Source: Candidatus Shapirobacteria bacterium (GTDB taxonomy: Bacteria; Patescibacteriota; Microgenomatia; UBA12405). From it: a stretch of 64,000 nucleotides of DNA. Under the pieces are notes generated by a model, which searched no databases, was not told the DNA's origin, and saw only the letters and a list, made by a program, of their open reading frames with translations. Location of the stretch: positions 14,249 through 78,248 of the forward strand of contig JACPHO010000001.1 of NCBI GenBank assembly GCA_016188545.1. Direction: 5' to 3'. Below are positions 1 to 64,000 of this stretch, one piece after another. Position numbers and translations under genes: made by a program. Positions within the stretch are counted from its first letter, which is position 1, and every line of letters begins with the position of its first letter.

Positions 1-112
1 GATGGCAATTCTTTTGTTAGGGGACCACTAAAACGTCAACTCATCAAACAATATTTTGATAGTATTTCTACAACCGGTGTTACTAAAGATTATTTTTGGG
101 GTACACTAACTT

Positions 113-1888
113 ATGAGTGAAAAAATTAACCTTTCCCATTTAGATATTCCCTCCACTACTCCATTAGTTACTCCATCCCTTCCACCAACCAAAACTTTTC
201 CTCGTATCCCACTCGCCGTCACCATTCCTATTATAGTTCTCATGTTTTTTGCCACATTTACCTATGCCTTCAACCTTGGTAAAAATACCAATCCTCCTAT
301 CGTCCAAGCACCTACCCCCACTTCTTACCCCCAAGTTTCTCCCACCCAATATGTTTCACCACCAACCCCCACTGGCATCTCATTAAATTTATCGACACTC
401 AATCCGGGAAATATTACCTGGCTCCAATTCCCCACACCTGCCAGTCTTGATGTATATCAAAAACCCGATGCTCAGGGATATATCGGTAATAGCAACATCA
501 TCTATAAGGACATCAAGTATCTCCAGGTAGGCAACTTTTCCGATGGCTCCAAGCTTATCAATGCCATGGTTCCTTCCGAAGGAATGGGTATTTGGTATCA
601 TGTTGAACATTTTGTTACGACTCCACAGGGAACTATCTATATGATTACCCCGGGTAAAAACATTACTTCCTATAACAATCCCACCGTCTATCTCAAGCCT
701 GAAGTAAAGTTTACCGACTTAAAGATTCCCGGACTCGAATCTCCCGATATTATTAGTACCGACAAAGGGGACTTCGGTTCTACTACCTTTTTTATGGATA
801 ACACCATCTCTTTTACCGAACTAAAAAATCCTGAACAAGTTATCGACACTCCCTACGGTCGTATATATAGTGTCTACACCGATTCTTCAAAAGATTTAAA
901 CATCACCATCGATGGTGGTATCTATGACCGCAAGTTTTGGCTTCGTCTCAAAGACGATACCGTCCGTGGTTATGAATTATCAATCAAGTTTATAACCGAT
1001 GATAAAATCCCCAAAATTACTTGGGACGATGGCACCTCCAACACCATAGCTTTCGATGCCGGCTTCGGAGGTAAGTGTGGTTCAAACTTTGCCAAACTTT
1101 TCCGAGGTAATACCCCAATGAACAGTCAATTTAGTAAAGTAGGTACAAATTCTCTTGGCGAGCCTGTCTACGCCATCAGTGATAAGTCCCATCCAGTCTA
1201 TAAACGAATCTATGACGGGCTCGACGTTAGTGCCCGACCCGATATGGACACCTTCCTTAAGCGTCACAATCACTTCATCTGGCAAGAGCCACTAGGTGAC
1301 TGGTGGTTATTTATCAGTACAGAGAACATTATTCAGGCCGAATGCGCCAAGCCGGTAGTCTATCTTTATCCTCAAAAAGATACTGTCGTTAATGTTCGTG
1401 TCGGTGCGCAAGTTACCGAGTCAGAACCACTTTACCCCAGTAATGGTTGGAACGTCTTAGCTCACCCAAATAGCCAGCTGGAATATCAAGGTAACACCTA
1501 TCCCAATTTATTTTGGGAGGGGACGGGCAACGGTATTTATCCCAACAAAGATAACTACGGTTTCGTCGTTTCCCAGTCAGAGTTAGTTTCTACTCTAAAA
1601 TCCCAACTGGCTCAGTTAGGACTTAATCCCCAAGAATCGGCAGATTTTATGGAGTTTTGGCAACCAAAGCTACCCACTAGTCCTTATGTAAGATTAACTT
1701 GGCTTAATACAGCTGATATGGACCGGCTCGCGCCTTTGACTGTATCACCACGACCAGATACTTCTATTAGAATATTTTTAGATTTTGCTCCACTTGATCA
1801 ACCAATTAGTCTAATTCCTCAAGAACTATCATCTCCAGCACGCCAAGGATTCACTTTAGTGGAGTGGGGTGGGTTATTAGTGAAATAA
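113..1888 (+). CDS. hypothetical membrane-anchored protein with Pro/Thr-rich linker
   Basis: 591-aa ORF; N-terminal hydrophobic helix (IPLAVTIPIIVLMFFATFTYAF) followed by a P/T/S-rich low-complexity stretch; no recognisable catalytic motif. Confidence 0.45.
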   Translation: MSEKINLSHLDIPSTTPLVTPSLPPTKTFPRIPLAVTIPIIVLMFFATFTYAFNLGKNTNPPIVQAPTPTSYPQVSPTQYVSPPTPTGISLNLSTLNPGNITWLQFPTPASLDVYQKPDAQGYIGNSNIIYKDIKYLQVGNFSDGSKLINAMVPSEGMGIWYHVEHFVTTPQGTIYMITPGKNITSYNNPTVYLKPEVKFTDLKIPGLESPDIISTDKGDFGSTTFFMDNTISFTELKNPEQVIDTPYGRIYSVYTDSSKDLNITIDGGIYDRKFWLRLKDDTVRGYELSIKFITDDKIPKITWDDGTSNTIAFDAGFGGKCGSNFAKLFRGNTPMNSQFSKVGTNSLGEPVYAISDKSHPVYKRIYDGLDVSARPDMDTFLKRHNHFIWQEPLGDWWLFISTENIIQAECAKPVVYLYPQKDTVVNVRVGAQVTESEPLYPSNGWNVLAHPNSQLEYQGNTYPNLFWEGTGNGIYPNKDNYGFVVSQSELVSTLKSQLAQLGLNPQESADFMEFWQPKLPTSPYVRLTWLNTADMDRLAPLTVSPRPDTSIRIFLDFAPLDQPISLIPQELSSPARQGFTLVEWGGLLVK

Positions 1889-1889
1889 T

Positions 1890-2096
1890 CTAGGTCAAAT
1901 CCGCTCTGTTAATGGCTGGAGCAACTCTTTCCGCGACACCTATTACTTCAGCCCCAAAAAGCAAAGTGCATCCGCGACATTCAGGTAAGGTACCGCAATC
2001 TTTTAAGGCTGGATTTAATGCCCTAGCTTGCTGATCATGCATAGCGGCAGTACTTACTGCTTGTCCCGCAGCTAACATCTCATGCATGGATTTCAT
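1890..2096 (-). CDS. small hypothetical protein with CxxxxxCxxC motif
   Basis: 68-aa ORF; motif CGTLPECRGC; weak resemblance to small redox/DUF1858-like proteins; uncertain. Confidence 0.25.
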   Translation of the reverse strand: MKSMHEMLAAGQAVSTAAMHDQQARALNPALKDCGTLPECRGCTLLFGAEVIGVAERVAPAINRADLT

Positions 2097-2184
2097 TTCA
2101 CCAGAGTGAGATTTTATATTACACGTAGTAAATATTTAGTCGCTATATATTTGTTTTTCCTTCGGGCAAGTTAAGACAGGAAGT

Positions 2185-2253
2185 AAACCTAGAAATGAAT
2201 TAAAATTACGCATCAAAGGGTCCTTAGTTCTTTGACTGTGACCCGGTAGCCCG
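2185..2253. repeat. direct repeat copy 1 (3' end of GIY-YIG ORF + 5' part of tRNA-Cys), degenerate
   Basis: aaacctagaaatgaattaaaattacgcatcaaag...ttctttgactgtgacccggtag recurs at 2510-2578, about 325 bp downstream; weaker homology continues further upstream (ttcgggcaag vs ttctgagcaag). Confidence 0.6.
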
Positions 2254-2302
2254 GCCAAGCCGGGTACAGCGGTCTTCATTTTGAAATCCGATATCTGACT
2301 GT

Positions 2303-2560
2303 ATGTACTATACGTATGTGCTAAAAAGCCTTAAAGATGGAAAACTTTATACAGGATATACTTCAGATTTAGAAAAACGTTTTACACAACATTGCACAGG
2401 ATTAGTTAAGTCGACGTGTAACCGCCGACCCCTTAAAATAATTTATTATCAAGCTTTCATTTCTGAGCAAGATGCAAGAAATGAGGAAAAGTATTTAAAG
2501 TCTGGATCTAAACCTAGAAATGAATTAAAATTACGCATCAAAGAATCCCTTATTCTTTGA
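2303..2560 (+). CDS. GIY-YIG nuclease domain protein (small stand-alone)
   Basis: 85 aa; N-terminal YTYVLKS...GKLYTGYTSDLEKRFTQH matches the GIY-YIG motif (GIY...YIG...R...H). Confidence 0.75.
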   Translation: MYYTYVLKSLKDGKLYTGYTSDLEKRFTQHCTGLVKSTCNRRPLKIIYYQAFISEQDARNEEKYLKSGSKPRNELKLRIKESLIL

Positions 2561-2578
2561 CTGTGACCCGGTAGTAAA
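2510..2578. repeat. direct repeat copy 2 (overlaps GIY-YIG 3' end and tRNA-Cys 5' end)
   Basis: near-identical to 2185-2253. Confidence 0.6.
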
Positions 2579-2635
2579 GCGGTTATACAGCGGTCTGCAA
2601 AACCGTTTAGGCGGGTTCAACTCCCGCCCGGGTCT
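2565..2635 (+). tRNA. tRNA-Cys (GCA)
   Basis: acceptor gacccgg/ccgggtc; D-loop AAAGCGGUUAU as in bacterial tRNA-Cys; anticodon stem gcggt/accgt with loop cuGCAaa; T-arm gcggg-TTCAACT-cccgc; discriminator U; no encoded CCA. Confidence 0.7.
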
Positions 2636-2637
2636 CA

Positions 2638-3131
2638 CTATATTTTCTTTGGTATCTCCAGTAATTCTTTTTCCCATAGTTTCTGCGTCTCGTCAAACAA
2701 ATATCCTCCTGCGACATTTTTACCATTCAGTACTAATGGCAACCAATCCCTGTCATCATCCCACATCAGATCATAGGGTATCTCGTCAAATTTAAACCAT
2801 TTTGGAGCCATTTCCTCACTCTCTACCGGCTCTCCCTCCCAGTTCGTTGCCAAAAAGACAATTACTCTTTGACTCCACTCTGGTTTGTCATCGAAGTAAA
2901 AATCAATAGCCCCCACTTTCTCTAACTCTGTAGCAGTTACCCCTACTTCCTCCATCAATTCTCTTTTAGCTGCCTCTTCAATACTTTCGCCATCATTCTT
3001 CTTTCCCCTGCTCCATTCCATTTTCCTTTGCCAAAACCCCGCTTCTTCATCGCCAAAAGTATTTCGTTATCTTTCACCAAAAATACTATCGTCGCCTGCC
3101 GGAGGTCGGGGTATCTTCTTCGATTATCCAA
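2638..3131 (-). pseudogene. NUDIX hydrolase, frameshifted (N-terminal part in a different frame)
   Basis: Frame A (2638-3021) encodes the Nudix box GESIEEAAKRELMEEVGV onward but has no in-frame start; an adjacent frame upstream encodes TIVFLVKDNEILLAMKKRGFGKGKW (typical Nudix N-terminal strands) starting from a TTG near 3129-3131; the frames meet around 3016-3018. Confidence 0.5.
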
Positions 3132-3171
3132 AAGGTTTATTACTTATTTTAGACCTCTCCAATCAATTATC

Positions 3172-3381
3172 CTATTCGCGTGGTAGGTTATCCGCTAGGG
3201 ACTGGATACTTACAATTCTGGTTAGGGGCATACTGCATATAGGACAGCTCTCATTCGGTACAATCTGTCTAATTTTCATCAACTTAACTTTTTCTGGCGA
3301 CTCGGCCTCAGTTGTGGTTGTTATTGTACCGGTGCATGCTTCAGCACCAAAATGACCTATTGTCACCATATATTTAGGCAT
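3172..3381 (-). CDS. small zinc-ribbon-like hypothetical protein
   Basis: 69 aa; CPIC plus upstream C..C/H; uncertain. Confidence 0.25.
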   Translation of the reverse strand: MPKYMVTIGHFGAEACTGTITTTTEAESPEKVKLMKIRQIVPNESCPICSMPLTRIVSIQSLADNLPRE

Positions 3382-3397
3382 AGGATCGTATTATACC

Positions 3398-4096
3398 CTA
3401 ATATCCACCGACTTTGTACTTTTGTTCACTCATCTCAAATTTATCACCCATCGCCATGTCGAGACTCTCCAACACTCCATCAAATAAATCAGCACGTTCC
3501 TCAATCTCTCTTCTAGTCATCCAAACATTTTTTCCACCCTCAAAATCGGCGACCAGCTCTCCTTTGATTTGGGTCACAGATATTACCCAAAAGTATTTGT
3601 CTTCAAGAATATTTCCTTCCTGGTCATAGTCCATTTTATGCTTAATACCAGCTATTTTAAATTCCCCATCCAAGTCTGTTTCTTCTATCAATTCTCTTCT
3701 TGCTCCTTCCAATATTGTCTCCCCCCACTTTAATTTCCCGGTTACAAATCCCCAAAATCCATAATATGGTTGCTTCAATCTTTGCTGGAGTAGATAAAGT
3801 CTTTTTGACCCGATCCGTTTTGACACCACAATTAGTACCGCCACTTTTGCTTGTTTCTCAACCTCGTTCTCTTCCGTATCAAATCTATTTGCAAACTCTT
3901 TTCCTTTTGCAGTCAAACTGTATTTTGTATCAATTTTAGTCAATAGTTTCCAGTTTGCTAATTGCCTAATATGGAAACTAAATAGGTCGGTGCTTATTTT
4001 TTTCTTATTAAGTTGACCAAAGCCAGCACTAGTTACAAATAATAATTCCCTCAATATTCCTGCCTGTATTGGGTGAACATCAAAATCTTTGATCAT
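3398..4096 (-). CDS. winged-helix DNA-binding domain fused to NUDIX hydrolase domain
   Basis: 232 aa; N-terminal HTH-like segment; C-terminal Nudix box GETILEGARRELIEETDL. Confidence 0.6.
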   Translation of the reverse strand: MIKDFDVHPIQAGILRELLFVTSAGFGQLNKKKISTDLFSFHIRQLANWKLLTKIDTKYSLTAKGKEFANRFDTEENEVEKQAKVAVLIVVSKRIGSKRLYLLQQRLKQPYYGFWGFVTGKLKWGETILEGARRELIEETDLDGEFKIAGIKHKMDYDQEGNILEDKYFWVISVTQIKGELVADFEGGKNVWMTRREIEERADLFDGVLESLDMAMGDKFEMSEQKYKVGGY

Positions 4097-4145
4097 GCCC
4101 GATTGTCACCCAATACCCTCAGTTGGTCAAGTGAAACCAGATTAA

Positions 4146-4361
4146 CTAACTATTTTCGGCGTAAATTATTGTCACCTCAGGATGTTTTTCTGGTTCTTTT
4201 AGTACTGCCAGCAGTTGCATTAACGCGTTATACACCAGCCCGGATGTTACCCTGGTCGTCGGTACCTCTGCTACCTCAGTATTGGTAGATTCCGCCACCA
4301 TTGTTGACGCCTGCCTCTTATGTGGCCAGTTTATGGATTTATCAAGTGCACATGGCTCCAT
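4146..4361 (-). CDS. hypothetical protein
   Basis: 71-aa ORF downstream of the sigma/anti-sigma pair; no motif. Confidence 0.2.
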   Translation of the reverse strand: MEPCALDKSINWPHKRQASTMVAESTNTEVAEVPTTRVTSGLVYNALMQLLAVLKEPEKHPEVTIIYAENS

Positions 4362-4378
4362 TAGCTAAGTCCCAAGAA

Positions 4379-4627
4379 TTATTTGACTGCTTCCTCCAGT
4401 TCTACTTCCCTAACTGCTGGCATTTCCGCAGTGACATATATTCCCATCATACTTCGCCCAGCATCATTTAATTGTTCGACTGGAATCTGTCTTCTTCCCC
4501 AAGTAACTATTTTTGGTTCACCTTCAATAAAAGTAAGTGCCGGTTTTTCTTGCCACAGTCTCATTTTTGTTTCTCTCCAAATTGGTGCAGGTCCGCTCAT
4601 TATTTTCTCAAAACCATGAATGTCCAA
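4379..4627 (-). CDS. hypothetical protein
   Basis: 82-aa ORF; no motif. Confidence 0.25.
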   Translation of the reverse strand: MDIHGFEKIMSGPAPIWRETKMRLWQEKPALTFIEGEPKIVTWGRRQIPVEQLNDAGRSMMGIYVTAEMPAVREVELEEAVK

Positions 4628-4938
4628 TAAGCTAGGTATCCCAAGAGTACTGCTTGAATTCCAATAGCTGCAGTGAACACATTTCCAGTGACTAGTACTA
4701 TTCGACCATATTTAAGTAGGTCATAAATAACTCGTAAAATAACGTAAAATATCATAGGGATCATAGCTGTCAAGCTGATTAAAAAAATCTGCGATTTATC
4801 TTCTTCGTCCCTGATTTTTTTAATCGTCAAGTAAGGGCGGTAGTAAAGATTGTATAAATTCCGACCCAAAAAATAGACTTGCCTAACGCAAATCAGAATC
4901 CACAACTGCCACAGTTTCTTTAGCCTTTTTACGATCAT
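4600..4938 (-). CDS. small membrane protein, putative anti-sigma factor
   Basis: 112 aa; two predicted TM helices; immediately downstream of and overlapping the ECF sigma factor gene. Confidence 0.35.
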   Translation of the reverse strand: MIVKRLKKLWQLWILICVRQVYFLGRNLYNLYYRPYLTIKKIRDEEDKSQIFLISLTAMIPMIFYVILRVIYDLLKYGRIVLVTGNVFTAAIGIQAVLLGYLAYWTFMVLRK

Positions 4939-5419
4939 ATATCCATAGCCGTTGGAATTCCTTTTTTGCTCTTATCAACTTCGACTCAACCGACTTAATA
5001 CTGGTTGCAGTCATCTGGGCAATTTTGGCAATTTTCCAACCGTCTACGTACTTTAGTCGCAGTAATTTTGAATATCCTGCCTTCATCTCCATCAGGGTAT
5101 TTTCAATTTCACTTTTCAGTTCATTTTTTAATACATCTCTTTCGGGTGACAGCGCCTTATCGGCAATTTCCTCAAATATAGGGCTAGCCGAAAACAATAC
5201 CGTTTTCAATTTCTTTTTACGGTAATGGTCGATGACTTTGTGTTTGGCAATAGAACAGATAAACGAAAATTCTGAGCATCTTCCACCAAAACTCGGCATT
5301 GACTCAATAGCGTTCATCAACACATCATTTGTCAATTCATCCACAACCCCCTCATCATCAATCTTCCGGCTGATAAATCCCCGTATCCCTTTGTAGTACT
5401 TTTGGTACAGATCCTCCAT
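4883..5419 (-). CDS. RNA polymerase sigma-70 family (ECF-type) sigma factor
   Basis: 178 aa; region 2-like (DELTNDVLMNAI..., HKVIDHYRKKK) and region 4 HTH (KIAKIAQMTATSIKSVESKLIRAKK). Confidence 0.7.
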   Translation of the reverse strand: MEDLYQKYYKGIRGFISRKIDDEGVVDELTNDVLMNAIESMPSFGGRCSEFSFICSIAKHKVIDHYRKKKLKTVLFSASPIFEEIADKALSPERDVLKNELKSEIENTLMEMKAGYSKLLRLKYVDGWKIAKIAQMTATSIKSVESKLIRAKKEFQRLWIYDRKKAKETVAVVDSDLR

Positions 5420-5457
5420 AGTATCGATACTTTACCATAATTAATCTATACTAAATT

Positions 5458-6246
5458 ATGCTCTTCCGAAGATCTCCGCATGCCCTGGAAAAACTATCCA
5501 AAGAACTAAGGCAACTCATGCTTGATACTACCTATATTGCCGGTTCAGCTCATATCGGTGGTGCCCTCTCGGTACTCGACATAATTGTTGCCCTATATAA
5601 TTCTCCTGACCTGAACTTTGAAAAAGACCATTTTATACTTTCAGCCGGTCACCTCTGCTTGGCCCACTACGCCGTCCTTTCAAAAATTCATCATATATCC
5701 GAAAAACAACTTCAAACCTTCACTCAACTGGGATCCATCTTTCAGGGCCATGAATCTACTGATGTTCCAGGCGTTGAGTTTAGCTCTGGTAGCTTAGGTC
5801 AGGGATTATCTTTTGCGGCCGGTTTAGCCTTGGGTGACAAAGATAGTCATGTCGTTTGCGTCACCTCCGATGGTGAACATAATGAAGGTCAGATCTGGGA
5901 AGCTCTTATGTTTGCCAACAAGTATCATTTAGGTAACATTATTAATGTGGTTGACTATAACGGTATTCAGATTGATGGTAAGACTGAAGACATCATGCCT
6001 CTTGGTGAACTAGCCGCCAAATATCTTCGCTTCGGTTGGACTGTGACTACGGTCGATGGTCATGATTTTACCTCCCTTCTAAAAACTATCAAGCAAGCCA
6101 AAAATTCAACAATTTATCCTGCCTGTATCATTGCCAAAACTACCTTTGGTAAGGGAATTTCTTATATGGAAAACAATTCCGAATATCATCACATAAAAAA
6201 CCTTTCAGACAAACTTTATCAACTAGGGTTGGAGGAGCTATCTTAG
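5458..6246 (+). CDS. transketolase, N-terminal (TPP-binding) subunit
   Basis: 262 aa; GGALSVLD, GHLCLAHYAVL, SDGEHNEGQIWEA motifs; split-type transketolase. Confidence 0.85.
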   Translation: MLFRRSPHALEKLSKELRQLMLDTTYIAGSAHIGGALSVLDIIVALYNSPDLNFEKDHFILSAGHLCLAHYAVLSKIHHISEKQLQTFTQLGSIFQGHESTDVPGVEFSSGSLGQGLSFAAGLALGDKDSHVVCVTSDGEHNEGQIWEALMFANKYHLGNIINVVDYNGIQIDGKTEDIMPLGELAAKYLRFGWTVTTVDGHDFTSLLKTIKQAKNSTIYPACIIAKTTFGKGISYMENNSEYHHIKNLSDKLYQLGLEELS

Positions 6247-6269
6247 TTTTTATTCATACATCATAAATC

Positions 6270-7199
6270 ATGAGTCATATATCCCACAACCAAGCCTCCA
6301 TCCGTCAGTCGTTTGGAGACACTATCTACGAACTTGGATCGATTATGCCCGATCTCTATGTAGTTAGCATGGATCTACGTGAATCCATGAGGTTAACCCG
6401 ATTCGCCAATAAGTTTCGTTCTCGTTTTATCGAATGCGGTGTCTCTGAAAACAACGCTGCGGGTGTCGCTGCTGGCTTGGCAAAAGCTGGTAAGACAGTT
6501 TTTCTTGCTTCCTTCGCCTGTTTTTCTCCTGGTGTCAACTGGGGTACAATTCGTGAATCAATTTGTTACAACAATGCTAATGTCAAAATTGTTGGAGGTT
6601 ATGCTGGTTTAATGGCAGGAGTTCTCGGGGCCACTCATCAAATGTTGGAGGATATTTCTCTCGTCAGAGCCCTACCAAATATGGAAGTTTTTTCACCCGT
6701 TGATGCTACGGAAACTGCCAAGATTGTTAAGGCAATCGCTCGCACCAAGTCACCTGCCTATCTTCGAATTGTAGCTCCAGAGACACCATTAGTTTTTCCT
6801 CCACATCTCTCGTTCACTATTGGAAAGTCGAACGTCTTAAAAAAAGGTCGGGACATAACTATTATTGGTCACGGTCCTATTTTGACATCAGCCTTTACCA
6901 TCAACAAACCATCACTTGAAATTATCAACTGTTCATCAATCAAGCCTTTAGATGAAAAAACCATCCTAGCAAGCATCAAGAAAACCGGTCGTTGTATTGT
7001 CATCGAGGATCATCAAAAAAATGGTGGGCTAGGGGAGGCCGTCGCCTCGGCTATTCTCTCGTCTGAAGTAAAGTGTAAGTTCGCCCATCTGGCAGTCGAC
7101 AATCACTTCGGTCAGTCCGGCAAGGATTATCATCAACTATATTCCCATTATCATATAGGTCAAAAGAACCTAGAAAACGCTATTAAAAAAATCCTATGA
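6270..7199 (+). CDS. transketolase, C-terminal subunit
   Basis: 309 aa; transketolase pyrimidine-binding/C-terminal domains; follows the N-terminal subunit gene. Confidence 0.85.
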   Translation: MSHISHNQASIRQSFGDTIYELGSIMPDLYVVSMDLRESMRLTRFANKFRSRFIECGVSENNAAGVAAGLAKAGKTVFLASFACFSPGVNWGTIRESICYNNANVKIVGGYAGLMAGVLGATHQMLEDISLVRALPNMEVFSPVDATETAKIVKAIARTKSPAYLRIVAPETPLVFPPHLSFTIGKSNVLKKGRDITIIGHGPILTSAFTINKPSLEIINCSSIKPLDEKTILASIKKTGRCIVIEDHQKNGGLGEAVASAILSSEVKCKFAHLAVDNHFGQSGKDYHQLYSHYHIGQKNLENAIKKIL

Positions 7200-8026
7200 A
7201 CACGCTAAAAGAACAATTAACGCACTACAAAAATGAACACCGTGCCATGCCCTCTTTTAATATCGATTCTTTCGAGATTTTCCAGGCCGTAGAACATGCT
7301 GTCAAAGAAACTAGTCTCCCTTGTCTAGTCCAATTATCGGCCAACGAAGACAAATTTATCGAGGCCGAAAAACTATTTCTGTTAGTCAAAAAAGCCCAGC
7401 TCGAAGGCTTACCAATCTATCTGAATATGGATCACGGTAAAGATCTTCCTCGGTTATCTAAACTAGTCCAACTGGGTTTTGATATGGTCCATTTCGATGG
7501 GTCAGCTCTTCCATATCAAGAAAATCTGTCTGCAGCAACCTCGTTTATAAAAACACTTAAATCTACTCATCCAAATATCTTGGTAGAGGTTGAGTTTAAC
7601 CACATCAATTTACTTGAGGATGGAGTTGATCCAAAAAGTTTTACCGACCCCAGTCAAGCTGTAGAGTTTATGCAGACATCTGGCGCCGACCTATTAGCCG
7701 CTTCTATCGGCAATCTTCATGGCGCTAGTACCACCCTCCCCGAGAATGTCGACTTGGACTTACTTAAAACAATCACCTCTCTTCTTCCAGATAAGTTTTT
7801 TACTCTCCACGGCGGTTCTGGTATATCTACTGAGCAAGTTGCCGCTGCCATCGATCTGGGAATAGTTAAGATAAACATCAACACCGATCTCCGACAGCAG
7901 TTCAAAAGATCGCTAAAGTCAGCTATGGATACTATCAACTCTGAAAAGCTTTACGATTATTTTTATCCGGTTATTGATGCAGTCAAGTTAGTTGCGACAA
8001 ATAAACTTATCCAGTTTTCTCAATAG
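7196..8026 (+). CDS. fba: class II fructose-bisphosphate (ketose-bisphosphate) aldolase
   Basis: 276 aa; MDHGKD, HFDGS, LHGGSGIS motifs; ATGA overlap with the upstream gene. Confidence 0.8.
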   Translation: MNTLKEQLTHYKNEHRAMPSFNIDSFEIFQAVEHAVKETSLPCLVQLSANEDKFIEAEKLFLLVKKAQLEGLPIYLNMDHGKDLPRLSKLVQLGFDMVHFDGSALPYQENLSAATSFIKTLKSTHPNILVEVEFNHINLLEDGVDPKSFTDPSQAVEFMQTSGADLLAASIGNLHGASTTLPENVDLDLLKTITSLLPDKFFTLHGGSGISTEQVAAAIDLGIVKININTDLRQQFKRSLKSAMDTINSEKLYDYFYPVIDAVKLVATNKLIQFSQ

Positions 8027-8060
8027 TTACCATATTGTCTTTGTGCATTACAATTAATCT

Positions 8061-8981
8061 ATGTACGACGTTATTAGTCTCGGTGCTGCCACAGTTGATA
8101 TCTTTGTAAAATCTGACGGCTTTTCACTCCAGGATGATAAACTGGCGATAACCTATTCTAGTAAATACGAGATGACCGACAGTTTAATCTGCTCTGGTGG
8201 TGGTGCTACCAATTCTTCTGTCTCTCTTTCTCGGCTTGGGCTCAAGACCAGTTGTGTATCTCTTCTTGGTAACGATCCTTTGAGTTTGTATGTCTTTAAC
8301 GATCTCAAAGAAAACAACGTTAGTACTGACAATCTCGTTCACCTTAACAAAGAAGATACTGATTACTCGGTTATTTTGGTCGGTCCTGATGGGGGAAGAA
8401 CAATAGTTACTAATCGTGGTGTCAGTCGGCTTGAAAATGAAAACCTAAATTGGGATAAAATATCTCAGACCAGCTGGTTTTACATCACTTCACTTGAAGG
8501 AAACCTTGATCTACTAGAACAAATAATCGGCTTTGCCACCGAGCATCAAATCCGGGTTGCTCTCAACCCCGGCAATCGCGAATTGATGGATAGTAAACGT
8601 CTCATTCCATTGTTGTCTCACGTGGATTTTCTTTTACTAAATGGGATTGAGTCAGAGACTTTGACTGGTGTCCATGTCAACGAAGGCAACTACTGGGAAA
8701 CTTTACTTAGCTACGGTGCCAAAATTTCAGCTGTGACCAATGGTCGTCAGGGAGCCTACGTACTTACTTCCGAAGAGAAGCTATATTCACCAATTATTAA
8801 CACAACTCCAGTCGACGAAACTGGGGCAGGAGATTCTTTTGGTTCAGCTTTCGTTGGTGGTATTATCAACCGACTTTCTCCGGCAGATTCACTCTTTTGG
8901 GCTATTAAAAATTCTGCCTCAGTGGTTTCCGGTCTGGGAGCCAAAACGGGACTGTTAACTCTAGCTGAAATCAAGCAATAA
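8061..8981 (+). CDS. PfkB-family carbohydrate kinase (ribokinase-like)
   Basis: 306 aa; C-terminal PfkB signature DETGAGDSFGSAFVGG. Confidence 0.75.
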   Translation: MYDVISLGAATVDIFVKSDGFSLQDDKLAITYSSKYEMTDSLICSGGGATNSSVSLSRLGLKTSCVSLLGNDPLSLYVFNDLKENNVSTDNLVHLNKEDTDYSVILVGPDGGRTIVTNRGVSRLENENLNWDKISQTSWFYITSLEGNLDLLEQIIGFATEHQIRVALNPGNRELMDSKRLIPLLSHVDFLLLNGIESETLTGVHVNEGNYWETLLSYGAKISAVTNGRQGAYVLTSEEKLYSPIINTTPVDETGAGDSFGSAFVGGIINRLSPADSLFWAIKNSASVVSGLGAKTGLLTLAEIKQ

Positions 8982-9003
8982 CCGATAAATATAAAAAATA
9001 AAT

Positions 9004-9648
9004 ATGCTAACGAAACTTGAGATGAGCAAAAAGAAGTCATACTCTTCAGACGTGCCGCCCGAAGAGGTGAGTGACTTATCTGAAATAAAACTCAAAAAAA
9101 AGCGCTTTTTTATAATACTTTCTATTGTCCTAACTATAGGACTAAGTCTGGTTTTTATCATTTATCGACAGGTGAAAGAGATAGTTGTCAACCCCAAGCT
9201 TTCTATCCCTCGTTTACCTCAGCTATCTCTTTCAAAACCAGTTGTCACTAGCGCCGATATTGAAGACCTGACCGCCGCCATTTCCCAAATTATTACCATC
9301 GATCAATCAAATTGGAACATCGTCGTTGCCAATAGTACTGCCGTGTACAATTGGCCTAGCAATCGTAACCATTTTGATCTGTCACAGGTAACTGCTATTT
9401 CCAATAAATTTTCCCGACTCCTCCCATCAACCCTACTTGCTGAGCTACTTCCCCAGGGACTTTTAGTTCGGGAAGAGTCTAGTAGTAATCAGGATCAACA
9501 AAAAATCACCGCTGTCATTTATCCACCAACATCTACTCCCATTTTTTTTGATCTCCAATATGAAGGAACAGCTGAAGAATTTCAAAAAATAATCACTGAA
9601 CTTATCCCTACTATTTACTGGAGTACGATTAGCCAATCAACCCCTTAA
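9004..9648 (+). CDS. hypothetical membrane-anchored protein
   Basis: 214 aa; single N-terminal TM (FFIILSIVLTIGLSLVFIIY). Confidence 0.4.
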   Translation: MLTKLEMSKKKSYSSDVPPEEVSDLSEIKLKKKRFFIILSIVLTIGLSLVFIIYRQVKEIVVNPKLSIPRLPQLSLSKPVVTSADIEDLTAAISQIITIDQSNWNIVVANSTAVYNWPSNRNHFDLSQVTAISNKFSRLLPSTLLAELLPQGLLVREESSSNQDQQKITAVIYPPTSTPIFFDLQYEGTAEEFQKIITELIPTIYWSTISQSTP

Positions 9649-11681
9649 GGTTGTGGTGTTGGTGTAGCTTTTGGTGAAGGACATTTTATATCTTTCTCTG
9701 TTCCGCTAATAAAATATTCTTCCCGACCACAAACATTTTTCTTTGCTACCCCCTCCGGAGGGATTAACCATTGAGTTGACTTTCGTGAGGCTATCATTTC
9801 TCTCATAATTTTATTCCAAATTGGAGTTGCCCCAGATACCCCAGACGCTACCCAGCTCATCGGACTATTGTCGTTGTTACCAACCCAAGCTGCCACCATC
9901 ACATCGTTAGTCCAGCCAATACACCAATTGTCTCGCAGACTATTTGTCGTCCCTGTCTTTACAGCCACAGTTTCATTATCTATTTTTAGTTTTGAATTCA
10001 AACCAAAAACAGGGGATCTGGCTTGGTTATCGCTCAGTGCACTATTTATCAAAAATGCCTGCTTTGGATCAATTGTTTCCACCCCCACTGCCTCACTCCC
10101 AAATACCTTTTCACCCAAGTAGTTCTCTATTTTAAGCACTGATGTTAGTTCAACCTTCTTTCCCATATTCGCGAAGATACTATATGCACTTGCCAGTTCT
10201 GTCATCTTAACTTCGCCAGCCCCCAGGGCGAGTGAAAGACCAAACCGACTCTTATCTTTCCAAGTATTAATTCCCATTTGTTCTGCCAGGTCGATCATAT
10301 TTTCCACTCCATTTGTCGCCAATAGTTTTACCGAAGGGATATTTAGTGATGAAGCGAGAGCTGTCCGTAGAGTTACATTCCCCAAATACTTACCATTATA
10401 ATTTACCGGTATGTAAGGCTTACTTTGACCAGCAATTTTGTATACGACCTTTTCATCATCGATTATCGTCGCCAAGTTTTGCCCTTTTTTTAGTGCCAGA
10501 AGATAGTTTATTGGCTTGATTGACGACCCTGGTTGTCGGAGTGCTGTTGTTACATTAAACTTACCATCCATATTTGAGGCAAAGTAATTTCTTGAACCCA
10601 CCATTGCTAATACTTCACCGCTTCCAGGGGATAGCACGATTGCTGCCCCGTTAGTGATTTTTAGTCTCTCAACAGAAGATACTTCCTCGGCGACAATTTT
10701 TTCGGCCATCTTCTGTATTTGGATATCAAGACTCGTTACCACTGTCATTCCTCTTCTGGCAAAATTGTCATAACCAAGCTTCTTTTCCAAAAAATCTTTG
10801 ACATAAAACACAAAGTGAGGGGCCTGAATGGTTGGTCGATTAACGACTATCTTAAGATCTTCCGCCCTCATGTCAGAGGCTTCTTTTTCCGTTATAAATC
10901 CGGCCGACTCCATTTCTGATATCACATGTTTTTGTCTTAAAAATCCAAATTTTGGGTTATCACCGGTGGGCGAGTATGAGCTAGGTGCTGCCGGTAAACC
11001 GGCCAAAAATGCTGCCTCTGCCCCAGTTATCTCCCATACATTTTTACCAAAATATTTTTTAGCTGCTTCCTGAACTCCATACGTCTCACCACCGTACGCC
11101 ACTTGGTTAAAATATCGCTCCAGTATTTCTTCCTTAGATAATTTTTTCTCAACCATCAGCGCCAGGAGAGCCTCCCGCATTTTTCTTTTCCATGTCTTCT
11201 CGTTTGAGAAAAATACGCTTTTCACTAACTGCTGAGTTATTGTCGATCCACCCTGAAGTGTTCCGTTATTTTCTCTTTTAAGCATGTTGTAGATTAGTGC
11301 CTGACTTATTCCTTTAACCGATATCCCCTGATGCTGTAAAAAGCTTTTATCTTCTATCGCCAGAGTTGCTATAACTAAAGACTTAGGAATCTTAGCCAAC
11401 GGTACCCAGCTCCTATCCTCATCTTCATAAAATTTATAAAGTAATACCCCGTTTCTATCCAAAATTTTTGAAGAGAGTCGAGGTGGGTTGTATATTTCGT
11501 TAACGTTCGGCAGGCCTACTATCACTTTCAAATACAACCATATCAACACCCCACTCATCCCCAGCAGTATTGATCCTAAAAACAGGTATGATCGGACAAT
11601 TCGTAATCCAAATTTTAAAATAATCAGTAGCGGCCATCCTAATGCGATTAGCATTTTTTTAAGTAACAGAATTGGTCGCAT
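9645..11681 (-). CDS. class A penicillin-binding protein (PBP1A family; transglycosylase + transpeptidase)
   Basis: 678 aa; GT51 motifs EDKSF, GGSTITQQLVK; transpeptidase SSIKP (SxxK), SLN, KTGTT. Confidence 0.85.
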   Translation of the reverse strand: MRPILLLKKMLIALGWPLLIILKFGLRIVRSYLFLGSILLGMSGVLIWLYLKVIVGLPNVNEIYNPPRLSSKILDRNGVLLYKFYEDEDRSWVPLAKIPKSLVIATLAIEDKSFLQHQGISVKGISQALIYNMLKRENNGTLQGGSTITQQLVKSVFFSNEKTWKRKMREALLALMVEKKLSKEEILERYFNQVAYGGETYGVQEAAKKYFGKNVWEITGAEAAFLAGLPAAPSSYSPTGDNPKFGFLRQKHVISEMESAGFITEKEASDMRAEDLKIVVNRPTIQAPHFVFYVKDFLEKKLGYDNFARRGMTVVTSLDIQIQKMAEKIVAEEVSSVERLKITNGAAIVLSPGSGEVLAMVGSRNYFASNMDGKFNVTTALRQPGSSIKPINYLLALKKGQNLATIIDDEKVVYKIAGQSKPYIPVNYNGKYLGNVTLRTALASSLNIPSVKLLATNGVENMIDLAEQMGINTWKDKSRFGLSLALGAGEVKMTELASAYSIFANMGKKVELTSVLKIENYLGEKVFGSEAVGVETIDPKQAFLINSALSDNQARSPVFGLNSKLKIDNETVAVKTGTTNSLRDNWCIGWTNDVMVAAWVGNNDNSPMSWVASGVSGATPIWNKIMREMIASRKSTQWLIPPEGVAKKNVCGREEYFISGTEKDIKCPSPKATPTPQP

Positions 11682-11686
11682 TAATT

Positions 11687-13876
11687 TTATTGATTTATTA
11701 TCGTTGTTGGTAATTGACTTCCGGTCGTATCACCGGGATTTATATTTAAAGGACAGTCCAAGCACACCCATACTCCACTAGCATCTCTAACCGCTTGATG
11801 TTCCTGCCACTCGACGTTAGTTTTTACCTCACCGTCTTTGACAATTCTATTTGTGTCCTTGTCTATTAACACATTATTTTTGATCGGCAACCTTTTTGTT
11901 GGGGAATACTCTTTTTTGAAATATTCATAATGTGAGTCACATCCTGCCTCTGGGGGTAGCTCACCAGTAAAGTTACAAACTGCAATCTTTTGAACATCAA
12001 CCGGCACTACCGGCTTTTTGACTGGCTTGTCTTTAAGTAGATAGGTCATTACTTTGTTCCAAATCGGTGCTGCTCCAGTAGTACCTGATACCAGATATCC
12101 CATTTTGCTATTGTCGTTATTTCCCACCCACACAGTGGTCACAAAATCAGGTGTGTATCCAATCGTCCAATTGTCCCGCAAATCATTGGTTGTCCCTGTT
12201 TTGGCTGATACTTCGGGATGTCCCTTGATAGTCAAAAGCGATCCCCGTCCAAACACCATACTTCGAGACCCGTCATCAGACAAAATATCGGTGATAATAA
12301 AACTCGTATCCCTAGACAAAACTCTTTCTCCTGGAATGTCCTGGTAGCTCTCTAGAACCTTCCCATGTCTATCAGTTATATTCAGTACGGAAACAAGGTT
12401 CTGCCTTATTCCACCATTGGCAAATACTCCGAATGCTGTATTCATCTCCGTCATCATAACTTCACCACCACCAAGAGTTATTGATAGTCCGTATAAGGAC
12501 GGATCTTTATAAGTAGAGATTCCCATAGCTGATGCTGTCGCCACAAAATTTTCAAGTCCGACTAGTTGAATTGTTTTAACGGCTGGAATATTTAGTGAGT
12601 TACCCAGCGAATTACGCAAGCTTTGTATACCACTGTAACGCCCACCATAATTAGTCGGACAGTACATCTTTTGATTCTCGACTTTAAAGCATGTCGGACT
12701 ATCGTCAAAAATTGTGGCCGCAGTCACTTTCCCCATCTCAATCCCAGTGGCATAGTTCAATGGTTTTATTGACGATCCTGGTTGTCTTAACGCAGTGGTC
12801 ACATTGAATTTGCCTTCTATATCATTAGCAAAAAAATCTTTTGAGCCCACCATAGCTAATATCTGCCCCGTCTTTGGCTCAGTGACTAGCCCAGCTCCAT
12901 TGGATATCTTTTGTTTAGCCAGCTTTGTAGTCTCAGAGGCTATTGTGTGTTGCATCATCTCCTGAACGTTTGAATCAAGGGTTGTGGTGATCTTCAGTCC
13001 ACCTTCGTTAACCAACTTCGCACCATACTTTTCAACTAACATTTCTTTGACATAAAAAACAAAGTGAGGCGCTACGATCTCGTCTTTATTAATGTAATAG
13101 TTCAACGGTTCCTTTTCTGCCGCCAACTTCTCATCTTCTGTTATGTAATCCAATTCACGCATTCTCGTCAAAACCAGCTCTTGTCTTTTTTTAGCAGCGT
13201 CGGGGTGAGCAAAAGGGGAATATCTGGTCGGTGAGCCCGGCAGTCCAGCTAGTAACGCCGCCTCACCTGTGGTCAGATCTTTAACTTCTTTATTAAATAT
13301 TCCCTTGGCGGCTGCACCCACACCCCAGAGAGTTCCACCGTATGGAGTCTGGTTAAAATACATCTCCAGAATCTGTTTTTTGGTATACAGCACTTCAGTT
13401 GATACTGTTAATAATGCCTCTTTTACCTTTCGAGTCCAGGTCCTCTCCGGTGTCAGTAGTGCATTTTTCACCAACTGTTGGGTAATAGTTGACCCACCTT
13501 GCAACCTCTTTTGGACTAGCGTTCTAAAGAGTCCTCGGACAATACCCCTCAAATCAAATCCTATGTGACTATAAAAGTTAGCGTCTTCCACTGCCAAAGT
13601 TGCTTTAACCAATCTTTCTGGGACATCATCAATTTTGACAATATTTCTTCTTTTTTCAGAGAAAATCTCATAAATCAATTTCCCGTTTCTGTCCATAATT
13701 TGAGAATTTTCTGGATAAATATCCGACGTTAGACTTCTCGGGTTTGGCATATCTTTCAAAAGAAATGCCATGAAAATTACGAAAGGGATTAATACAGCGA
13801 GACCAATAACTAAGAATCGATTCTTAGTAATTCCACGTATATCTATTTTTTTCTTGTTGTTTGTTCCAGCCATCAA
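11687..13876 (-). CDS. class A penicillin-binding protein (PBP1A family), second paralog
   Basis: 729 aa; EDANFYSH, GGSTITQQLVKN, PGSSIKP, SLN, KTGTT. Confidence 0.85.
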   Translation of the reverse strand: MMAGTNNKKKIDIRGITKNRFLVIGLAVLIPFVIFMAFLLKDMPNPRSLTSDIYPENSQIMDRNGKLIYEIFSEKRRNIVKIDDVPERLVKATLAVEDANFYSHIGFDLRGIVRGLFRTLVQKRLQGGSTITQQLVKNALLTPERTWTRKVKEALLTVSTEVLYTKKQILEMYFNQTPYGGTLWGVGAAAKGIFNKEVKDLTTGEAALLAGLPGSPTRYSPFAHPDAAKKRQELVLTRMRELDYITEDEKLAAEKEPLNYYINKDEIVAPHFVFYVKEMLVEKYGAKLVNEGGLKITTTLDSNVQEMMQHTIASETTKLAKQKISNGAGLVTEPKTGQILAMVGSKDFFANDIEGKFNVTTALRQPGSSIKPLNYATGIEMGKVTAATIFDDSPTCFKVENQKMYCPTNYGGRYSGIQSLRNSLGNSLNIPAVKTIQLVGLENFVATASAMGISTYKDPSLYGLSITLGGGEVMMTEMNTAFGVFANGGIRQNLVSVLNITDRHGKVLESYQDIPGERVLSRDTSFIITDILSDDGSRSMVFGRGSLLTIKGHPEVSAKTGTTNDLRDNWTIGYTPDFVTTVWVGNNDNSKMGYLVSGTTGAAPIWNKVMTYLLKDKPVKKPVVPVDVQKIAVCNFTGELPPEAGCDSHYEYFKKEYSPTKRLPIKNNVLIDKDTNRIVKDGEVKTNVEWQEHQAVRDASGVWVCLDCPLNINPGDTTGSQLPTTIINQ

Positions 13877-14438
13877 TTCTAGTTAATAGTTTTGTATATT
13901 TTTCACTATCGATTTCAATTCCTTTCTCATTTCTGTGAAATATTTCTCTATACGCCAATCCTGCCCACAGAATTTGCTTACGTATCTGTTTTGATTGAGC
14001 ATCAACGTTTTTTGCCCCCATCACTAACTCGTTGGCATATTCTAATTTATCTATGGCTTCATTGCCAGACTCAACTGCCAACCCTCTCTCACCTTTTTCT
14101 GTCAACTTTTGGAATTCAGCAATTTTTTTATCTGCCATAAGTACCGCCAACTTTACCTTATTTTCCCCTCCACTAAGAGTCATCCATACATAATCTCTCA
14201 CTTTTTTGAAACCATAGAACACATGATTTGGTAGCATTCCTGCATCAGGGAGTTTATATGTTCCCGAAACAGTTTCTCCATCTTCAAAATTTACCAGAAA
14301 CTTTACTTCTTCGTTTCGTAACGAGTCCATCTCTCCATCTTGAGCCATTAGGTTTAGTCCAGCCTTAGCAACTGACACAAAAAGTATAACTAAACCAATC
14401 AAGACGACAAAAACCCTACCTATTATCTTCATCAGCAT
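13824..14438 (-). CDS. hypothetical N-terminally anchored protein
   Basis: 204 aa; N-terminal TM; overlaps upstream and downstream genes (likely translationally coupled). Confidence 0.4.
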   Translation of the reverse strand: MLMKIIGRVFVVLIGLVILFVSVAKAGLNLMAQDGEMDSLRNEEVKFLVNFEDGETVSGTYKLPDAGMLPNHVFYGFKKVRDYVWMTLSGGENKVKLAVLMADKKIAEFQKLTEKGERGLAVESGNEAIDKLEYANELVMGAKNVDAQSKQIRKQILWAGLAYREIFHRNEKGIEIDSEKYTKLLTRIDGWNKQQEKNRYTWNY

Positions 14439-15216
14439 ATCTTATTCTATCACTTGGGTGAAAAAATGCTGACCGAAGTCCCACAATTTCTGAACTAATT
14501 TTCCGTTTCATGTACCACCACTGCGGCCAAAAAACTAACCAATTTATCAAATCCAAGATTCTGTTGTCCGTTGTTTTTACTTTTAATTTTTTACTTTTTA
14601 CTTTTGACATTTTACTTCCATATCCATTAGCTACATGCTTACCTACCCAGTCATTTTCGGCCAGAAAATTTTCATAAGTCTTATTCTTGTTCAAAATTGG
14701 AACCATCAAAATAGTATCCATCGCGTTCCTTAGTGTTTGTTTATTTTTTGGTAGTTTCATTTCACCTTCTTCTATCCACAGGTTAAAACACAAGTCATCT
14801 TTATTTTCACTTAATCCAAACTTTCGGTGGGGGATTTTATTAAAAAAAACATACAGTCTCAGCACTAATCTATTAATCCACAAGCGGTTACTCTTAGTGA
14901 CAATCATTAGGTCAATGTCGTCATTTTGTCTACAATACCCAGCCGCCACCGATCCAGTCACCGTTATCAGTAAGATATCCGGAAAAACCACTGCCAATTT
15001 TTTTGCAAAAAGACTAACTTTTTCTAGTTTGGACTCAGTAAACTCACTTTTTTTAGTAAACTTTTCAATGTCCTTTGATAGTCTTTTCTTAATGTCTTCA
15101 CTACTATAACAGTGACTACTAATTAGCCGCTTTGTTAACTCTTCAGGACTGTATACCACCCCAAACTGACTACCGTATTCTCTTGTTTTTTTAATTTCCT
15201 TATCCAGTTGGTCCAT
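14416..15216 (-). CDS. nucleotidyltransferase-fold protein, LicD/fukutin-like (putative glycopolymer phosphotransferase)
   Basis: 266 aa; GSVAAGYCRQNDDIDLMIV resembles the pol-beta NTase and LicD DDDID motif; sits next to glycosyltransferase genes. Confidence 0.35.
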   Translation of the reverse strand: MDQLDKEIKKTREYGSQFGVVYSPEELTKRLISSHCYSSEDIKKRLSKDIEKFTKKSEFTESKLEKVSLFAKKLAVVFPDILLITVTGSVAAGYCRQNDDIDLMIVTKSNRLWINRLVLRLYVFFNKIPHRKFGLSENKDDLCFNLWIEEGEMKLPKNKQTLRNAMDTILMVPILNKNKTYENFLAENDWVGKHVANGYGSKMSKVKSKKLKVKTTDNRILDLINWLVFWPQWWYMKRKISSEIVGLRSAFFHPSDRIRYADEDNR

Positions 15217-16755
15217 ACCTCTATTCTACCTTGGTATAATATATCTCGATCTATGAAGAAAAATGGCAGAGCTTACCGGCTTCTTGAAATGGTTCCAGGC
15301 ATTTTTGCTTGGACAGCTATCACCTTTCCAATTTGGGGAGCCTTTATCTTTCCCCGTATAGTTGCGTACTTTGTTATCGCATTCCTAATTTATTGGCTTT
15401 ATCAATCCTTCAAAGCAGCCTTCTTTGCCATCATCGGTTACTTTAAAATAATCGCTGCCCAAAAGACTCCTTGGCCTGACTTATATAAACAGAATAAGAC
15501 AAAAAGTTGGCTATCTTTTACTGAAGTTGACCATGTTATTGTAATTTCTTCCTATAAAGAGCCGGTAGATGTGATCGATATGGCTGTAGGTAGCTTGGCC
15601 GCCCAGATCGACATAAACCTGAAACAGATCCACGTTATTGTTGCTCAGGAAGCTCGGGCCGGCAAGGAGAACAATGAGGCTACTATCAGTTACTTTACAT
15701 CTAAGTACAAAAACGTTTTTGGTAATTTGATCTTTACCTCCCACCCCTCCGATACTCCGGGTGAAACCATAGGCAAACATAGTAATGAAGCCTTTGCCGC
15801 CAAATACTTCAAGAAAAATTTTATTAAGAAGGGGACTTTTGACATCGACAAATTAACACTAACCTCCTGTGACGTCGACACTATCTTTAACCCTAAATAT
15901 TTTTCCGCTCTGACATATTCATTCGCGTCATCAGAAAATCGCTATTATAGATTTTGGCAATCGCCAATTTTTTGGCACCACAATATCAATAGTGTCCCTG
16001 GCCCCATTAGAATTATCGGAACACTTGGTAATGTAATTCATATAGCCAATATTCAGGAACCAGATGGACTTTTCTTTAACTATTCCTGTTATTCATCATC
16101 GTACCGACTAATCGACTCAGCGGGTTACTGGGACATCGATATGATTCCTGAGGACTGGCATATCTTTCTCCAAACCTTCTTTAGTAGTGGTGGCCGTAGT
16201 CAAGTCGAGCCAATTTTTCTCCCCACCATCGTCGATGCTCCAGATGGTAAATCATATTTTGGTGCTCTCAAAAATCGTTATTCTCAGTGTGTCCGCCACG
16301 CCTGGGGTGCTATTGATATTCCCTATGCTATCAAACAATCCATCAACCATCCTGAGATTCCCATTATCACCCGAATCCTTCGTGTTTACCGTCTGATAGA
16401 AACTCATTTTATTTGGTCTAGCAACTGGTTCATTCTTACTCTTGGTACCTCTCTTCCAGTTATTCTTAACCCCACTTTTTTTCAGACCTCCATTGGTTTT
16501 AACCTTCCCCGAATCTCCAATATTATTCTGACTGTCTGTTTAATCCCTTTGATTTCCCTAATAATTCTCGACTGGAAACTTCGACCAAAATACCAAAAAA
16601 CTGGTCTCGGTAATATTCTCAAAAATATTCTTCAGTGGCCGTTCATGCCCTTGGCCACCCTGACCATGTCTGTTTTACCCGGTCTACATTCTCATACGAG
16701 ACTAATGCTTGGCCATCGACTTGAGTACAAGACCACCCAAAAAAAGGCAAAATAG
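15208..16755 (+). CDS. membrane-bound family 2 glycosyltransferase (processive-type)
   Basis: 515 aa; multiple TM helices; GT2-like motifs VIVISSYKEP, CDVDT (DxD), EDWHIF, QCVRHAW (QxxRW-like). Confidence 0.5.
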   Translation: MVHTSILPWYNISRSMKKNGRAYRLLEMVPGIFAWTAITFPIWGAFIFPRIVAYFVIAFLIYWLYQSFKAAFFAIIGYFKIIAAQKTPWPDLYKQNKTKSWLSFTEVDHVIVISSYKEPVDVIDMAVGSLAAQIDINLKQIHVIVAQEARAGKENNEATISYFTSKYKNVFGNLIFTSHPSDTPGETIGKHSNEAFAAKYFKKNFIKKGTFDIDKLTLTSCDVDTIFNPKYFSALTYSFASSENRYYRFWQSPIFWHHNINSVPGPIRIIGTLGNVIHIANIQEPDGLFFNYSCYSSSYRLIDSAGYWDIDMIPEDWHIFLQTFFSSGGRSQVEPIFLPTIVDAPDGKSYFGALKNRYSQCVRHAWGAIDIPYAIKQSINHPEIPIITRILRVYRLIETHFIWSSNWFILTLGTSLPVILNPTFFQTSIGFNLPRISNIILTVCLIPLISLIILDWKLRPKYQKTGLGNILKNILQWPFMPLATLTMSVLPGLHSHTRLMLGHRLEYKTTQKKAK

Positions 16756-18226
16756 GCTAAACTATTTCATGATCAATCTTCTCGAAAAGAAACATCGTTT
16801 CGTGCTAATTGCCTCACTTCTTTTTTTACTTCTTAGATTACCTTCACTTTTCGAACCATATTGGTACGGTGACGAGGGGATTTATCTGGTCCTCGGACAG
16901 GCCCTCCGAAAAGGTCTAGTTCTTTATCGTCAAATTCATGACAATAAGCCACCGAGTCTTTATTATCTAGCTGCCATTGCTCAGACTGTCTTTGGTTTCC
17001 GTCTCTTACTTGCTATCTCTATGGCTTTCTCGTCTGTAATTTTCCACAAGTTCTCCACCAAACTTTTTTCAGCCAAATTCGCCAAGATATCTACGATTCT
17101 GTTTATTATTCTTACCTCAATTCCCCTAATTGAAGGCAATATCGCCAATGCCGAAATCTTCATGGTACTCCCAACTCTAGCGGGAATTTATTACTTCTTC
17201 TACTCAAAATCTACTCTACATTACTTAGTTTCCGGATTATTGCTTGGTCTCGCTTTCACTTTCAAAGTTCCGGTCGCAGTCGAGTTTGCTCTCCTTTGTG
17301 CTTGGGTTTTGGCATTCAATTTTGAACGTTCCAAAATAAAATTAATCGCAATTAGCTGGTTCGCTCTGGTCGTTGGTTTTGTTCTACCAATTGTTCTTTT
17401 TTTTGCTCTGTCTATTTATCAACGAGCTGGCAATGAGTTTTTATTTTCCGCCTTACTCCAAAACTTTGGATATCTGTCATCTTGGTCAACAGGCTCGCAC
17501 TCCGGTAGTGCCACCAGCGGTGGTCTAGTCAACCGGGCAGTGATCATGTCAATTTCTTGGTTAATCATTTACTTCTTATATCTAAAAAAACACATACCCA
17601 AAAGTGCTTTATTTGTATTTACTTGGTTTTGTGCCACTGTCTTTGGAGCACTTCTCTCTACTCGTCCCTATCCTCACTATCTGATTCAATTAGCTCCTCC
17701 ATTAGTCTTAATCTTAACTCTTATATTTTCAACTCTAGCCACACTCAAACAACGGATTATTTCCATAATCTTACTTGCTGGACTTGGATTTTACCTTGTT
17801 AGTTATAAATTCTATTACTACCCAGTCGTTTCTTATTACAAAAACTTCTACGCTCACATTTTTAGTCTGAACTCAGTCGAATACCGCAATTACTTTGGTG
17901 CTCGAGTCGATGATACTTACCAAATTGCTCAGTTTCTTAAGAACACCACAGCTCCAGAGGAAGACATCTTTATTTGGGGTGACGAACCCTATATTTATGC
18001 CCTATCGGACCGTCTCCCTGTTGGAAAATACACGGTTGCCTACCATGTGGCCGACTTCAACCAATATGAGAACACTTATAACCAATTAATAGTTCAATTT
18101 CCCAAAACCGTTATATACTACCCTCAGCCAGGACGTCCTTTTCCTGACTTAGATCGATTCATAAAACTATACTATTCACCGGCGACCGCCTTTGGCGAAG
18201 CCACTATCTACACCCGTAATGAGTAA
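16709..18226 (+). CDS. GT-C fold glycosyltransferase (ArnT/PMT-like, family 39/83-like)
   Basis: 505 aa; 10+ TM helices; first-loop YGDEG motif typical of GT-C enzymes. Confidence 0.45.
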   Translation: MAIDLSTRPPKKRQNRLNYFMINLLEKKHRFVLIASLLFLLLRLPSLFEPYWYGDEGIYLVLGQALRKGLVLYRQIHDNKPPSLYYLAAIAQTVFGFRLLLAISMAFSSVIFHKFSTKLFSAKFAKISTILFIILTSIPLIEGNIANAEIFMVLPTLAGIYYFFYSKSTLHYLVSGLLLGLAFTFKVPVAVEFALLCAWVLAFNFERSKIKLIAISWFALVVGFVLPIVLFFALSIYQRAGNEFLFSALLQNFGYLSSWSTGSHSGSATSGGLVNRAVIMSISWLIIYFLYLKKHIPKSALFVFTWFCATVFGALLSTRPYPHYLIQLAPPLVLILTLIFSTLATLKQRIISIILLAGLGFYLVSYKFYYYPVVSYYKNFYAHIFSLNSVEYRNYFGARVDDTYQIAQFLKNTTAPEEDIFIWGDEPYIYALSDRLPVGKYTVAYHVADFNQYENTYNQLIVQFPKTVIYYPQPGRPFPDLDRFIKLYYSPATAFGEATIYTRNE

Positions 18227-18608
18227 TACTCTGTCATTATCAAATTTATCAAGCTCACTCGCCAAAGTAGGTCTGTTTTGGCAGGAGAAACTAAACGGAA
18301 CAGTTTTCCGCTGGAATTTGTTTGTGGCTATAATGCAGTTTGCTTTTGTTTGGTACAAATACAACGACCTCCCCCCCGAAATCCCTCTCTTCTATTCCCG
18401 ACCTTGGGGAGCCGAGCAGTTGGCAGCGAGTTCTTCGGCTTTCTTGCTTCCAGTAATCACTTTTATAGTTATTATTGTTAATAATTTTCTAGCCGTGTTC
18501 CTACTTCGGTCAAACTCACTTCTTTCCCGGCTACTAGTTATCACTTCTCTTCTTTTTGCCATTCTTTCGTTTATTGCTATGCTGCGCTCTATTAGTCTAG
18601 TAGTCTAA
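18192..18608 (+). CDS. small integral membrane protein
   Basis: 138 aa; 3-4 TM helices. Confidence 0.35.
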   Translation: MAKPLSTPVMSNTLSLSNLSSSLAKVGLFWQEKLNGTVFRWNLFVAIMQFAFVWYKYNDLPPEIPLFYSRPWGAEQLAASSSAFLLPVITFIVIIVNNFLAVFLLRSNSLLSRLLVITSLLFAILSFIAMLRSISLVV

Positions 18609-18610
18609 CC

Positions 18611-19666
18611 ATGCCTACCAATTTCTTTTTTAGTCTCCTAATCGCCTTTTTACTCTCTTTCATTGCCACACCCCTTGTTCGTAATTTTTTGGTATCCCAC
18701 TCCCTGGTTGAAGATCCTGTAAAAAAGCAAAAAAAAGATAAAAACTCTACCGCCACAGCCGCCATACCTCGGGGTGGAGGAGTACCCATATTTTTGGGAA
18801 TTATTGTTGCAGTGCTGCTTTTCCTTCCTCTTGATCGTCAACTAATAAGTATTATCATCGCTCTGACACTTACTCTAGCTGTTGGAATTTTTGATGACTT
18901 GTTCGACATCAGTCCCAAGTTAAGGCTGGTTACCAACATCACAGCCGCCATTATCGTGGTTGCCTCGGGAATTGGTATCGCCTATATATCAAACCCTTTT
19001 GGCGGAGTATTTGACCTATCTTTTATCCGGATTGAATTTGATTGGTTTGGTCCACATAGTATTTGGTTAATCTCCGATCTTCTGGCTATTTTTTGGATAG
19101 TCTGGTGTATGAATATCACCGGCTGGTCAGGTGGGGTTGAAGGGCAGCTTCCTGGATTTGTGGGTATATCAGCCCTCTTTATCGGACTTTTAGGTCTTAA
19201 GTTTTCTCAGGATATCCAGCAGTGGCCAGTAATTATTTTGGCTGGAGCTGTCTCCGGAGCTTACTTTGGTTTTTTACCTTTCAATTTTTACCCCCAAACC
19301 ATCATGCCTGGATACAGTGCCAAAAGCCTGGCGGGTTTTAGCCTAGGAGTTCTATCAATCCTCTCAGGTGCCAAGTTAGCAACACTTTTTTTACTTCTCG
19401 CCATTCCTATGCTTGATGCAGTTTTTGTTATCGGGCGTCGCTATGTTCAGGGAAGGTCCCTCGTTAAACCGGATGGTCAGCACTTACACCACCTCTTGCT
19501 CCGTCTTGGCTGGAGCCGGCAAAAGATAGCCATTCTTTATTGGCTGGTTAGTTTATGCTTGGGACTAGCAACTTTACTATTTAACACCCAACAAAAACTC
19601 TACGTTTTTATTTTAGTAATAATTACCTTTACAGCCTCTCTTATCAAGATATATCGGCATATTTAG
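18611..19666 (+). CDS. polyprenyl-phosphate N-acetylhexosamine-1-phosphate transferase (MraY/WecA family)
   Basis: 351 aa; DDxxD (IFDDLFDIS), NITGWSGGVEGQ (N..N..DG..GL-like), DGQHLHH motif. Confidence 0.7.
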   Translation: MPTNFFFSLLIAFLLSFIATPLVRNFLVSHSLVEDPVKKQKKDKNSTATAAIPRGGGVPIFLGIIVAVLLFLPLDRQLISIIIALTLTLAVGIFDDLFDISPKLRLVTNITAAIIVVASGIGIAYISNPFGGVFDLSFIRIEFDWFGPHSIWLISDLLAIFWIVWCMNITGWSGGVEGQLPGFVGISALFIGLLGLKFSQDIQQWPVIILAGAVSGAYFGFLPFNFYPQTIMPGYSAKSLAGFSLGVLSILSGAKLATLFLLLAIPMLDAVFVIGRRYVQGRSLVKPDGQHLHHLLLRLGWSRQKIAILYWLVSLCLGLATLLFNTQQKLYVFILVIITFTASLIKIYRHI

Positions 19667-20435
19667 CCAATATCCAGCCACTTTTACCGTTACCCAAGTC
19701 AATCTTCAGCCACTCTTTATCCTGATCGATCATTCGATATTTTTCATTTGGTTTAACTTTAGTTACTTCTGCTCCGCTGCTGCTCGGGGTATCACGAACT
19801 CGTAGCCAGCCAGTCTCAGTTTCCTTAATCATAATTAAGTGGCCGGCAGGTTCAGTACTTATTGGAGTAGGTGCTGCGGATGGGGTTGTCGCCACCGCTT
19901 TTTCTTCCGATAGGTCGGTTTCGACTACTAGCTGATATCCGTTAACCAGTCTCACATATGAGTTGATACTCTTATGCCCAGGAAAAGAAACCGTCAATTT
20001 TTTATCACCTTCCCCTATATTTTCAATCCGCACTGGGCTATAACCTTTCACCTCATCATCCACAAAAACAGTCGAACGATCTGGTCTAGAGCTGACCATT
20101 ATTCCTGCCTTTTCTATGTTTCCAGTAGCTTCAAAATAGAGTGTATATCCTCCATTTTCGCCGTTATCTCCAAATTCACGGTTGATTACTGTGTTTGCCC
20201 CATTCTGCAAGTGTATGTTTTTGGTCCATTCCTGTCCGTTGGTAGCCAATTTTATTTTTAGTTCACCTGGCTTTACCGTGTTGTTTTTATATGGTGTCAT
20301 CCCTGCTTCTTTATCGTTGATAAACACCTTTGCCGGTGGATAGGATATAATTTCAATACCAGATTTCTGCATGTTAAAGTTGCATCCAGATAGTACCAAG
20401 CTAAATAACAGCACCGCTAACGCCCGCAGTTTCAT
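19644..20435 (-). CDS. lipoprotein (putative)
   Basis: 263 aa; lipobox LSGC after signal peptide. Confidence 0.45.
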   Translation of the reverse strand: MKLRALAVLLFSLVLSGCNFNMQKSGIEIISYPPAKVFINDKEAGMTPYKNNTVKPGELKIKLATNGQEWTKNIHLQNGANTVINREFGDNGENGGYTLYFEATGNIEKAGIMVSSRPDRSTVFVDDEVKGYSPVRIENIGEGDKKLTVSFPGHKSINSYVRLVNGYQLVVETDLSEEKAVATTPSAAPTPISTEPAGHLIMIKETETGWLRVRDTPSSSGAEVTKVKPNEKYRMIDQDKEWLKIDLGNGKSGWILAKYADIS

Positions 20436-21411
20436 ATCATCAAGTATACTAAATCAAATGCGTGCAGTGCGAATCCTCTTACCATTGTTGTTTATAGCTA
20501 CCAGTATTGCTTTCTTTTCTAATATCTACACCACCACCCAACAACTCGTCATTAGCCCTTCCTCAGACACGACTCTTGACTCACCAACCATTTCTCCCTC
20601 CACAACCCCCACTCCTGTACCTGCGCTAACTATAGGGCTTGCTGGCGATCTTGGACTTGGACGACATATTACTTCAACTGCTCGTTCCAAAAACGATTTC
20701 ACCTGGAGTTTTAAAGAAATCAGCCCCTGGCTCATGGAAAATACTTTTAATCTTGCCAATCTCGAATCACCCATCATTCCCCTCTGTCCAGAAGGTAAGA
20801 CGGGGACATTTACTTTTTGTGGAGATGAAAGATTTATTCCAGAACTAGCCAAAAATAAGTTTTTTCTCAACTTAAATAATAACCATATTCTCAACTATCA
20901 CCCCCAAGGACTTATAGATACCAAAAACCTTTTAACTAGAGCGTCTATCCCATATTTTTTTGATGATCTACTTATAAAAGAAGTCAACGGAGTCCGTCTT
21001 GGATTTCTCGGGTATGATTTCATAACCTACCCCTCCCTTGATAAACAAAAAATAATCGATACGATTAAAACTTCAAAACCAAAAGTTGACTATCTATTTA
21101 TTTCCATTCATTGGGGAAATGAGTATCTCCCCGTAGCCGAGAAGTGGCGTGTCGATTTTGCTCGCCAAATGGTTGACGCTGGAGCAGACATTATTCATGG
21201 CCACCACCCCCATGTTTGGCAGGGTGTCGAAAAATATAAAGATAGTCTAATTTTTTATTCATTCGGTAACTTCGTTTTTGACCAAAGTTGGTCCTATGAA
21301 ACTTCCCACTCCCAAATTGCCCGACTTAAGATCCAAAAAGGGGAGCCACTAACTTATGAACTTTTTCCGATAGAAATTCGGTCTAACTCTCAACCTGTAT
21401 TAATGCCTTAA
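20371..21411 (+). CDS. CapA-family metallophosphatase (poly-gamma-glutamate/capsule synthesis protein-like)
   Basis: 346 aa (start may be the internal Met near 20461); NLESPI, GADIIHGHHPHVWQG, FGNFVFDQ motifs. Confidence 0.6.
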   Translation: MLKLHPDSTKLNNSTANARSFISSSILNQMRAVRILLPLLFIATSIAFFSNIYTTTQQLVISPSSDTTLDSPTISPSTTPTPVPALTIGLAGDLGLGRHITSTARSKNDFTWSFKEISPWLMENTFNLANLESPIIPLCPEGKTGTFTFCGDERFIPELAKNKFFLNLNNNHILNYHPQGLIDTKNLLTRASIPYFFDDLLIKEVNGVRLGFLGYDFITYPSLDKQKIIDTIKTSKPKVDYLFISIHWGNEYLPVAEKWRVDFARQMVDAGADIIHGHHPHVWQGVEKYKDSLIFYSFGNFVFDQSWSYETSHSQIARLKIQKGEPLTYELFPIEIRSNSQPVLMP

Positions 21412-21958
21412 GTACTTCTTCTGGTGTTTCTACTGTTGCCACCACCCTTTTTTCTTTTTCTTCAAAATGCATTTTGCCGATAATATCTTTAACGATTATT
21501 TCCCATTCTCTTCCAACAAATATCAGTGGTTCGTGATGGCCATATTCAAACTTTGCCAGTTCCCAAACTAACCCAACTTCGGCCAGTGTTCCCGTGCCAC
21601 CTTTAAAAATAACAAAGGAATCAGCTATCTCCACCAATTTGCTAACTCTCTCGTGAATATTCTTAGTTTTATAAATTTTTTCTGCATAATCCATGTTTCC
21701 CTTGTCACTACCCTCATAATTTCCTGGTTCAAACTTTGGGTCGATTATTACTAGTTCAACTTTCCCCCCACCCATCTCGGCTCCATCCGTCGATGCCTTC
21801 ATGATTCCTGGTCCACCACCGTTAACCACTATATATCCATTTTCTGCCAATAGCTTGGCTGTACTTTTCGCCAATACACAAGAGGTGTCATTTTCCGGTA
21901 AGTCAGCATCGCCAAAAAATGCCACCCGTTTTATTTTTTTGTCAGTTTTAGCGATCAT
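21383..21958 (-). CDS. LOG-family nucleotide-binding protein (TIGR00730, cytokinin riboside 5'-monophosphate phosphoribohydrolase-like)
   Basis: 191 aa; GGGPGIM, Rossmann-like. Confidence 0.7.
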   Translation of the reverse strand: MIAKTDKKIKRVAFFGDADLPENDTSCVLAKSTAKLLAENGYIVVNGGGPGIMKASTDGAEMGGGKVELVIIDPKFEPGNYEGSDKGNMDYAEKIYKTKNIHERVSKLVEIADSFVIFKGGTGTLAEVGLVWELAKFEYGHHEPLIFVGREWEIIVKDIIGKMHFEEKEKRVVATVETPEEVLKALIQVES

Positions 21959-22395
21959 TTGTTTATAAAACTTTTTAATTTTTGGTCAAAAGTTACACTG
22001 TGATAGGCCTCTGGTAACAGCTCGTGTAGTAACTTACTCTGATATTCTCCACTTTGTTTGGCAGATATTACCTCGATTTCTTTATTTGTAGTCTGATAAA
22101 ACTGGACCAGGTACTGAAGACAAGTCCCACAAGGAAATATAAATTCTTTCTCGTCCACAACTAATATTGCTTTTATGTTGTATTTTCCATGAACTACCGC
22201 ATGATTTAGAGCGCTCGACTCTGCACATGTACCCATTCCCGATATCACCCCATCAACATTACACCCCCCATATATTTCTCCATCATCTGTTAAAACCGCA
22301 GCCCCAAACGAATGATTGGATTTAAAAATAAAAGCATTATCTTCCGCCTCGTTGGCGACTTTCAACATTTTTTCAATTATTTCTTTATCAAGCAT
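21955..22395 (-). CDS. cdd: cytidine/deoxycytidylate deaminase
   Basis: C..AE....PCGTC zinc-binding motif; the annotated ORF (to 22452) overlaps rpe, so the start is probably the internal Met at 22395. Confidence 0.65.
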   Translation of the reverse strand: MLDKEIIEKMLKVANEAEDNAFIFKSNHSFGAAVLTDDGEIYGGCNVDGVISGMGTCAESSALNHAVVHGKYNIKAILVVDEKEFIFPCGTCLQYLVQFYQTTNKEIEVISAKQSGEYQSKLLHELLPEAYHSVTFDQKLKSFINK

Positions 22396-22978
22396 TTCTG
22401 AGCTTCCAATAATTAACTTCAGAATACACAATATCTGCTCCGGCTTCCTCAATCGCTTTCACATTATCAGTATCAGCCCCGCCATCTATTCCCACAATAT
22501 ATCCCATGTCCTTAATTTTTTTGATTTTATCAAGTACTTTTTTCTCAAACTCAAAATAACCAAAACCTGCCTTTCTGCCCATCAGTAGCACTATATCCCA
22601 ATCTCCTACAATTTTATCAACCTCCGTGTCCACATCAAAAGCTAGACCAGCCTCAGCTCCCTCATTCTTTATCTTTTCCAAAAAATCTTCTCGACTACTC
22701 ATCATTTCAACTTGTCCAATAACTCTACTTGCCCCTATATGGATTGCTTTATTTACCCAAGTACTAGGTTCTTTAACCATCAGATGGACATCCCACAAAT
22801 TGTTAGGGGTCTCAAAGTCTAGTTTACCCATAAGGTCCAAATCAAAGGTTCTTCCTGTCGCAAAAACACCATCACAAACATCAACCTGAATCCACCTTGA
22901 AGCATCTTTTAGTTTTTTGATAGCTTCTTCAGCATCATAGAAGTCCTTTTTTAATCCAGCAGTCGGAATTATTTGCAT
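22388..22978 (-). CDS. rpe: ribulose-phosphate 3-epimerase
   Basis: 196 aa; QVDVCDGVF, HLMV, GIDGG motifs. Confidence 0.7.
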   Translation of the reverse strand: MQIIPTAGLKKDFYDAEEAIKKLKDASRWIQVDVCDGVFATGRTFDLDLMGKLDFETPNNLWDVHLMVKEPSTWVNKAIHIGASRVIGQVEMMSSREDFLEKIKNEGAEAGLAFDVDTEVDKIVGDWDIVLLMGRKAGFGYFEFEKKVLDKIKKIKDMGYIVGIDGGADTDNVKAIEEAGADIVYSEVNYWKLRNA

Positions 22979-24003
22979 ATATACATTGCCATTTCAATTA
23001 GACGGCAGGAATAGCCGTATTCGTTATCGTACCATGCTCCAATACAAACCATATCATCAGCCACTACATTAGTCATACGGGTATCAATCACACAAGATGC
23101 GTTGTTACCAATGATATCGGAAGATACTAACGGCTCATAAGTTACCTTGACCTTCCCCACCATTTCTGGACTGACACTGGCATCTTCAAAAATGGAGTTA
23201 ACTTCTTCGATAGTTGTCTTGCGAACCATTTTAAAAGTCAGGTCTGAGTAGCTTCCACAAATGACTGGCACCCGTATAGCTGTTCCAGCAAATCTACCCT
23301 TAGCTTCCGGGTAGGCGGCAATTACTGCCTCAGCTGCTCCAGTGGCAGTTGGCACTATGTTAATAGCTGCTGCACGTGCTCGGCGAGGATCTTTCCCGCT
23401 TCCATCAACAATATTTTGATTAGTTGTATACGCATGAATGGTGGTTAGTGATCCTTCTTGAAACCCAATTTTCTCATCAATCAGTTTGACGATCGGTGCC
23501 ACACAGTTTGTTGTACAAGAACCATTTGACACTAATTTTTCACCTTTATATCTATTTTCATTAACTCCCAGAATGAACACTGGAATTTTTGGGTCCTTGG
23601 CAGGGGCTGAGATCACCACTTTCTTAGCACCTCCGTTTAAGTGTAAAAGTGCCTTACTGTCAGTAAAAGCTCCAGTGCATTCTAATACCACCCCAACTCC
23701 ATAGTCGCCCCATTTTATTTTCCCAGGGTCACTTTCACCCAGTAGGGGAATGACAACATCACCAACTACCAGTCGGCCTATCTCTCCGCCTTTTTGTGGA
23801 TCAGATGTCTCCACTTTCATGGGAACTCTTCCGTATACTGAGTCATATTTAAACTGGTTGGCGTAGGACTCAGCGCTTAGGTCACCTTTAGTATTAATGG
23901 CAGCCACTTCAACATCGTATTTTTCCATTAGTATTGCCCTTAGTACTACTGTGCCAATTCTTCCAAAACCGTTTATACCTACTTTCAATTTTTTATTCTG
24001 CAT
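22969..24003 (-). CDS. gap: glyceraldehyde-3-phosphate dehydrogenase
   Basis: 344 aa; NGFGRIG, SCTTNCVAP. Confidence 0.9.
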   Translation of the reverse strand: MQNKKLKVGINGFGRIGTVVLRAILMEKYDVEVAAINTKGDLSAESYANQFKYDSVYGRVPMKVETSDPQKGGEIGRLVVGDVVIPLLGESDPGKIKWGDYGVGVVLECTGAFTDSKALLHLNGGAKKVVISAPAKDPKIPVFILGVNENRYKGEKLVSNGSCTTNCVAPIVKLIDEKIGFQEGSLTTIHAYTTNQNIVDGSGKDPRRARAAAINIVPTATGAAEAVIAAYPEAKGRFAGTAIRVPVICGSYSDLTFKMVRKTTIEEVNSIFEDASVSPEMVGKVKVTYEPLVSSDIIGNNASCVIDTRMTNVVADDMVCIGAWYDNEYGYSCRLIEMAMYICK

Positions 24004-25042
24004 AACTTAATGATATAGCATTTACCACTCGCTTCGCTACTCTTGGCTTCTGTAGTTCGTGATCTGGCACCGCTCTGGCTCTTTCCACCACTTTGTCAAG
24101 CCTAATCGGCATAAAAAATACCACGGCTCCAACCAGATCCTCACCTTCATCATTTCTCCTCATGGACTCAGCAAAATCTCGAAATATTCCCATACTAGCT
24201 CTAAACTTTCTTATCTCATCCACGTTATCATGTGTTCGTTCAAACGATCTTCCGCACTCCGCAAATGAGTTTGCGTCCAGCACATCATACTCTTGTGGAA
24301 AATCATGCCTTCCTTGGCGCACTTTAACTTGATAAAAAGTAGTTTTTCCATTTCCATTATCTGCAATCAAATCAACTTTATTATCCTGGTCATCAGCCTC
24401 ACTTCCAAATCGGACATTTTCCATTCCCATATCTTTCAGTAACCAAAAGGCAGCCATCTCTGCTTCGATTCCGTTGATGTATCGTAATCGTTTTCGCTCT
24501 CCCAGAAGCCTAAGAATCTTAGGGTTATCAAATACAGAATCAAACATTTTATACGATTGAACTTTGTCATATCCCAGCTCCCCAACGCATATTTCCATCA
24601 AATCTTTCCATGCTTTTCCAAAAGCCATTCCTTCATGCTTCTCTTCCTTAATGTTATGGTTTCTACTTAGTGACTCTATAAGACTATTAGTGGTGGCACA
24701 GCCATTAGCTACCAAAAAAACCAACTTCCTTTGGTCTTCACTAGTTGAATCAAACCCTCTCTGATCTACTTCATTCTTAGCCCAGACCCATTCCAAACTA
24801 TCATGTGACATATCACTTTCCAATATTTGAACTGCTTTCACAATTCTATTCGGTCTAGGTAAGTTTTCGAAACGAGCCTGAACCTTATGATCGGCTTGTC
24901 TGATAGAGGATTCTCTGATTTTTGGTCCTGGATCATCCATACACCACTCAACCAGTCGTTTACTCGAGTCAATTTGTTTTTCCCTACCATCCAATGGAGC
25001 TGCTAACCACTCAAATGTCGGAAGTGATCTTGCTCTTCCCAT
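23993..25042 (-). CDS. hypothetical protein with C-terminal PD-(D/E)xK / Mrr-like nuclease motif
   Basis: 349 aa; VDLIADNGNGKTTFYQVKV resembles the Mrr-cat D...QxK core; tightly packed between pgk and gap (start 2 nt after pgk stop, end overlapping gap start). Confidence 0.4.
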   Translation of the reverse strand: MGRARSLPTFEWLAAPLDGREKQIDSSKRLVEWCMDDPGPKIRESSIRQADHKVQARFENLPRPNRIVKAVQILESDMSHDSLEWVWAKNEVDQRGFDSTSEDQRKLVFLVANGCATTNSLIESLSRNHNIKEEKHEGMAFGKAWKDLMEICVGELGYDKVQSYKMFDSVFDNPKILRLLGERKRLRYINGIEAEMAAFWLLKDMGMENVRFGSEADDQDNKVDLIADNGNGKTTFYQVKVRQGRHDFPQEYDVLDANSFAECGRSFERTHDNVDEIRKFRASMGIFRDFAESMRRNDEGEDLVGAVVFFMPIRLDKVVERARAVPDHELQKPRVAKRVVNAISLSYAE

Positions 25043-25043
25043 G

Positions 25044-26075
25044 TTATTCCCATGCTGGCAGACTGCCCTTCGTCAGTAGTTCTAACATCATCCCTCCACC
25101 AGAAGCGATTAAGTCAATTTGTTCTTTCATCCCCAAACTTTCTACAGATGCTGTCGTATCCCCACCAGCCAGTACTTTATACCCTGGACTACTGGCCACA
25201 GCCATGGCTATTTCTTTTGTTCCTTCTTTACAGTCATCCTTTTCAAACCACCCCATGGCTCCCGCCCAGACAACCATTTTTGACTGGCCGATAATTTCTT
25301 TAAATTGAGCTATGTCTTCTTTACTTAGATCAAATCCATCTTCTCGTAATTTTGCAACTTTTATTTTTTCACTTTTAACTATTAACTCTTCACTATTATT
25401 AATTAATAGTGGCAATTTCCCCCCAATTAACACATGATCGGCAATTTTTAGAAGTTCCGGCAAATGACTTAATTTATCTGCTTTTGCTCCACCCAATACG
25501 ATAGTCAATGGGTGACTAGGATCATCAACTACTTTTAATATTTTTTCTACTTCGGAAATAAACGCCAATCCATAAAATCCTGGCAAACTTTTATAAAGCA
25601 TATTAGATCTTTCCTTTCGGTGGGACACCGCCAGAGCATCATTTACAAAAAATTGGCAGATTTCCACAAGATTTTTTAAAAAGTCACTATCATTTGCCTC
25701 TTCACCTTTCCAGAATCTCAGGTTCTCCAAAAATACTATTTGATTTGTTGCCATCGCCATATCCAGCTTTTCAAAGTTACCCACATCCTCCACAAAAATA
25801 CTCTCTATCAAATTTTCACCGTTTGGTTCGAGTAAGCTCATTAGTTCCACATACACCGGTCTCATTGAATATTTTGGGTCATGCCCTTCAGGACGACCAA
25901 GCTTACCCACTATAGAGACCTGACATTTTTTGGCGAGCAGTAGTTTTATAGTAGGAATCGATTTTACTAGTCGGTAGTTATCGCTGATATCCCCATCATT
26001 CATTGGCACGTCTAAGTCTAGTTTTAGAATTACTTTTGTCTCTGGTAATATTTCCTCAACCGATCTCAGCTTCAT
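25044..26075 (-). CDS. pgk: phosphoglycerate kinase (short form)
   Basis: 343 aa; GRPEG, FLENLRFWKGEE, LGGAKADKL, WAGAMGWFE, AGGDT motifs. Confidence 0.85.
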   Translation of the reverse strand: MKLRSVEEILPETKVILKLDLDVPMNDGDISDNYRLVKSIPTIKLLLAKKCQVSIVGKLGRPEGHDPKYSMRPVYVELMSLLEPNGENLIESIFVEDVGNFEKLDMAMATNQIVFLENLRFWKGEEANDSDFLKNLVEICQFFVNDALAVSHRKERSNMLYKSLPGFYGLAFISEVEKILKVVDDPSHPLTIVLGGAKADKLSHLPELLKIADHVLIGGKLPLLINNSEELIVKSEKIKVAKLREDGFDLSKEDIAQFKEIIGQSKMVVWAGAMGWFEKDDCKEGTKEIAMAVASSPGYKVLAGGDTTASVESLGMKEQIDLIASGGGMMLELLTKGSLPAWE

Positions 26076-26502
26076 ATTTTTTTATTTTATTAATTCTTCT
26101 AATATACCTCTCTTCTGAGCCAAACATTGTTGCCAGAAAAACTGACACTATCTTCATGTTCTCATCCACACTGACGGCATCAGCTGATAGGCAAACAACA
26201 TTGATATCGTCGTCGTTTCGGGCAGCTCTGGCTTGTTTTTCAAAAGTACAAAGCCCAGCTCTAATCCCTTTTACTTTATTGACGGCAATTGATGCTCCGG
26301 CGCCTGATCCACAAACCAGTATTCCTCTACCATTTTCGACCGCCACCTTTTCACCAATTTTTATAGCAAAGTCGGCATAGTCGTCTTCCTTTTCGTACGA
26401 ATTTGCCCCCAGATCTCTAAATTCATAGTGCTCTGACTCCATCCATTTTTTTATCTCCTCTTTGAGCCTAAATCCGCGGTGATCAGCAGCAATATATATC
26501 AT
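26056..26502 (-). CDS. rpiB: ribose-5-phosphate isomerase B
   Basis: 148 aa; GILVCGSGAGASIAVNK. Confidence 0.8.
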   Translation of the reverse strand: MIYIAADHRGFRLKEEIKKWMESEHYEFRDLGANSYEKEDDYADFAIKIGEKVAVENGRGILVCGSGAGASIAVNKVKGIRAGLCTFEKQARAARNDDDINVVCLSADAVSVDENMKIVSVFLATMFGSEERYIRRINKIKKYEAEIG

Positions 26503-26522
26503 CTACTATAATATTACCACCG

Positions 26523-27215
26523 ATGTCTACTATCACTCTCTTAGGTCATGACTATTCGTATACGATAACCCGTAAGCTAATCAGAAGCCTATCTATCCGA
26601 ATTCACTCACGTCGTACTTTTTCGGTTTCCGCTCCACACTTAACCCCAGCTTTTTATATAGAACGCTTTATAAACGAACACTCGGCATGGATAGTCAAAA
26701 ATTCTAGTAAAATTACTAAGAAAAAAACACTAAAAAGTCTAAAAACATTAAAAATAGTCGATAAAGAGTACAAAATATTGATAACAAAATCAAAAATGGA
26801 TTCCGTTGTAATTTTCAAAGAAGAACAAAAAATTTATGCAAATTCTACAGCATTGACCAATATTCATTTAAAAAAACTTTTTGACACCCGTTTTCGCCCC
26901 TTTGCACTATCAATTATCAGTGAAGAATTAAAAAAACTGTCCCAAGAATTTGGTTTTAGTTACAGCAGAGTCTCTGTCAAAAACACCACCTCTCGTTTTG
27001 GTTCCTGCTCCAGTCGAAATAATCTAAACTTTAACTGGCAAATTATTTTTCTACCGTATCCTATTTTTCGTCACATTCTACTTCATGAGTTAAGCCACAC
27101 TGTCCATCACAACCATTCCAATAAGTTTTGGTCCCACCTAGCTGCTTGCGATCCTGATTGGAGAGTCAACCGACGCTATCTAAAAGCCCATGCCAGCTCT
27201 CATTTTATTATCTAA
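26523..27215 (+). CDS. YgjP/DUF45 (WLM-like) zinc metallohydrolase
   Basis: 230 aa; HELSHTVHHNHSNKFW motif. Confidence 0.65.
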   Translation: MSTITLLGHDYSYTITRKLIRSLSIRIHSRRTFSVSAPHLTPAFYIERFINEHSAWIVKNSSKITKKKTLKSLKTLKIVDKEYKILITKSKMDSVVIFKEEQKIYANSTALTNIHLKKLFDTRFRPFALSIISEELKKLSQEFGFSYSRVSVKNTTSRFGSCSSRNNLNFNWQIIFLPYPIFRHILLHELSHTVHHNHSNKFWSHLAACDPDWRVNRRYLKAHASSHFII

Positions 27216-27230
27216 ATTATCTAATATTTT

Positions 27231-28319
27231 TTGTATAATACACACATGGACCCGTCAAAATCTCTTGTTTTCTACATCATAAGGGAAAAAAGTGAAGATG
27301 CTGCAAAAGACTTTCCCAACCTTATTTATGACATTCGTAACGCTTATGTCTTTGTCGATGTCATCGAAAGTTCCCCTCGCTCAGTCACCCTATCCGGTGA
27401 TGCGTCCTACAAATCAGAACTCGAGTATCTTACTACCGACAAACCCGAAAAATTTTCTAATTATTCCTTTTGCGCAAAACTAACAATTACCCAAGAAGAT
27501 TATTTAACCTTCAACAAGCTCCGCCAGTTCCTATCCCACCACCGCTACGAATATCGTATCTATAGCAATCAGCTCCATTCTTATCTTCCTAAGGACAGCG
27601 AACTTATCAATCTAGAATTTGGTTCAGTCAATCTTAAAACTTTTGAAGCTCTCAAAAAATTCTCTCTCATCCCCATCTATTTCTCCCAAAAGAATCGTAA
27701 CTATTACGCTATCAATTTGACCGATAAAAAAGTTCACCTAGTCAACCCCCATCTTCTCGCATTTATTTTTGACAAAACAATTCCCGAATCCACCATGCCC
27801 GAACTGAGTTATCCAGTTGCTCAAGATCTAAACCTTTTTTCAGCAATGTACGACAAACAACTTATACCCACTGACTTTTATCAATATTTCCAAAAATCTA
27901 CCAAGGTAATCAATAATAGTAACTTTGATATCGACAACCCCGGTCGAAAAGTTTTTATCAAACCATATATTCTAGAATTCAATGACAAAAACGGCGAGTT
28001 CTACACTTACGCCGGACCAGAGGGCGCCTCAATGCTATTAATGTCCAAAATCTTAAGAGGCGAGACTCTAGAAACTTGCTTACTACGTGTACTCAAAGAA
28101 GAACTGGGTATAGCCGAGGATTTTGTCGGCGCTTTTGTGTCACATGATATTGAGTTTGACCGTGATCGGGAAGGGAGACTCACTCCACGTCTAGTTGTCT
28201 TTGTTTATGTTGATAAAATCATCAACAAGGATAGGGCTCTTCAAATGAGTCAAACTGGTTGGCGCTCAGTCGATGGAAAGATCCCAAATTTGACCACACA
28301 AAATAAATCAAAAAGTTAG
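27231..28319 (+). CDS. hypothetical protein with degenerate C-terminal Nudix-like box
   Basis: 362 aa; GETLETCLLRVLKEELGI approximates GX5EX7REUXEEXGU with substitutions. Confidence 0.35.
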   Translation: MYNTHMDPSKSLVFYIIREKSEDAAKDFPNLIYDIRNAYVFVDVIESSPRSVTLSGDASYKSELEYLTTDKPEKFSNYSFCAKLTITQEDYLTFNKLRQFLSHHRYEYRIYSNQLHSYLPKDSELINLEFGSVNLKTFEALKKFSLIPIYFSQKNRNYYAINLTDKKVHLVNPHLLAFIFDKTIPESTMPELSYPVAQDLNLFSAMYDKQLIPTDFYQYFQKSTKVINNSNFDIDNPGRKVFIKPYILEFNDKNGEFYTYAGPEGASMLLMSKILRGETLETCLLRVLKEELGIAEDFVGAFVSHDIEFDRDREGRLTPRLVVFVYVDKIINKDRALQMSQTGWRSVDGKIPNLTTQNKSKS

Positions 28320-28754
28320 CTGGCTAATCTTTTCACAAAACTCAACTGAGTATTTATCACCAAATGCCTTTGAGGCATCAAGAGGTGACATCCATTCAAA
28401 ACTATCGTGTTCATAGTTTAACTTAATTTCTCCATCTGCCACTTCGGTCTTATAGATAGCCAGTATTAATCCCACGTCTCCGGCGATTTCGTTTTTCAAT
28501 CTAATCTGGGAAAATACTGTTGCAAAATAAGATGAATTTACAACTGTATAACCAGTTTCTTCCATCACTTCCTTGGCCAATGTTGATCCTATAGTATCAC
28601 CCCTCTCCACTCTGCCCCCTGGGATATCGTATTTCACCCCGCCGGTGTATCCCTTTACATTTTCAATTGCTTTCTGGCTAACTTTTAAAACTAATATTTG
28701 ACCCTTTCCATTACTAATAATTGCTTTGACACCGAGGTTAGATAAGTCTTCCAT
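28308..28754 (-). CDS. NUDIX hydrolase
   Basis: 148 aa; GGRVERGDTIGSTLAKEVMEETGY. Confidence 0.7.
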   Translation of the reverse strand: MEDLSNLGVKAIISNGKGQILVLKVSQKAIENVKGYTGGVKYDIPGGRVERGDTIGSTLAKEVMEETGYTVVNSSYFATVFSQIRLKNEIAGDVGLILAIYKTEVADGEIKLNYEHDSFEWMSPLDASKAFGDKYSVEFCEKISQLTF

Positions 28755-28760
28755 AGCCGA

Positions 28761-29534
28761 TTATACCTCTATCTCAATCCCTACTGGACAATGATCTGAA
28801 CCCATCACCTCAGTCAATATGAATGCCTCTTTGAGGTTTTTGCTCAGAGCCTTATCGATATAGATATAATCAATTCTCCAGCCTACATTCCTCGTTCGTG
28901 CCTTAGTAATTTGATCCCACCATGAATACATCACCTCATCTGGGTGAAGTAATCGAAATGTATCAACCCAACCTTGATCCTCCCATTGAGTCAGTATTTC
29001 TCTTTCCTCAGCTAGAAATCCTGACACCTTCGAATTTTCCTTTGGTCGAGCTAGGTCGATCTCTTCATGGGCCGTATTTACATCTCCACAAAAGATTACT
29101 TTCTCACCCTTTTTACGTAGTTCATTAACGTAAGCCAAAAAGTATTTATAAAAATCCATCTTATATTTCAGTCTTCCCAAGTCTCGCTTCCCATTTGGAA
29201 AATATACGTTTAGTAAGGTAAATTCGTCAAATTTAGTTATCACCACTCTGCCTTCGTTATCCCAGTCATTGTCCCTGTCTCCAATAATCACCGTCTTTGG
29301 TTCGTCTTTACTAAATGTCGCGACCCCAGAGTATCCGGCTTTTTCGGCTTCATTTAAATTCATATGGTATCCAGCCGGTTCGTCTATCGTGTGGGGGATT
29401 TGGTCTACTTTGGCTTTCATCTCTTGAAAGCAATAGACATCAGCCTTATCTTCCGCCATAAATTGATACACACCCTTTTTTACTGCTGCTCTAAACCCAG
29501 CGACATTCCAAGATATGATTCTAATTTTCATCAC
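28761..29534 (-). CDS. xth: exodeoxyribonuclease III / AP endonuclease
   Basis: 257 aa; ISWNVAG, CFQE, SDHCPV. Confidence 0.85.
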   Translation of the reverse strand: MMKIRIISWNVAGFRAAVKKGVYQFMAEDKADVYCFQEMKAKVDQIPHTIDEPAGYHMNLNEAEKAGYSGVATFSKDEPKTVIIGDRDNDWDNEGRVVITKFDEFTLLNVYFPNGKRDLGRLKYKMDFYKYFLAYVNELRKKGEKVIFCGDVNTAHEEIDLARPKENSKVSGFLAEEREILTQWEDQGWVDTFRLLHPDEVMYSWWDQITKARTRNVGWRIDYIYIDKALSKNLKEAFILTEVMGSDHCPVGIEIEV

Positions 29535-29976
29535 CTATTATAATGGAGATATGGATCATATCGCCATCATGAACAAGAAGCTTGGCTTAATTGACCGAAT
29601 TTTATCGGGAAGGAAAAAAGTTGAAACTCGTTGGTACAAAAATAAAATTGCCCCATATAACCAGATATCTGCAGGAGAGACGGTTTATTTCAAAGATTCT
29701 GGCAGTCTGGTTAGAGCCAAGGCCAGAGTCGCCAAAGTCGTCCAATTCGACAACTTAACCCCCACCAAAACAAAAGAAATAATAAGTAAGTACGGCCAGG
29801 AAATAGACGTTACCGACCCAACAGATCTTTCTTGGACATTGGGTAAAAACTTTGCCATTTTAATTTGGCTAGGCGACGTCAAAGCAGTAAAACCTTTTCA
29901 AATAAACAAAACTGGCTACGGCACCGGTTGTGCCTGGCTTGTCGTCAAGAATGTTGATATAATCAAAGCCGATTAA
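29515..29976 (+). CDS. ASCH (PUA-like) domain protein
   Basis: 153 aa as given (probable start at the internal Met near 29551); ILSGRKKVETRW ASCH-type motif. Confidence 0.5.
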   Translation: MILIFITYYNGDMDHIAIMNKKLGLIDRILSGRKKVETRWYKNKIAPYNQISAGETVYFKDSGSLVRAKARVAKVVQFDNLTPTKTKEIISKYGQEIDVTDPTDLSWTLGKNFAILIWLGDVKAVKPFQINKTGYGTGCAWLVVKNVDIIKAD

Positions 29977-29994
29977 AACACTATGTTTTAATTT

Positions 29995-30066
29995 CCAGCA
30001 GGAGCCGGGCGGTTAGGCAATGGTCTGTAAAACCATCATAAGTAGGTTCAACTCCTACCTGCTGGA
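29995..30066 (+). tRNA. tRNA-Tyr (GUA), class I (short variable arm)
   Basis: acceptor ccagcag/ctgctgg; anticodon stem atggt/accat with loop CUGUAAA (the Tyr loop); T-arm gtagg-TTCAACT-cctac; discriminator A; 5-nt variable region. Confidence 0.55.
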
Positions 30067-30112
30067 CAAGACACTGGAGTATACTAATTGGATTAATGAT
30101 TAAACATAATCC

Positions 30113-31330
30113 ATGTCAGAATTCAAACTTAATCCAACATTTATATCCCAAGAACAACTAACTAAACCTGGTAATCCTGGTTCTGAGTCAATTCTGCCAA
30201 ATACAAACAGGGGGGGCTTTGATAAATTTACTCAAATCTATCAAAATATTTCAACATCAAATGCCACAGATCAAAGAAAGCAGTTCGAACAATCAAAAGT
30301 AGCGATTAGTGAAATACTCAGGGACACACTTACATCTGAAACCGTCATCGAAGTGCAAAATCCGTTTCAAAATGAGACAGATAACGATAAAACAATTAAT
30401 GTCCCACTCGATCAATACATCCAGTATTGGCAGCGCGACTTAGAAACTACTTTTGCCGCCCAAGATAATTTCGTAGCAATTTGTGAAGGAAAACTGTCGG
30501 GAAAACTACTAAAGCACGACAAAAATAACCCTTCATTATTTGTTAAAACAGCTGATTTATTAATTGGACATCTAACCAATGCCGGTGAGCCAAACGACGA
30601 GAGTAAAACGAAAATTGCCGAATTTGCCCTAAAACAACTTGAATCGACTACCACCAAGAAAATTGATGCACCGAGTGCTATCACTGCCGTTAATTTGGTC
30701 AATGCCGTATTTTATTGCAATGGAACCACAAAAGAGAAATCTGCTGAAATGTTGCCTCACGGATTGAATGTCATGCAAAACATAGTAAGAAACCAGCAGT
30801 TTAAAGATAAAAAACAGTATCCAACAAATATAAAAAGCAAATCGCTAGACGAACAACAGGCAATAAGACAAAAAGTGAACCTGGATAATCTTGACATTGA
30901 CTTTCACAATCAACAAGCAGAATCAGTGCTGCAAGCAATTGCCAAAACATTGTCGTTTCCACTTGATTACAGCCTAGACCAGGCAGAACCGTTGTTTAGT
31001 AGACTGCAAGATGTATTTACAAACGACAAAGCAGTACTTAATGATTTCAGAGTAAAAACGATTAATATGTACAAGGACGTGTTGCTAGATAAATTTAGGG
31101 ACCAGGCTATGAATCCACTACCGGAGACATTACTAAGCATGCCCAATGAGCAGCGGGCATCAGTTGTGACTACGGCCATTGGTTTATTGAAATTAATTTA
31201 TGACCAGGGTTACGATAAAACTGCCAGCCAGTTGCAGTTCAAAATACCTGACATTGCAATAATGTATATCATGCACAAAAAAGATAATAGCTATCGTGGT
31301 CCACAGACAGAGAGGTTTGTGAGGGTATAA
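30113..31330 (+). CDS. hypothetical protein
   Basis: 405 aa; no TM, no recognisable motif. Confidence 0.45.
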   Translation: MSEFKLNPTFISQEQLTKPGNPGSESILPNTNRGGFDKFTQIYQNISTSNATDQRKQFEQSKVAISEILRDTLTSETVIEVQNPFQNETDNDKTINVPLDQYIQYWQRDLETTFAAQDNFVAICEGKLSGKLLKHDKNNPSLFVKTADLLIGHLTNAGEPNDESKTKIAEFALKQLESTTTKKIDAPSAITAVNLVNAVFYCNGTTKEKSAEMLPHGLNVMQNIVRNQQFKDKKQYPTNIKSKSLDEQQAIRQKVNLDNLDIDFHNQQAESVLQAIAKTLSFPLDYSLDQAEPLFSRLQDVFTNDKAVLNDFRVKTINMYKDVLLDKFRDQAMNPLPETLLSMPNEQRASVVTTAIGLLKLIYDQGYDKTASQLQFKIPDIAIMYIMHKKDNSYRGPQTERFVRV

Positions 31331-31332
31331 CA

Positions 31333-32307
31333 ATGGTACGAAAAACAGTAGATCGCCCCAACTTATCCGAAAACATCGTTCAAATAATAGAGAAGTCAGG
31401 TGAATATGGAAGCTCTTGTTGGCTAAGAGCCCAGGGGTTGATGGATAAATTAGTAGATGAAGGTATTGTGACAGTCCAAGCTGTTGGACTTAAGCCCCTT
31501 ATGGGGGATATGTCTAGGCCAGGCCATGTAGGGCTAATCATATTCAATAAAATGGTTTGGATTGATTCGGGTGACGGGCTGGGTTCTGCAACACATGACA
31601 TTAGTCCAGAAACTGTATTATCACCAAGATCAATTCTACACAACGGGACATATTACCGAGTTTTTGAGATAACCAGTGATAGACAAGAGTTTGAAGAATT
31701 CGTTGCGGTTCACAACTCTTTGTCTGATCTGGGCACTGATGTCAATGAACTGTTAGTAAATAATGGAACAGATCCTGAGATGGGGAAGGTTCTGTGGAAA
31801 CTGCAACTGCTCTCAGACAAGTTGGAACATTTTTTTGGAGTTGACACACAGTTGTCACAAGAATCACAACGAGAGTTATTGATAATGTTTACTGACACTT
31901 TTACGAAGACTGCAAAACACAACTTATCTGAACATTCAAGCGAGAATATGAATGAACTACTTAAAGGGATAATCTATCGACCTGAGTTTCTGTTGCAAAT
32001 GGTAATCGAGGAATCAGAAAGGCATCAAAACTATCTACACAAAACAGTGTCCAGGATTGCAAATGTGCAGAGCTTAGACGATGTAAACATTAGAAGCTGT
32101 GATGATTTTTGGAAAGAAGCAAATGACAGATTTAAATTATGGGAAAATTATTCAAAAAACATTACTTGCTTGTTAAAAGTTGGACATCCAATTTATTCAC
32201 AATCGACACCGAAGGAACTTGTTGACGCTATACAAGACTCTCTAAACAAAGTGCTGTTAGAAACATTGGGCTATATACGTATGTATAAGGAGGAAGGTGA
32301 AAATTGA
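31333..32307 (+). CDS. hypothetical protein
   Basis: 324 aa; starts 3 nt after the previous gene (operon); no motif. Confidence 0.45.
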   Translation: MVRKTVDRPNLSENIVQIIEKSGEYGSSCWLRAQGLMDKLVDEGIVTVQAVGLKPLMGDMSRPGHVGLIIFNKMVWIDSGDGLGSATHDISPETVLSPRSILHNGTYYRVFEITSDRQEFEEFVAVHNSLSDLGTDVNELLVNNGTDPEMGKVLWKLQLLSDKLEHFFGVDTQLSQESQRELLIMFTDTFTKTAKHNLSEHSSENMNELLKGIIYRPEFLLQMVIEESERHQNYLHKTVSRIANVQSLDDVNIRSCDDFWKEANDRFKLWENYSKNITCLLKVGHPIYSQSTPKELVDAIQDSLNKVLLETLGYIRMYKEEGEN

Positions 32308-32574
32308 TCCATTTCATCATTAATCCTGTATAGAAAGCACTAAAATACATAACGCTGAGCCAATTTTTCAACTGGTTAGTGGGCACGAGAGTCTCCTAAA
32401 TGGAAATTAGGTTAGCCATAATCCGTTTCCATCATACCAACATTCTCTTGACAGTCTTGTCATCTTCCATATTCTTTATTGCTGTGTGCGAGTTTTTCTC
32501 GTACGCGTAGCTTTCTAAATGAGAATGGAATAGAGCCGTAGCATAGTTTTATATCGTTTTGATACAATGTCCTC

Positions 32575-32895
32575 ATGAAAATAGAAACACTTACAGCCTG
32601 GCAACTAAGTGATTCTCCAGCATGCAATAGTGAGGCAGAAGAAATAATGGGGGAATTAATAAGGATCTCAGCTGATGCACAGGAGTGGAAACCAGTGCCA
32701 GTGACGGAGTTGGACAGACTATTTACGGGGGTAACCACAAGAGATAACCTGGAAGCACCCCTAAGAGAAGGCGTAATCAATCTAAGGACATCAGGACTAG
32801 TAACTCTGGAAGATGTCGATGGTGTCCGCTCTATAGTTGTCACTGAGAAATTCAAGACGTTTTATGAGAAAGCTTCTCAGAAAAAGTTGCCCTAA
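32575..32895 (+). CDS. hypothetical protein
   Basis: 106-aa ORF. Confidence 0.3.
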   Translation: MKIETLTAWQLSDSPACNSEAEEIMGELIRISADAQEWKPVPVTELDRLFTGVTTRDNLEAPLREGVINLRTSGLVTLEDVDGVRSIVVTEKFKTFYEKASQKKLP

Positions 32896-32922
32896 AAACT
32901 GAATATCTCCATTTCCACCTAG

Positions 32923-33390
32923 TCAAGTCGCAGACAGATATTTCTTAATCGTTTTTTCTCCTGCTTTCTTTCCATCAACCTTGAAAAACGCCAAATATCT
33001 AAGCCAACTGCCCATATTTACTTTCTTCATTGTTGTTAGTATCAAGTTTGCAATCTTTTCTGTCGTCACCCACTTCTCTTTGGACAGTATTAACCTTTCT
33101 TCAACTTTGTCAAAAATTCCTACCGCCACAATACCAGCACTCCCTCTATCCAACTTTTTTTCGCCAACTACCGCATGATATATCGACGAATATAACTTTG
33201 CTCCAACATACTTAACTCTTTTTCCTGACTTTTTAACAACTGTAATATGTGCCAGATCAATTTTTTCATGAGTCGTAAATACAAATTCACACTTCAAGCA
33301 CTTCCTCCTTCTCCAAATTTGAGTTCCTTTATTGGTTGGTCTCGAGTTAGTGACTTCAATTTGTTCGCTTCCACAACTTGGACAAAACAT
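32923..33390 (-). CDS. nrdR: transcriptional repressor NrdR
   Basis: 155 aa; N-terminal zinc ribbon MFCPSCGS...CLKC followed by an ATP-cone (VVKKSGKRVKY). Confidence 0.8.
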   Translation of the reverse strand: MFCPSCGSEQIEVTNSRPTNKGTQIWRRRKCLKCEFVFTTHEKIDLAHITVVKKSGKRVKYVGAKLYSSIYHAVVGEKKLDRGSAGIVAVGIFDKVEERLILSKEKWVTTEKIANLILTTMKKVNMGSWLRYLAFFKVDGKKAGEKTIKKYLSAT

Positions 33391-33520
33391 ATCTATATAT
33401 TGACATGTAACTATAGATTTATCAATTTAAATATTAATTATAAACCTAAAACAGTTGTCATGCATATCTACATCATGTTCTATCAAGTAGGCCGCTATTA
33501 ATTTTAAATATAAGTATCAA

Positions 33521-33907
33521 ATGACCAAAGACCATAAAACAGAAATTATAATTAGTGAACCAGAGCAGATATCATTGTTTGTCAGACAAGCCAATCACTT
33601 TATAGAATCAAAACTATATTTGGGAGTCCACACCATCGGATCCAACCCAAGTGGGGTAATTTCATATCCTACTGGAAATGTTGAAAACTCAACTCTGAAA
33701 CCAACTGTCAAACCTGTATCCATAACCCCACCTTTTAGAATTTCCTTTTCACAAAATGATGAGGACACTAGTGTTTTTCACTCGAATTGTGAATTCTCAC
33801 CTGATCCATCACAGGATTGGATGCTGGACATTCTAAAATACCATTTCGCCCGTGCTGTCGCCACTTCTCTTCCAAAACCAAGATCACCTACTTCTATTAA
33901 CAGTTAA
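33521..33907 (+). CDS. hypothetical protein
   Basis: 128-aa ORF. Confidence 0.3.
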   Translation: MTKDHKTEIIISEPEQISLFVRQANHFIESKLYLGVHTIGSNPSGVISYPTGNVENSTLKPTVKPVSITPPFRISFSQNDEDTSVFHSNCEFSPDPSQDWMLDILKYHFARAVATSLPKPRSPTSINS

Positions 33908-34223
33908 ATCAAGTATGAACAATATAGTTCTTAGTCAGCCAAGCAAAATTTACTCAATTGTTAATTCGCTAAACGACTCAGACATTTTCAGCTCAATAAA
34001 TATTAGCTCATTTAGTGCTGGCCAAGACTATCTCAAGTGGTTGGCCCCGTCGCTAGAATATCCCTGTATTTTCAATCCTTACTATCTTTTTTATCCATTC
34101 AAAATAGGCTATGGTCCACGACCATTCATTACATTTACTGATGAAATCGGCGAAAACAAACTCTTGCTCGATCAGGTCAAAACAAAAATACTGGCGATAA
34201 TTCTAAATACATCAAAGTTTTGA
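33852..34223 (+). CDS. hypothetical protein
   Basis: 123-aa ORF; overlaps the previous ORF in another frame. Confidence 0.25.
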   Translation: MLSPLLFQNQDHLLLLTVKSSMNNIVLSQPSKIYSIVNSLNDSDIFSSINISSFSAGQDYLKWLAPSLEYPCIFNPYYLFYPFKIGYGPRPFITFTDEIGENKLLLDQVKTKILAIILNTSKF

Positions 34224-34381
34224 TGCAGTTATTTGTAGTGTCAGATATTAGGCGAGAATTAAAAAGCATCAGGCAATACCGTAAAAAACTGGGGTTAAAC
34301 TAAGCCAGTTCTTGATTTTACTTTTCTAAATACTTAGTATTAATTATCACTAAAATAATTAAGGCACCACTTCTTTGCATT

Positions 34382-34798
34382 TTGTTTTTGATATTAGGTT
34401 TTTTTATAGGCAATAAACTGCAGCTACAAAAAGAAAAATCATGGTTTGAATCCATCAAACCAGTCCCCTTTGCCGGTGTCCAACAATATGCCACTTATTA
34501 TTACCAGGTAGATGATGATTTACCTAAATTTAAAGTTCAGGCATCAACATTTATCGAAGATCCGTATAGTGAGTTGTGTAATGATTGTGTTAATCAAGAA
34601 ATAAAAATTGGCAAAAACGAGATAACTTTAATGACCAATCCTAATCGAAAAAATCCTATATCAATCTATATTGTGCCAGAAGAAAACTACGGCAGTATCT
34701 ATAGTTTTCAATATTATCAACTTGATCAAAAGGGAAACGAAATTGAGTTTGAAGATGGCGTAAAGGAGGAAATTATAAGAGAAATTGAAAATTGGTAG
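34382..34798 (+). CDS. hypothetical protein (putative secreted)
   Basis: 138-aa ORF with N-terminal hydrophobic segment. Confidence 0.3.
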   Translation: MFLILGFFIGNKLQLQKEKSWFESIKPVPFAGVQQYATYYYQVDDDLPKFKVQASTFIEDPYSELCNDCVNQEIKIGKNEITLMTNPNRKNPISIYIVPEENYGSIYSFQYYQLDQKGNEIEFEDGVKEEIIREIENW

Positions 34799-34811
34799 AA
34801 CTATTTAATAA

Positions 34812-35675
34812 CTAGTCACGTTCTTCAATCAGTCTTTCAACTGCCTCCGCTGTTTCTTCTGGTTTTTCCACTGTCAACACATGTCCTGCCTCATCAACTT
34901 CCTCAATATGATATTTACCCCTACCATCCAGTAGTTTTCTTGCTTGAGTCGCATTAGTTAGCTTATCGAATTTTCCGAAAATTAGATCAATTGGGATAGT
35001 ATTATTTTCAATTAAGTCATCGATGTGAGTCTTTGAAATCGCCATCCCCATATCCACATAAACTTCCTTCGACGCCTTTAACTTCCCCTCAAAACCTGTC
35101 TCATCGATTATTTTCTTATCAAACTTATACATATTTATATGTTTGGCAGTGAAATAGGTATAGCGTTTTGTATCGACAATCCGCTTAACCGCGCTCATAG
35201 CTAATTTGCTTTTGCGAAGCAGCCGATACATCACTCCCATAACTTTCACCATCGCTGTTTTATTGTTTTTTAAAAACATTGGGGCAATCAGAATTATGTG
35301 ACTAGCTACTTTTGGATGGCGGCTATAAAAAGTCGATACTACATAAGCCCCCATCGAATGACCCACAACTACCGGTTTTTTTATCTTCATACTTTTGATA
35401 AAACCAGCCAGATAATCCGCTTGGTTCCTAAGATTATAAGAATCTAGTCGGTCGCTATCTCCAAAACCGGGAAGATCTACCCCGATAAATTGATACTCTT
35501 TATATAGATACCGTGCCATTGGGATAAACCCCTTCCAATTATTTGTCCATCCGTGCACAAACACGAGAGGACGACCTTTTCCCGAAGTAGCATAGTGTAT
35601 AACAGTATCTCCAACTTTTACCTCTGCTTCCTTAAATATTGCTACTTTGGCACCTTTTGTGATATCTTTAGACAT
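34812..35675 (-). CDS. alpha/beta-fold hydrolase
   Basis: 287 aa; HGW...; nucleophile elbow GHSMG. Confidence 0.7.
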   Translation of the reverse strand: MSKDITKGAKVAIFKEAEVKVGDTVIHYATSGKGRPLVFVHGWTNNWKGFIPMARYLYKEYQFIGVDLPGFGDSDRLDSYNLRNQADYLAGFIKSMKIKKPVVVGHSMGAYVVSTFYSRHPKVASHIILIAPMFLKNNKTAMVKVMGVMYRLLRKSKLAMSAVKRIVDTKRYTYFTAKHINMYKFDKKIIDETGFEGKLKASKEVYVDMGMAISKTHIDDLIENNTIPIDLIFGKFDKLTNATQARKLLDGRGKYHIEEVDEAGHVLTVEKPEETAEAVERLIEERD

Positions 35676-35677
35676 AG

Positions 35678-36739
35678 ATGTATCTTAGCAAACTTCACCT
35701 TAATTTCTTCCGTTCTTATCAAGATAGACTGATCGAATTTGGACCAAAAACAAATCTTATTGTCGGTCACAACGGTACTGGTAAGACCAATATTCTTGAG
35801 GCTATCTACTTCCTATCTTCTGGTAAAAGTTTCCGAAGTAGTGCCTTAGGTCAACTCCTCAAGTGGGACTCAACATATACTATCGTCACTGGAATAATCA
35901 ACCTCAATGATCACCAGACTGAGCTCGAATGTCAGCTCAGTAAAGAAATTGGAAAAGTTTCTGCAACCCGTAAATTTTTTATCGACAGAGTCGTCAAAAC
36001 CCGTCCCAAATACTTAGGTACCCTCAAAACTGTGGTCTTTGAGCCTGAGGATATCCGCCTTGTCACCGGTTCACCTTCTCGCCGCCGTGATTATCTCGAT
36101 AGTGTCTTTAGTACTACGCAGTGGCGTTATGCTGGCGCTCTTTCCCAGTACAACCGTGCTCTCAAACATCGTAACGAGCTATTGGACATGATTCGGGAAA
36201 ACCGCTCAAACAAATCAGAACTTTTTTATTGGGACCAATCTCTGATTAAAAATGCCACTATCATCCAAGATTTTCGTCAAAACTACATCCGTTCAGTCAA
36301 TCGTTACTTTAGTCAGCATGCTCTATCCGAAATACAACAACTTTCTCTCAATTACCGACCCTCCACTCTCTCCCAAGAAAAATTAGATCAACAGTATATT
36401 ACTGACCTCAACTTTGGCTACACTCAAGCTGGAATTCATCGTGATGATTTTAGCTTTGACAGTAAAGCCTTTTCAGCTTCCAACAAAAATCTGGCTTTTT
36501 GGGGGAGCCGAGGACAACAGAGGTTGTCGGTCCTTGCTCTCAGATTAGCCCAGATCAACTATCTCGAAGAGACATATCACCAAAAACCCATCCTACTACT
36601 GGATGATATCTTCTCAGAACTTGACCCGGAACACCGCCAACTAGTAGTCGACATTTGCCAAAGCTACCAGACAATCTTTACTTCAGCCGAGAGTACTACT
36701 TGCGATATCTTACCTACTTCTCAACAGATAATCCTCTGA
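35678..36739 (+). CDS. recF: DNA replication and repair protein RecF
   Basis: 353 aa; Walker A GHNGTGKTN; signature/Walker B LLLDDIFSELD. Confidence 0.8.
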   Translation: MYLSKLHLNFFRSYQDRLIEFGPKTNLIVGHNGTGKTNILEAIYFLSSGKSFRSSALGQLLKWDSTYTIVTGIINLNDHQTELECQLSKEIGKVSATRKFFIDRVVKTRPKYLGTLKTVVFEPEDIRLVTGSPSRRRDYLDSVFSTTQWRYAGALSQYNRALKHRNELLDMIRENRSNKSELFYWDQSLIKNATIIQDFRQNYIRSVNRYFSQHALSEIQQLSLNYRPSTLSQEKLDQQYITDLNFGYTQAGIHRDDFSFDSKAFSASNKNLAFWGSRGQQRLSVLALRLAQINYLEETYHQKPILLLDDIFSELDPEHRQLVVDICQSYQTIFTSAESTTCDILPTSQQIIL

Positions 36740-36776
36740 ACTAAACTTACCCCCTGCACAAATGATGTTTTTGTAC

Positions 36777-36782
36777 TATAAT
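36777..36782 (+). promoter_or_regulatory. putative -10 box (TATAAT) of the 16S rRNA promoter
   Basis: tttgtacTATAATagc about 140 nt upstream of the 16S 5' end. Confidence 0.25.
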
Positions 36783-36923
36783 AGCTACACAGTCGTTGAG
36801 ACTGTTTTCTTTTGTACATTAACATTCAATCACTTTATTTGAAGCCACGGCTGTTAGTGCCAGAAGGATGACACCGATAATTCGGTATTTCTTTCTAAAA
36901 AATTATCCCGATCATTCGGGATT

Positions 36924-38501
36924 TGTACTAAGAGTTTGATCGTGGCTCAGGGTAAACGCTGGCGATGTGCCTAAGACATGCAAGTCGAACGGGATTTGTA
37001 GTCTACACGAAGACATTGATAACTTCTTAACTTTTTTTAAGTCTTTCCACTTTTGGAATATTTTTTTGAACTTTGATAAGAATCGATTATTGTAATCATT
37101 TCGATGTTTTCGTGTAGATTATAGATTCAGTGGCGAACGGGTGAGTAATGAGTACGAACGTACTCTCAAGCGGAACATAGCCCACCGAAAGGTGGGGTAA
37201 TTTTCCATAGTCTCGAAAGAGTAAAGACGCAAGTCACTTGAGAAGCGGCGTACTTGCCACCAGCTAGTTGGTAGGGTAACGGCCTACCAAGGCTATAACG
37301 GCTAACGGCTCTTAGCGGAGAGTCCGTCACAATGGGACTGAGACACGGCCCATACTTCTACGGAAGGCAGCAGTTAGGAATCTTGCACAATGGACGAAAG
37401 TCTGATGCAGCGACATCGCGTGAAGGATGAAGGCTCTCGGGTCGTAAACTTCTTTTATTTTGCCATGAAGGCATTTTGAATCAGCAACTACTAACTACGT
37501 GCCAGCAGTCGCGGTAATACGTAGGTTGCAAGCGTTACCCGGTTTTATTGGGCGTAAAGCGTCTGTAGGTGGTTTTATAAGTCTTATTTCAAAGACTCCG
37601 GCTCAACCGGAGATAGGGGTAGGATACTGTAAGACTAGAGTGATATCGGGGTTACTGGAATTTTTAGTGTAGGGGTAAAATCCGTGGATACTAAAAAGAA
37701 CACCAAGCGCGAAGGCGGGTAACTAGGTATTTACTGACACTCAGAGACGAAAGCTAGGGTAGCCAATCAGATTAGAGACCTGAGTAGTCCTAGCCGTAAA
37801 CTATGTATGTTAATTCTCTGCAATTTATTGTGGGGGATGTAAGCTAACGCGTTAAACATACCGCCTGGGGAGTATAGCCGCAAGGCCGAAACTCAAACGA
37901 ATTGGCGGGGAGGCGCACAACCAGTGGAGCATGTGGTTCAATTCGATACAAAGCGATGAACCTTACCTGGGTTTGACATTTATCTGCAAACCCCCAGAAA
38001 CGGGGGAATCCTTAGAGGGTGATAAACAGCTGTTGCATGGCTGTCGTCAGCTCGTGACGTGAGTTGTTCTCTTAAGTGAGGTAACGAGCGCAACCCCCAT
38101 CCGGTGTTATTGTGTCACCGGAGACTGCCTAGCATTATTTTGTTAGGAGGAAGGAGGGGACGACGTCAAGTCAGCATGATGCTTATGTCCAGGGCTACAC
38201 ACATCCTACAATGGGGAGGACAATGGGTCGCGAAACCGCGAGGTGGAGCCAATCCCACAAACCTTTCCTCAGTTGGGATTGCAGGCTGAAACTCGCCTGC
38301 ATGAACCCGGAATTGGTAGTAATCGCGCATCAGCAGCGCGCGGTGAATACGTTCTCGCCTCTTGCACACACTGCCCGTCAAATCAACAAAGTTGGGGGTA
38401 CCCGAAGCTTGGCCTTTGGCCGAATCAAGGTAAATCCAGCGATGAGGGTTAAGTCGTAACAAGGTATCTGTACTGGAAGGTGCAGATGGATCACCTCCTT
38501 T
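36924..38501 (+). rRNA. rrs: 16S ribosomal RNA, divergent (CPR-like), with ~100-nt AT-rich expansion in helix 6/V1 (~36995-37118)
   Basis: AGAGTTTGATCGTGGCTCAG at the 5' end; GTGCCAGCAGTCGCGGTAATAC (515 site with C>T); ATTAGAGACCTGAGTAGTCC; CTGCCCGTCA; AAGTCGTAACAAGGTA; GGATCACCTCCTT at the 3' end. Confidence 0.9.
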
Positions 38502-38645
38502 GAGGATTTCTTTGAAAATATGTTCTATGGTTCGCCCAAAAAACAGTTTTCATTGCATGAATCAAGCTCTTTCTGGTACTAACAGTATTGGCTTCTTTAA
38601 AGTGATTGAATACCTGCCCGCCTGTGGTGGGAAAAAGAAAATTAA

Positions 38646-38674
38646 AAATCTCCCAGCAATGGGGGATTTTTTTG
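38646..38674 (+). terminator. rho-independent terminator after 16S
   Basis: aatctcccagcaatgggggatt hairpin followed by a T7 run. Confidence 0.5.
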
Positions 38675-38699
38675 TATCTAATGACTAAAAGCAAATACT

Positions 38700-39449
38700 T
38701 TGTTAAAATCCATCGACCAAACAACTATGGCAGATATTCAAACCAATCCTAATCTAGACCTTCAAAAATTACCCAAGCACGTCGCGGTCATTATGGATGG
38801 AAACCGTCGCTGGGCTAAAAGTCGGGGTATGGGTTCAACCGAAGGCCATCGTCAGGCTGCTCTAAATACTATTGAACCAATTATCGAAAGATGCGGCGAA
38901 CTGGGTATTAAATACGTTACCTTCTGGGCATTCTCCACCGAAAATTGGAAAAGAGACGAAGAAGAATTAAAAGGCTTATTTGATGTTTTTCGTCTTGGAT
39001 TGGCCTCACTGGCCGCTCGTTTTATCCAAAAAGGAGCCAATCTGCGTATTTTAGGTGACATTAACCGATTTCCTGCGGACATCGCCAAAAAGACTTTGGA
39101 AATGATGAGTCAGTCTAAAAAGAACGATAAAATATTTGTCACTTTTGCCCTCAACTATGGCGGCCGCGATGAGATCCTCCGAGCAGTTAAAAAAATTGTC
39201 AATGAAAAGCTCCTCTCTGACTCCATCACTGACGAAGTGTTTTCTTTACACCTAGACACCGCTGGCATCCCTGACCCTGACCTTATCATCCGCACCGGTG
39301 GTGAGCAAAGACTATCCGGTTATCTCCCGTGGCAGTCAGTTTACGCGGAACTTTATTTTGTATCCACACTTTTTCCAGACTTCAGTCCAGTTGAGTTTGA
39401 AAAAGCACTATTTTGGTATCAGCAGCGCGACCGCCGTCTCGGCAAATAA
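38700..39449 (+). CDS. uppS: undecaprenyl diphosphate synthase
   Basis: 249 aa; HVAVIMDGNRRWA, FSTENWKR, RTGGEQRLSGYLPWQS. Confidence 0.85.
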   Translation: MLKSIDQTTMADIQTNPNLDLQKLPKHVAVIMDGNRRWAKSRGMGSTEGHRQAALNTIEPIIERCGELGIKYVTFWAFSTENWKRDEEELKGLFDVFRLGLASLAARFIQKGANLRILGDINRFPADIAKKTLEMMSQSKKNDKIFVTFALNYGGRDEILRAVKKIVNEKLLSDSITDEVFSLHLDTAGIPDPDLIIRTGGEQRLSGYLPWQSVYAELYFVSTLFPDFSPVEFEKALFWYQQRDRRLGK

Positions 39450-39452
39450 AAT

Positions 39453-39779
39453 CTAGTTCTTATTTGTAAATCTAACACCCGGTACATTAGCACATTGTAA
39501 CTGATTAAACACTTTTAAATTTTCATCTCTGGTTGTTAATACCGTCTTCCCCCGATTTAAAGTTACTACAACACCTCTTATCGCAACATCATCAACCAAA
39601 ATTGTTACTGGATTAAGTGAATTTCCAAATTCCAACATCACAGTTCCTTTGGTACTTGCTGTCAAGTCTCTCACAACATTGTAAAGTGATGGTTCGCCGT
39701 CAACAATATCAACCTCCAGACTACCTCCAACAACTCTCCTATTTAATAAAACATTTTCTATCAATATGTTTTTCTGCAT
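39453..39779 (-). CDS. hypothetical protein
   Basis: 108-aa ORF. Confidence 0.3.
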   Translation of the reverse strand: MQKNILIENVLLNRRVVGGSLEVDIVDGEPSLYNVVRDLTASTKGTVMLEFGNSLNPVTILVDDVAIRGVVVTLNRGKTVLTTRDENLKVFNQLQCANVPGVRFTNKN

Positions 39780-39791
39780 ATGTCAAATGTC

Positions 39792-40073
39792 CTACAAAAA
39801 CTTCACCCCAAATACCACTTGCACCAGCTGGGCAACAAAGTAAGCAATGAAAATTATGATAAATCCGATAATTCCCGCCGAGATTTTACCGTATCCTGAC
39901 TTTGATTTTGCTGGGTCACCACCAGCAGTCATCAATCCAATCCCTCCAGAAATAATCATTAAAAGCATTGCCAGTCCAGCAATGACATATACATAAGGCA
40001 ATGCCGCGTTCACCACCGACCCTAAGTTGGGAAACTTGTTACTAACTGCATCTTTCGGAAGAGTTATTGCCAT
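39792..40073 (-). CDS. small two-TM protein, T4SS-pilin-like (TrbC/VirB2-like family common in CPR)
   Basis: 93 aa; two hydrophobic helices separated by TAGGDPAKSKSG. Confidence 0.4.
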   Translation of the reverse strand: MAITLPKDAVSNKFPNLGSVVNAALPYVYVIAGLAMLLMIISGGIGLMTAGGDPAKSKSGYGKISAGIIGFIIIFIAYFVAQLVQVVFGVKFL

Positions 40074-40074
40074 A

Positions 40075-40482
40075 TTAGTTAATTCCTGGAATTTTTAATA
40101 TCCCCACAGCAATTAGTCGCAGGAGGAACAGTGCAAATATCGAAAGAAGTAATCCAGTTATTGCTGAGGTAATTGTTTCCTGAGCTCCAGCCACTTTTTT
40201 TGGATCACCACTGGAAGTGGTTAACAGAATAAATCCATAAACCATTAATAAGAAAGCAATTCCTCCGGAAATGCCAAACATAAACGGCAATAGCCAGGCC
40301 ACAAAGGCATCTATTTTTACCGGCACACAACCAAATGCAGTGTCTACTTTTGGATCATTTCCTGTTTGGCAAAATGCTTTACTGGCGGCAGCCTGGACAG
40401 GACTTACACAATTCGCCATCAAAACCATCACAAATAACAGTACTTTCGCCAATTTCCCTAAATGCATACCCAAGTATAACAT
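40075..40482 (-). CDS. small two-TM protein, T4SS-pilin-like, with signal peptide
   Basis: 135 aa; signal peptide then two TM helices with TSSGDPKKVAG between them; paralogous to the adjacent gene. Confidence 0.4.
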   Translation of the reverse strand: MLYLGMHLGKLAKVLLFVMVLMANCVSPVQAAASKAFCQTGNDPKVDTAFGCVPVKIDAFVAWLLPFMFGISGGIAFLLMVYGFILLTTSSGDPKKVAGAQETITSAITGLLLSIFALFLLRLIAVGILKIPGIN

Positions 40483-42238
40483 GACCTATTCAATGCTAAA
40501 ATTATTAGTGGTCCACAAATTTATATTTATTTTTACTCTTTACTCTTTACTTTTTACTTTTGTTGGCAGAGTATTTGCCGACGAGGTCGATGATTGTATC
40601 AAAAATAATCCCGGTAATCAGGACCCATGTATTTCCCTTATTAGCAAAAAAATAACCGACCTCCAAAATGCTATTAACCCACTTCAAAAAGAGTCCACCG
40701 GACTCCAATCCAAGATCACCTCCGCTAAAGTAACTATTGCCAACATGGAGAAACAAATTGTGACATTGGGTGAAAAGCTGATCAACAAAGAAACCAACTT
40801 AGAAGTCCAAAAGACCTTGTTGTATGAGCGGGTTCGCCAGTACTATATCAACAGTCGAAAATACAACCCTCTTCTGGTCTTTTTCTCCAGCCATGAATCC
40901 ACTTCTCTTTTGCGGTCTTACTCGTGGTACCAGGCGGTTATTAATCAGGATAAAAATACTATCACCACCTATGTTTCCGATATTTCCAGCTTAAATCAAA
41001 ACAAAACAAAACTAGAAAGTGAAAAAACTAAATTAGCTTCACTCAAAAAAACCTTCGAATCTCGAATCACTTTTCTTGGCGGAGAAATTAAAAAAGCCGA
41101 AGCGTATAAAGCTGACCTAAGTAAACGCCAACAGTCCTTAATTGCTGAAAAAAACGCTCTCTTTTCAACTAGTGTCGGAGATGTCAGTAGTAGTGACGAT
41201 CCTGCCTCACGCTCGGACTACAACCCTGGCTTCTCACCAGCCTTTGCTGTCTTTTCCTTCGGAGCCCCGCACCGCAACGGTATGAGCCAATACGGCGCTT
41301 TCGGTCGGGCCAAAGCCGGGCAAAACTACGAAACAATCCTCAAAGTCTACTATGGTGACATTCGTGTCGAAAAAATCGACACCGGTAGTTCCATCAAAAC
41401 TGATGTTGGTACTTTGCCTTTTGAGGACAACTATTTAGTTGGAATTGCCGAAATGCCGGCCAAATGGGGTGATGAGGGTGGTTATGAGGCTCTCAAAGCA
41501 CAGGCTATTGCTGCTCGAACCTATGCTCTTAGTCGCACTGAAAACTTGAACAAACAAATTTGTGTTACTGAAGCCTGTCAGGTCTATAGTAAATCACGTC
41601 TTAATTCTCCCGGTCGTTGGCGTCAGGCTGTTGCTGATACTCGGGGTATGGTTGTCAAAAGTAACAAAACTGGCCAAATTTTCTCTACCAAATACGCCTC
41701 CACCTCTGGTGGCTCAATTCTTTCCTATTCCTCCTCAGGTCACTCAACGCCTATGTTGTGGGACACCACCTGTGGTAATCAATCTTGCTGGCCTAGTAGC
41801 TCTTATGAAAAGTCGGCTGGGTCTGCTTGGTATTACAAAGGTTGGTACAAATCGCGCACCGGATCCGCTTACGGGCGTTCTCACCCTTGGTTAAACAACG
41901 AAGAGTTTAGTGACATCGTCAACGCTGTTTTATATTTCACCAAAACTCAAGACCAAAGTCACCTTTCTCAGAACCAAAACTGTATTAGTGGTTGCGATCC
42001 GGACTCATGGTCGAGAGATGAATTAAAACGTCAGGTCTCTGATAAAGGTGGTCCGGTAACACGAGTTAATTCAGTTAGCGTCGACTATTCCACAGGTGGC
42101 TATACTAAGACCGTCCGTGTCGGTACTGATAAGGGTGACTTGGTTTTTGATGGGGGAGACTTCCGCGACATTTTTACCCTCCGCGCCCCTGGCGCTCTTA
42201 CCGCCAAATCCGGGTTATTCAATATCGAGAAAAAATAG
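40481..42238 (+). CDS. SpoIID/LytB-domain protein with N-terminal signal peptide and coiled coil
   Basis: Start placed at the internal Met (MTYSMLKLLVV); coiled-coil region; C-terminal SpoIID/LytB motifs GMSQYGAFGRAKAG, YLVGIAEMPAKWGDEGGYEALKAQAIAARTYAL. Confidence 0.7.
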   Translation: MTYSMLKLLVVHKFIFIFTLYSLLFTFVGRVFADEVDDCIKNNPGNQDPCISLISKKITDLQNAINPLQKESTGLQSKITSAKVTIANMEKQIVTLGEKLINKETNLEVQKTLLYERVRQYYINSRKYNPLLVFFSSHESTSLLRSYSWYQAVINQDKNTITTYVSDISSLNQNKTKLESEKTKLASLKKTFESRITFLGGEIKKAEAYKADLSKRQQSLIAEKNALFSTSVGDVSSSDDPASRSDYNPGFSPAFAVFSFGAPHRNGMSQYGAFGRAKAGQNYETILKVYYGDIRVEKIDTGSSIKTDVGTLPFEDNYLVGIAEMPAKWGDEGGYEALKAQAIAARTYALSRTENLNKQICVTEACQVYSKSRLNSPGRWRQAVADTRGMVVKSNKTGQIFSTKYASTSGGSILSYSSSGHSTPMLWDTTCGNQSCWPSSSYEKSAGSAWYYKGWYKSRTGSAYGRSHPWLNNEEFSDIVNAVLYFTKTQDQSHLSQNQNCISGCDPDSWSRDELKRQVSDKGGPVTRVNSVSVDYSTGGYTKTVRVGTDKGDLVFDGGDFRDIFTLRAPGALTAKSGLFNIEKK

Positions 42239-42957
42239 TGCCCGACTTTACTGCCGAAAATTATCCAAAAAGCTTCGGTACTGTTGACTCTCACAACTTT
42301 CGACTCAAAAGTTATCTCGACCTATCAAATCGTCAGTTGTACTTTGTCGACAAAAAATTTTGGGATTTCATCAACCTTACCGCCCACCAAATAATCCCTA
42401 TTACTGTATACAAAAACTATCAATACCTCGCCCACGGCTGGGAATGGTCAGTGTTTCGTGATGGAAATTCTGTTATCAAAATACCCTCAGGTAAATTTAT
42501 TGAAGTAAATGACCCAAAGTATCTCGACAATACCAAAACAGCCTATGGTCTAATTTGCCAATATTTCCCATCAAAATTTATTGCCCAAACTACTTTTGAA
42601 AGAAACCAAGGTCTAAATATCATCACTCAAGAGTATATTTCCGGCAAGTCAAATTTCAAAATTGGCTACCACTCTCAAAACAAACTATTACTTCGCAACC
42701 TCCAAAAACTACTTGAATCAATGCTTGCTTTACTAAGGGCGCACAATTGGCTTCCCGACTTCGACATTCATCGTGACCACGGCGGTTTTGTGTTACGAAA
42801 CATCATTTTTACCAAATATCATTGTCCCAAAATCGTCGACTTCACCGCCTATTACGATGTTTATCGGCTTTACCCCTACCGTCAGCAAAAAGAAATACTA
42901 TCCAAGCGCCGTCAAATCAAAGACTTTCTCAGCTGGATCAAACAAAAAAATGGCTAA
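42238..42957 (+). CDS. protein-kinase-like fold phosphotransferase (putative)
   Basis: 239 aa; DIHRDHGGFVLRNIIF...IVDF resembles HxD...N catalytic loop plus DFG-like motif. Confidence 0.35.
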   Translation: MPDFTAENYPKSFGTVDSHNFRLKSYLDLSNRQLYFVDKKFWDFINLTAHQIIPITVYKNYQYLAHGWEWSVFRDGNSVIKIPSGKFIEVNDPKYLDNTKTAYGLICQYFPSKFIAQTTFERNQGLNIITQEYISGKSNFKIGYHSQNKLLLRNLQKLLESMLALLRAHNWLPDFDIHRDHGGFVLRNIIFTKYHCPKIVDFTAYYDVYRLYPYRQQKEILSKRRQIKDFLSWIKQKNG

Positions 42958-43471
42958 TTCAATCCTCATCTATGCCTTTAGCAACCAATGGGCCACCAAT
43001 ATCTCCCGACGTGTCTTATCAGAACTCCAAAATAACCTAAAATCATCTGACATTACCTTCCTCCCCATCCACTATCATCCCAAAAGCTTTTTCAAAAAAC
43101 ATATTGAATTCAATAATTATTCCTTAATTATCGGTCTGGGGGATTTCTTCGGTAAAACAGACAAAATTAGATTGGAAACAATCACTCACAACGTCTATGG
43201 TGAAAATTCAATCTATCCGTTTTCCCCAATCAATTTAGAAATATCCCTCCCTCCTCTTGACTGTCTTGACACCCGTATTTTTACAGTTGGTGAGCATATG
43301 GGCAAATACAATTGCAATTGGTTAGCCTATTCAACCGAGCTCTACATCCAGCAATATTCTCCCAACACCAGACAACTATTTTTTCACCTCCCCAAAACCC
43401 AAAAAGCCACCATTCTGGCAAATCAAATTATTACAATGTTCAAAAATAATAGTATTTTGCCCTATTCATAA
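42950..43471 (+). CDS. hypothetical protein
   Basis: The annotated ORF 42773-43471 overlaps the previous gene out of frame; a more plausible start is the Met at ~42950 (MANSILIYAF...). Confidence 0.35.
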   Translation: MANSILIYAFSNQWATNISRRVLSELQNNLKSSDITFLPIHYHPKSFFKKHIEFNNYSLIIGLGDFFGKTDKIRLETITHNVYGENSIYPFSPINLEISLPPLDCLDTRIFTVGEHMGKYNCNWLAYSTELYIQQYSPNTRQLFFHLPKTQKATILANQIITMFKNNSILPYS

Positions 43472-43476
43472 ATCAT
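43465..43476 (+). promoter_or_regulatory. TTCATAAATCAT motif instance (promoter-like), upstream of 43511
   Basis: exact 12-mer; TATAAT at 43500-43505, 5 nt before the ATG. Confidence 0.3.
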
Positions 43477-43510
43477 ATGTCATAAAACTTAAATCATTGT
43501 ATAATTCACT

Positions 43511-44254
43511 ATGCCTCGAGTTTCTGATGTTGATACTATTGCCCCAGATGATCAAATAACTTCAACCCCTACTCCATCTCCAGTAAAAAAATCTGTGACC
43601 CTCAAAAAAGATAAGAAAGTCACTAAAACTCCAGAAGTTGTCACCTCCTTACCAACTACACCTAATACAAATCCTTTGGTTGAAAGTGTCTACAAAATTC
43701 TGGGCCACACCCGCCACCCTTTTTCTTCAACCCTAATCCATCCCCATGTTTTTGACTTTCAGGAAAGGGACGACGACGAAATTGTCCTAGTTGTCGCTCG
43801 ACAACATTGGTTCACCAACGTCAGGTGGATACTTATCAGCTTATTCATGGTTTTATTCCCTTCACTCTTTCGTTTTGTTCCTACTTTACTCGAAATCCCC
43901 GGTACCTATCTTTTTGTGGGGTATTTGTTTTGGTATCTCATTACATTTGCTTTTGCCTTCGAAAGTTTTCTCTCTTGGTATTTTAATGTTTATATCATTA
44001 CTTCCAAAAGAGTTATCGATATCGACTTTAACAATCTATTAACCAAAAAATATTCTGAAGCTACTATCGATGCCATCCAAGATGTTACTTCTACAGTCAT
44101 TGGTGCAATCCCCACAGTGTTCAACTATGGCAACGTCCTTATTCAAACCGCCTCAGAAGTCAACGAGCTCGAGTTCGGCAGAGTAGCCAATCCTGAAAAA
44201 ATTATCAAAGTCCTTCAGGAAGTTCGTGACCAATACAAAGGAGGTCAAATCTAA
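43511..44254 (+). CDS. bacterial PH-like (bPH_2/YdbT-like) membrane protein
   Basis: 247 aa; P/T-rich N-terminus, two TM helices then PH-like domain (IVLVVARQHWF...). Confidence 0.5.
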   Translation: MPRVSDVDTIAPDDQITSTPTPSPVKKSVTLKKDKKVTKTPEVVTSLPTTPNTNPLVESVYKILGHTRHPFSSTLIHPHVFDFQERDDDEIVLVVARQHWFTNVRWILISLFMVLFPSLFRFVPTLLEIPGTYLFVGYLFWYLITFAFAFESFLSWYFNVYIITSKRVIDIDFNNLLTKKYSEATIDAIQDVTSTVIGAIPTVFNYGNVLIQTASEVNELEFGRVANPEKIIKVLQEVRDQYKGGQI

Positions 44255-44472
44255 TGTTTCCCCAAATCAACACCTACATGCTCCTGGTTCAAAAATTTTC
44301 TTTTGTTCTCGGATCAATTCTTTATCTACTTTTCGCCTTTATTGTAGTCAAGCAAACCACCATGATGAGCAAAAATGTCAGCGATAAGTTCAACACCGTA
44401 CTAATAACATTTGCCTACCTTCACGCTGCATTTGCCATATTTCTTGTTTTTCTCACTCTTACTATCTTATAG
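44254..44472 (+). CDS. small membrane protein
   Basis: 72 aa; two TM helices. Confidence 0.3.
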   Translation: MFPQINTYMLLVQKFSFVLGSILYLLFAFIVVKQTTMMSKNVSDKFNTVLITFAYLHAAFAIFLVFLTLTIL

Positions 44473-44814
44473 TCTGGGTGCCATTACTGTTCCAGTCTTG
44501 CTTATTCTTATTGTGACACTTTCATTTTGGACACTTTTAATTGCACTGTTAACACACCAACCATCGTCACCTTTTTCGCCAAGGTAGGCCCCCATGAAAG
44601 TTACTCTGTCTCCTTTTTTTACATAAAGCTCAGCCAAACTTGGGCTAGCTGTCACTGGTATAACGACAACATCATAACTCGCACTTCTACCCTCCTCGCT
44701 ATTTGATGCGACATGAATATTTTTGGCATTACGTAATGTTGCGTTAATTTTTTCCAGAGCATTTTCAGCAGCAACAATCTGTTGCTTATCCATTGCGCCT
44801 CTATGGTTTTTCAA
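44467..44814 (-). CDS. hypothetical protein
   Basis: 115-aa ORF. Confidence 0.3.
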   Translation of the reverse strand: MKNHRGAMDKQQIVAAENALEKINATLRNAKNIHVASNSEEGRSASYDVVVIPVTASPSLAELYVKKGDRVTFMGAYLGEKGDDGWCVNSAIKSVQNESVTIRISKTGTVMAPRL

Positions 44815-44953
44815 GTCGTTTTCAATGCAACTAGAATGAATTATGATATTTATATCTCGTCCAGTTATATCCTATATTATACAATAAGTTGACTATAAAA
44901 TCAATGTTACCTATTAAATTTGTAATCTAAAAAATTCAGTTTACACTTAATTA

Positions 44954-45298
44954 ATGAAGATTTCTCGTTTTGAAGAAATTTTAGTCTGGCAAAAAACCAA
45001 GCCATTTATTGTCGAAATCTACAAATCATTTTTAAATGTCGGCGACTATTCATTCAGAGACCAGGTACTTCGTGCCAGTGTTTCAATTATGAATAATATT
45101 GCCGAAGGTTTTGAAAGAGGCTCCAATCCTGACTTCAAAAAGTTTCTTTACATTTCCAAAGGATCAGCCGGTGAGGTCCGCTCCATGCTCTATCTTGCAC
45201 TGGACTTATCATATATTACCCAAGAAAAATCCGCTAAACTTATACAAGAGACAGAAGAGATCTCAAAAATGTTATCTGGCTTAATTAAAGTACTTTAA
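44954..45298 (+). CDS. four-helix-bundle protein (23S rRNA intervening-sequence protein family)
   Basis: 114 aa; ...SIMNNIAEGFERGS...FLYISKGSAGEV... typical of PF05635/TIGR02436. Confidence 0.65.
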   Translation: MKISRFEEILVWQKTKPFIVEIYKSFLNVGDYSFRDQVLRASVSIMNNIAEGFERGSNPDFKKFLYISKGSAGEVRSMLYLALDLSYITQEKSAKLIQETEEISKMLSGLIKVL

Positions 45299-45355
45299 TA
45301 CTAACTTTATGAACCTTACAAACTTTATAAACTTTTTAACTTTATAAACTCAATT

Positions 45356-47206
45356 ATGCACTTCATTTGTCGATCTTTTCTGGGCCATACCGAAGAAAAC
45401 TCATGGTCCCAATATTGGGAGAATGAACCAGATGATCGACAGTTGGTTTTAGAGAAAGGACACTTATTTGCCCTAGTAAATATTGTTTCTGATCAAGATA
45501 GCTCAACTAGTGACCTGGGACACCGGCTTATTGAAGAGATTAATGGACAATATTTTTCTTCAACTGGTACCACGATACCTATCTCACTGAAAAGTACAGT
45601 CGAATCGGTAGTCGCCAGTACCCAAAACGAATTGGTCGACATCTCCCTCACAGTAGCTATAGTTCACCGTTCTCAGCTATATATTGCCATGTACAATTCC
45701 GGCTATGGGTTTTTAGTTAGGGGTAAAAGTATTTCAAAAGTAATTAGTGGTAAAACCGGTGAAGTAACCATGATCTCTGGTAAGGTGCTATCAAACGATT
45801 TGCTGTTTGTTTGCACATCAGGTTTTTATGACAATCTATCTCCAGAAAAGTTAAAATCGTTTTTATCTTATTCGACAATTCAGGAAATCGAAGAAAGCTT
45901 TTTATCTGAACTTTACACCCTTTCGCAACAACACACTCTTGCCGGACTTCTGATAGGAGTTTACGAAGAAGACCAACGTCTTCCCCTAATGTCCGAGCCA
46001 AAATCAGTTCCCAGAGAAATACACGAGGTAGAAACAGTTACACTTCCTTCCGAAGAAGTGTCAGCTCCCGGACAACCATCTGTTTATATTACATCTCATG
46101 ATTCATCAGGAATCAAAAAACGTCGCCGGTTAAATATAGCTATTGGGTTAATTATCCTGATTGCCTTATCCATCAGTATTTTTTTTGGTTCAAAACGCAA
46201 CCAAGAAGCCAAAATAGAGTCAGAATATCAGTCACTCAAAACTCAGTATCTCGCCAAAATCGACAACGCCAAAGCCGTTAAAAACATCAATCTAACCGAG
46301 TCCCAAAATCTCGCCAAAAACGCCAAAGACATCGCATCCAAGATGCATGATCTAAAAATTCATGAGGAAGAAGTAAAGCAACTAATTGCATCTACTGATG
46401 AAATTCTTTCTCAAACTGGCTCAGCTGATAGTTACCAGCCACAACGTTTTTACGACACTACTCTTATAAACTCAGAAGCTCAGTATTCTCAACTTATCAT
46501 CCAAAAGAATAACCTTTTCCTCTTAGACACATCCAACGGTCATGTAGACAAGCTCGACGTTTCCTCTAAGAGCCAACAAAAAATCGTCTACAATGATGCT
46601 CTCAAAAACACAATAAGCTTCAGTGAAAACAACGGTCAATTATATTTTCTTACCGACAAAAAGATCCAATCTTTTAATGGTGTCTCGCTTACGTCTGTAC
46701 TTACCATTACTGATGGTGTCAAAGATTTTGAGTGGGGCAAGATCGCCATGTGGAATGGAAGTCTGTATTTAATGGGTAAAACTCCTACCTCAACCAGCAT
46801 TTGGAAATACACCCCCTCGGGGAATTCCTTTGGTTCAGTCACAGAATGGGTCAAAAAACCCTCCGAGTTTCCCTCTAACGCCTCCTTCTTTGCTATCAAC
46901 GGCCAGGTCTGGGTTATTACCAAAGATGGCAGCATAGTTCCATATAATCGTGGTGAAAAAGGCCAGTTTAAGTCCCAAATTACTAGCAGCCTCTCAGCTG
47001 CTAACAACTTAGTTACTGCACTCAGCTCCGAAACTCTGGCTTTTACCGAAAAAGACAACTTCGTCTATGTCTATCGTAAGGACGGTTCTACTGCCTCGAG
47101 TTACAACTTTGGTGATCGTCATGTTCTTAGTATTGCTCTTGACTCTACTGCTAATCGATTATTCGTGCTCTGTGGTGATAAAAAAATCTATCAAATTAAG
47201 TTATGA
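45356..47206 (+). CDS. large hypothetical protein (N-terminal cytoplasmic domain, single TM, coiled coil, C-terminal beta-rich domain)
   Basis: 616 aa; TM around LIILIALSISIFF. Confidence 0.4.
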   Translation: MHFICRSFLGHTEENSWSQYWENEPDDRQLVLEKGHLFALVNIVSDQDSSTSDLGHRLIEEINGQYFSSTGTTIPISLKSTVESVVASTQNELVDISLTVAIVHRSQLYIAMYNSGYGFLVRGKSISKVISGKTGEVTMISGKVLSNDLLFVCTSGFYDNLSPEKLKSFLSYSTIQEIEESFLSELYTLSQQHTLAGLLIGVYEEDQRLPLMSEPKSVPREIHEVETVTLPSEEVSAPGQPSVYITSHDSSGIKKRRRLNIAIGLIILIALSISIFFGSKRNQEAKIESEYQSLKTQYLAKIDNAKAVKNINLTESQNLAKNAKDIASKMHDLKIHEEEVKQLIASTDEILSQTGSADSYQPQRFYDTTLINSEAQYSQLIIQKNNLFLLDTSNGHVDKLDVSSKSQQKIVYNDALKNTISFSENNGQLYFLTDKKIQSFNGVSLTSVLTITDGVKDFEWGKIAMWNGSLYLMGKTPTSTSIWKYTPSGNSFGSVTEWVKKPSEFPSNASFFAINGQVWVITKDGSIVPYNRGEKGQFKSQITSSLSAANNLVTALSSETLAFTEKDNFVYVYRKDGSTASSYNFGDRHVLSIALDSTANRLFVLCGDKKIYQIKL

Positions 47207-47250
47207 GATAATCACATAGTTTTGTCTTATTCATACTTCTTAAATCATAT

Positions 47251-47261
47251 TTCATAAATCA
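47251..47261 (+). promoter_or_regulatory. TTCATAAATCA motif instance immediately upstream of smpB start
   Basis: ttcatacttcttaaatcatatTTCATAAATCAatATG; upstream TTCATA plus 17 nt plus cATAAAT gives a -35/-10-like geometry with the ATG 4 nt after. Confidence 0.3.
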
Positions 47262-47263
47262 AT

Positions 47264-47668
47264 ATGAAATTCTTCAATCGAGACTCCTTAGACTACGAAT
47301 TCAAAGACACTTTCGTTGCCGGTCTCGTCCTTACTGGTTCAGATGCCAAATCACTGCGCACTCAAGGTGTCCAATTCAACGGATCAAAAATAGAGATAAT
47401 TAACGGCATACCCACTGTCTTTAACCTTACTATTGAACCCTATAAGTTTGCCCAGTCACAGGAAGTCGATAAAACCAAGGAGCGTAAAATACTCCTTTCA
47501 AGTAAAGAAATAGCCAAGCTCCAAAGTCTTCGTAATCAAAAATATATGATCATCCCTGTCAGTATTTTTCTCAAACACAACTGGTTCAAGATGGAAATCG
47601 GCGTCGGCCGCAAGCTCCGCAAGTTTGAAAAAAGGGACAAACTCAAGAAAAAAGAACAAATGATATAA
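47264..47668 (+). CDS. smpB: SsrA-binding protein SmpB
   Basis: 134 aa; AGLVLTG.D.KSLR, ERKILL..KEI.KL, NWFKMEIGVGRKLRKFEKRD match SmpB throughout. Confidence 0.8.
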   Translation: MKFFNRDSLDYEFKDTFVAGLVLTGSDAKSLRTQGVQFNGSKIEIINGIPTVFNLTIEPYKFAQSQEVDKTKERKILLSSKEIAKLQSLRNQKYMIIPVSIFLKHNWFKMEIGVGRKLRKFEKRDKLKKKEQMI

Positions 47669-47674
47669 TAGGCT

Positions 47675-47908
47675 ATGGCTAACAAAAACACCCAAGGCTC
47701 AATTGAATTAGTACTGCCGAAAGATACCGTAGAGGCAATCAAAGCTTATGCAGAATTTGTTCAACCAAGAATTACATTCGAACAAGCCGTTTCACACTTT
47801 ATTAGTGTTGGTATGGACGTTGAATTGTTAGTCAGAAGCACTCCGGGAATTACTCTCGATACTAGATATGCAAAGAAGGTTTCTGCTACCAAAAAAGGTA
47901 AAAAATAG
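47675..47908 (+). CDS. small hypothetical protein
   Basis: 77-aa ORF. Confidence 0.3.
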   Translation: MANKNTQGSIELVLPKDTVEAIKAYAEFVQPRITFEQAVSHFISVGMDVELLVRSTPGITLDTRYAKKVSATKKGKK

Positions 47909-47910
47909 TT

Positions 47911-48156
47911 TTATTCTTCAAAATGTTTCTTGGCAAATGCAATTCCTGATCCGGTTTTTAAATATTTCTCAAACTTAAAAGCAACCTCTTTATTTCTAAA
48001 ACAATGATATTGCCACAAAATCACTGGCAATCTTGATTTGGTATTTTTTACGTTACCATCCGTATGTTCCTTAAATCTATTTTTAAGGTTATCTGTACAC
48101 CCTACATAAAAACCATTATCCGCACACTTTAAAACATATACGATTTGCGCCACCAC
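47911..48156 (-). CDS. GIY-YIG nuclease domain protein (small stand-alone), second copy
   Basis: 81 aa; IVYVLKC..NGFYVGCTDNLKNRFKEH. Confidence 0.7.
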   Translation of the reverse strand: MVAQIVYVLKCADNGFYVGCTDNLKNRFKEHTDGNVKNTKSRLPVILWQYHCFRNKEVAFKFEKYLKTGSGIAFAKKHFEE

Positions 48157-48199
48157 AAAATAATACGCTAGTTTTATAGAAAGTAAAATATATTACAAG

Positions 48200-48700
48200 A
48201 AAAATATAAAGGAGGACTTTGTCACTCCGAAGCTCCCCAAAGGGGAGCGAAGGAGGAGATGCCAGGTATTGAGCCCGGGTCCGAAAGTGGACAATAAAAA
48301 ACTTCTACAAGCTTAATTAATTTTACTTGCCAGTCCGTAGCTCAAAGAGCGAAGGATGGTCCGTCAGTCAATGGAAATTAACAAACCATTGTTGACTGTC
48401 GATTATTGAGGGCATTACCCCTCGCTTGTTACCTACCAAAATCGAGATTGATAGACCAGCATTCTTGTTTAATTTACACCGACTAACCTCCTCAAGAATA
48501 GGGGATTAACCGATGGTCAGCTCAATTATGCTTGCGCGTAGTTGAGATCAGCTTTTGAAGTACCCAAACCGAAGCCTGAGAAATCTAGAGCTAAATTGAC
48601 ACCGAAGTTTTTAGCTTTGGCATGTTTTTGTTTGACCCTGTTTTATCCGTTTTACAACAGATCCGGCTCGGCCGGACGACTCAATGGATCAAAGTCGGCT
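48200..48700. ncRNA. candidate structured RNA in a 617-nt ORF-free gap (tmRNA or RNase P RNA-like; strand and ends unresolved)
   Basis: GC-rich hairpins (ctcccc-aaa-ggggag; gagggcattacccctc); plus strand: ACAGATCCGGCT resembles RNase P CR-IV and can pair with GAGCC[C]GGGTC 385 nt upstream (P4-like), GCCAGGTA shared with M1 RNA; minus strand: GGGGTAATGCCCTCAATAATCGACAG resembles a tmRNA 5' end; adjacent to smpB. Confidence 0.2.
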
Positions 48701-48773
48701 TGCGGTTTTTTAAGGTACTCACTCCGTCGATGCAATACATCTCCGAGTCTAGAACAGGAAAATTATACCATAT

Positions 48774-49334
48774 CTATCGTAGCTTTTCAATAATCTGCTT
48801 CCAACTTTCAAAAACTTTGATATTACTTAAGTCTCCCTTGCCTGCCCGCCTTTGGAGGGTCAAGGGAGATTTAGAGGGATTGAAATACCACACGCTCATT
48901 TTTGGATAGTTTTTAGCTAGCTCTACTACAGTCGGCCAGTTATCATCAATATGAATATCCGACCCTACCTTTCCCACGTTTTGCACTTTACTCTTCACCC
49001 CCCCAATCTCTCTATCATCAAAAAAGTACCCATCATACAAGTCAAAGTAACCCCACCTCTTCATCCATTCATAAGTAATCGCCCTAACATAACCTTTTCT
49101 ACTGGTTACCAACATCACCTCAAAACCCATCGCCTTTAGTTTTTTCAATCCCGCCTGGCTACCCTCAATTGGCCTTCTCCACCGCTGGTTAACCTGTCTC
49201 CACCACAAGTCGATAAGTTTTAATATTTTTGGCATTTGACCACTCTCGACTTTCTTCTGTTGTGTCCAATCTCTTCCCCACAGCTTTTCAATAATCACAC
49301 CATCAAAATCAACCGACACAATTCTTTGTTTCAT
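48774..49334 (-). CDS. HAD-superfamily hydrolase (5'-nucleotidase-like)
   Basis: 186 aa; N-terminal DFDGVI motif. Confidence 0.5.
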   Translation of the reverse strand: MKQRIVSVDFDGVIIEKLWGRDWTQQKKVESGQMPKILKLIDLWWRQVNQRWRRPIEGSQAGLKKLKAMGFEVMLVTSRKGYVRAITYEWMKRWGYFDLYDGYFFDDREIGGVKSKVQNVGKVGSDIHIDDNWPTVVELAKNYPKMSVWYFNPSKSPLTLQRRAGKGDLSNIKVFESWKQIIEKLR

Positions 49335-49353
49335 AGACAGTTTAATTCTATCA

Positions 49354-49833
49354 ATGAAAAGGACATTTCTGGTTCAGATGATGGAGAAATATTACGAATA
49401 TTTCCATCTTAGGTTTGGCTTATTAAGTTTACTCATCACCCTCCTAGTTTTTCCTCAATCAAATTTTCTAGTTATGTTGTTTTTGGCTGTCTTGGCCAGC
49501 TTTTTACCCGATTTTGATCATGTTCTAGCTATATTCATCTATGCTCGTTCGACCTCATACTCCACCTCAATTCGCCATCATCTCAGCCACTTTGATTTTC
49601 CCTCTGCAATCGAATACATCCGTAAACATCAAAAATTCAACCACTTTATTCTATCCCACAATTTACTCACTCCATTTGCATTTTTTCTGCTATATATATT
49701 TTGTCAAACAGTCTTCCCCAAAACTATCCATTTTTTGTCTCTCTTTTGCCCTCCATTTTGTCTTCGATCTTCTCGAAGATCTTTTGGCCCTTGGCCGTCT
49801 CAATCCCAATTGGTTTCTTCGGTTCAGGCGTGA
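49354..49833 (+). CDS. hypothetical membrane protein
   Basis: 159 aa; several hydrophobic helices. Confidence 0.3.
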   Translation: MKRTFLVQMMEKYYEYFHLRFGLLSLLITLLVFPQSNFLVMLFLAVLASFLPDFDHVLAIFIYARSTSYSTSIRHHLSHFDFPSAIEYIRKHQKFNHFILSHNLLTPFAFFLLYIFCQTVFPKTIHFLSLFCPPFCLRSSRRSFGPWPSQSQLVSSVQA

Positions 49834-50547
49834 CTAAATACCATCCCTCTGTCTTAGGAGAAACTCTCTGATTCCCACTTTGTTGCCGCTAACCGTTATT
49901 ACCCCGATCTCCTTCGAATCAACTGCCGCGGCCACTCGTTCTGCCAACTGGTCCACATTAACTGGGTCAAATTGCCAACCTGGATAAATTAAGTAGGGTA
50001 TGAAGGGCAATCTTTTTAGCCAGGTGTGCATTAACTTCACCTCTGGTGACCCTTCGCCAACAATTAGCTTTGGCCTAAGTATCAATAGATTTGGCACTTC
50101 TTTTATTAATATTTCTTCGGCTCGTCTCTTGGATCTGGCAAAACTATCAACCCGATAATTTACTGCGTTCGAACTCACAAAAATCATTTTGTTTGCACCT
50201 GCGTTATTAAATATTTTTGCCATGTTTTTCGCCATTATCACATTGTCATTATATGTTCCATGAATTCGCCTCTTGTTCAATGAAGTTATCCCAGCCATAT
50301 GTATGATCACATCAAACCTGTCATTTGAATATCTCCCGACCGTCACTTTCGATAATAGATTATTTGATTTTCTGTCAATTATCACCCACTGATACTTCTT
50401 CTTTGTTAGTAGTTCGCACACCCGCTTACCCAAAAATCCACCTGCACCAGTCACCAAAACTTTCATTTTTGTTTTATAGACAGCACTTGTCTTAAATACA
50501 GGCCAAATGCCCACCAGCCAAATATCGTCCCTAATACTAGTATCCAT
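49834..50547 (-). CDS. NAD-dependent epimerase/dehydratase family protein
   Basis: 237 aa; VLVTGAGGFLGKRV Rossmann motif. Confidence 0.6.
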   Translation of the reverse strand: MDTSIRDDIWLVGIWPVFKTSAVYKTKMKVLVTGAGGFLGKRVCELLTKKKYQWVIIDRKSNNLLSKVTVGRYSNDRFDVIIHMAGITSLNKRRIHGTYNDNVIMAKNMAKIFNNAGANKMIFVSSNAVNYRVDSFARSKRRAEEILIKEVPNLLILRPKLIVGEGSPEVKLMHTWLKRLPFIPYLIYPGWQFDPVNVDQLAERVAAAVDSKEIGVITVSGNKVGIREFLLRQRDGI

Positions 50548-51029
50548 TTAATCGATTCGTGGATTATTGTCCCGTAACTACCCATGTTTGGATAACTTAG
50601 CAATATGGCCATCAGAATTACCGACAAATTTTCAGTAATAAATTTGAGTTTACCCAATATATGGGCCTTCAAGAAAACTAACTTTATTGCCGCCAATTGT
50701 CTTACTCCCGCTACCAGAAAATCTCTGATCAAATTAGCAATCAATAATATCAATATGATTACACTGGGATAAAAGTATAGATAACAAATCAACATAGTCG
50801 TTACAATCGCCCTATCAACCGACAAGTCAAAAAACTGACCTACTTCTGAAGCTTGATTAAACGTTCTAGCCACCCATCCATCAAGTTTGTCCATAAAAAA
50901 TACCAGAATATATGTCGGTAAAATATATGGTCTCAACCAAGTAATATTTCCCAACAATACAACCAAAATTAAGACATATAGCAAAAACCTTATTAGGGTA
51001 ATCCAATTTGGAATGGTGTTTATCTTCAT
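50463..51029 (-). CDS. CDP-alcohol phosphatidyltransferase
   Basis: 188 aa; DKLDGWVARTFNQASEVGQFFDLSVDR (D-G-x2-A-R...G-x3-D-x3-D). Confidence 0.7.
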   Translation of the reverse strand: MKINTIPNWITLIRFLLYVLILVVLLGNITWLRPYILPTYILVFFMDKLDGWVARTFNQASEVGQFFDLSVDRAIVTTMLICYLYFYPSVIILILLIANLIRDFLVAGVRQLAAIKLVFLKAHILGKLKFITENLSVILMAILLSYPNMGSYGTIIHESIKWILVLGTIFGWWAFGLYLRQVLSIKQK

Positions 51030-51031
51030 GC

Positions 51032-51547
51032 TCAGATTATAGTGTTATTCAGTCTCAAAAGATATCCCAGTACCTTAAATAGCAAATGTAGAGCCATGCC
51101 GGCCAATAATAGCACTGCCATTTCTTTTAGGCTTAAAAGCCTCCAAATAGTTGATATTGGAATCACCCCAACTATCCAATCAATCTGATCCCATGGGAAC
51201 CAGGATACTCCCGATGCCACCCCGGCTCGTCGCTTGAAAAAACTCTTAATCGCATCCCCCCCCAACCCTCCCAGTCCCATTGCTGCTCCAAAATACCAAG
51301 GTAGGGGATAGTTGGCTTCACGAATCACCACTCCTTTTAGAATTAAAAAAATTATTTCGGCAGCCAATATTCCAGTTACAAACCCTCTTATTGTCTTGTG
51401 ATCACCAAAAATTCGCTTTCCGTCCCACGATTTCCCCATATCAATTGGTATGTTCCACTTCGGCCAAATTTTTACCGCCATTGGCGGTACCATGTTGGCG
51501 ATACCAGCCGGTAGCATTATCCAAAAAAGTTTCACCCAATCAATCAT
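51032..51547 (-). CDS. CDP-archaeol synthase-like CTP transferase (CarS/DUF46 family)
   Basis: 171 aa; 5 TM; WDGKRIFGDHKTIRGF and GGDAIKSFFKRR resemble CarS motifs. Confidence 0.5.
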   Translation of the reverse strand: MIDWVKLFWIMLPAGIANMVPPMAVKIWPKWNIPIDMGKSWDGKRIFGDHKTIRGFVTGILAAEIIFLILKGVVIREANYPLPWYFGAAMGLGGLGGDAIKSFFKRRAGVASGVSWFPWDQIDWIVGVIPISTIWRLLSLKEMAVLLLAGMALHLLFKVLGYLLRLNNTII

Positions 51548-51631
51548 TAGCCTATTTTAACCTAAAACTGCGTCTTAGTGCCCAGTAGCATTCACTTCCC
51601 TCAAGTTATCATCGTGATAATCTCTTAGTAG

Positions 51632-52264
51632 ATGTCATATTTTATGGACATGATTTTTCCTAGAGTATGTAGCCAATGCGGCCGCACCGGGTTATATCTT
51701 TGCCTTGACTGTCGCGACAGTCTTCAAAGAATTGGGATTCATATTCCCAAGCACAGTCGACTTGAAGGACATCTCAGCCTTTTTCGGTATCGTGGTTTAG
51801 TGAAAGCCGCCATCAGGGAACTAAAGTTCGATTTTGTGTCAGACATAGTCCCAGAAATTTCGTCTCTAGTTGTCCACTCACTTGTCAATCAGTACCCACA
51901 CCTTCTCCGCTACTGGCAAGAAAACAACTTTGTCTTTTCCCCGATTCCACTTCACCTAAGAAGAAAGTTATGGCGAGGCTACAACCAATCAGCTTTACTT
52001 GCAGAAAAAATAGCCCTTGAACTAAATATGAATACTAGAAGCGATCTAATAACCCGTATTAAAAATAGTCTACCCCAGTCACTAATCAAAGATAGACGTC
52101 TTCGATGCCATAGCTTAAATAAAACCTTCTCATGCGCTACTACAACCCCTCCACCCAACATTATTTTATTTGATGATGTGTACACTTCCGGGTCAACTAT
52201 AAACTCAGCTGCGGGAGCACTACCGGAAAACTGTCATATCTGGGGTCTTTCTTTGGCTGGTTAG
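51632..52264 (+). CDS. comFC: ComF-family phosphoribosyltransferase-domain protein
   Basis: 210 aa; N-terminal Cys4 finger (CSQC...CLDC); PRTase motif IILFDDVYTSGST. Confidence 0.6.
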   Translation: MSYFMDMIFPRVCSQCGRTGLYLCLDCRDSLQRIGIHIPKHSRLEGHLSLFRYRGLVKAAIRELKFDFVSDIVPEISSLVVHSLVNQYPHLLRYWQENNFVFSPIPLHLRRKLWRGYNQSALLAEKIALELNMNTRSDLITRIKNSLPQSLIKDRRLRCHSLNKTFSCATTTPPPNIILFDDVYTSGSTINSAAGALPENCHIWGLSLAG

Positions 52265-52273
52265 GACATGTTC

Positions 52274-52957
52274 CTAATTTGATTTTGGAATGTTTCCACT
52301 TATCACTCGACTACTTCGAATCTCATCTTCTGTCTTCATTTCCCCGACCACTTCATTCTTTATTGAGATCATCGTATCCTCAATACCCTTACCTTCAATC
52401 GGAGTTAGTGAACTAAGGTAAAAATTTTCAACATCAAGTCCGTGGTTACTTAGTGAGTCGCGCAATTCTTGTTTTATCTCATCCTCAATATTACTGCGGC
52501 TGGTAGCCAGAGCCATTGCTAAAGTGTGGTTAGTCAGCACTTTTCTGATTCTACTTCTGGTTACTGGACGAACAACTTTGGAAACAAAATTTTCTCCAAT
52601 GTTTTGCCATATCTCCGGGAGTCTTTCGGTGTCTAGTTTTATTAATGCAGTAGCTTCCACTGCTACAAATTTATTATCTGCAGTCACGGCGTTAATTACT
52701 TCATCACCCATGATTTCTTTGTTATCTTTTACAGTTACGTCCTTTGAGATGGTGTATTCAATCAGTTGGGCATTAAACAGTTTTACTCTGTGAATAATCG
52801 GGATTTTAAAATGCATTCCGGGGTACCATACGTTCTGCAAAACTCCCTGAAAGATACTGTAAATACATCCGACATGTCCCGGAGGAACGGTTACAATAAA
52901 CCCTCCGACGACCTCGTCAACAAAAAGCGAAACTAAAAGATTATCAATTGAAGCCAT
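52274..52957 (-). CDS. SPFH/band-7 (prohibitin-like) domain protein
   Basis: 227 aa; band-7 core. Confidence 0.6.
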   Translation of the reverse strand: MASIDNLLVSLFVDEVVGGFIVTVPPGHVGCIYSIFQGVLQNVWYPGMHFKIPIIHRVKLFNAQLIEYTISKDVTVKDNKEIMGDEVINAVTADNKFVAVEATALIKLDTERLPEIWQNIGENFVSKVVRPVTRSRIRKVLTNHTLAMALATSRSNIEDEIKQELRDSLSNHGLDVENFYLSSLTPIEGKGIEDTMISIKNEVVGEMKTEDEIRSSRVISGNIPKSN

Positions 52958-52960
52958 GGT

Positions 52961-53623
52961 TCAGTGAATTATACCAGTAAACCCCTCAACTAACTCCATA
53001 AGTTCCTTCTCTGGATCGGCAGACAATACAAAGTCACTGGCTGATACTACCCCTACCGCACCCATCTTTAAACAAATCTCCACATCAGATTTACTTTTAA
53101 TCCCAGCTCCAGCAACGATTTTTGTTCCCGGTGCTTTTTCAACTACATGCATTATCATTTTTGGTTCTTCCGTAGCTATGGACTTGTCCTTACTGGCAAT
53201 CAGGCTTGGTGGTTCAAACATAATGTAATCAGCTCCAGCCTGCGCCCCCCACTTTTCAATCTGACCAAGACTCCCTATACATAGGCAGATTTCAAAATCA
53301 TCTGGTTTTCCCTTAATAATTTTCAAAATTGTCCCCTTTGGCTTACCGTGTTCAGAGTGATTTAGTAAACTTCCTTTTATCCCCAAAGCCCTGGCTTGAT
53401 CCATTGAGGTCCACCCAGTTGCTCTTCCACCGCTGTATTCATCAACATTTTGCAGCCACACTTCCACTCCTGTTTCTTTGGAAATCCGTGCCGCGTCAAG
53501 AGCCGAAGCTACTACGATCATTCGTATACCAGTTTTATCAGCTACCTTTTTGACAATTTTAGCCAACTCTATCGCCTTATTACCATAAGTCTCTTTGTAT
53601 GTTTTGAAGTTTAATAAGATCAT
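52961..53623 (-). CDS. tpiA: triosephosphate isomerase, short archaeal-type
   Basis: 220 aa; LNHSEHG, CIGSLGQ, FEPPSLIASKD. Confidence 0.65.
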   Translation of the reverse strand: MILLNFKTYKETYGNKAIELAKIVKKVADKTGIRMIVVASALDAARISKETGVEVWLQNVDEYSGGRATGWTSMDQARALGIKGSLLNHSEHGKPKGTILKIIKGKPDDFEICLCIGSLGQIEKWGAQAGADYIMFEPPSLIASKDKSIATEEPKMIMHVVEKAPGTKIVAGAGIKSKSDVEICLKMGAVGVVSASDFVLSADPEKELMELVEGFTGIIH

Positions 53624-53625
53624 TA

Positions 53626-55182
53626 CTATTTCAATGAATATTTTTGAATCATTTGGTTTATACCATTCCGCAGATCCGGCATCACAACTTCGGCAGTTAG
53701 ATTTTTCATAGCGAGACCGTTGATGGCATCAGCAAAGTATTTTGACATCTCATCATTTAAGCCCTCATCAAATGTTCGTGACGACATGTACCAGCCGTCA
53801 GCATTGTTGGCTACTTTGACAAATGGGCGGGTCAGAGGATTGGATTCCATCTTATCAGCCATACTTTTTCTCGGGTATATTTCGCCAAAACTCCGAATCT
53901 GAGATGCTGCAGTATACATCTTTTCCAAATTATCTTTTGATGATAAAAATTCCAAAAATTTCCACGCTTCTTTTTGGTTTTTACTTTTGGAGCTCACTCC
54001 CTCAGCCCAATACGTTGACCAATGAATGTTAGTCAAATTAGCTTCATTGTTTACTTGATCAGGCGGTACATCCTTTAGTGTTGGCAGTTGAGGCACAGTT
54101 GTTATCTCATACTTCAGTTCTGGAATTTTCTTTTCTTCTATGTTGAATGCTCTCCAGCTTGGCGCAAAATAAAACGCCAACTTTCCATTGGCAAACAGCT
54201 CAGTTGAGGAAGGTAGAGCTTCGTCCCATACCTGGTGTTTTGTCTTAAATAGGGAATAATATGTCAATACATCCTGAAGTTTCTTCTCACTATCCGCATC
54301 GGTTAAAAGCGGATTAACCCCGCCCTGTTTCAACATTAGTCCTACAATATCGCTCCAGTGATCGACATTGTCAACCAAACCCATGGCCGCCCCCGACACT
54401 GTGATCTTGCCATTAACATCTCTTACCGTCAGCTTAGTAGCTGATTGCTCCAGATCCCACCACGACTTTGGTAAGCCCACCCCAGCTGATTCGATTAGGT
54501 CTTTGTTGTAGAAGAGTGATAATCCGTCATACATCAGAGGAATACCCTGCCAGCTTCCGTTTGTCTTAATTGTATTTTTGTAGGCCTCAAAAAAATCAGT
54601 ATCGAGACCCACCCTACCGGCGGTATCGCTTGGCACTTTCGCCAGATCAGTTTTAAACAGTGGTACCCAGGCAGAATGGTATCGAAAAATATCCGGCGAA
54701 TCAGACCCACCTTCTTCAATTCTGGTCTTAAGTCTGGTTCTATAGTTTACTTTCTGGTTTCGGACATAGTTTATCTTTACTCCTGGGTTCTTAGACTCAT
54801 AATCAGCGATTATCCCCTGGATCGTCGATGGCTCTTCCCATAGACCCCAATAGTTCAGGGTGATATTTTCCTGTTTAGTTCCACCAAGGTTTGGAATTAT
54901 TACCTTAAATACCAGAAAAAGTATCACAACAATCAGCAATCCAATTCCGCCGATTATTAACAGCTTTTTAGTATCCACAGGTTTGGCTAATGGTAGGCTA
55001 TTACTGCTAGTAGTACTTCTCTGCACTTCGGGGTTTATTACTGTTGCACTGGCGACTTCATCTTGTTCCTTCGGCATGTTCACTACCGGAGATGTTTCTT
55101 GTTTATCATCTTCCGGATCATATAGGCTGCTAAACCTTCTTGGTGGAAGCGGCGACTTAATATCCTCTAAAGCCATACTCAA
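53626..55182 (-). CDS. ABC transporter substrate-binding protein (family 1, sugar-type), membrane-anchored
   Basis: 518 aa; N-terminal low-complexity segment plus TM, then SBP_bac_1-like domain. Confidence 0.65.
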   Translation of the reverse strand: MSMALEDIKSPLPPRRFSSLYDPEDDKQETSPVVNMPKEQDEVASATVINPEVQRSTTSSNSLPLAKPVDTKKLLIIGGIGLLIVVILFLVFKVIIPNLGGTKQENITLNYWGLWEEPSTIQGIIADYESKNPGVKINYVRNQKVNYRTRLKTRIEEGGSDSPDIFRYHSAWVPLFKTDLAKVPSDTAGRVGLDTDFFEAYKNTIKTNGSWQGIPLMYDGLSLFYNKDLIESAGVGLPKSWWDLEQSATKLTVRDVNGKITVSGAAMGLVDNVDHWSDIVGLMLKQGGVNPLLTDADSEKKLQDVLTYYSLFKTKHQVWDEALPSSTELFANGKLAFYFAPSWRAFNIEEKKIPELKYEITTVPQLPTLKDVPPDQVNNEANLTNIHWSTYWAEGVSSKSKNQKEAWKFLEFLSSKDNLEKMYTAASQIRSFGEIYPRKSMADKMESNPLTRPFVKVANNADGWYMSSRTFDEGLNDEMSKYFADAINGLAMKNLTAEVVMPDLRNGINQMIQKYSLK

Positions 55183-55225
55183 TCATAGCAAACATATAGT
55201 CCTATTATTATTCACAAATCATACT

Positions 55226-55237
55226 TCATAAATCATA
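55226..55237 (+). promoter_or_regulatory. TTCATAAATCAT motif instance (tandem with CACAAATCATAC) upstream of 55263
   Basis: tcacaaatcatacTTCATAAATCATacttc; TATAAT at 55257-55262 abuts the ATG (leaderless geometry). Confidence 0.3.
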
Positions 55238-55262
55238 CTTCAAACAAATTTTACTCTATAAT

Positions 55263-56018
55263 ATGCCAATGTTGCCATTGTTATATTCCTTAACTGCTGT
55301 TGTAATCATTAGCTTGGTTTCAATTTTTGCCATTTATTGGCTTATTTCCCATATTGCCAATTTTTCCAGATTTATCACCCCTTTAGTCAGTTTAGCAGTT
55401 GGAAGTTTACTGGGCGATGCTTTTATCCACTTGCTCCCCGAAGCTAACGAAAATATCTCCAACCCAACAGTAGTTTCGTTACTAACCATTCTAGGCATTC
55501 TCATCTTTTTCTCCATCGAAAAATTTGTTCGTTGGCACCATTGCCACGACCCCGACTGTACTGAGGGTACCTCAGTCATCATCCCGGTCAGTTTAGTAGG
55601 TGAAAGTATTCACAACTTTATCGATGGAGTGATTATCGCTGGAAGTTTTATAATCAGTCCAAATTTGGGTGTGGCCACATCCATTGCCGTTTTACTTCAC
55701 GAAATTCCCCAAGAAGTCGGTGATTTTGGTATCTACACTCATCAAGGGTTAAGTCTAAAAAAATCTCTCAATCTGAATCTTTTGTCTGCTACCACTTCAC
55801 TCTTGGGTGTCATTGTCACTTTTTTGATTGGCTCTAGTTTGGCCAGTGCAATTCCGTATGTACTTCCAATTACAGCCGGGGGATTTATTTATCTTGCCGC
55901 TTCAGACCTCATTCCTGAACTACATGAACACAAAGAGAAATCTATCCACTCACTCCTGCAGATATTCTACTTATTAGTCGGAGTTGCTCTAATGTACAGT
56001 CTGCTGTTATTAGAATAA
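55263..56018 (+). CDS. zupT: ZIP-family metal (zinc) transporter
   Basis: 251 aa; HNFIDGV, HEIPQEVGDFGI. Confidence 0.8.
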   Translation: MPMLPLLYSLTAVVIISLVSIFAIYWLISHIANFSRFITPLVSLAVGSLLGDAFIHLLPEANENISNPTVVSLLTILGILIFFSIEKFVRWHHCHDPDCTEGTSVIIPVSLVGESIHNFIDGVIIAGSFIISPNLGVATSIAVLLHEIPQEVGDFGIYTHQGLSLKKSLNLNLLSATTSLLGVIVTFLIGSSLASAIPYVLPITAGGFIYLAASDLIPELHEHKEKSIHSLLQIFYLLVGVALMYSLLLLE

Positions 56019-56083
56019 TATATTTTGCAAACTACATATTTATTAGGTAACATATTACCAAGTGTTAAGAAGATGCTAATCCA

Positions 56084-57253
56084 TTGGCAACCGAGCTCAG
56101 CCACGGTGCCCTCAATAACACGCCTTTAATAATTAACAAAGGAAAAATGAATTATCCTCAGTTCTCTTCCGAATCTGTCTGTGAAGGTCATCCCGATAAA
56201 GTTTGCGATCAAATCGCCGATGCCATTCTCGATGCCGCTTATACCATTGACCCCAAAGCTCGTGTAGCCTCTGAGGTTTTGGCAACAGCCAATAAATTAG
56301 TTCTGGCTGGTGAAATCACTGTAAACGGTGAACTAGACTTCGAAGCCATTGCTCGCAAAAAGATTGCAGAGTTAGATTATCTAGATCCTGTTCTGCAGTT
56401 CACTGACAAATCAGACATTGAGGTATTTATCCACAAACAATCACCAGACATCGCTCAAGGTGTCGATGCTGGTGGTGCAGGTGATCAGGGAATGATGTTT
56501 GGTTATGCCTGCAAAGAGACTCCTGAACTAATGCCCCTGCCTATTTCTATGTCTCACAGTCTGGCTAGAAAAATGGATGAATTGCAACGTATTCACCGCT
56601 GGTTACGTCCCGACGGTAAGTCACAAGTAACTGTCAGGTACGATGGTCAAACACCTTCCGTTATCGAACAAGTAGTGCTTGCCAAACCAATAAATTATGC
56701 AGCTGCTCCCCAAGATTATGCGCATTTCTTTTATGAGAATGTAGTTGTACCGGTCTTATCGGAATACGGATTTTCCGTTACCGAAGGTAAAATGATCCTA
56801 AACGGCACTGGTAAGTGGGAAATCGGTGGACCATTCTCAGACACTGGCGTAACCAATCGAAAAATTGTCGTCGACACTTTTGGAGGTATGGGAAGAATCG
56901 GTGGGGGTGGATTATCCGGTAAAGATACCACCAAAGTTGATCGCAGTGGGGTTTACGCTGCCCGTTATTTAGCCAAAAATGTAGTCGCTGCTGGTCTTGC
57001 TGATCGCTGCGAAGTCCAGTTAGCTTATGCCATCGGACAAGTCCAACCTGTCGGTAAAGCCATCGAAACATTTGGTACTGCCCGTTCCGAACAAAAAGTA
57101 ATTGAAGATTTCGCCTGGCAACTCCTCGACCTTTCTGTTGCTGGTATCAATGAAGGACTTTCTCTCCGTGTACCTATTTACCAAAAAACTGCTCGTTATG
57201 GACACTTTGGCAACAAAGATTATCCTTGGGAAAAGATTATCGCATCTCAATAA
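56084..57253 (+). CDS. metK: S-adenosylmethionine synthetase
   Basis: 389 aa; GHPDKVCDQIADAILDA, GAGDQG, GGGGLSGKD. Confidence 0.9.
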   Translation: MATELSHGALNNTPLIINKGKMNYPQFSSESVCEGHPDKVCDQIADAILDAAYTIDPKARVASEVLATANKLVLAGEITVNGELDFEAIARKKIAELDYLDPVLQFTDKSDIEVFIHKQSPDIAQGVDAGGAGDQGMMFGYACKETPELMPLPISMSHSLARKMDELQRIHRWLRPDGKSQVTVRYDGQTPSVIEQVVLAKPINYAAAPQDYAHFFYENVVVPVLSEYGFSVTEGKMILNGTGKWEIGGPFSDTGVTNRKIVVDTFGGMGRIGGGGLSGKDTTKVDRSGVYAARYLAKNVVAAGLADRCEVQLAYAIGQVQPVGKAIETFGTARSEQKVIEDFAWQLLDLSVAGINEGLSLRVPIYQKTARYGHFGNKDYPWEKIIASQ

Positions 57254-57291
57254 TACAACTATAGGATATTTGTGATATAATCTGCCCAATT

Positions 57292-57924
57292 ATGGGCTTT
57301 CGTCAATGGGTTGATCAACAGGGTAGACCGCTAATCCGCCGTTCATATGAACATGGCATTGGTTTGATCGTCACCCACGAAAACCGATATTTGTTCACTA
57401 TTGGCCACGAGCGTTTCTGGACACTAAGTATTGACCCCCCTGAAGTCACTTATTCTGCTTGTGGCGGACATCGTGAATTCGGTGAGTCATTTCCTCAATG
57501 TGCTCAACGCGAAGGCAGCGAAGAACTCGGGATTGAGGTGGAGTTGATTCCGTCACCAGAGACGGTATTTTATAGATTCCGAACTGATGACACTGAAAAA
57601 GTAGGCATAAGGGACACCTGTGCACCTTGGTTGATTTACGATATGCCGGTCAGACGTAATTTTGGCTATTCAGTCTGCGTTTATCCAGCTAGACTTAGCT
57701 CCACTCCGTTTCCATCACGCGAAGTCCCGGCGCTGTTATATTTAACTCCACAACAGGTGGTAGATACGATTGATCGTCCTCTCGATGAATTTCTCCGTTC
57801 TGGCGCAGAAATCGTCGAACAGCGTCCAGTACCAAGAAATGCTATCATCAAACCATTCGGGACAGCCAGAATCCTTAAAGGATATACGTCAAATCAACTT
57901 CCACTAATTTCATCAATCACCTAA
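57292..57924 (+). CDS. NUDIX hydrolase (GC-elevated)
   Basis: 210 aa; GGHREFGESFPQCAQREGSEELGI fits GX5EX7REUXEEXGU. Confidence 0.6.
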   Translation: MGFRQWVDQQGRPLIRRSYEHGIGLIVTHENRYLFTIGHERFWTLSIDPPEVTYSACGGHREFGESFPQCAQREGSEELGIEVELIPSPETVFYRFRTDDTEKVGIRDTCAPWLIYDMPVRRNFGYSVCVYPARLSSTPFPSREVPALLYLTPQQVVDTIDRPLDEFLRSGAEIVEQRPVPRNAIIKPFGTARILKGYTSNQLPLISSIT

Positions 57925-57930
57925 AATCTG

Positions 57931-59760
57931 ATGACAACCTCCCCCCTCAACCAGGCTTATCTAAGCCAACTGGATATTTATTTAAAAAATGAGGAGATAA
58001 TCTCTCCCTCTGAGCCGGTACCATCCCCAGGGCAACCATCTTTTTGTTTAGGTTACCCTGACACCTACGAACATGGCCTACCCAACCTAGGTATCAGCAT
58101 ACTTTCTCAACTATTAACCAAAAACGGTGCCACAATTAGCCGCGCATATTTACCAGACCTAGATAAATATTCAGTCAGCGAACTGTTGCCAATCGAGAAA
58201 GCTAATAATGGAAACAGGATACCGGTTTGTGACCACAATATCGTCTCATTTAACATCTCATTTGAAACACTCGGTCCAAATGTACTAACAATGCTCAAAC
58301 TTTCCAATATACCCATATTAGCTGTCGACAGAGACGAAGGCATCCCATTCAAACAGGAAAAGTATCCCATTGTCATTGGCTCAGGTGCTGTTGTAAGTTA
58401 CAACCCAGCACCATTTTGGCCATTTTTTGACCTGATTACAATTGGTGATGGGGAAGTCATGATCAAAGGGATACTTGATGTTTGGCGTGAGGGGTATATA
58501 GCAGGCTGGAGCAGAAAAGTGTTGTTAAAAAAGTTAGCCATCAATGTCCCTGGAGTATATGTACCGTCACTCTATGATGTTGAGTTTGTGAATGGGATCA
58601 CCAAAACACATCAATCTACAAATCCTGGTGATGGACTTTCACCACCAGTACGGCAAAAAACTGAAAACCTTGATGCTGATTTATCCAGAACCATATATTC
58701 CTCAACTTTGACCGTTTATGGCACAAAATCAATTTCTTTGGAAGTAGCTCGTGGCTGTCCTGGGGGTTGTCGTTTTTGTTACATGGGCAACTATCTCCGA
58801 CCTTCAAGATTCATGACTGTTAAAGACATTAAGAAATGGGTAGTGCTTGCTCGCGACCAACAACTTACATTAAGACTGTTTTATGAGGCACTCCCCCCAA
58901 AACTGTTTGAAGAAATGTTTGTGATGCTCGACCGCGAAATCCACGATATGCGCCTCAACCTCGGATCTTTTAGAGTTGATCAGCTGAGTGAGCAAGCCGT
59001 TCGTGTAGCAGGAAAAGGGAAATTGCAGTGTTTGATTGTTGCTCCGGAAACAACCAGCGCACTCAGGCCAGTCATTAACAAGAAAACCATTACCGACGAC
59101 CATATTTTTCAAGCGGTCGAATGGTCGCATCGATATGGTATCCCAAATTTTGGTCTCTATCTAATGATCGGACTTCCAACTGAAACCATCGACGATATTA
59201 CCGATCTCGCTGACCTTGCCATAAAAACCCGCCAGAAAATGAACGAAGTTGGCAATTCAGCTGGTATTATGGAAGTTCATATGAACACTTTCTTCCCCAA
59301 ACCATGGACACCCTTACAGTGGACTGAAGTTGACCTGGAACAGTCCAAGGTCAAACTAACCAAATTTATTAGTCGACTATGCGATAAGGGGATTAATGTT
59401 CACCATGATGAAATTAAAACAGTTACCGTCGGTGGTGGTGATATCCGCGAACAGTTCAATACCAACACTATTGTTATCAAAACAGTCATCGGTGGTGATG
59501 CTGAGTTTATCCAAACGATGATCGTTCGGGGAGATCGACGAATGGCCTTAGCCCTAAAGACTTTTTGTGACAACAATGGCAAAACCTCACGGGATTATAT
59601 CAATGCTATGAAAGTCCATGGTTTATCTCCTCATGAATACCTCCGCGAGCGAAGCCTTACCGAAGTTCTCCCTTGGGACTTCATAAATACAGGTATAAAT
59701 CGTAGGTTCTTGGAATTTGAGTGGAACAACGCCAATAAAGATAGATCACCACGAGAATAA
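57931..59760 (+). CDS. B12-binding-domain radical SAM protein (class B-like)
   Basis: 609 aa; N-terminal cobalamin-binding-like segment (IVIGSGAVVSYNPAPF...ITIGDGEVM); radical SAM CxxxCxxC ARGCPGGCRFCYMG. Confidence 0.65.
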   Translation: MTTSPLNQAYLSQLDIYLKNEEIISPSEPVPSPGQPSFCLGYPDTYEHGLPNLGISILSQLLTKNGATISRAYLPDLDKYSVSELLPIEKANNGNRIPVCDHNIVSFNISFETLGPNVLTMLKLSNIPILAVDRDEGIPFKQEKYPIVIGSGAVVSYNPAPFWPFFDLITIGDGEVMIKGILDVWREGYIAGWSRKVLLKKLAINVPGVYVPSLYDVEFVNGITKTHQSTNPGDGLSPPVRQKTENLDADLSRTIYSSTLTVYGTKSISLEVARGCPGGCRFCYMGNYLRPSRFMTVKDIKKWVVLARDQQLTLRLFYEALPPKLFEEMFVMLDREIHDMRLNLGSFRVDQLSEQAVRVAGKGKLQCLIVAPETTSALRPVINKKTITDDHIFQAVEWSHRYGIPNFGLYLMIGLPTETIDDITDLADLAIKTRQKMNEVGNSAGIMEVHMNTFFPKPWTPLQWTEVDLEQSKVKLTKFISRLCDKGINVHHDEIKTVTVGGGDIREQFNTNTIVIKTVIGGDAEFIQTMIVRGDRRMALALKTFCDNNGKTSRDYINAMKVHGLSPHEYLRERSLTEVLPWDFINTGINRRFLEFEWNNANKDRSPRE

Positions 59761-59780
59761 CTTTTTGCTATCATTCCTCT

Positions 59781-60197
59781 ATGAAAGTATCTGTCTACAC
59801 CGACGGCGGTTCTCGCGGCAATCCTGGTCATTCTGGCTTTGGAGTCGTCATCTATGATGAGAAAAAGCAGATTGTCGCCAAACTCTCCAAATATATTGGT
59901 ATAAGAACTAATAATGAAGCAGAATATTCGGCCCTAATTGATTCATTATTATGGCTCAGAGACAACTCGACACTCCACTCTATCTCTGCAGCCACTTTTT
60001 ATTCAGATTCTCAGTTGATGGTTCGTCAGCTTCAGGGCAAATACAAAGTTAAAGCGCAAAACATCAAACCATTATTTAATCAGGCAAAATCTTTACTCGA
60101 TAGTTTAAAATTAACTTATCAGTTCAGTGATATCCCTCGCGAGCAAAATTCACTGGCTGATTCTCTTGCAAACCAAGCAATGGATAGAAAATCATGA
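59781..60197 (+). CDS. rnhA: ribonuclease HI
   Basis: 138 aa; YTDGGSRGNPGHSGFGVVI, TNNEAEYSALI. Confidence 0.8.
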   Translation: MKVSVYTDGGSRGNPGHSGFGVVIYDEKKQIVAKLSKYIGIRTNNEAEYSALIDSLLWLRDNSTLHSISAATFYSDSQLMVRQLQGKYKVKAQNIKPLFNQAKSLLDSLKLTYQFSDIPREQNSLADSLANQAMDRKS

Positions 60198-61933
60198 AAT
60201 TATCTCCACCCATACTAATCAAAAAAACCTTTTTTTACTTTTTATTTTTTACTTTTGTTGCTTTTTTAATTTTTTCTTTGCCTTTAGTTTTTGGTTTTGG
60301 CAAAACCGGCAAAAACACCCAAATTCTTGGCAAAGACTATTCACTTCTTTCAAAAACAGAAATAATCTCCCGTCTCAAGTCAGACTTCCCTCTTCCGGAA
60401 ACTTTAGTAATCACTAACCCACCCCGTACCTTCGATCTTAGGTTATCGAGTATCAATGCCAGTATCGACTACAACCAACTCGCCTCAGATTTACTTTTTC
60501 GCCGCCTTAAAAGTGGAATTCTACAATACTTTCAAGCTTTTTTTGAACCAAAAAACTTTTCACTTGAAGTTTTAATTCGTGAAGATGAGCTCGACAAACA
60601 ACTCGCTGATATCACCCAACAAATCGACCGACCCTTTGTTCCCTCCCAACTTTACCTCGAGGACAAAAAATCAACTATCACGATAAAAGGCGGTGAGCTG
60701 GGACAAAAGGTAGATCAAACTGAACTAAAAAATCAAATTATTTCTTCTTTAAATTATTATCAAATTAATTCGCCAATTAATTTACCTATCGATCCGGTTG
60801 GGAGTCTTCCCTCAGAGGAAGAGATTACGCGGGCAAAAGCAGCAGCTCAAAATCTTATTGGCAAGCAACTGGAATACACCTCACCTGACCAAACAGTCAC
60901 CCTCGATGACAACACGCTCATCTCTTGGATCGACTTTAGCAACACTTGTCGTGGTTCTGCAGTTACCGATTACGTAGTTAGTCTCAAGTCCAGTTTAAAA
61001 AGGGATCCGATTGAAGCCGTCTTCAAATTTGAGAACGGTAAGGTTCTGGAATTTAAACCATCTCAAAACGGATATCTCCTTGATGACTCCGGATTAACCC
61101 AACAAATTTGTTCAAATATCGTCGAGTTAACCCAAACATCAGAAAAAGTTATTAAAAATAAATTTCCCACGATTACTCTCGAAGCTAAAACCGAAAATTC
61201 CGATGTCAACAACTTTGGCATCAAAGAATTGCTTGGTAGTGGTACCTCCACCTTCAAGCATAGTAGCGCCATACGAAATATGAATGTCGAGAGGGGAGCC
61301 TCTATTGTCAACCGAATTTTGGTCGCACCAGGCGAAACATTTTCTTTCGTCAAAGCCCTTGGCGATGTTTCCATTGAAAATGGTTACAAGATGGCCTATG
61401 TCATTCGAGCCGGCAAAACCGAGTTGGATGTCGGTGGCGGTATCTGCCAAGTCTCCACCACTTTCTTCCGGGCTCTTCTCAATTCCGGTCTAAACATCAC
61501 CAATCGCCAAAATCACGCTTATCGTGTCCAATATTACGAAGAAGACATGCCCCCGGGTTACGATGCCACCGTCTTTATCCCCAACCCAGATTTAAAATTC
61601 GTCAACGATACCGGTCATCATATTCTCATTCAGAGCAAATATGATGGCAAAGAAAAACGCCTTACCTACGACATATATGGTACTTCAGATGGTCGCAAAA
61701 CTGAGATAAATAACTATCGTCAGTGGGGTGCTGCTCCAGCTCCTCCGACAGTCTATATCGATGATCCAACACTAGCCCCCGGAAAAGTAATTCAAGACGA
61801 ACACGCCATTCCCGGTCTAAAAACTTCCTTTGACTGGAAAGTCACTCGTGAAGGACAGATCATTCATCAAAAAACATTTAGTAGTTCCTACGCCCCTTGG
61901 GCCGCCGTCTTCCGACGAGGTCCTCAAATATAA
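60194..61933 (+). CDS. VanW-domain protein with N-terminal TM
   Basis: 579 aa; C-terminal VanW-like region (GGGICQVSTTFFRALLNSGL...). Confidence 0.65.
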   Translation: MKLSPPILIKKTFFYFLFFTFVAFLIFSLPLVFGFGKTGKNTQILGKDYSLLSKTEIISRLKSDFPLPETLVITNPPRTFDLRLSSINASIDYNQLASDLLFRRLKSGILQYFQAFFEPKNFSLEVLIREDELDKQLADITQQIDRPFVPSQLYLEDKKSTITIKGGELGQKVDQTELKNQIISSLNYYQINSPINLPIDPVGSLPSEEEITRAKAAAQNLIGKQLEYTSPDQTVTLDDNTLISWIDFSNTCRGSAVTDYVVSLKSSLKRDPIEAVFKFENGKVLEFKPSQNGYLLDDSGLTQQICSNIVELTQTSEKVIKNKFPTITLEAKTENSDVNNFGIKELLGSGTSTFKHSSAIRNMNVERGASIVNRILVAPGETFSFVKALGDVSIENGYKMAYVIRAGKTELDVGGGICQVSTTFFRALLNSGLNITNRQNHAYRVQYYEEDMPPGYDATVFIPNPDLKFVNDTGHHILIQSKYDGKEKRLTYDIYGTSDGRKTEINNYRQWGAAPAPPTVYIDDPTLAPGKVIQDEHAIPGLKTSFDWKVTREGQIIHQKTFSSSYAPWAAVFRRGPQI

Positions 61934-61943
61934 TTAACAATTA

Positions 61944-62594
61944 TTAATTAAGTTTATGTTCAGGGTTAACTTGTTTACTAGCTTTCGCCAACCAAGGACT
62001 AGGTCTTTTTGTTCCTCTCTTATATGATTCTTTGATCTCACTTATAAGGTTAGGTATGAATGGCAGTTCAATTTTTTCCACAATATTTAAGGTATTAAAC
62101 CAAATCATTTCCCAGCCTTCATGGTTATAACCCAAGTACTTCCACTCCTGCATTTCCAGTAGGTACGCCACCCAATCAGCTGTCTTAATTATTTGTTTTT
62201 CTTTGTCATTCAAATTTGATTTATACAAATCAATATCTACTTCTTCTTTTATCGACTCCAATATTTCTTCCATCGCCTTGTCTCCAGCTTTACCAACTTC
62301 CTCTCGGATATTAATTCCCCAAAAACTAGCATAACTTGGACTACCAGCTGGGATATCACCAACAATCATTTCTCTCCAATCGTGTGTCAAGGCATATCTC
62401 AATACTTTTTCCACCGACACTTCTTTGTCGCCCAGTACGTCGGCAAACAACATCGCCAAGTAGGTTACAGAGTAAGAATGTTCAGCAATCGAAAGGTTCA
62501 TGCTTGTCGGAAGTCCTATTGCCAAGTTGCCTCCGGCTCGTTTAATCCTATTCAAATTTTGTAAATTTTGTGCCAATTCAAATATTTTCTTCAT
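61944..62594 (-). CDS. HD-domain phosphohydrolase (YfbR-like 5'-deoxynucleotidase family)
   Basis: 216 aa; H...HDWREMIVGDIP. Confidence 0.55.
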   Translation of the reverse strand: MKKIFELAQNLQNLNRIKRAGGNLAIGLPTSMNLSIAEHSYSVTYLAMLFADVLGDKEVSVEKVLRYALTHDWREMIVGDIPAGSPSYASFWGINIREEVGKAGDKAMEEILESIKEEVDIDLYKSNLNDKEKQIIKTADWVAYLLEMQEWKYLGYNHEGWEMIWFNTLNIVEKIELPFIPNLISEIKESYKRGTKRPSPWLAKASKQVNPEHKLN

Positions 62595-62629
62595 TCTCTA
62601 TTATACCAATACTCATCTTGAATCGACTC

Positions 62630-62998
62630 TTACCTTTTTATCCAAGCCGCAGATATAACAGTCGGATGTACTTTACCAAAATGACTCAAATTTTGTCTTT
62701 TTACCCACGCCTTTTCAAAAGAGTCGTACACCATTACCACAGGTCCAACACCGGGAATGTCAATTGTTTTATTCAGCTCAACCATTTGGGAATGGCCAAC
62801 ACTTTGCGCTTGCAACCTTGTTTCTTCAACGACTCTCTCTACCACAAATTTCCCCGTGCCTAGTTTTTCCTTCATTCCTACCTCTATCTCAACCTCTTGT
62901 CCAACTTCAACCCTTGGCAATCTCATTGGGTCTGCTAACACGGATGCTGTAATCGGATCAACTCGACCATCCAGATCTTTTAAATGCAGTTGTTTCAT
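62630..62998 (-). CDS. hypothetical protein
   Basis: 122-aa ORF. Confidence 0.3.
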   Translation of the reverse strand: MKQLHLKDLDGRVDPITASVLADPMRLPRVEVGQEVEIEVGMKEKLGTGKFVVERVVEETRLQAQSVGHSQMVELNKTIDIPGVGPVVMVYDSFEKAWVKRQNLSHFGKVHPTVISAAWIKR

Positions 62999-63109
62999 GA
63001 CCTATATTGTACAAACTGTTACTATTTTAGTCAATTATCTGCCACTAACTTATATCAAACTCCGCCACTTTGCCAAAACTCAAATATTTTTTTCATAATG
63101 TATCACACA

Positions 63110-63457
63110 TCACAATCTCGATGACTTCAATATTGCAGCAATTATTCTCGCCAACTCATCACAACAACCAATTGTTTCTTTGGCTACTTTTTCATCAATA
63201 TATTTCGTCTCTCGCAGTAATTTTAGCCAATAAATTGTCTCCCTTGTTTCTTTGTATGCTATTGAAAACTTAGAAACAAAATCTTTTTTACTTTGTCCTC
63301 CAATAGCCTCTTCCACATTTGCCCCAATTGATGTTCCCGATCTCAACATCTGTTTTGATAACACAAACTCCTTCTTACTCTCTGCCAAATGTTTATATAA
63401 GTTTATTATTTTTACAGCAAATTCAAAGCTCTTTTTTTGAACAATATTTTCTTTCAC
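63110..63457 (-). CDS. four-helix-bundle protein (23S rRNA intervening-sequence protein family), second copy
   Basis: 115 aa; ...LRSGTSIGANVEEAIGGQSKKDF...ETIYWLKLL... Confidence 0.65.
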   Translation of the reverse strand: MKENIVQKKSFEFAVKIINLYKHLAESKKEFVLSKQMLRSGTSIGANVEEAIGGQSKKDFVSKFSIAYKETRETIYWLKLLRETKYIDEKVAKETIGCCDELARIIAAILKSSRL

Positions 63458-63513
63458 ACAAAAAATTGTATACTCTTTCCAGAATTCCTAATTTTTACCC
63501 GCCCGTGGCGGGC

Positions 63514-64000
63514 CTAATTCCTAATTCCTAATTCCATCCTCGGATCTCTATCCAGTGTCTCCGGATCAGCCCACTCTTCTCTTTTGGCCATTTCCCACCC
63601 CACTCGGCCAATCATCGCCGCATTGTCGGTATTCAGCCATTTTTTAACAGGCATATATATCATTAGTCCTTTTTTCTTAGCCAACCTCCGCAGTTTTTTT
63701 CGCAAATCCATATTCGCTAGTACTCCACCAGACGCCATCAAAGTTTTCGGTTGAAATCTATCAATTGCCAAGTCAAATTTTCGTAATAATGTCTCAAACA
63801 CTGACTCTTGAAAAGTTGCCGCCAAGTTCCCTAGGTTTTTATTCACCTCTTCTTTAGGCCAATCTTTTATTTTGTAATAGAAACTGGTTTTCAGTCCGGA
63901 AAAGCTATAATCCAATATTTTTTTATCAGCCAGTGGTTTTGGCAGGGGAATAAAATCAGTTTTAGCTCCCTTGGCTAGTCGTTCAATTACTGGACCCCCA
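63514..64000 (-). CDS. tsaD: tRNA N6-adenosine threonylcarbamoyltransferase TsaD, C-terminal part (gene continues beyond window end)
   Basis: C-terminal TsaD/Kae1 region (DYSFSGLKT..., GGVLANMDLRKKL); reading frame open to the window edge. Confidence 0.65.
   Translation of the reverse strand, partial: GGPVIERLAKGAKTDFIPLPKPLADKKILDYSFSGLKTSFYYKIKDWPKEEVNKNLGNLAATFQESVFETLLRKFDLAIDRFQPKTLMASGGVLANMDLRKKLRRLAKKKGLMIYMPVKKWLNTDNAAMIGRVGWEMAKREEWADPETLDRDPRMELGIRN

Follow-up and report, generated by a model that had tools for sequence, protein, structure and literature searches.

A heptad motif beside start codons in a Candidatus Shapirobacteria genome is probably an arm of a dispersed tandem-repeat family

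Cyanobacterial STRR are tandem heptanucleotides that are dispersed over mostly non-coding sites, vary in abundance from lineage to lineage and have no established function. WATCACW heptads serve as operators for the omega repressor of plasmid pSM19035 (inc18). Leaderless promoters of Actinobacteria and Deinococcus have a −10 box 5–7 nt before the start codon, frequent extended-TG variants and a weak −35 region. TAACTGA heptamers of marine Beggiatoaceae, some Cyanobacteria and Bacteroidetes lie a few nt 5′ of the starts of unrelated genes and have a patchy phylogeny (MacGregor 2015, PMC4679880); for the Beggiatoaceae, a post-transcriptional role via an RNA-binding factor was proposed (PMC4679880). 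Rickettsia palindromic elements (RPE) insert in frame into unrelated genes (PMC10969869). By the features compared below, STRR and TAACTGA heptamers on the one hand, and Rickettsia palindromic elements on the other, appear to be the closest comparisons for the repeat described here.

The window, a 64-kb stretch of a Candidatus Shapirobacteria genome, was scanned for tandem heptads. Arrays of 3–5 units with the consensus TCATAAA were found at exactly four sites, all on the + strand and just 5′ of start codons:

6253–6283, + strand: heptad array 1 (tktC), TTCATAC ATCATAA ATCATGA GTCATAT ATC, from heptad scan and TRF
43465–43499, + strand: heptad array 2 (43511 gene), TTCATAA ATCATAT GTCATAA AACTTAA ATCATTG, from heptad scan
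47230–47263, + strand: heptad array 3 (smpB), TTCATAC TTCTTAA ATCATAT TTCATAA ATCAAT, from heptad scan and TRF
55211–55245, + strand: heptad array 4 (zupT), TTCACAA ATCATAC TTCATAA ATCATAC TTCAAAC, from heptad scan and TRF

The scan for three consecutive heptads (WTCATAH) returned 11 overlapping matches, confined to these four sites, against 0.57 in dinucleotide shuffles (maximum 3). TRF reported a period of 7 or 14 at 6254–6283, 47231–47261 and 55211–55242; head-to-tail 7-nt units in at least three copies were present at these three sites by TRF and at all four by the in-register scan. Other period-7 and period-9 repeats also occur in the window.

A first-pass annotation had described an 11–12-mer occurring four times on the + strand, beside + strand start codons and in excess of chance, and had read it as a shared promoter or operator producing leaderless or near-leaderless mRNAs. 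The strand held, as did the adjacency to + strand start codons (four of four arrays; the tktC ATG even lies within its array), whereas the exact 11-mer TTCATAAATCA has three copies, at 43465, 47251 and 55225, and the flagged site at 6253–6271 consists of two overlapping one-mismatch copies, TTCATACATCAT and ATCATAAATCAT. The excess over chance was borne out by the tandem-heptad counts and by the exact 11-mer (3 copies against 0.16 in shuffles, 0 of 100 shuffles reaching 3). The 12-mer with up to two mismatches was not enriched in the window (23 matches, 16.2 expected), so it is the tandem arrangement that carries the signal. The gene names that had been assigned were confirmed by Pfam (TktN/TktC, SmpB and ZIP).

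Judged from sequence comparison, the motif is probably an arm of a dispersed heptanucleotide tandem-repeat family and not a promoter or operator. The repeat unit is TCNTAAA, and a typical arm reads TCATAAA TCATAYT TCATAAA TCATAAA TC. Copies occupy the very short spacers of this Candidatus Shapirobacteria genome, and the genomes of numerous other environmental bacteria contain copies with an identical 20-mer core, which take the form of solo arms, inverted pairs filling stop-to-start spacers or in-frame insertions in housekeeping genes. Such a family would behave as selfish or mutationally generated repeat DNA that persists wherever it is tolerated, with transposition, conversion or slippage as the presumed mode of spread. 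An ideal array carries stop codons in all three frames and both orientations (TAA forward, TGA reverse), which restricts surviving copies to spacers and to coding DNA in which the stop of every third unit is gone (TAA to TAY). The dispersal of tandem heptads over mostly non-coding loci is shared with STRR or 'long simple sequence repeats' (Mrazek et al. 2007); STRR units differ, however, and their arrays are often longer and more homogeneous, whereas the window arrays comprise 3–5 imperfect units in a recurrent order of variants.

Intergenic DNA makes up 5.3% (3.4 kb) of the window, with a median spacer of 29 nt, and it is because the spacers are only about 29 nt long that the repeat adjoins start codons. 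Under random intergenic placement and random orientation, 19% of arrays would point forward and lie no more than 35 nt from a start codon; for four of four arrays this corresponds to p ~0.001, calculated post hoc under random intergenic placement. That all four are forward and close to a start codon is a hint of selection for some property linked to expression, or of filtering by it. All four arrays are mostly non-coding and stand near RBS-less start codons of functionally unrelated genes, and no SD-like motif was found near any of them. They are solo arms with no inverted partner, and the predicted folding energies of their RNA, 0 to −4.7 kcal/mol, have z-scores near 0. A hairpin or terminator role of the window copies was rejected on these grounds. 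An Rfam scan of the whole window at gathering threshold returned only 16S rRNA, tmRNA, two tRNAs and a SAM-I/IV riboswitch, with nothing at the four sites. Complementarity to 16S rRNA or tmRNA was likewise rejected, no 12-mer site (up to two mismatches, both strands) falling inside 36924–38501 or 48251–48744. The tetranucleotide TAGT occurs 5–11 nt 5′ of every window array and could be a weak −10; at two of the four it is the stop codon of the upstream gene, and it was not seen in the metagenome copies described below.

Outside the window, the imperfect 20-mer AAATCATAYTTCATAAATCA matched 101 metagenome stretches in 74 distinct contexts, with locus GC from 0.16 to 0.65; in 36 of the 74 contexts the heptad register continues beyond the 20-mer query. 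One locus (L010) is Chloroflexota-like, and several carry 3–5 arrays each, often as inverted pairs. Many of the inverted pairs are divergent and 10–45 nt apart, and their RNA folds at −10.6 to −33 kcal/mol (z −2.5 to −12); two pairing inverted arms are thus present in metagenome loci and absent in the window. The metagenome arrays end 2–25 nt before the starts of unrelated housekeeping genes, namely those for L4, AtpA, RuvX, an FtsE-like protein, glycosyltransferases, PfkB and SWIB. Relative to the flanking genes, solo arrays were found 13 times in the same and 16 times in the opposite orientation. Since the query has one open frame by construction (TAY), an open frame alone is no evidence and only long read-through ORFs count; by this measure, 20 of 96 arrays lie in ORFs that read through them in frame and extend at least 150 nt further to either side. 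Single Pfam domains span such in-frame arrays in LeuRS (Anticodon_1), MurD-like_N, Competence (ComEC), Glycos_transf_2 and PMT, and in GatD positions 1–195 of GATase_3 run across the array (residues 9–227); the insert in LeuRS and GatD is 25 aa long.

Gene starts of the window were compared with control ATGs. A TAnnnT hexamer ending 4–8 nt before the start was present at 31 of 76 genes (41%) and at 9.7% of the 1864 control ATGs. Most of these hexamers are TATAAT, and a spacing of 5–6 nt is the commonest. SD-like motifs showed no excess, with 5 of 76 genes and 8.9% of controls preceded by one, although the 16S rRNA has a canonical CCUCC tail. On these predictions, the Candidatus Shapirobacteria (Microgenomates, CPR) genome is one of broadly leaderless, SD-free gene starts, and its putative leaderless signal is the TATAAT box 5–6 nt before the start codon, separate from the heptads. 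The −10-to-start architecture of the 31 genes is like that of the leaderless promoters of Actinobacteria and Deinococcus; the likeness concerns the TATAAT boxes and not the heptad motif, and the host here is a CPR bacterium. Literature searches returned no paper linking leaderless initiation, Shine–Dalgarno and Patescibacteria, and nothing relevant for CPR combined with leaderless initiation. The earlier proposal of a shared promoter giving leaderless mRNAs was thus right about the leaderless architecture, which is far more general than was claimed, but the motif itself is not that promoter. Reading the raw sequence would merge two things, a real and very pervasive architecture of leaderless SD-free starts and a repeat family beside start codons. 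The neighbours of the arrays would be driven by the following separate elements, of which the TATAAT-type −10 boxes of the 43511 gene and zupT would give leaderless transcripts:

5424–5452, + strand: TCGATA-17-TATACT, promoter of the tktN–tktC–fba operon, ending 5 nt before the tktN ATG at 5458
43500–43505, + strand: TATAAT −10 box 5 nt before ATG 43511, predicted leaderless promoter, separate from array 2
47204–47212, + strand: TGAGATAAT, candidate extended −10 promoter of smpB, conserved, overlapping the TGA stop of the upstream gene
55257–55262, + strand: TATAAT −10 box of zupT, abutting ATG 55263 and 6 nt before a second ATG at 55269

The TATAAT boxes 0–5 nt before the ATGs at 43511 and 55263 had already been pointed out and were confirmed. 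At zupT, the 5–6 nt spacing mode indicates that ATG 55269 is probably the true start.

That the arrays are themselves a shared sigma-70-type promoter, with TTCATA as −35 and CATAAAT as −10, giving leaderless or near-leaderless transcripts, is most unlikely. The geometry reported for smpB (TTCATA, 17 nt, CATAAAT, 4 nt, ATG) is correct as read and would suit it exactly; a consensus scan gave TTCACA-17-CATACT inside the zupT array, ATGTCA-17-TATAAT at 43511 uses an array unit as −35 (ATGTCA lies at 43477–43482, inside array 2), and the genome is rich in leaderless genes. Yet CATAAA and ATAAAT each have just one of the two key bases, A at position 2 and T at position 6, whereas the real leaderless genes use TAnnnT. 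The consensus scan was empty inside the smpB and tktC arrays, which hold no acceptable −10, and its totals equalled the shuffle expectation. Elsewhere the distance from array to start is spread evenly over 2–25 nt with no peak. Copies also lie within genes and in antisense, where a promoter or operator would not be placed, and the motif is not conserved in orthologs, whose −10 boxes are. Taken as a regulatory motif, the heptad would create a false regulon of tkt, smpB and zupT.

This difference in conservation was followed at each locus. Array 1 fills the 23-nt tktN–tktC spacer and runs into the first tktC codons; the ATG at 6270 lies inside its third unit, the next codons being AGT CAT ATA TCC, and the first four codons of tktC are the only array-derived coding sequence in the window. 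The operon promoter precedes tktN and makes tktC an internal cistron, which also argues against a promoter in array 1. The operon order is kept in L109–L115, and relatives at 87–91% identity have a stop, 5 nt and ATG at the tktN–tktC junction, together with a different, longer TktC N-terminus. The array is missing at this junction in every relative examined (five distinct relatives); in one of these loci (L115), another heptad, ATTNAAA, stands at the tkt junction.

Array 2 follows the stop codon of the preceding gene and comes before the −10 box of the 43511 gene. Orthologs of this gene in L001, L002 and L003 conserve (TG)TTATAAT or TAAAAT, 5 nt and ATG; TGTTATAAT followed by 5 nt and ATG is kept in the three relatives, and the heptad array is missing in all three. 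When aligned with L001, array 2 appears as a clean gap of ~35 nt flanked by the gene end and TGTTATAAT, both of them conserved, and L002 has an unrelated GC-rich repeat in its place. Array 4 is located in the 80-nt divergent spacer between a solute-binding-protein gene (− strand) and zupT, and its predicted RNA is unstructured (0.0 kcal/mol); the zupT ortholog in L003 has TAAAAT, 7 nt and ATG without an array. Overall, the array is missing at three of four orthologous sites (all but smpB, in L002) and the −10 boxes are conserved. Conservation of the motif upstream of orthologs, which the first-pass annotation had proposed as a check, therefore failed at three sites. Strict arrays numbered one in ~130 kb of relatives' DNA, compared with four in the 64-kb window.

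The absence of arrays from orthologous promoters bears equally on the earlier suggestion of a shared operator. In the form considered here, the heptads would be bound cooperatively by an RHH-type repressor co-regulating the downstream genes; this is very improbable. As in the omega (RHH) heptad operators of inc18 plasmids, 7-bp units are contiguous, in direct and inverted arrangement, and TCACAAA/TCATAAA resembles AATCACA (AATCACA there, AATCATA here); two of the four window arrays overlap a promoter −35 region. A cognate regulator is nevertheless missing from the ten small ORFs of the window that were scanned: their Pfam matches at E ≤ 0.1 are DUF5657, GIY-YIG (twice), a T4SS pilin and others, none of them an RHH or HTH family. 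Unlike the omega operators, the heptads are chromosomal and stand beside unrelated, functionally incoherent genes, and copies occur inside coding regions and directly after stop codons. Their near-identity in at least two phyla and over a GC range of 0.16–0.65 would call for a regulator just as widespread and strongly conserved. A link of the repeat to 23S-rRNA-IVS four-helix-bundle or GIY-YIG genes was considered and rejected, being seen at one metagenome locus only (L028, where an IVP gene is flanked by arrays).

At smpB the situation is different. Array 3 abuts the ATG at 47264, with an in-frame TAA 9 nt 5′ of this ATG, and its predicted RNA is weakly structured (−4.7 kcal/mol). An array is found at the corresponding position in L002 (9966–9994), with a different order of units; L001 and L003 are without one. 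The non-repeat block TATGAGATAATCAC-TAG-TTTGT-TTA upstream of smpB is ~90% identical to L002, and the 63 nt upstream of smpB are 81% identical, compared with 36% at the 4-fold degenerate sites of smpB. Since TGAGATAAT is conserved upstream of array 3, the smpB mRNA is predicted to be leadered and not leaderless, with a predicted transcription start near 47218–47220 and a leader of ~45 nt containing the array. This arrangement suggests a conserved promoter followed by an SD-less heptad leader, the copy looking co-opted and kept under selection; as its conservation has outlasted synonymous-site saturation, this copy at least is not junk. At tktC and smpB, where an arm directly adjoins the start codon, its transcription would yield a G-poor, essentially unstructured, AUG-free and SD-free spacer. 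Ribosomes could initiate on such a heptad spacer without Shine–Dalgarno pairing, so that the arm may have a translational role. In the smpB leader, the co-option of a repeat arm for SD-independent initiation can be put to a concrete test.

The smpB leader could also be taken as a sign that the heptads are a dedicated post-transcriptional RNA element, to which an RNA-binding factor (S1, cold-shock or KH-type) would bind to recruit or block ribosomes on SD-less mRNAs. We regard this as unlikely, although several observations would fit: the leader is conserved, two arrays adjoin start codons and one start codon lies inside an array, all four window copies are sense, the genome has no detectable SD use, and many metagenome arrays end 2–13 nt before SD-less starts, including those of the internal operon genes rplD and atpA. 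The TAACTGA repeats are a close analogue in the literature. They share with the present family a 7-nt unit, in 2–6 tandem copies often 'split' by related 7-mers, an occurrence in dispersed sets, many per genome, of which most end a few nt before RBS-less starts, unrelated downstream genes including ribosomal-protein operons, stop codons in the unit, and a patchy distribution crossing phyla (PMC4679880). They differ in the unit (here TCATAAA/TCNTAAA) and in the hosts (here Patescibacteria/CPR and a Chloroflexota-like bacterium). TAACTGA is sense-biased, with 147 sets toward starts against 12 toward stops (PMC4679880), whereas the solo metagenome TCATAAA arrays are antisense as often as sense (13 versus 16). 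Inverted pairs, common in the TCATAAA family, are represented in TAACTGA by one case (PMC4679880), and about 20% of the TCATAAA copies, a fifth of the arrays, are translated in frame within genes. The arrays at 43511 and zupT lie upstream of a leaderless −10 and hence outside the main mRNA, close relatives express the tkt, 43511 and zupT genes without an array, and the Chloroflexota-like L010 has ordinary SD sequences after its arrays; these findings count against a dedicated RNA element.

A dispersed repeat family, the reading preferred here, was also weighed against independent local slippage of AT-rich seeds, with no common origin, no function and the shared unit a compositional coincidence. 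Among the long simple repeats of prokaryotes, those with heptanucleotide units are the most frequent, according to the summary of Mrazek 2007 in PMC4679880. AT-rich heptamer repeats arise easily, and part of the metagenome signal could be convergent. In viral contigs, perfect (TCATAAA)3 was found in 61 stretches, against 38 and 96 for two control heptads of the same composition, so that as a perfect triplet the unit is no commoner than the controls; the different heptad at the L115 tkt junction and the other period-7 and period-9 repeats of the window point the same way. The arrays are nonetheless inhomogeneous, unlike fresh slippage products, and one unit is common to four loci in 3.4 kb of intergenic DNA. 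The specific imperfect pattern AAATCATAYTTCATAAATCA stands at two window sites and in ~74 metagenome contexts, with 0 matches in viral contigs, and the inverted-pair architecture recurs in unrelated contigs. Slippage alone is therefore an improbable account. A phage vehicle finds no support in the viral scans, where the perfect triplet is no commoner than controls and the 20-mer is absent.

The family recalls RPE and the unexplained TAACTGA and STRR repeats in three respects: its core is identical across at least two phyla, its inverted pairs fill stop-to-start spacers, and some of its copies lie in frame within essential genes. Its hosts here have minimal genomes, in which each base is generally assumed to be under pressure. 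A wider interpretation is that TCNTAAA arrays make up an undescribed cross-phylum family (Patescibacteria/CPR and Chloroflexota at least) of miniature palindromic elements, built entirely of 7-nt units and spreading both horizontally and within genomes, whose solo arms were repeatedly co-opted as unstructured, AUG-free leaders in SD-less CPR genomes, smpB being an example. We put this forward tentatively, as possible though doubtful. In-frame landings in LeuRS, GatD, MurD and ComEC would then add HKSYFINHKS or DLRFKIYDL peptides in the manner of RPE. A protein-database search with the 43-aa translated element gave two candidates only. A full-text literature search for the literal tandem heptad sequence returned unrelated primer matches, and one for in-frame palindromic elements in Patescibacteria returned nothing relevant.

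The resemblance to RPE and to MITE such as Correia/NEMIS covers short, non-autonomous palindromic repeats in spacers, presence or absence between relatives, and the ability to donate promoter, leader or processing signals; with RPE it extends to in-frame copies in unrelated housekeeping genes that are not destroyed (PMC10969869). Presence or absence at orthologous sites with conserved flanks was seen here at 43511 (against L001) and at the tkt junction. RPE and MITE are unique sequences of 100–200 bp that end in inverted repeats and are usually bordered by target-site duplications (PMC10969869), whereas the heptad element spans 21–85 nt, consists wholly of 7-nt units and occurs in the window as solo arms. 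No target-site duplication was visible at the array boundaries read, those of L039/L085 and L001. When L039/L085 were compared with L029, one in-frame array was found to replace a segment of equal length, an outcome closer to conversion or evolution in situ than to insertion.

Read in register, the four sites at which the first-pass annotation had seen a recurrent motif abutting start codons were all runs of 7-nt units:

6253-6283, plus strand, array at tktC: TTCATAC ATCATAA ATCATGA GTCATAT ATC
43465-43499, plus strand, array at the gene with its ATG at 43511 (43511 gene): TTCATAA ATCATAT GTCATAA AACTTAA ATCATTG
47230-47263, plus strand, array at smpB: TTCATAC TTCTTAA ATCATAT TTCATAA ATCAAT
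55211-55245, plus strand, array at zupT: TTCACAA ATCATAC TTCATAA ATCATAC TTCAAAC

The claim of four plus-strand copies held for these arrays, but the exact 11-mer TTCATAAATCA was found three times only (43465, 47251 and 55225, all plus strand; 0.16 expected in dinucleotide shuffles), the flagged site 6253-6271 containing two overlapping copies with one mismatch each. Three consecutive WTCATAH units were matched in the window only at the four sites (11 overlapping hits vs. 0.57 in shuffles), a stricter in-register scan gave the same outcome, and TRF assigned three of them a period of 7 or 14. Since the 12-mer with two mismatches allowed was not enriched in the window (23 vs. 16.2), the tandem arrangement is the distinctive feature. 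The gene names (TktN/TktC, SmpB, ZIP transporter), the smpB geometry and two TATAAT boxes were confirmed on reading the sites. Separate T-rich period-7 repeats (TTTTTAC and similar) were located within coding regions (14574-14617, 25356-25398, 40526-40561, 60231-60279) and encode low-complexity stretches, hydrophobic or lysine-rich; the repeat at 40526 is kept in L002, the locus of a relative.

The window was placed in Candidatus Shapirobacteria (Microgenomates, CPR) by relatives of SmpB and TktC and is compact, with 5.3% intergenic sequence and a median spacer of 29 nt. The 16S rRNA 3′ end is normal (GGATCACCTCCTTT, canonical CCUCC tail); no 23S gene follows the 16S rRNA gene (36924-38501), and GC skew stays below zero (about -0.1 to -0.33) over nearly all of the window, regardless of gene orientation. 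Shine-Dalgarno (SD)-like motifs preceded 5 of 76 genes, no excess over the 8.9% of random ATGs, and 31 of 76 genes (41%) had a TAnnnT whose end lies 4-8 nt 5′ of the start codon, vs. 9.7% of 1864 control ATGs, with a spacing peak at 5-6 nt. Most of the hexamers were TATAAT, TACAAT or TAGAAT; TG frequently preceded them, and no clear -35 was seen. Together, these two results indicate a pervasively leaderless genome, so that the leaderless transcription suggested earlier was borne out and is general across the window; leaderless, SD-free examples start at 28308-, 28761-, 47675+, 50463-, 57292+, 61944- and 62630- (signs denote strands). A literature search returned no paper tying together leaderless initiation, SD and Patescibacteria. 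Among the few SD-like, leadered genes is metK, downstream of a SAM-I/IV riboswitch (56057-56158) within which the mechanical TTG start 56084 falls; its start is likely the ATG near 56147, with AAAGGAAAA ahead. The divergent solute-binding-protein gene (minus strand) has its probable start at ATG 55176, not TTG 55182, as TGCTATGAT + 5 nt + ATG (site 55174-55190) matches the leaderless spacing.

A shared promoter or operator, as first proposed, or an RHH-type operator was weighed against the orthologous loci. Upstream of the 43511 gene, orthologs in three relatives retained (TG)TTATAAT or TAAAAT + 5 nt + ATG, and the heptad array was absent in all three; aligned with L001, a closer relative, it corresponded to a gap of ~35 nt flanked by the gene end and the -10 box, both conserved, and in L002 the slot was occupied by an unrelated GC-rich repeat. 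In the relatives this hairpin-like spacer repeat (cccccttttcaaggggg aagcggcgtagccgaggggg) is dispersed, lying immediately 5′ of leaderless -10 boxes; one copy takes the exact slot of the window's array at the 43511 gene:

L002, about 6015-6068, 7030-7083 and 9888-9940: GC-rich hairpin-like repeat
L003 (a further relative), about 4170-4260 and 8160-8260: GC-rich hairpin-like repeat

Within the tktN-tktC-fba operon tktC is second in order, and the operon's promoter, TCGATA-17-TATACT, ends 5 nt ahead of the tktN ATG. In relatives at 91% and 87% identity the tktN-tktC junction is only stop + 5 nt + ATG, and in a third it contains a different heptad repeat, ATTNAAA; the Shapirobacteria loci L115 (8361-8409) and L116 (189-237) read AAATTGT AAATTGA TTAAAAA TTCAAAA TTGAAAA TTAAAAA. 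The junction is a recurrent place for 7-nt repeats. The TktC N-terminus varies among relatives, the window's first codons AGT CAT ATA TCC being array units. The zupT ortholog in L003 has TAAAAT + 7 nt + ATG without an array; in the window, TATAAT adjoins ATG 55263 and lies 6 nt ahead of ATG 55269, which fits the leaderless spacing better. Candidate -10 hexamers within the arrays (CATAAA or ATAAAT) lack one key base, a promoter-consensus scan found none inside the smpB or tktC arrays, and its totals for the window equalled shuffle expectation. Strict arrays numbered one in ~130 kb of relatives' DNA (L002, upstream of smpB) vs. four in the 64-kb window. Given arrays missing from orthologs that keep the -10 box, an internal cistron at tktC and no -10 in two arrays, the motif is not a promoter or operator; it belongs to a dispersed family of heptanucleotide repeats, and the leaderless transcripts arise from separate TATAAT boxes.

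The 20-mer AAATCATAYTTCATAAATCA, common to the smpB and zupT sites, matched 101 metagenome stretches in 74 distinct contexts (locus GC 0.16 to 0.65), the heptad register extending past the query in 36 of the 74. The LeuC encoded at one high-GC locus with two arrays (L010) shares 82-83% identity with Chloroflexota/Dehalococcoidales proteins. Unit usage was TCATAAA >> TCATACT, TCTTAAA, TCATATT, TCGTAAA (overall TCNTAAA), and many loci held several arrays. A frequent form is an inverted pair, the left arm adjoining a stop codon and the right arm lying 2-13 nt before the next start. The pairs have a predicted fold of -10.6 to -33 kcal/mol; the window's arrays are solo arms with unstructured predicted RNA (0 to -4.7 kcal/mol). 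The genes 3′ of arrays have housekeeping roles with no relation to one another (L4, AtpA, RuvX, ABC ATPase, glycosyltransferases, PfkB, SWIB, T4SS pilin). Solo arrays were antisense (16) about as frequently as sense (13) to flanking co-directional genes, which speaks against a dedicated RNA signal as a rival reading.

Twenty of 96 arrays lay within ORFs with no stop for 150 nt or more to either side, and Pfam domains continue across them (LeuRS anticodon-binding domain, MurD-like N domain, ComEC, GT2 glycosyltransferase, PMT-type transferases). A GatD-like protein matches GATase_3 model positions 1-195 over residues 9-227, with ~24 extra residues (...AVEI[HDLRFKIYENGGKNHKSYFINHKST]LVGFENH...). 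Inverted heptad pairs are in frame in GatD-like and LeuRS genes of related CPR contigs:

L029 4274-5089 (minus strand), L039, L085: translated inverted pair
L034 2269-4947 (minus strand), L048, L102: translated inverted pair

A second array in L039/L085 (DLGFKIYDLR) takes the place of an equal-length segment of the L029 protein (DVGFDYRQLA), a pattern more like conversion than insertion. Each of the three frames of an ideal array is closed by TAA (forward) or TGA (reverse); the translated copies keep one frame open through a change in every third unit (TAA to TAY, GATTTAA to GATTTAC). The same TAY pattern in the window's non-coding arrays argues for a common origin over independent, fresh local slippage. 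Perfect (TCATAAA)3 showed no excess in viral contigs (61 stretches vs. 38 and 96 for two control heptads of the same composition), in line with heptanucleotides being the commonest long simple repeats of prokaryotes (earlier work summarised in PMC4679880); the imperfect 20-mer had zero matches in viral contigs. Neither a target-site duplication, at the insertion boundaries read, nor a transposase was seen, and the family may have spread by transposition, conversion or slippage. In-frame copies and the solo-arm/pair distribution are properties of selfish or insertional repeats; Rickettsia palindromic elements likewise enter unrelated genes without shifting the frame (PMC10969869). A full-text search for the literal heptad repeat gave no relevant match. 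Closest among published cases is the TAACTGA heptamer, found patchily across phyla in marine Beggiatoaceae as well as some Cyanobacteria and Bacteroidetes, with 169 sets of 2-6 copies, most ending a few nt 5′ of start codons without RBS, ahead of unrelated genes including ribosomal operons; translational regulation was proposed, its function not being established (PMC4679880).

The array copy at smpB has apparently been co-opted. The 63 nt upstream (47201-47263) are 81% identical to L002 (9938-10000), vs. 48% at third codon positions and 36% at 4-fold degenerate sites of smpB, and the non-repeat block TATGAGATAATCAC-TAG-TTTGT-TTA is ~90% identical. The conserved TGAGATAAT (47204-47212) resembles an extended -10 box and would place the transcription start near 47218-47220, with a predicted leader of ~45 nt, G-poor, SD-free and mostly heptads; contrary to the first-pass annotation, smpB mRNA of this lineage would therefore be leadered. 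In L001 the region is swapped for TATAAT + 9 nt + ATG. This conservation is stronger evidence that copies matter than the placement of the window's arrays, 4 of 4 forward, each no more than 35 nt from a start codon (19% per copy for random intergenic placement; p ~0.001, post hoc). Orientation could be filtered, since every unit of a reverse array contains ATG and would do harm beside a start codon, and a forward array is ATG-free; an abutting arm would most likely serve as an unstructured, AUG-free, SD-free spacer permitting initiation.

A predicted tmRNA gene (48251-48744, minus strand) lies 0.6 kb from smpB (Rfam 67 bits, 494 nt vs. a 374-position model); ARAGORN reported no tmRNA there, pointing to an unusual tmRNA or one bearing an insert. 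The window also has two GIY-YIG-domain genes that stand alone and encode ~80 aa (2303-2560, plus strand; 47911-48156, minus strand), one adjoining smpB and with an ortholog in L002. A block of ~880 nt (44473-45355), not in L001, L002 or L003, contains a 115-aa ORF (minus strand) that had no match in Pfam and the gene (44954-45298) of a 23S-rRNA-intervening-sequence (four-helix-bundle) protein, followed by the 9-nt tandem repeat AACTTTATA x5.4 (45303-45350), directly 5′ of TAAACT + 5 nt + ATG 45356.

Follow-up and report, generated by a model that had tools for sequence, protein, structure and literature searches.

The genes for phosphoglycerate kinase (pgk) and glyceraldehyde-3-phosphate dehydrogenase (gap) in a Candidatus Shapirobacteria contig are separated by a gene whose product, here called X, contains a PD-(D/E)xK nuclease-fold domain with an invariant predicted active site. 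Taking all of the evidence together, we consider it probable that X is an endonuclease-type member of this superfamily, that its gene was inserted once and inherited vertically, and that it is expressed by read-through. The stretch of DNA we analyzed, 64,000 nucleotides long, is called the window below, and its features are collected in Table 1.

Table 1. Coordinates of gene X, its parts, and its operon in the window
Feature	Position	Strand	Basis or remark
Entire close-packed operon rpiB-pgk-X-gap-rpe-cdd-LOG	21383..26502	-	ORFs, Pfam
pgk, phosphoglycerate kinase, 343 aa, upstream neighbor of X	25044..26075	-	Pfam PGK, E 2e-72
pgk stop, 1 nt, X start junction; translational coupling (inferred)	25040..25046	-	Sequence
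X coding sequence	23993..25042	-	ORF; 100% match to P0001; dN/dS 0.06-0.13
All-helical N-terminal domain of X, residues 1-182	24497..25042	-	AF2 model, alignment
PD-(D/E)xK nuclease-fold domain of X, residues 183-327	24062..24496	-	alpha1-beta1-beta2-beta3-beta4, two-helix insert, beta5-alpha
Codons E193-A194-E195 on helix alpha1 (NGIEAE)	24458..24466	-	Invariant; E195 aligns with Hjc catalytic E9
Codon D224 (KVDLIA, beta2 start)	24371..24373	-	Aligns with Hjc D33
Codons Q238-V239-K240 (beta3), QxK variant of (D/E)xK	24323..24331	-	Align with Hjc E46-V-K48
Low-confidence C-terminal tail of X, residues 328-349 and stop	23993..24061	-	pLDDT 29-31; tail dN/dS 0.39
TATCATTAA element, 3 nt upstream of gap ATG	24007..24015	-	Embedded in X codons for AISL
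11-nt overlap of X 3' end and gap 5' end, ATGCAGAATAA	23993..24003	-	gap ATG at 24003-24001
gap, glyceraldehyde-3-phosphate dehydrogenase, 344 aa, downstream neighbor of X	22969..24003	-	Pfam Gp_dh_N and Gp_dh_C

A sequence-only reading of the window had placed a 349-aa gene between pgk and gap, starting 2 nt past the pgk stop and overlapping the gap start by 11 nt, within a minus-strand operon of the order rpiB-pgk-X-gap-rpe-cdd-LOG. This architecture held throughout. The ORF list contains the frame with ATG initiation, a single spacer base (25043) lies between the pgk TAA (25046-25044) and the X ATG (25042-25040), and the gap ATG falls within the last 11 nt of X. Pfam identified the neighbors of X as RpiB, PGK, GAPDH, Rpe, a cytidine/dCMP deaminase, and a LOG/SLOG-family protein, with a divergent YgjP-like gene, a NUDIX gene, and an ExoIII-like gene beyond the operon. 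In the database, X matches at 100% an NCBI entry named [quoted passage not shown] Every junction among the seven operon genes either overlaps or has a gap of ≤1 nt, and promoter- or terminator-like matches inside the operon were no more frequent than in shuffled sequence. X has no recognizable promoter of its own and would be expressed by read-through and by translational coupling with pgk and gap; a GGGAA within the final pgk codons is a possible ribosome-binding site for it. The same 11-nt X/gap overlap occurs in L001, L002, L003, L004, L005, L006, L007, L008, and L009.

Several operon genes had peculiarities of their own. Bacterial PGK is usually ~390 to 400 aa long; PGK in the X clade is merely 341 to 343 aa, and the Pfam PGK model matched the window protein (25044-26075, minus strand) in two stretches. 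The deaminase ORF (21955-22452, minus strand), as called mechanically, begins at a TTG and shares 65 nt with rpe. In homologous loci the product has 145 to 146 aa, so an internal ATG, leaving only a short overlap, is probably the true start. At L015:2948-4441 (GCA_036391655.1), rpiB and pgk are fused in one 497-aa ORF with LacAB_rpiB and PGK domains.

Among 5.8 billion proteins, a word-indexed search recovered ten sequences (59-100% identity), to which exhaustive HMMER profile searching of 1.84 billion cluster representatives added six true distant relatives and no more (19-28% identity). A broader X profile gave no additional relatives, and a profile of the nuclease domain alone gave zero matches in the 5.8-billion-protein set, missing known family members too, so that this null result carries no information. 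Two kinds of candidate were set aside. P0013 (2733 aa, 17 matched stretches in the exhaustive search) was rejected as a relative because its cadherin-like acidic repeat makes it a compositional/repeat artefact, and P0009 and P0010, which appeared to be short forms of 280 and 282 aa, proved to be start-codon miscalls, with the full N terminus in frame and an ATG 2 nt past the pgk stop. We found no X relatives in phage, plasmid, and IMG/VR viral-contig collections, and a metagenome scan placed X in no other genomic context. In all 20 of the X loci fetched, which include every distant relative, X lies between pgk and gap, and the loci share the syntenic block YgjP / rpiB-pgk-X-gap-rpe-(cdd)-LOG. 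No sampled member of the clade lacked X, and close relatives did not differ in having it. In one locus (L100:2340-3262), the homologue is split into overlapping ORFs of 157 and 162 aa by a frameshift near 2774-2813, which may be a pseudogene or an assembly error, the source being one low-coverage Logan contig; another locus has a shorter copy followed by an extra 95-aa ORF (L019:4220-4507). Both copies are possibly degenerate.

The surroundings of the X loci hold other conserved genes. The window encodes a 362-aa protein without a Pfam hit (27231-28319, plus strand), and unannotated ORFs of like size lie beside the YgjP-like gene in L001, L007, and L013; it is another conserved unknown of the X-bearing clade. 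NUDIX and ExoIII-like EEP genes are conserved near X loci, as is a HIT gene nearby in L007.

We searched Pfam, NCBIfam, PADLOC, PHROGs, and PDB sequences with X, with each family member, and with profiles, and obtained nothing significant. In the AlphaFold model of full-length X (pLDDT 74, pTM 0.76), the N-terminal half is all-helical and the C-terminal half is alpha/beta, and a separate model of residues 160 to 330 (pLDDT 90.2, pTM 0.85) is a confident nuclease fold, containing the alpha-beta-beta-beta-alpha-beta core that defines the PD-(D/E)xK superfamily. The polar residues invariant across the family are E193, E195, D218, D224, Q238, and K240. Four of these (E195, D224, Q238, and K240) are invariant in 14/14 aligned relatives, down to ~20% identity, and they sit where a PD-(D/E)xK catalytic constellation is expected, with E195 on alpha1, D224 at the start of beta2, and Q238-x-K240 on beta3. 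The nuclease-like peptide from which the earlier suspicion arose, VDLIADNGNGKTTFYQVKV, is indeed present, but it comprises residues 223 to 241 and so belongs to the C-terminal domain, not to the C terminus where it had been placed.

Pairwise comparisons with known structures gave a consistent register. HMMER against the PDB aligned D224, Q238, and K240 with D33, E46, and K48 of the Holliday junction resolvase Hjc (1gef) at a nonsignificant E of ~1; hhalign of X with a profile of four PDB Hjc/Hje sequences (probability 29%, pairwise E 6e-4) and BLASTP against 1gef (33% identity over 67 residues, E 4e-5 for a single comparison) both placed E195 over E9. An hhalign comparison with YraN (3fov) gave the same register at a probability of 9%, and sub-threshold NERD (PF08378) hits were seen with 2/14 family members (best E 0.005, below the Pfam gathering threshold). 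We conclude that a nuclease fold with an intact Hjc/YraN-like catalytic constellation, in a QxK variant, is well supported, and that membership of X in any named family, Mrr included, is not. From the fold and the invariant residues we infer that X would cleave nucleic acid at a phosphodiesterase site dependent on divalent metal and built from E195, D224, and Q238-x-K240.

The N-terminal domain carries family-specific motifs, (F/M)(E/D)DP, LVANGC, EGxAFGQxWK, and FDxxFDN, and in its alignment F167 and F171 are invariant and D168, D172, and G138 nearly so. No relatives of this domain were detectable outside the X family, and full-length fold searches returned generic helical-bundle hits only. 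The helical domain, with its invariant FDxxFD helix packed beside the nuclease core, might serve substrate recognition and/or oligomerization. Conservation across X is highest in residues 134 to 245 and lowest in the block of the two-helix insert (residues 246-300), the insert itself comprising residues 257 to 297. We saw no fast-evolving recognition domain, the N-terminal and nuclease domains evolving at similar rates.

X founds a small family, not classified before, within a well-known superfamily, and our literature search found no description of it. By analogy, this new and very narrowly distributed family would work in the manner of the small PD-(D/E)xK nucleases of the Hjc/YraN/VRR-NUC type, to which it adds an accessory domain. 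In size and architecture X departs from the Hjc/Hje enzymes (PDB 1gef, 1hh1, 1ob8, and 2wcw; Pfam Hjc), which are archaeal, stand-alone homodimers of ~120 to 145 aa that resolve four-way junctions, whereas X is bacterial (CPR), 349 aa long, and adds 180 aa of helical domain at its N terminus and, following beta4, a two-helix insert; the third catalytic position is E in Hjc/Hje and Q in X, and Pfam Hjc gave no hit. YraN/UPF0102 proteins (PDB 3fov) are likewise stand-alone, ~120 to 130 aa, and widespread in bacteria, whereas X has the extra N-terminal domain and occurs in a narrow clade, without a Pfam UPF0102 match. VRR-NUC/FAN1, NucS/EndoMS, and NERD show no significant sequence match to X and have different accessory domains.

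The resemblance to Mrr, which the sequence-only reading had stressed, proved to be one of kind and not of family. Mrr carries a D...QxK variant of the motif, which D224...Q238-V-K240 of X reproduces, and Mrr-type (Type IV) enzymes and X are both solitary nucleases without a methyltransferase partner in which a noncatalytic N-terminal domain precedes a C-terminal PD-(D/E)xK domain of the same fold class, an architecture analogous in X to that of Mrr or NucS. The fold and the motif pattern stood, and the Mrr assignment did not: neither X nor any of its 14 relatives hit Mrr_cat or the winged-helix Mrr_N even at E≤10, and X did not match PADLOC defense models. X also differs from Mrr in that its N-terminal domain is all-helical and unrelated in sequence, and in that it lies outside defense islands and mobile elements.

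With a GAPDH probe of GTDB species genomes, we located the nearest relatives without X. In a Shapirobacteria MAG whose GAPDH is 74% identical (L020), pgk is followed by a 30-nt spacer and gap; in L023 and in L024 (a Daviesbacteria MAG), pgk abuts gap. Elsewhere, including more distant Microgenomates, the slot holds unrelated genes: an 86-aa membrane ORF on the opposite strand in L021 (L021:5686-5956), a 147-aa HTH-like ORF and an 87-aa membrane ORF in L030 (4920-5995), and several genes in L025 (1416-5968). No X remnants were found in the pgk-gap spacers of L020, L021, L023, and L024. A neighbor-joining tree of PGK grouped the X-bearing loci as one clade with L020 as its sister; the GAPDH tree was compatible with this, with that node unresolved. 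The operon is older than X and works without it in X-less relatives. The simplest history would be a single insertion of X, after the pgk stop and ahead of the gap leader, into the ancestral rpiB-pgk-gap-rpe-(cdd)-LOG operon, in the ancestor of one Shapirobacteria subclade, followed by vertical descent. The earlier suggestion of a nuclease gene inserted into a housekeeping operon was supported at the level of the fold, with the qualification that the insertion is ancient and vertically inherited. The synteny check it had called for showed the slot occupied by X in one clade only and empty or otherwise filled in X-less relatives; the contrary prospect, a known glycolysis-associated family universally present at this position, was not borne out, with no Pfam/NCBIfam hit for X and an empty slot in L020, L023, and L024.

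Two observations arose from these loci. The pgk-gap junction seems tolerant of lineage-specific inserts in Microgenomates (L021, L030, L019, and L025). L021 (CAYXDV010000005.1) and L023 (CAZAEB010000013.1) are titled "uncultured Gammaproteobacteria," but have Shapirobacteria-like pgk-gap loci with GAPDH 60 to 70% identical to that of the window, and these bin labels are probably wrong.

The 3' end of X records how the gene met the gap leader. The 9-mer TATCATTAA is unique within the 64-kb window. It occurs once per locus, in X-less L020 as well as in X-bearing loci, and starts 11 to 12 nt ahead of the gap ATG (L001:6129, L002:4947, L004:2132, L005:2075, L007:7028, L009:1726, L010:1255, L017:6994, and L020:1527). 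Such spacing would suit either a translation-initiation element or the -10-like box of a gap transcript with no leader or almost none. The longer leader (TTGTTG)TATCATTAA(T) is retained downstream of X in L010 and L017 as well as in L020, and on the simplest history it would be the ancestral gap leader, through which the X reading frame was lengthened in the window's subgroup. The final codons of X run through this conserved gap initiation region, while distant relatives terminate earlier. Extension of the frame through the leader would therefore account for the invariant "AISLxYAE" on an otherwise disordered tail and for the low synonymous divergence there (dS of 0.15 in the last eight codons vs. 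~1.7 in the remaining gene); TATCATTAA constrains the synonymous sites of these codons.

Among close relatives, pairwise dN/dS was 0.06 to 0.13 for X, 0.02 to 0.07 for pgk, and 0.01 to 0.04 for gap, and from these values we conclude that X is a protein-coding gene under purifying selection, less constrained than its neighbors. Together with the existence of relatives, they place the gene far beyond a chance reading frame. Between L017 and the window, PGK is 72% identical, GAPDH 78.5%, and X 28%; by these sequence comparisons, X appears to evolve several-fold faster than its neighbors, yet under purifying selection. The claim that X is GC-richer than its neighbors failed: its GC content is 0.409, compared with 0.426 for gap, 0.388 for pgk, and 0.404 for the window, and its GC3 is 0.334, compared with 0.348 for gap and 0.331 for pgk. 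Among 64 window genes the percentile rank of X is 55 in GC, 9 in GC3, and 69 in codon-usage distance, and neither this ranking nor the comparison with its neighbors revealed an anomaly that would signal foreign origin.

With respect to function, X is not a glycolytic enzyme. Families of glycolytic enzymes and regulators in Pfam/NCBIfam (e.g., CggR and TpiA) gave no hit, and a cryptic TpiA, CggR, or other glycolytic component was ruled out by fold and distribution. X is predicted to be cytoplasmic because it has no hydrophobic segment, and a cytoplasmic nuclease made at the levels of a constitutive operon would have to be selective, whether for a DNA structure, a modification, or single-stranded or RNA substrates. 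Such selectivity fits the structure-specific nature of the closest folds, and we therefore tentatively favor, as an inferred role, a structure- or modification-specific DNA endonuclease in genome maintenance or defense that uses the constitutive expression of the operon.

The position of X might instead point to nucleic acid salvage, in which X would degrade imported or turned-over DNA and RNA to nucleotides, a LOG/PpnN-like nucleotide nucleosidase and cdd would act on them, RpiB and Rpe would then convert ribose-5-phosphate, and Gap and Pgk would harvest ATP. The operon would then be a route from nucleic acid to ATP, with X as the entry enzyme. The operon does unite LOG-family, cytidine deaminase, RpiB, Rpe, Gap, and Pgk genes, X is apparently coupled in translation to pgk and gap, NUDIX, ExoIII-like EEP, and (in L007) HIT genes are conserved nearby, and CPR bacteria are generally thought to depend on scavenged nucleotides. 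We nevertheless consider this unlikely. The operon predates X and functions in relatives that lack it, the closest folds (Hjc, YraN, VRR-NUC, and NucS) are structure-specific endonucleases and not bulk degraders, and, since the entire neighborhood is syntenic, the place where X lies says little about a tie to glycolysis. A tighter version, in which X is integrated with the operon and feeds scavenged nucleic acid to LOG/cdd, then RpiB/Rpe, then Gap/Pgk, possibly in a complex with Gap or Pgk, seems slightly less likely again; if true, X would be the first nuclease of an episymbiotic CPR bacterium dedicated to the entry into nucleic-acid catabolism.

A selfish, free-standing, homing-endonuclease-like gene that cut the empty pgk-gap junction of X-less genomes, was copied in by repair, and owes its presence to drive or fixation and not to host benefit would also fit the empty sites, the fast evolution, and the two copies that may be degraded. 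Homing endonucleases are active in the rRNA genes of Shapirobacteria (PMC11270868). We regard this origin as improbable, since invariant catalytic residues and a dN/dS of ~0.1 across deep divergence are unlike a cycle of gain, degeneration, and loss. Empty sites occur only in more distant lineages, and X is fixed in the sampled clade, no close relative lacking it. The trees allow vertical descent, composition is native, and no copies were found elsewhere or on mobile elements; the frameshift in L100, seen in one low-coverage contig, may reflect misassembly. Unlike the intronless homing Seg/Mob endonucleases of T4-like phages and I-Ssp6803I (itself PD-(D/E)xK), X is chromosomal in a cellular lineage, fixed in its clade, and under purifying selection; its catalytic residues are intact, and nothing points to horizontal spread. 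Least probable of all is a noncatalytic regulator, Gap/Pgk-binding scaffold, or RNA-binding or processing factor for the operon transcript built on a nuclease fold, as a noncatalytic protein would scarcely be expected to keep four invariant residues at catalytic positions (an RNA-cleaving one would), X shows no HTH or known regulator domain, sister lineages with the same operon lack it, and it evolves much faster than its would-be partner enzymes.

Under the favored endonuclease reading, a hypothetical-protein family outside all curated libraries gains a fold and a probable catalytic site, and X becomes a nuclease gene that was captured and then long and stably kept in a core energy-metabolism operon of a reduced-genome bacterium. 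What is odd about X is its location between pgk and gap, kept to ~20% identity, which is a curiosity and not a new principle. If X were tied to the ribose and lower-glycolysis genes, it would bear on the use of scavenged nucleic acid by CPR bacteria unable to make nucleotides de novo; if not, it is another lineage-specific PD-(D/E)xK nuclease whose location marks a Shapirobacteria subclade and warns against guilt-by-association annotation.

The window also contains RNA genes away from the operon. These are a 16S rRNA (36924-38501, plus strand), a tmRNA (48251-48744, minus strand) that spans 494 nt compared with the 374 positions of the model, a SAM-I/IV riboswitch (56057-56158, plus strand) barely over the gathering score, and genes for tRNA-Cys (2565-2636, plus strand) and tRNA-Tyr (29995-30067, plus strand).

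Follow-up and report, generated by a model that had tools for sequence, protein, structure and literature searches.

A class I tRNA-Tyr with archaeal/eukaryal identity elements in a Shapirobacteria-like CPR bacterium

Tyrosine identity and the CPR precedent

The 1:72 base pair and the variable arm define tyrosine identity, a textbook case of domain-specific tRNA recognition. Genetic-code expansion relies on it for its most commonly used orthogonal pair. In bacteria, the variable arm of tRNA-Tyr is bound by the S4-like domain of the bacterial tyrosyl-tRNA synthetase (TyrRS). PMC5370408 gives C1:G72 together with A73 as the archaeal and eukaryal identity, whereas bacteria use G1:C72 and a long variable arm. 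In Table 1 of Giege and Eriani (2023; PMC9976931), A73 is combined with C1-G72 in Archaea and Eukarya, and the bacterial entry has A73 without that pair.

The closest described system was reported by Mukai, Reynolds, Crnkovic, and Soll (2017, Life 7:8; PMC5370408), who found C1-G72 in the tRNA-Tyr of CPR bacteria, together with a TyrRS of archaea/eukarya type. In that article, this combination occurs in subgroups of Parcubacteria, Microgenomates, Dojkabacteria, and Katanobacteria, and the CPR TyrRS genes most likely derive from DPANN archaea. Many of the CPR C1-G72 genes retain the variable arm (V-arm). The sole V-arm-less copy named in the same text belongs to a Roizmanbacteria genome that carries one armed and one arm-less tRNA-Tyr. 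In the legend of Figure 2 of that article, Shapirobacteria are listed as one of the major bacterial groups that possess an archaea/eukarya-type TyrRS. The CPR tRNA-Tyr phenomenon is already published, and Shapirobacteria are already named there. In the literature searched, neither a follow-up to this study nor aminoacylation data for any CPR pair were found, and two later reviews, one of them PMC9976931, do not discuss the case.

The switch of CPR bacteria to the archaeal rule indicates that recognition rules are not hardwired to domain, a point made in 2017. The locus described here adds a divergent Shapirobacteria-like genome. The survey of relatives adds at least 15 more species in which the arm-less form is the conserved state, as well as an unreported conserved substitution of the tRNA core, G8/G14. 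This substitution could matter where natural bacterial C1:G72 tRNAs are considered as engineering scaffolds. The finding opens no new question.

Sequence and structure of the tRNA-Tyr gene

The window, the whole 64-kb stretch of DNA that was analysed, carries a class I tRNA-Tyr(GUA) gene of 72 nt on the forward strand at 29995..30066, supported by ARAGORN, Rfam, a minimum free energy (MFE) cloverleaf, and a 16-sequence alignment. ARAGORN calls tRNA-Tyr with anticodon gta at 29995..30067 and places the anticodon at position 33. Rfam matches 29995-30066 to RF00005 over model positions 1-71 of 71, with 53.6 bits (E = 1e-08) against a gathering score of 29. The MFE fold is a cloverleaf of -24.7 kcal/mol, and CCA is not encoded. 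In an exact search, the 3' half of the tRNA occurs once in the window, with 0 copies expected by chance. The identical gene is also present on a contig of an independent Logan assembly (L001, SRR12113420). Position, length, isotype, and structure had been proposed in a sequence-only reading of this DNA, and both programs uphold them.

Reading from the 5' end, the acceptor strand CCAGCAG (29995..30001, + strand) is followed by a stretch that the Rfam alignment assigns to positions 8-9, the D-arm, and A26 (30002..30019, + strand), composed of GA, the D-arm segments GCCG, GGCGGUU, and AGGC, and a single A. The anticodon stem, AUGGU paired with ACCAU, encloses the loop CUGUAAA (30025-30031), which contains the anticodon GUA (30027..30029, + strand), A37, and the run A36-A37-A38. 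Between the anticodon and T stems, the Rfam alignment places a variable loop of 5 nt, CAUAA (positions 44-48; 30037..30041, + strand), and no variable arm. The T-arm, GGUUCAACUCC, consists of the stem GUAGG/CCUAC and the loop UUCAACU. The 3' acceptor strand CUGCUGG and the discriminator A73, the latter at 30066, close the gene (30059..30066, + strand). Anticodon loop, variable loop, T-arm, and discriminator are all as the sequence-only reading had given them; the C1:G72 pair and the G residues at positions 8 and 14 do not appear in it.

In both the sequence and the Rfam alignment, the first base pair is C1:G72, formed by C at 29995 and G at 30065, and it is the most diagnostic feature of the gene. 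The canonical bacterial design of G1:C72 with a long variable arm is replaced by C1:G72 with a 5-nt loop. The earlier assignment to the class I archaeal/eukaryal form, and not to bacterial class II, is supported, and the C1:G72 pair strengthens the case. The observation that this bacterial genome carries a tRNA-Tyr(GUA) of class I is confirmed.

A bacterial CPR host

The host is a CPR bacterium and not an archaeon, as indicated by a bacterial 16S rRNA gene, a tmRNA, penicillin-binding proteins, and 15 syntenic relatives. The 16S rRNA gene lies at 36924..38501 on the + strand (Rfam RF00177, 1322.7 bits) and holds an insertion of 116 nt. This insertion is located near the 5' end (approximately 37003-37119), and several helices are truncated relative to the bacterial model; such insertions and truncations are often seen in CPR bacteria. 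The closest 16S among the relatives is that of L002, a Shapirobacteria genome, with 88.5% identity (blastn). Shapirobacteria are placed in the Patescibacteria/Microgenomates group by NCBI taxonomy. The tmRNA, a bacterial marker, was found at 48251..48744 on the - strand (Rfam RF00023, 67.2 bits). It is unusually long, with 494 nt against a model of 374 positions, and shows large insertions of low confidence in the pseudoknot region. RecF and NrdR are encoded in the window (Pfam), and GC content is uniform (0.34-0.43) across 24-37 kb.

Further features of the window were recorded alongside. Two tandem genes for class A penicillin-binding proteins (9645-13876; 678 and 729 aa) combine transglycosylase and transpeptidase domains. 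A SAM-I/IV riboswitch (56057-56158; 45.3 bits) sits directly 5' of an S-adenosylmethionine synthetase gene (56084-57253) and overlaps its listed start. On Logan contig L018, the ORF at 63110-63457 is annotated as a member of PF05635, the family of 23S rRNA intervening-sequence proteins. Despite this ORF, no 23S gene is present in the 64-kb window, nor is a 5S gene, and the 16S stands alone.

Conservation among relatives

Orthologues of the tRNA-Tyr gene were sought by a pattern scan of 185,579 GTDB species genomes. The pattern had three fixed elements, namely the acceptor stem, the anticodon loop, and a portion of the T-loop, whereas the lengths of the D-arm and of the variable region could vary, the latter up to about 25 nt. 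Fifteen GTDB species matched, and in all of them the gene is of class I, with 72 nt and a variable loop of 5 nt (15/15); ARAGORN called tRNA-Tyr at every relative locus. By record title, the matches are mostly Candidatus Shapirobacteria (nine), with one Woesebacteria and one Parcubacteria. Six loci (L004, L005, L007, L012, L014, and L015) come from GTDB representative TPA MAGs titled 'uncultured Gammaproteobacteria' (CAYPBP01, CAYRMT01, CAZCYZ01, CAYSME01, CAZCFJ01, and CAZLCB01, respectively). These titles are probably wrong, since the six MAGs are syntenic with the other relatives and carry the Shapirobacteria-type tRNA-Tyr.

The neighbourhood of the gene is shared as well. Upstream, a gene of the Exo_endo_phos family (28761..29534, - strand; Pfam PF03372, E = 2e-31) precedes the tRNA in the window and in all 15 relatives (L002-L016; blastn synteny). 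Downstream, many relatives have recF followed by 16S (blastn), and the window counterpart of the former is a gene for a recF-like SMC_N ATPase at 35678..36739 on the + strand (Pfam, synteny). At the DNA level, the flanking genes of the window are only 65-72% identical to those of the relatives. Because of this divergence and a best 16S match of 88.5%, the window represents a lineage distinct from all 15.

The interval between tRNA-Tyr and recF (30113-35675, about 5.6 kb) is occupied in the window by two ORFans, NrdR, small ORFs, and an alpha/beta hydrolase. The ORFan proteins (405 and 324 aa) have no Pfam or PHROG match. In relatives such as L002 and L012, this stretch is missing or far shorter, and the tRNA is followed by recF and 16S within 0.1-1.6 kb.

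The gene has been conserved vertically under structural constraint. In an alignment of 16 tRNA-Tyr sequences, comprising the window and the 15 relatives, 100% of the stem cells are paired, with no broken pair, and three pairs (28:42, 29:41, and 51:63) have changed on both sides. The covariation score was reached by 0 of 500 shuffles, and slid registers all collapse. The acceptor stem was kept constant by the search pattern, and its invariance is therefore not counted as evidence.

A non-canonical tRNA core

Almost all tRNAs possess U8 and A14. The core of the window tRNA-Tyr is instead built from G8, a D stem of 3 bp (GCC/GGC), a G13·A22 mismatch, G14, G15, and U21, so that G8/G14/U21 stand against U8/A14/A21 in the Rfam tRNA consensus. 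All 16 aligned sequences have G8 and G14, and 15 of the 16 have U21. A48 lies opposite A15 in all 15 relatives and opposite G15 in the window alone, giving an R15·A48 combination throughout. In the tRNA-Cys of the same genome (2565-2635), positions 8 and 14 are the usual U and A. No canonical tRNA-Tyr, including those of archaea, shares the conserved G8/G14/U21 core.

A different folding geometry is also conceivable. The centroid fold pairs G8 with C65, which corresponds to an acceptor/T-stem geometry of 8/4, at -24.5 kcal/mol versus -24.7 kcal/mol for the canonical 7/5. Since G8, G49, and C65 never vary among the 16 sequences, covariation cannot separate the two arrangements.

The proposed partner synthetase

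This gene carries the archaeal/eukaryal identity set, which consists of C1:G72, A73, the anticodon GUA, and the lack of a variable arm. Taken as a whole, it is probable that it is the working chromosomal tRNA-Tyr of a Shapirobacteria-like CPR bacterium, charged by an archaea/eukarya-type TyrRS. The TyrRS of the cell would be of archaea/eukarya type, gained by lateral transfer, most likely from DPANN archaea as argued in PMC5370408, and devoid of the bacterial S4-like C-terminal domain. Such an enzyme would read C1:G72, A73, and the anticodon, and the variable arm would for that reason be dispensable. The tRNA would have co-evolved with the acquired synthetase. The gene, its identity elements, its CPR host, and its vertical conservation are shown directly. 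The TyrRS type of this genome is deduced from the literature on the lineage and from the identity set, and a second, class II tRNA-Tyr is presumed to be missing.

The partner enzyme was sought at several levels. Within the 64-kb window, TyrRS probes from M. jannaschii and B. stearothermophilus gave nothing below E = 0.25 (tblastn), and no aminoacyl-tRNA synthetase was detected by Pfam among the ORFs adjoining the tRNA. Logan contigs of SRR12113420 extend the window by about 6.3 kb upstream, adding enolase, a methyltransferase, and GroES/EL, and by about 1.5 kb downstream; no TyrRS was found in these extensions. The 8-kb loci of the 15 relatives had no match with three TyrRS probes (tblastn).

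Broader searches for a Shapirobacteria TyrRS led elsewhere, to enzymes of eukaryotes, of DPANN and other archaea, and of giant viruses. With a profile of the M. jannaschii, human, and yeast enzymes, the best 120 matches in the protein database were all eukaryotes, and in metagenomes the same profile returned at least 80 loci, methanogen-like and archaeal. Yeast TyrRS gave at least 150 matches against 50%-identity representatives, and nearly all of the prokaryote-sized proteins among them carried no label in their clusters; a query with P0213 retrieved Woesearchaeota, giant viruses, and fungi, and a 26-sequence TyrRS profile had no CPR names among its matches. Six contigs with TyrRS-like genes comprised three archaeal contexts and three giant-virus-like ones, and identity clustering of TyrRS yielded a star-like radiation that was uninformative. 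As a separate observation, the search with the 26-sequence profile was topped by about two dozen double-length TyrRS-like proteins (P0409-P0430 and P0125; approximately 660-695 aa), nearly all of which come from Logan assemblies only. They recall the pseudo-dimeric TyrRS of kinetoplastids.

Alternative explanations

The main rival to an archaea/eukarya-type partner is a bacterial-type TyrRS of relaxed specificity, comparable to that of human mitochondria. According to PMC9976931 and PMC5370408, human mt-TyrRS is of bacterial type, keeps the S4-like domain, ignores the orientation of the 1:72 pair, and acts on a V-arm-less substrate. The loop CUGUAAA resembles bacterial and not archaeal forms, as does the 3-bp D stem with its G13·A22; this would suit an enzyme of this kind, and so would the fact that no TyrRS was encountered among the window, the Logan extensions, and the loci of the relatives. 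What speaks against it is the listing of Shapirobacteria with an archaea/eukarya-type TyrRS in PMC5370408. C1:G72 is found in all orthologues, yet the acceptor stem was fixed by the search pattern, and this constancy is not independent evidence of selection on the pair. On balance, charging by a relaxed bacterial-type enzyme seems improbable.

Less probable still is a redundant or decaying copy at this locus, with a canonical class II bacterial tRNA-Tyr elsewhere doing the work. The portion of the genome inspected amounts to about 72 kb, of which about 8 kb are Logan flanks outside the window, and PMC5370408 describes two tRNA-Tyr genes in one Roizmanbacteria genome. In that genome, however, the second copy is also C1-G72, and hence no copy with bacterial identity exists there. 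A decaying copy is also hard to reconcile with an Rfam score of 53.6 bits, with compensatory stem changes and no broken pairs, and with conservation across 15 species whose flanks are only 65-72% identical in DNA. The sequence-only reading had itself named a pseudogene and a second, class II tRNA-Tyr as points to be settled. A pseudogene is ruled out by intact pairing, compensatory stem changes, and conservation in 15 species. No G1:C72 class II tRNA-Tyr occurs among the two tRNAs of the window, in the approximately 8 kb of extra flanks, or in the Shapirobacteria loci examined.

Effectively refuted is the view that archaeal contamination or chimeric assembly put the gene on a bacterial contig, or that a phage or mobile element carries it: cross-contamination between CPR and DPANN bins is a known problem (PMC5370408), the acceptor stem is 11/15 identical to that of M. 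jannaschii tRNA-Tyr, and the 5.6 kb 3' of the tRNA differ among relatives, but 15 MAGs of unrelated studies and one independent Logan assembly show the same bacterial neighbourhood, GC is uniform, and the body outside the acceptor stem is only 50-54% identical to the archaeal tRNA-Tyr. Covariation and synteny across the relatives rule out an archaeal contaminant or a chimeric contig. No att-like repeats were found, including any repeat of the tRNA 3' end, and the variable 5.6 kb downstream has no PHROG match. With no GC anomaly either, a mobile element is not supported.

Possible origin of the tRNA body

Outside the acceptor stem, the tRNA-Tyr is 69-71% identical to the tRNA-Cys of the same genome. 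The D loop (7 nt, xxCGGUU) and the T loop (UUCAACU) are the same in both, the anticodon arms are similar, and the anticodons are one base apart (GCA to GUA). In the relative L007 (2005-2267), tRNA-Tyr and tRNA-Cys lie in tandem, 118 nt apart. These resemblances are only suggestive of an origin of tRNA-Tyr from tRNA-Cys by tRNA gene recruitment.

A more elaborate scenario, which we regard as unlikely, would treat the Shapirobacteria tRNA-Tyr as a remodelled bacterial tRNA and not as a transferred archaeal one. The starting point would have been an arm-less class II tRNA-Tyr or a duplicate of tRNA-Cys, and its acceptor end would have converged on the archaeal identity. The core would have been rebuilt around G8·G14(·U21) and R15·A48, in place of the near-universal U8·A14·A21 and Levitt pair, or would have adopted the 8/4 geometry. 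If true, this tRNA would be a natural example of tRNA re-engineering after synthetase replacement.

Comparison with known tyrosine systems

The Methanocaldococcus jannaschii tRNA-Tyr belongs to the orthogonal pair that is standard in E. coli work. Set against it, the window tRNA is likewise class I and has the same C1:G72, A73, and GUA. The acceptor stems, CCAGCAG here and CCGGCGG in M. jannaschii, are identical at 11 of 15 positions (73%) including position 73, whereas the bodies share only 50-54% identity. The archaeal tRNA has the canonical U8/A14/A21, and the window tRNA has G8/G14/U21. The D stem is of 4 bp in the former and of 3 bp with G13·A22 in the latter, the D loop measures 9 and 7 nt, respectively, and position 37 is G in the archaeal tRNA and A in the window tRNA.

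Resemblance to bacterial tRNA-Tyr is found in other parts of the molecule. The E. coli tyrT/tyrU products have the same anticodon loop CUGUAAA, the same A73, and a 3-bp D stem with unpaired purines at 13/22, which is a hallmark of class II tRNAs. They differ in G1:C72 and in the arm formed by their variable region of about 13 nt, where the window tRNA has C1:G72 and a 5-nt loop. The human mitochondrial tRNA-Tyr is, like this one, V-arm-less and functions in a translation system of bacterial descent. Unlike in mitochondria, the CPR enzyme itself is reported as replaced.

The closest match remains the CPR system of Mukai et al. (2017), with which the present locus shares a CPR Microgenomates host and, on the tRNA side, C1:G72, A73, and GUA; V-arm-less forms are among those reported in that article. 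The text of PMC5370408 makes no mention of a G8/G14/U21 core. Relative to that text, a further difference is that the V-arm-less form represents the conserved state here, shared by the window and 15 Shapirobacteria-like species.

Follow-up and report, generated by a model that had tools for sequence, protein, structure and literature searches.

The locus described here lies in a 64,000-nt stretch of DNA (the window) from a MAG of an uncultured member of Candidatus Shapirobacteria (CPR), where a tRNA-Tyr gene is followed by two large orphan genes, a non-coding spacer, a short orphan ORF, nrdR, three further small ORFs, and a hydrolase gene next to recF and the 16S rRNA gene (Table 1). The order YgjP-like gene, xth, tRNA-Tyr, recF, and 16S rRNA is conserved, and the window genes at 15208-27215 are syntenic with those of relatives (42-81% identity), with the exception of an inserted orphan at 23993-25042; two Pfam-less ORFs of about 500 aa belong to this conserved group. 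The tRNA is of the archaeal-type class I (C1-G72, short variable region), with orthologues in the relatives L001-L010 and L012. Window positions 24382-37290 are reproduced with 100% identity in an independent Logan assembly of run SRR12113420, so that neither junction of the block between tRNA-Tyr and the hydrolase gene is an assembly artefact.

Table 1. Features of the interval from tRNA-Tyr to the 16S rRNA gene, in window coordinates.
Feature	Position	Strand	Basis or remark
tRNA-Tyr (GTA), 73 nt, left anchor of the variable slot	29995-30067	+	ARAGORN; Rfam 53.6 bits
15-nt inverted repeat, left arm GGATTAATGATTAAA	30090-30104	+	ends 8 nt ahead of the A405 start codon
A405 (HYV64_00295), orphan protein, 405 aa	30113-31330	+	ORF; self-match only
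B324 (HYV64_00300), orphan protein, 324 aa	31333-32307	+	ORF; self-match only
Spacer, non-coding, 267 nt	32308-32574	.	
15-nt inverted repeat, right arm GGATTAATGATGAAA (as read on the - strand)	32312-32326	-	5 nt past the B324 stop
C106 (HYV64_00305), orphan ORF, 106 aa	32575-32895	+	final gene of the reversed-skew segment
nrdR, divergent, zinc ribbon and weak ATP-cone	32923-33390	-	Zn_ribbon_NrdR PF22811, 3.9e-15
Gap, 130 nt	33391-33520		
D128 (HYV64_00315), small hypothetical ORF, 128 aa	33521-33907	+	divergent from nrdR
E102 (HYV64_00320), putative small ORF, 102 aa	33915-34223	+	NCBI start = ATG at 33915
F138 (HYV64_00325), conserved small protein	34334-34798	+	homologues by recF; 138-aa ORF listed from 34382
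Alpha/beta hydrolase, right anchor	34812-35675	-	Pfam Abhydrolase_1, 2.4e-22
recF, anchor conserved across all relatives	35678-36739	+	
16S rRNA gene, after recF	36924-38501		

A405 and B324 are real genes and orphans. In 30 shuffles of the window, the longest open frame averaged 152 aa and never exceeded 201 aa, and only about 7e-6 open frames of 405 codons would be expected by chance; with lengths far above the shuffle maximum, both ORFs are thus beyond chance. Their in-frame codon scores top all six frames (0.195 bits/codon for A405), and B324 starts 2 nt past the A405 stop on the same strand, which makes translational coupling likely. A405 was its own sole match in 5.8e9 clusters and also when 1.84e9 (1.84 billion) representative proteins were scanned in full with HMMER, which was done for A405 alone of the two, and the homology search with B324 likewise returned only B324 itself. 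Searches of Pfam, NCBIfam, PHROGs, and PADLOC gave zero matches for A405, with only chance-level matches among PDB sequences (E >= 0.17); B324 stayed below threshold in Pfam and NCBIfam (E >= 0.02) and matched nothing in PHROGs, PADLOC, or the PDB. Phage, IMG/VR, and plasmid collections contained no homologue of either protein. A405 is predicted to be acidic, soluble, and mainly helical without a transmembrane segment, and B324 appears to combine an N-terminal alpha+beta region (approximately residues 1-115) with an all-helical C-terminal part; the single-sequence structure models proved to be of no use, that of B324 having low confidence (pLDDT 42) and yielding only noise in Foldseek. Our tentative guess is that the two are soluble cytoplasmic proteins working as a single accessory module.

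Downstream of the pair, the spacer matched no Rfam family at E <= 1 but folds with a z-score of -3.0, a stability reached by 0 of 200 shuffles. The orphan ORF that follows it, C106, forms a cluster with a single member, and its coding score (0.137) is the highest among the six frames. The inverted repeat bracketing A405-B324 occurs in two copies in the window and no more; as a simulated region contains by chance alone about 1.8 (+/- 2.4) inverted repeats that are just as good, it is probably a coincidence, and a second pair of the same quality is found at 31050/32945.

The divergent nrdR encodes, as expected for a repressor of ribonucleotide reductase genes, an N-terminal zinc ribbon with two CxxC motifs and an ATP-cone-like region in a protein of fitting length, but it remains below the cut-offs for the equivalog (TIGR00244, 77 vs. 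124.65 bits) and the ATP-cone (23.1 vs. 25.8 bits). Neither nrd genes nor NrdR boxes were found within the window, and none of its 10 ORFs of at least 500 aa encodes a ribonucleotide reductase. Solitary nrdR genes are widespread among bacteria, and in E. coli the neighbours of nrdR are ribD and nusB; the lone nrdR in this block is unremarkable. The lengths of the small ORFs are within chance, and homologues support F138 only. D128 has a coding score of 0.189 (antisense frame, 0.143) and no homologue was detected among the loci of the relatives. For E102, a mechanical ORF call of 123 aa from a GTG at 33852 is an alternative, and the coding status is uncertain, with a score (0.105) below that of the antisense frame (0.139). 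The listed start of F138 is a TTG at 34382, but homology reaches 16 codons further 5', to 34334, through an extension without a canonical start codon, so that the gene is either 5'-truncated or employs an unusual start. F138 homologues adjoin recF in L010 (35-38% identity, best 6e-28) and L002 (25% identity, 1e-5), and F138 is an ancestral recF neighbour. Across all ORFs of the block, the PHROG search gave only weak zinc-ribbon matches, for nrdR.

A sequence-only reading of this DNA had described most of this arrangement correctly, namely the tightly spaced, co-directional 405-aa and 324-aa ORFs beside tRNA-Tyr, their lack of detectable domains, the exact extent of both gaps, the four small hypothetical ORFs (all annotated by NCBI), and an isolated nrdR without an nrd operon. 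It had also noted that no integrase was visible, and we found none in 24382-37290; the search for a direct repeat of the tRNA-Tyr 3' end, which it had proposed, was equally negative. It had further raised the idea of a novel two-component system, which A405 and B324 may form.

Variability of the tRNA-Tyr-to-recF slot became evident from a comparison set of 11 relatives, in which its content of unrelated genes ranges from 0 to 8.1 kb. L001, the closest relative (identity of 93% in Xth and 91% in the hydrolase), is represented here by a 3-kb contig with ~2x coverage; there, the 3' end of tRNA-Tyr (954-1028) touches or overlaps that of the hydrolase gene (106-954), and all of 30068-34811 is missing. 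In the other relatives, the slot spans 0.5 to 8.1 kb with mutually unrelated contents (SDR and HAD; methyltransferase, TPR, and unknowns; HD; MgtC and Nudix; acyltransferase). An HD-domain gene in L006 and L012 holds the position taken here by a 2.8-kb cassette (30068-32900), and in L012 it is followed by an nrdR homologue with 68% identity. L010 (JAGORQ010000004.1) carries an element abutting the same tRNA-Tyr 3' end, where the gene of a large serine recombinase (507 aa, Resolvase and Zn_ribbon_recom) terminates. This element resembles the block in its place between tRNA-Tyr and the F138 homologue/recF and in having Pfam-less ORFs, one of them 406 aa long, but differs by its recombinase, an Sf6-like small terminase, a MerR/GyrI-like regulator, and a UvrA-like ATPase, and its proteins show no resemblance to A405, B324, or C106. 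Homologues of these three were not detectable in any relative, including those with 63-75% Xth identity, although the flanking genes were still recognisable (35-80% identity). The block is not conserved in synteny. The earlier remark that tRNA 3' flanks are common integration sites fits the variable slot and the recombinase element of L010, by which the tRNA-Tyr 3' flank is a real hotspot. The proposal of a lineage-specific island holds for lineage specificity, given its absence from L001, but not for a single island covering 30113-34798, as F138 homologues lie beside recF and nrdR is found in the slot of L012.

The cassette is compositionally anomalous. Third-codon-position GC skew is +0.01 in A405, +0.19 in B324, and +0.27 in C106, compared to a mean of -0.38 (sd 0.11, max -0.20) for the 26 remaining + strand genes, and the third-position G:C counts of 73:71, 69:47, and 26:15 deviate accordingly from the background (binomial P = 5e-6, 2.5e-9, and 5e-5, respectively). 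The signal persists at fourfold-degenerate sites (P = 4e-4, 9e-7, and 0.03), and skew deviation puts the three genes at ranks 1, 3, and 4 among the 66 window genes; the other strong outlier, GAPDH, is shifted the other way, towards C. The strand-symmetric tetranucleotide distance of 30068-32900 is in the 99th percentile and is equalled only by windows over the 16S gene. An unusual amino-acid composition of the encoded proteins could account for part of this tetranucleotide deviation. In contrast, nrdR, D128, E102, and F138 show the native strand-skew signature. G+C, GC3, and synonymous codon preference of A405 and B324 are host-typical (z = 0.95 and -0.03), making a distant foreign source unlikely.

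With a probability of roughly 0.6, we read the locus as a plasticity slot of the ordinary kind at a tRNA flank, which has recently acquired an orphan cassette and has older residents beside it. The interval would be a gene-turnover slot of Candidatus Shapirobacteria with fixed anchors, in which the genes between tRNA-Tyr and recF are swapped lineage by lineage. Its content here would form a two-layer mosaic. The older layer, nrdR, D128, E102, and F138, would be in equilibrium with the mutation bias of the replication strand at this locus; F138 and nrdR count as older residents because both also occur in the slot of other relatives. The newcomer would be the 2.8 kb directly at the tRNA 3' end, consisting of A405-B324, the spacer, and C106, since only this segment combines a reversed third-position skew with atypical tetranucleotide usage. 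It would have arrived recently from a source in which its replicative orientation was reversed, the likeliest being a mobile element of unsampled CPR bacteria or a relative's genome of similar G+C. What we infer is the direction in which events ran and an origin from a mobile element; a recombinase, an att repeat, and tRNA 5'/3' chimerism were searched for as integration marks at this locus and none was found. Because F138 is ancestral, the empty site of L001 requires at least one deletion and is no proof of cassette insertion.

This deletion also lends some weight to the reading that the whole block is ancestral and was deleted in L001, so that the window would retain fast-evolving lineage genes without any new acquisition. 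The nrdR of the L012 slot would fit, as would A405 and B324 with their host-like G+C and codon usage, but a long stay should have erased the reversed skew of A405, B324, and C106, and neither their tetranucleotide usage nor the lack of homologues in relatives with recognisable flanks agrees with it; we consider this reading unlikely. Somewhat less probable still is an in-place inversion of A405-B324, formerly on the - strand and co-directional with nrdR, through the 15-nt repeats. Their inverted placement around the pair, the reversed skew, and the host-like codon usage are compatible with such an event, but chance alone should produce repeats as good as these, C106 lies beyond them and is equally reversed, flipping would not affect the strand-symmetric tetranucleotide signature, and an invertase gene is absent nearby.

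The tight coupling of the strain-unique A405-B324 pair at a variable, tRNA-flanking hotspot is reminiscent of conflict systems, and by location alone a defence or toxin-like role is plausible. The specific proposal that A405-B324, perhaps together with C106, makes up a novel module of the toxin type or for defence against phages strikes us as improbable. B324 would contain a papain/NlpC-P60-like thiol hydrolase domain, with Cys29 at a helix N-terminus and with His65 and Asp78 each on one of two consecutive strands, and its helical partner would be A405; the motifs GSSCW, GHVGLII, and WIDSG and the helix-then-strands order of the model are compatible with this fold, but PADLOC, the PDB, and peptidase families even at E <= 10 gave no match, and the structure model is too poor to lend support. 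Least likely is that all of 30068-34811 represents a tRNA-targeting integrative island of the classic type, or what is left of a prophage, whose integrase was lost. Its location at the tRNA 3' end, its absence from L001, and the L010 element point in this direction, but not even an integrase fragment was found, the four older genes have native skew, two of them are common to other lineages, and PHROG matches are lacking apart from those of the nrdR zinc ribbon.

The preferred reading of a turnover slot with a recent cassette places the locus close to two phenomena known from bacteria. Orphan (ORFan), lineage-specific hypothetical proteins are typical of CPR/Patescibacteria genomes, and A405 and B324 conform to this pattern in lacking homologues and domains while having host-like codon usage, in a window rich in Pfam-less ORFs (4/10 of those of at least 500 aa). 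They differ in being singletons, whereas the two other Pfam-less ORFs examined, with 515 and 505 aa, have conserved counterparts among the relatives (48-80% identity). A 349-aa orphan ORF also sits between gap and pgk in the window. Furthermore, tRNA-flanking integration hotspots and regions of genomic plasticity (genomic islets) are known in bacteria, and genome variability of this kind is ordinary. Like these, the slot is fixed at a tRNA 3' end between conserved core genes, its content varies among close relatives and is rich in genes of unknown function, and in L010 a recombinase-bearing element occupies the identical site. Unlike them, the present genome has no integrase, att repeat, or mobility gene here, and old and new layers are mixed instead of forming one element. 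The slots flanking xth on both sides are variable as well, indicating that the plasticity is regional and not purely tRNA-targeted.

The interval between tRNA-Tyr and recF, which contains the block at 30068-34811, is different in every lineage compared. For the comparison, GTDB species representatives were scanned with the neighboring exonuclease III gene (xth), which yielded ten Shapirobacteria-type loci (L001-L010), and a single 1.8-kb contig (L012) came from a metagenome scan with NrdR. All 11 loci contain an orthologous tRNA-Tyr, and recF is present in all of them except L005 and L012, where the contigs end first. The slot between the two genes holds only a gene similar to F138 (one of the block ORFs, which are named by their length in amino acids) in L002 (0.5 kb), an HD-domain gene in L006 (1.2 kb), MgtC and Nudix genes in L007 (1.3 kb), genes for an acyltransferase and one unknown protein in L009 (1.5 kb), SDR and HAD genes in L003 (1.6 kb), genes for a methyltransferase, a TPR protein and three unknowns in L004 (3.5 kb), and a large serine recombinase element in L010 (8.1 kb). 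In L010, a 507-aa large serine recombinase (Resolvase and Zn_ribbon_recom domains) ends exactly at the 3' end of tRNA-Tyr; the accompanying genes encode an Sf6-like small terminase, a MerR/GyrI-like regulator and a UvrA-like ATPase, and further ORFs have no Pfam family. Since this element abuts the tRNA 3' end, real mobile elements do use the tRNA-Tyr site in this family. In the closest relative, L001, the block is absent between conserved flanks (Xth 93% and hydrolase 91% identical, conserved DNA ~83%), and the tRNA adjoins the hydrolase gene (distance 0 bp). The breakpoints of the alignment are precisely the tRNA 3' end and the stop codon of the hydrolase gene; thus, 30068-34811 is in its entirety an indel. 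No likeness to A405, B324, C106, D128 or E102 was found among the relatives' slot proteins.

The genes at 15208-27215 are syntenic with those of the relatives (42-81% identity), including two ORFs of ~500 aa without a Pfam family. The exception is a 349-aa ORF without a Pfam match between the genes for GAPDH and PGK; in the relatives, gap and pgk are ~0.3 kb apart and no counterpart of this ORF is present. It is a further lineage-specific orphan insertion, in this case with a native strand skew. The slots on both sides of xth differ as well (L001 1029-2917 vs. window 28308-29976): a 166-aa Nudix gene in L001 replaces the window's ASCH gene, and the window's 148-aa Nudix gene is replaced there by a HIT-like gene (an assignment made from the translation, not family-tested). 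A 362-aa Nudix-C protein was found among the relatives only in L007. As these neighboring slots also vary in L001, the plasticity is regional and not only targeted to the tRNA.

Features of the tRNA-Tyr slot and other positions mentioned in the text
Feature	Locus tag	Coordinates	Strand	Remarks
GAPDH gene		22969-24003		
349-aa ORF		23993-25042	-	no Pfam match
PGK gene		25044-26075		
Nudix-C protein gene		27231-28319		362 aa
tRNA-Tyr		29995-30067		
A405	HYV64_00295	30113-31330	+	405 aa; identical to NCBI entry
B324	HYV64_00300	31333-32307	+	324 aa; identical to NCBI entry
Spacer after B324		32308-32574		267 nt
C106	HYV64_00305		+	small ORF
nrdR		32923-33390	-	strand opposite to A405/B324
D128	HYV64_00315			small ORF
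E123/E102	HYV64_00320			small ORF
F138	HYV64_00325			small ORF
Alpha/beta hydrolase gene		34812-35675	-	
tmRNA		48251-48744	-	494 nt
SAM-I/IV riboswitch		56057-56158	+	
metK ORF		56084-57253	+	SAM synthetase

Every feature described for this block in the sequence-only reading was found at its position, including the two gaps without coding sequence (267 nt and 130 nt). The NCBI entries to which A405 and B324 are identical belong to a Candidatus Shapirobacteria bacterium, a member of the CPR (Microgenomates), and to a contig of 563,806 bp. Across 24382-37290, the sequence agrees at 100% identity with an independent Logan assembly of run SRR12113420, so neither the gene order nor the two junctions are artifacts. 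A405 and B324 have the same direction and are separated by 2 nt, a spacing that suggests translational coupling and is what this one genome shows of a possible two-gene system.

The composition of the block points to different ages of its parts. The genome has a very strong replication-strand bias: the GC skew of third codon positions averages -0.38 in 26 plus-strand genes (sd 0.11, range -0.62 to -0.20) and +0.32 in 20 minus-strand genes, and the cumulative GC skew drops monotonically over 1-64000. Owing to this strong asymmetry, changes of orientation are easy to detect. A405 (+0.01), B324 (+0.19) and C106 (+0.27), together the cassette, lie on the plus strand and have skews like those of genes on the other strand (binomial P = 5e-6, 2.5e-9 and 5e-5, respectively). 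Fourfold-degenerate sites also deviate (P = 4e-4, 9e-7 and 0.03), which shows that amino-acid composition is not the cause. The three genes hold ranks 1, 3 and 4 among the 66 window genes, with rank 2 taken by the GAPDH gene; high-expression codon bias was rejected as an explanation, as the highly expressed GAPDH gene shifts to C and the cassette to G. In the surroundings, nrdR, D128, E102, the hydrolase gene and recF have the skew normal for their strand, and F138 is intermediate. Furthermore, the tetranucleotide signature of 30068-32900, which is strand-symmetric and inversion-proof, ranks at the 99th percentile among windows of 2.8 kb, equaled only by windows over the 16S gene. Within the block, the reversed skew and this atypical tetranucleotide usage are limited to 30068-32900, and the G+C, the GC3 and the choice of synonymous codons resemble those of the host. 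Taken together, these properties indicate a recent arrival of 30068-32900 in the orientation it now has, which is better explained by a donor with similar base composition than by a simple flip in place.

The remainder of the block appears to have a different history. recF is directly preceded by an F138 homologue in L002 and in L010 (35-38% identity, E down to 6e-28), so F138 is ancestral and was lost in L001, where its absence means that a deletion is needed as well. On this homology, F138 is validated as a real gene. The similarity to its L010 counterpart runs 16 codons upstream of the TTG start, into a stretch (34313-34384) in which no ATG, GTG or TTG precedes that start as far back as the TGA at 34313. 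F138 may be 5'-truncated by a rearrangement or use a non-canonical start; its N-terminal hydrophobic stretch counts ~10 residues from the TTG. For nrdR, the gene order in L012 is tRNA-Tyr, an HD-domain gene (its protein 49% identical to the HD protein of the L006 slot) and a NrdR homologue that is 68% identical to the window NrdR over the 80 residues present. Because L012 has nrdR in the same tRNA-Tyr slot, the gene is a recurrent resident of the slot and not island cargo. The cassette takes the place that the HD gene has in other loci. The window NrdR scores 55.9 bits with the N-terminal zinc ribbon PF22811 (cut-off 27.2), 23.1 bits with the ATP-cone PF03477 (cut-off 25.8) and 77.4 bits with TIGR00244 (cut-off 124.65, alignment over residues 1-136); by these scores, it can be classed as a divergent member of the family. 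NrdR boxes (consensus ACACWATATATWGTGT, up to 3 mismatches) matched twice in the window, with 1.3 matches expected, and not in the block, and no ribonucleotide reductase is encoded among the ten window ORFs of at least 500 aa. The lone nrdR pointed out in the sequence-only reading is ordinary.

That the block might be a lineage-specific island, as proposed earlier, holds in part. It is specific to this lineage and lies in a real hotspot, with A405 starting 46 nt past tRNA-Tyr and the L001 breakpoint at the tRNA 3' end. On the other side, it is a mosaic in which only the 2.8 kb beside the tRNA is recent. No block ORF contains a recombinase domain, the called genes of 24382-37290 include no integrase or recombinase, and tblastn recovered no remnant of the L010 recombinase. 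A repeat search of 29900-35000 found no direct repeat of the tRNA 3' part, only short low-identity pairs that are not tRNA-derived; the earlier observation that neither an integrase nor a repeat boundary is visible thus stands for these intervals. Replacement of the tRNA 3' end by integration was rejected: the alignment of tRNA-Tyr with its orthologues revealed no 5'/3' chimerism, and the differences from L001 are compensatory changes across all stems. A 15-nt inverted repeat (GGATTAATGAT[T/G]AAA), present in 2 copies in 64 kb, flanks A405-B324 at distances of 8 nt and 5 nt and was tried as a terminal repeat. Simulated regions contain 1.8 +/- 2.4 pairs of like quality and a second real pair is found at 31050/32945, showing that such pairs arise by chance; the repeat was therefore downgraded and is probably coincidental.

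A405 and B324 are orphan proteins. The ORFs of A405 and B324 cannot be due to chance, as the longest open frame in shuffles of the window averages 152 aa (maximum 201 aa) and ~7e-6 open frames of 405 codons are expected. Their codon scores (0.20 and 0.13 bits per codon, with the annotated frame the best of six in both) lie in the range of conserved window genes (0.12-0.33). All small ORFs are within chance length; C106 and D128 score best in frame, and E102 is doubtful as a coding ORF. A405 has no match in Pfam, NCBIfam, PHROGs or PADLOC and only three chance-level matches to PDB sequences (E >= 0.17), and the matches of B324 in Pfam and NCBIfam all stay below threshold, with none in PHROGs, PADLOC or PDB. 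In a word-indexed search of 5.8 billion protein clusters, both proteins matched only themselves, as did A405 when 1.84 billion representatives were scanned with it by full HMMER. No homologues of either were detected by tblastn in 50,697 phage genomes or 72,556 plasmids, by pattern scans in IMG/VR, or as paralogues within the window. ORFs without a family are common in this genome: 4 of the 10 window ORFs of at least 500 aa have no Pfam family (located within 113-1888, 15208-18226 and 45356-47206), and the two accessible to comparison (515 and 505 aa) are kept in relatives at 48-80% identity. Therefore, only the absence of relatives distinguishes A405 and B324.

Several further sequence features were observed in the window. 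The 267-nt spacer after B324 has a fold z-score of -3.0, with none of 200 shuffles as stable, which could reflect a structured 3' UTR or a small RNA, or nothing at all; at a permissive threshold, Rfam found only the tRNA in the whole block and assigned no family to the spacer. Promoter and terminator scans returned no more sites than shuffles. The tRNA-Tyr is of the archaeal/eukaryal type (73 nt, short variable region, C1-G72 first pair, A73) and has neither the G1-C72 pair nor the long variable arm of bacteria, as in all 11 relatives. Archaeal-type tRNA-Tyr in CPR, including the Shapirobacteria TyrRS, has already been described (Mukai et al. 2017, PMC5370408). Elsewhere, Rfam detected a tmRNA (67 bits, 374-position model) that ARAGORN does not report and that, from its length, may be unusually long or contain an insert. 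A SAM-I/IV riboswitch lies directly upstream of metK and overlaps its mechanically assigned TTG start, so the true start is further downstream. Finally, contig LSQX01331685.1 starts with AGATGTGTATAAGAGACAG (L012 1-19), which we take to be a Nextera transposase adapter left untrimmed in a public contig.

The properties of A405 and B324 give few leads to their function. They are acidic, hydrophilic proteins without a hydrophobic segment of transmembrane grade. Single-sequence AlphaFold2 without an alignment produced poor models (pLDDT 45.5 for A405 and 42 for B324), and Foldseek searches of both against PDB gave a best E of 0.03 with a TM of ~0.3 or less, amounting to noise for both proteins, of the helical-repeat kind for B324. 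The predicted secondary structure suggests a mostly helical A405 and, for B324, an alpha+beta region at the N-terminus with a helical domain after it. Three motifs of B324, GSSC29W, GH65VGLII and WID78SG, stand in helix-strand-strand order; in its pLDDT-42 model, C29 starts a helix (29-42), H65 starts a strand (65-71) and D78 follows a strand (74-77). In our view, this order recalls the thiol hydrolases of the papain and NlpC/P60 type, as a lead without statistical support. No peptidase family matched B324 in Pfam even at E <= 10, nor did any PDB sequence. Strain-specific hotspots beside tRNA genes are a frequent site of defense and conflict genes. None of the seven block proteins matches a PADLOC-DB 2.0 profile of known defense systems at E <= 1. 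We consider it very unlikely, though worth stating, that A405 and B324, perhaps with C106, form a previously unseen conflict module for anti-phage defense or host interaction, which would have entered the tRNA-Tyr hotspot from an unsampled CPR mobile element; B324 would then be a minimal Cys-His-Asp thiol hydrolase, with the helical A405 serving as its regulator or immunity partner.

The main value of these results lies in correction and calibration. Although CPR genomes are streamlined (~0.6 Mb) and their gene order is strongly conserved, they retain discrete turnover slots, in which whole genes are swapped between genomes ~83% identical in DNA. In this genome, third-position strand skew is so strong (~+/-0.35) that it can date or orient recent arrivals even where G+C and codon usage say nothing. 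The orphan cargo is of some interest in its own right, as A405 and B324 are sizeable and well formed, lack any relative among 1.8 to 5.8 billion sequences and would suit studies of orphan origin or structure. The block is real and specific to its lineage, but it is a further instance of the well-known tRNA-flank plasticity slot and neither one coherent island nor a new system that can be demonstrated.
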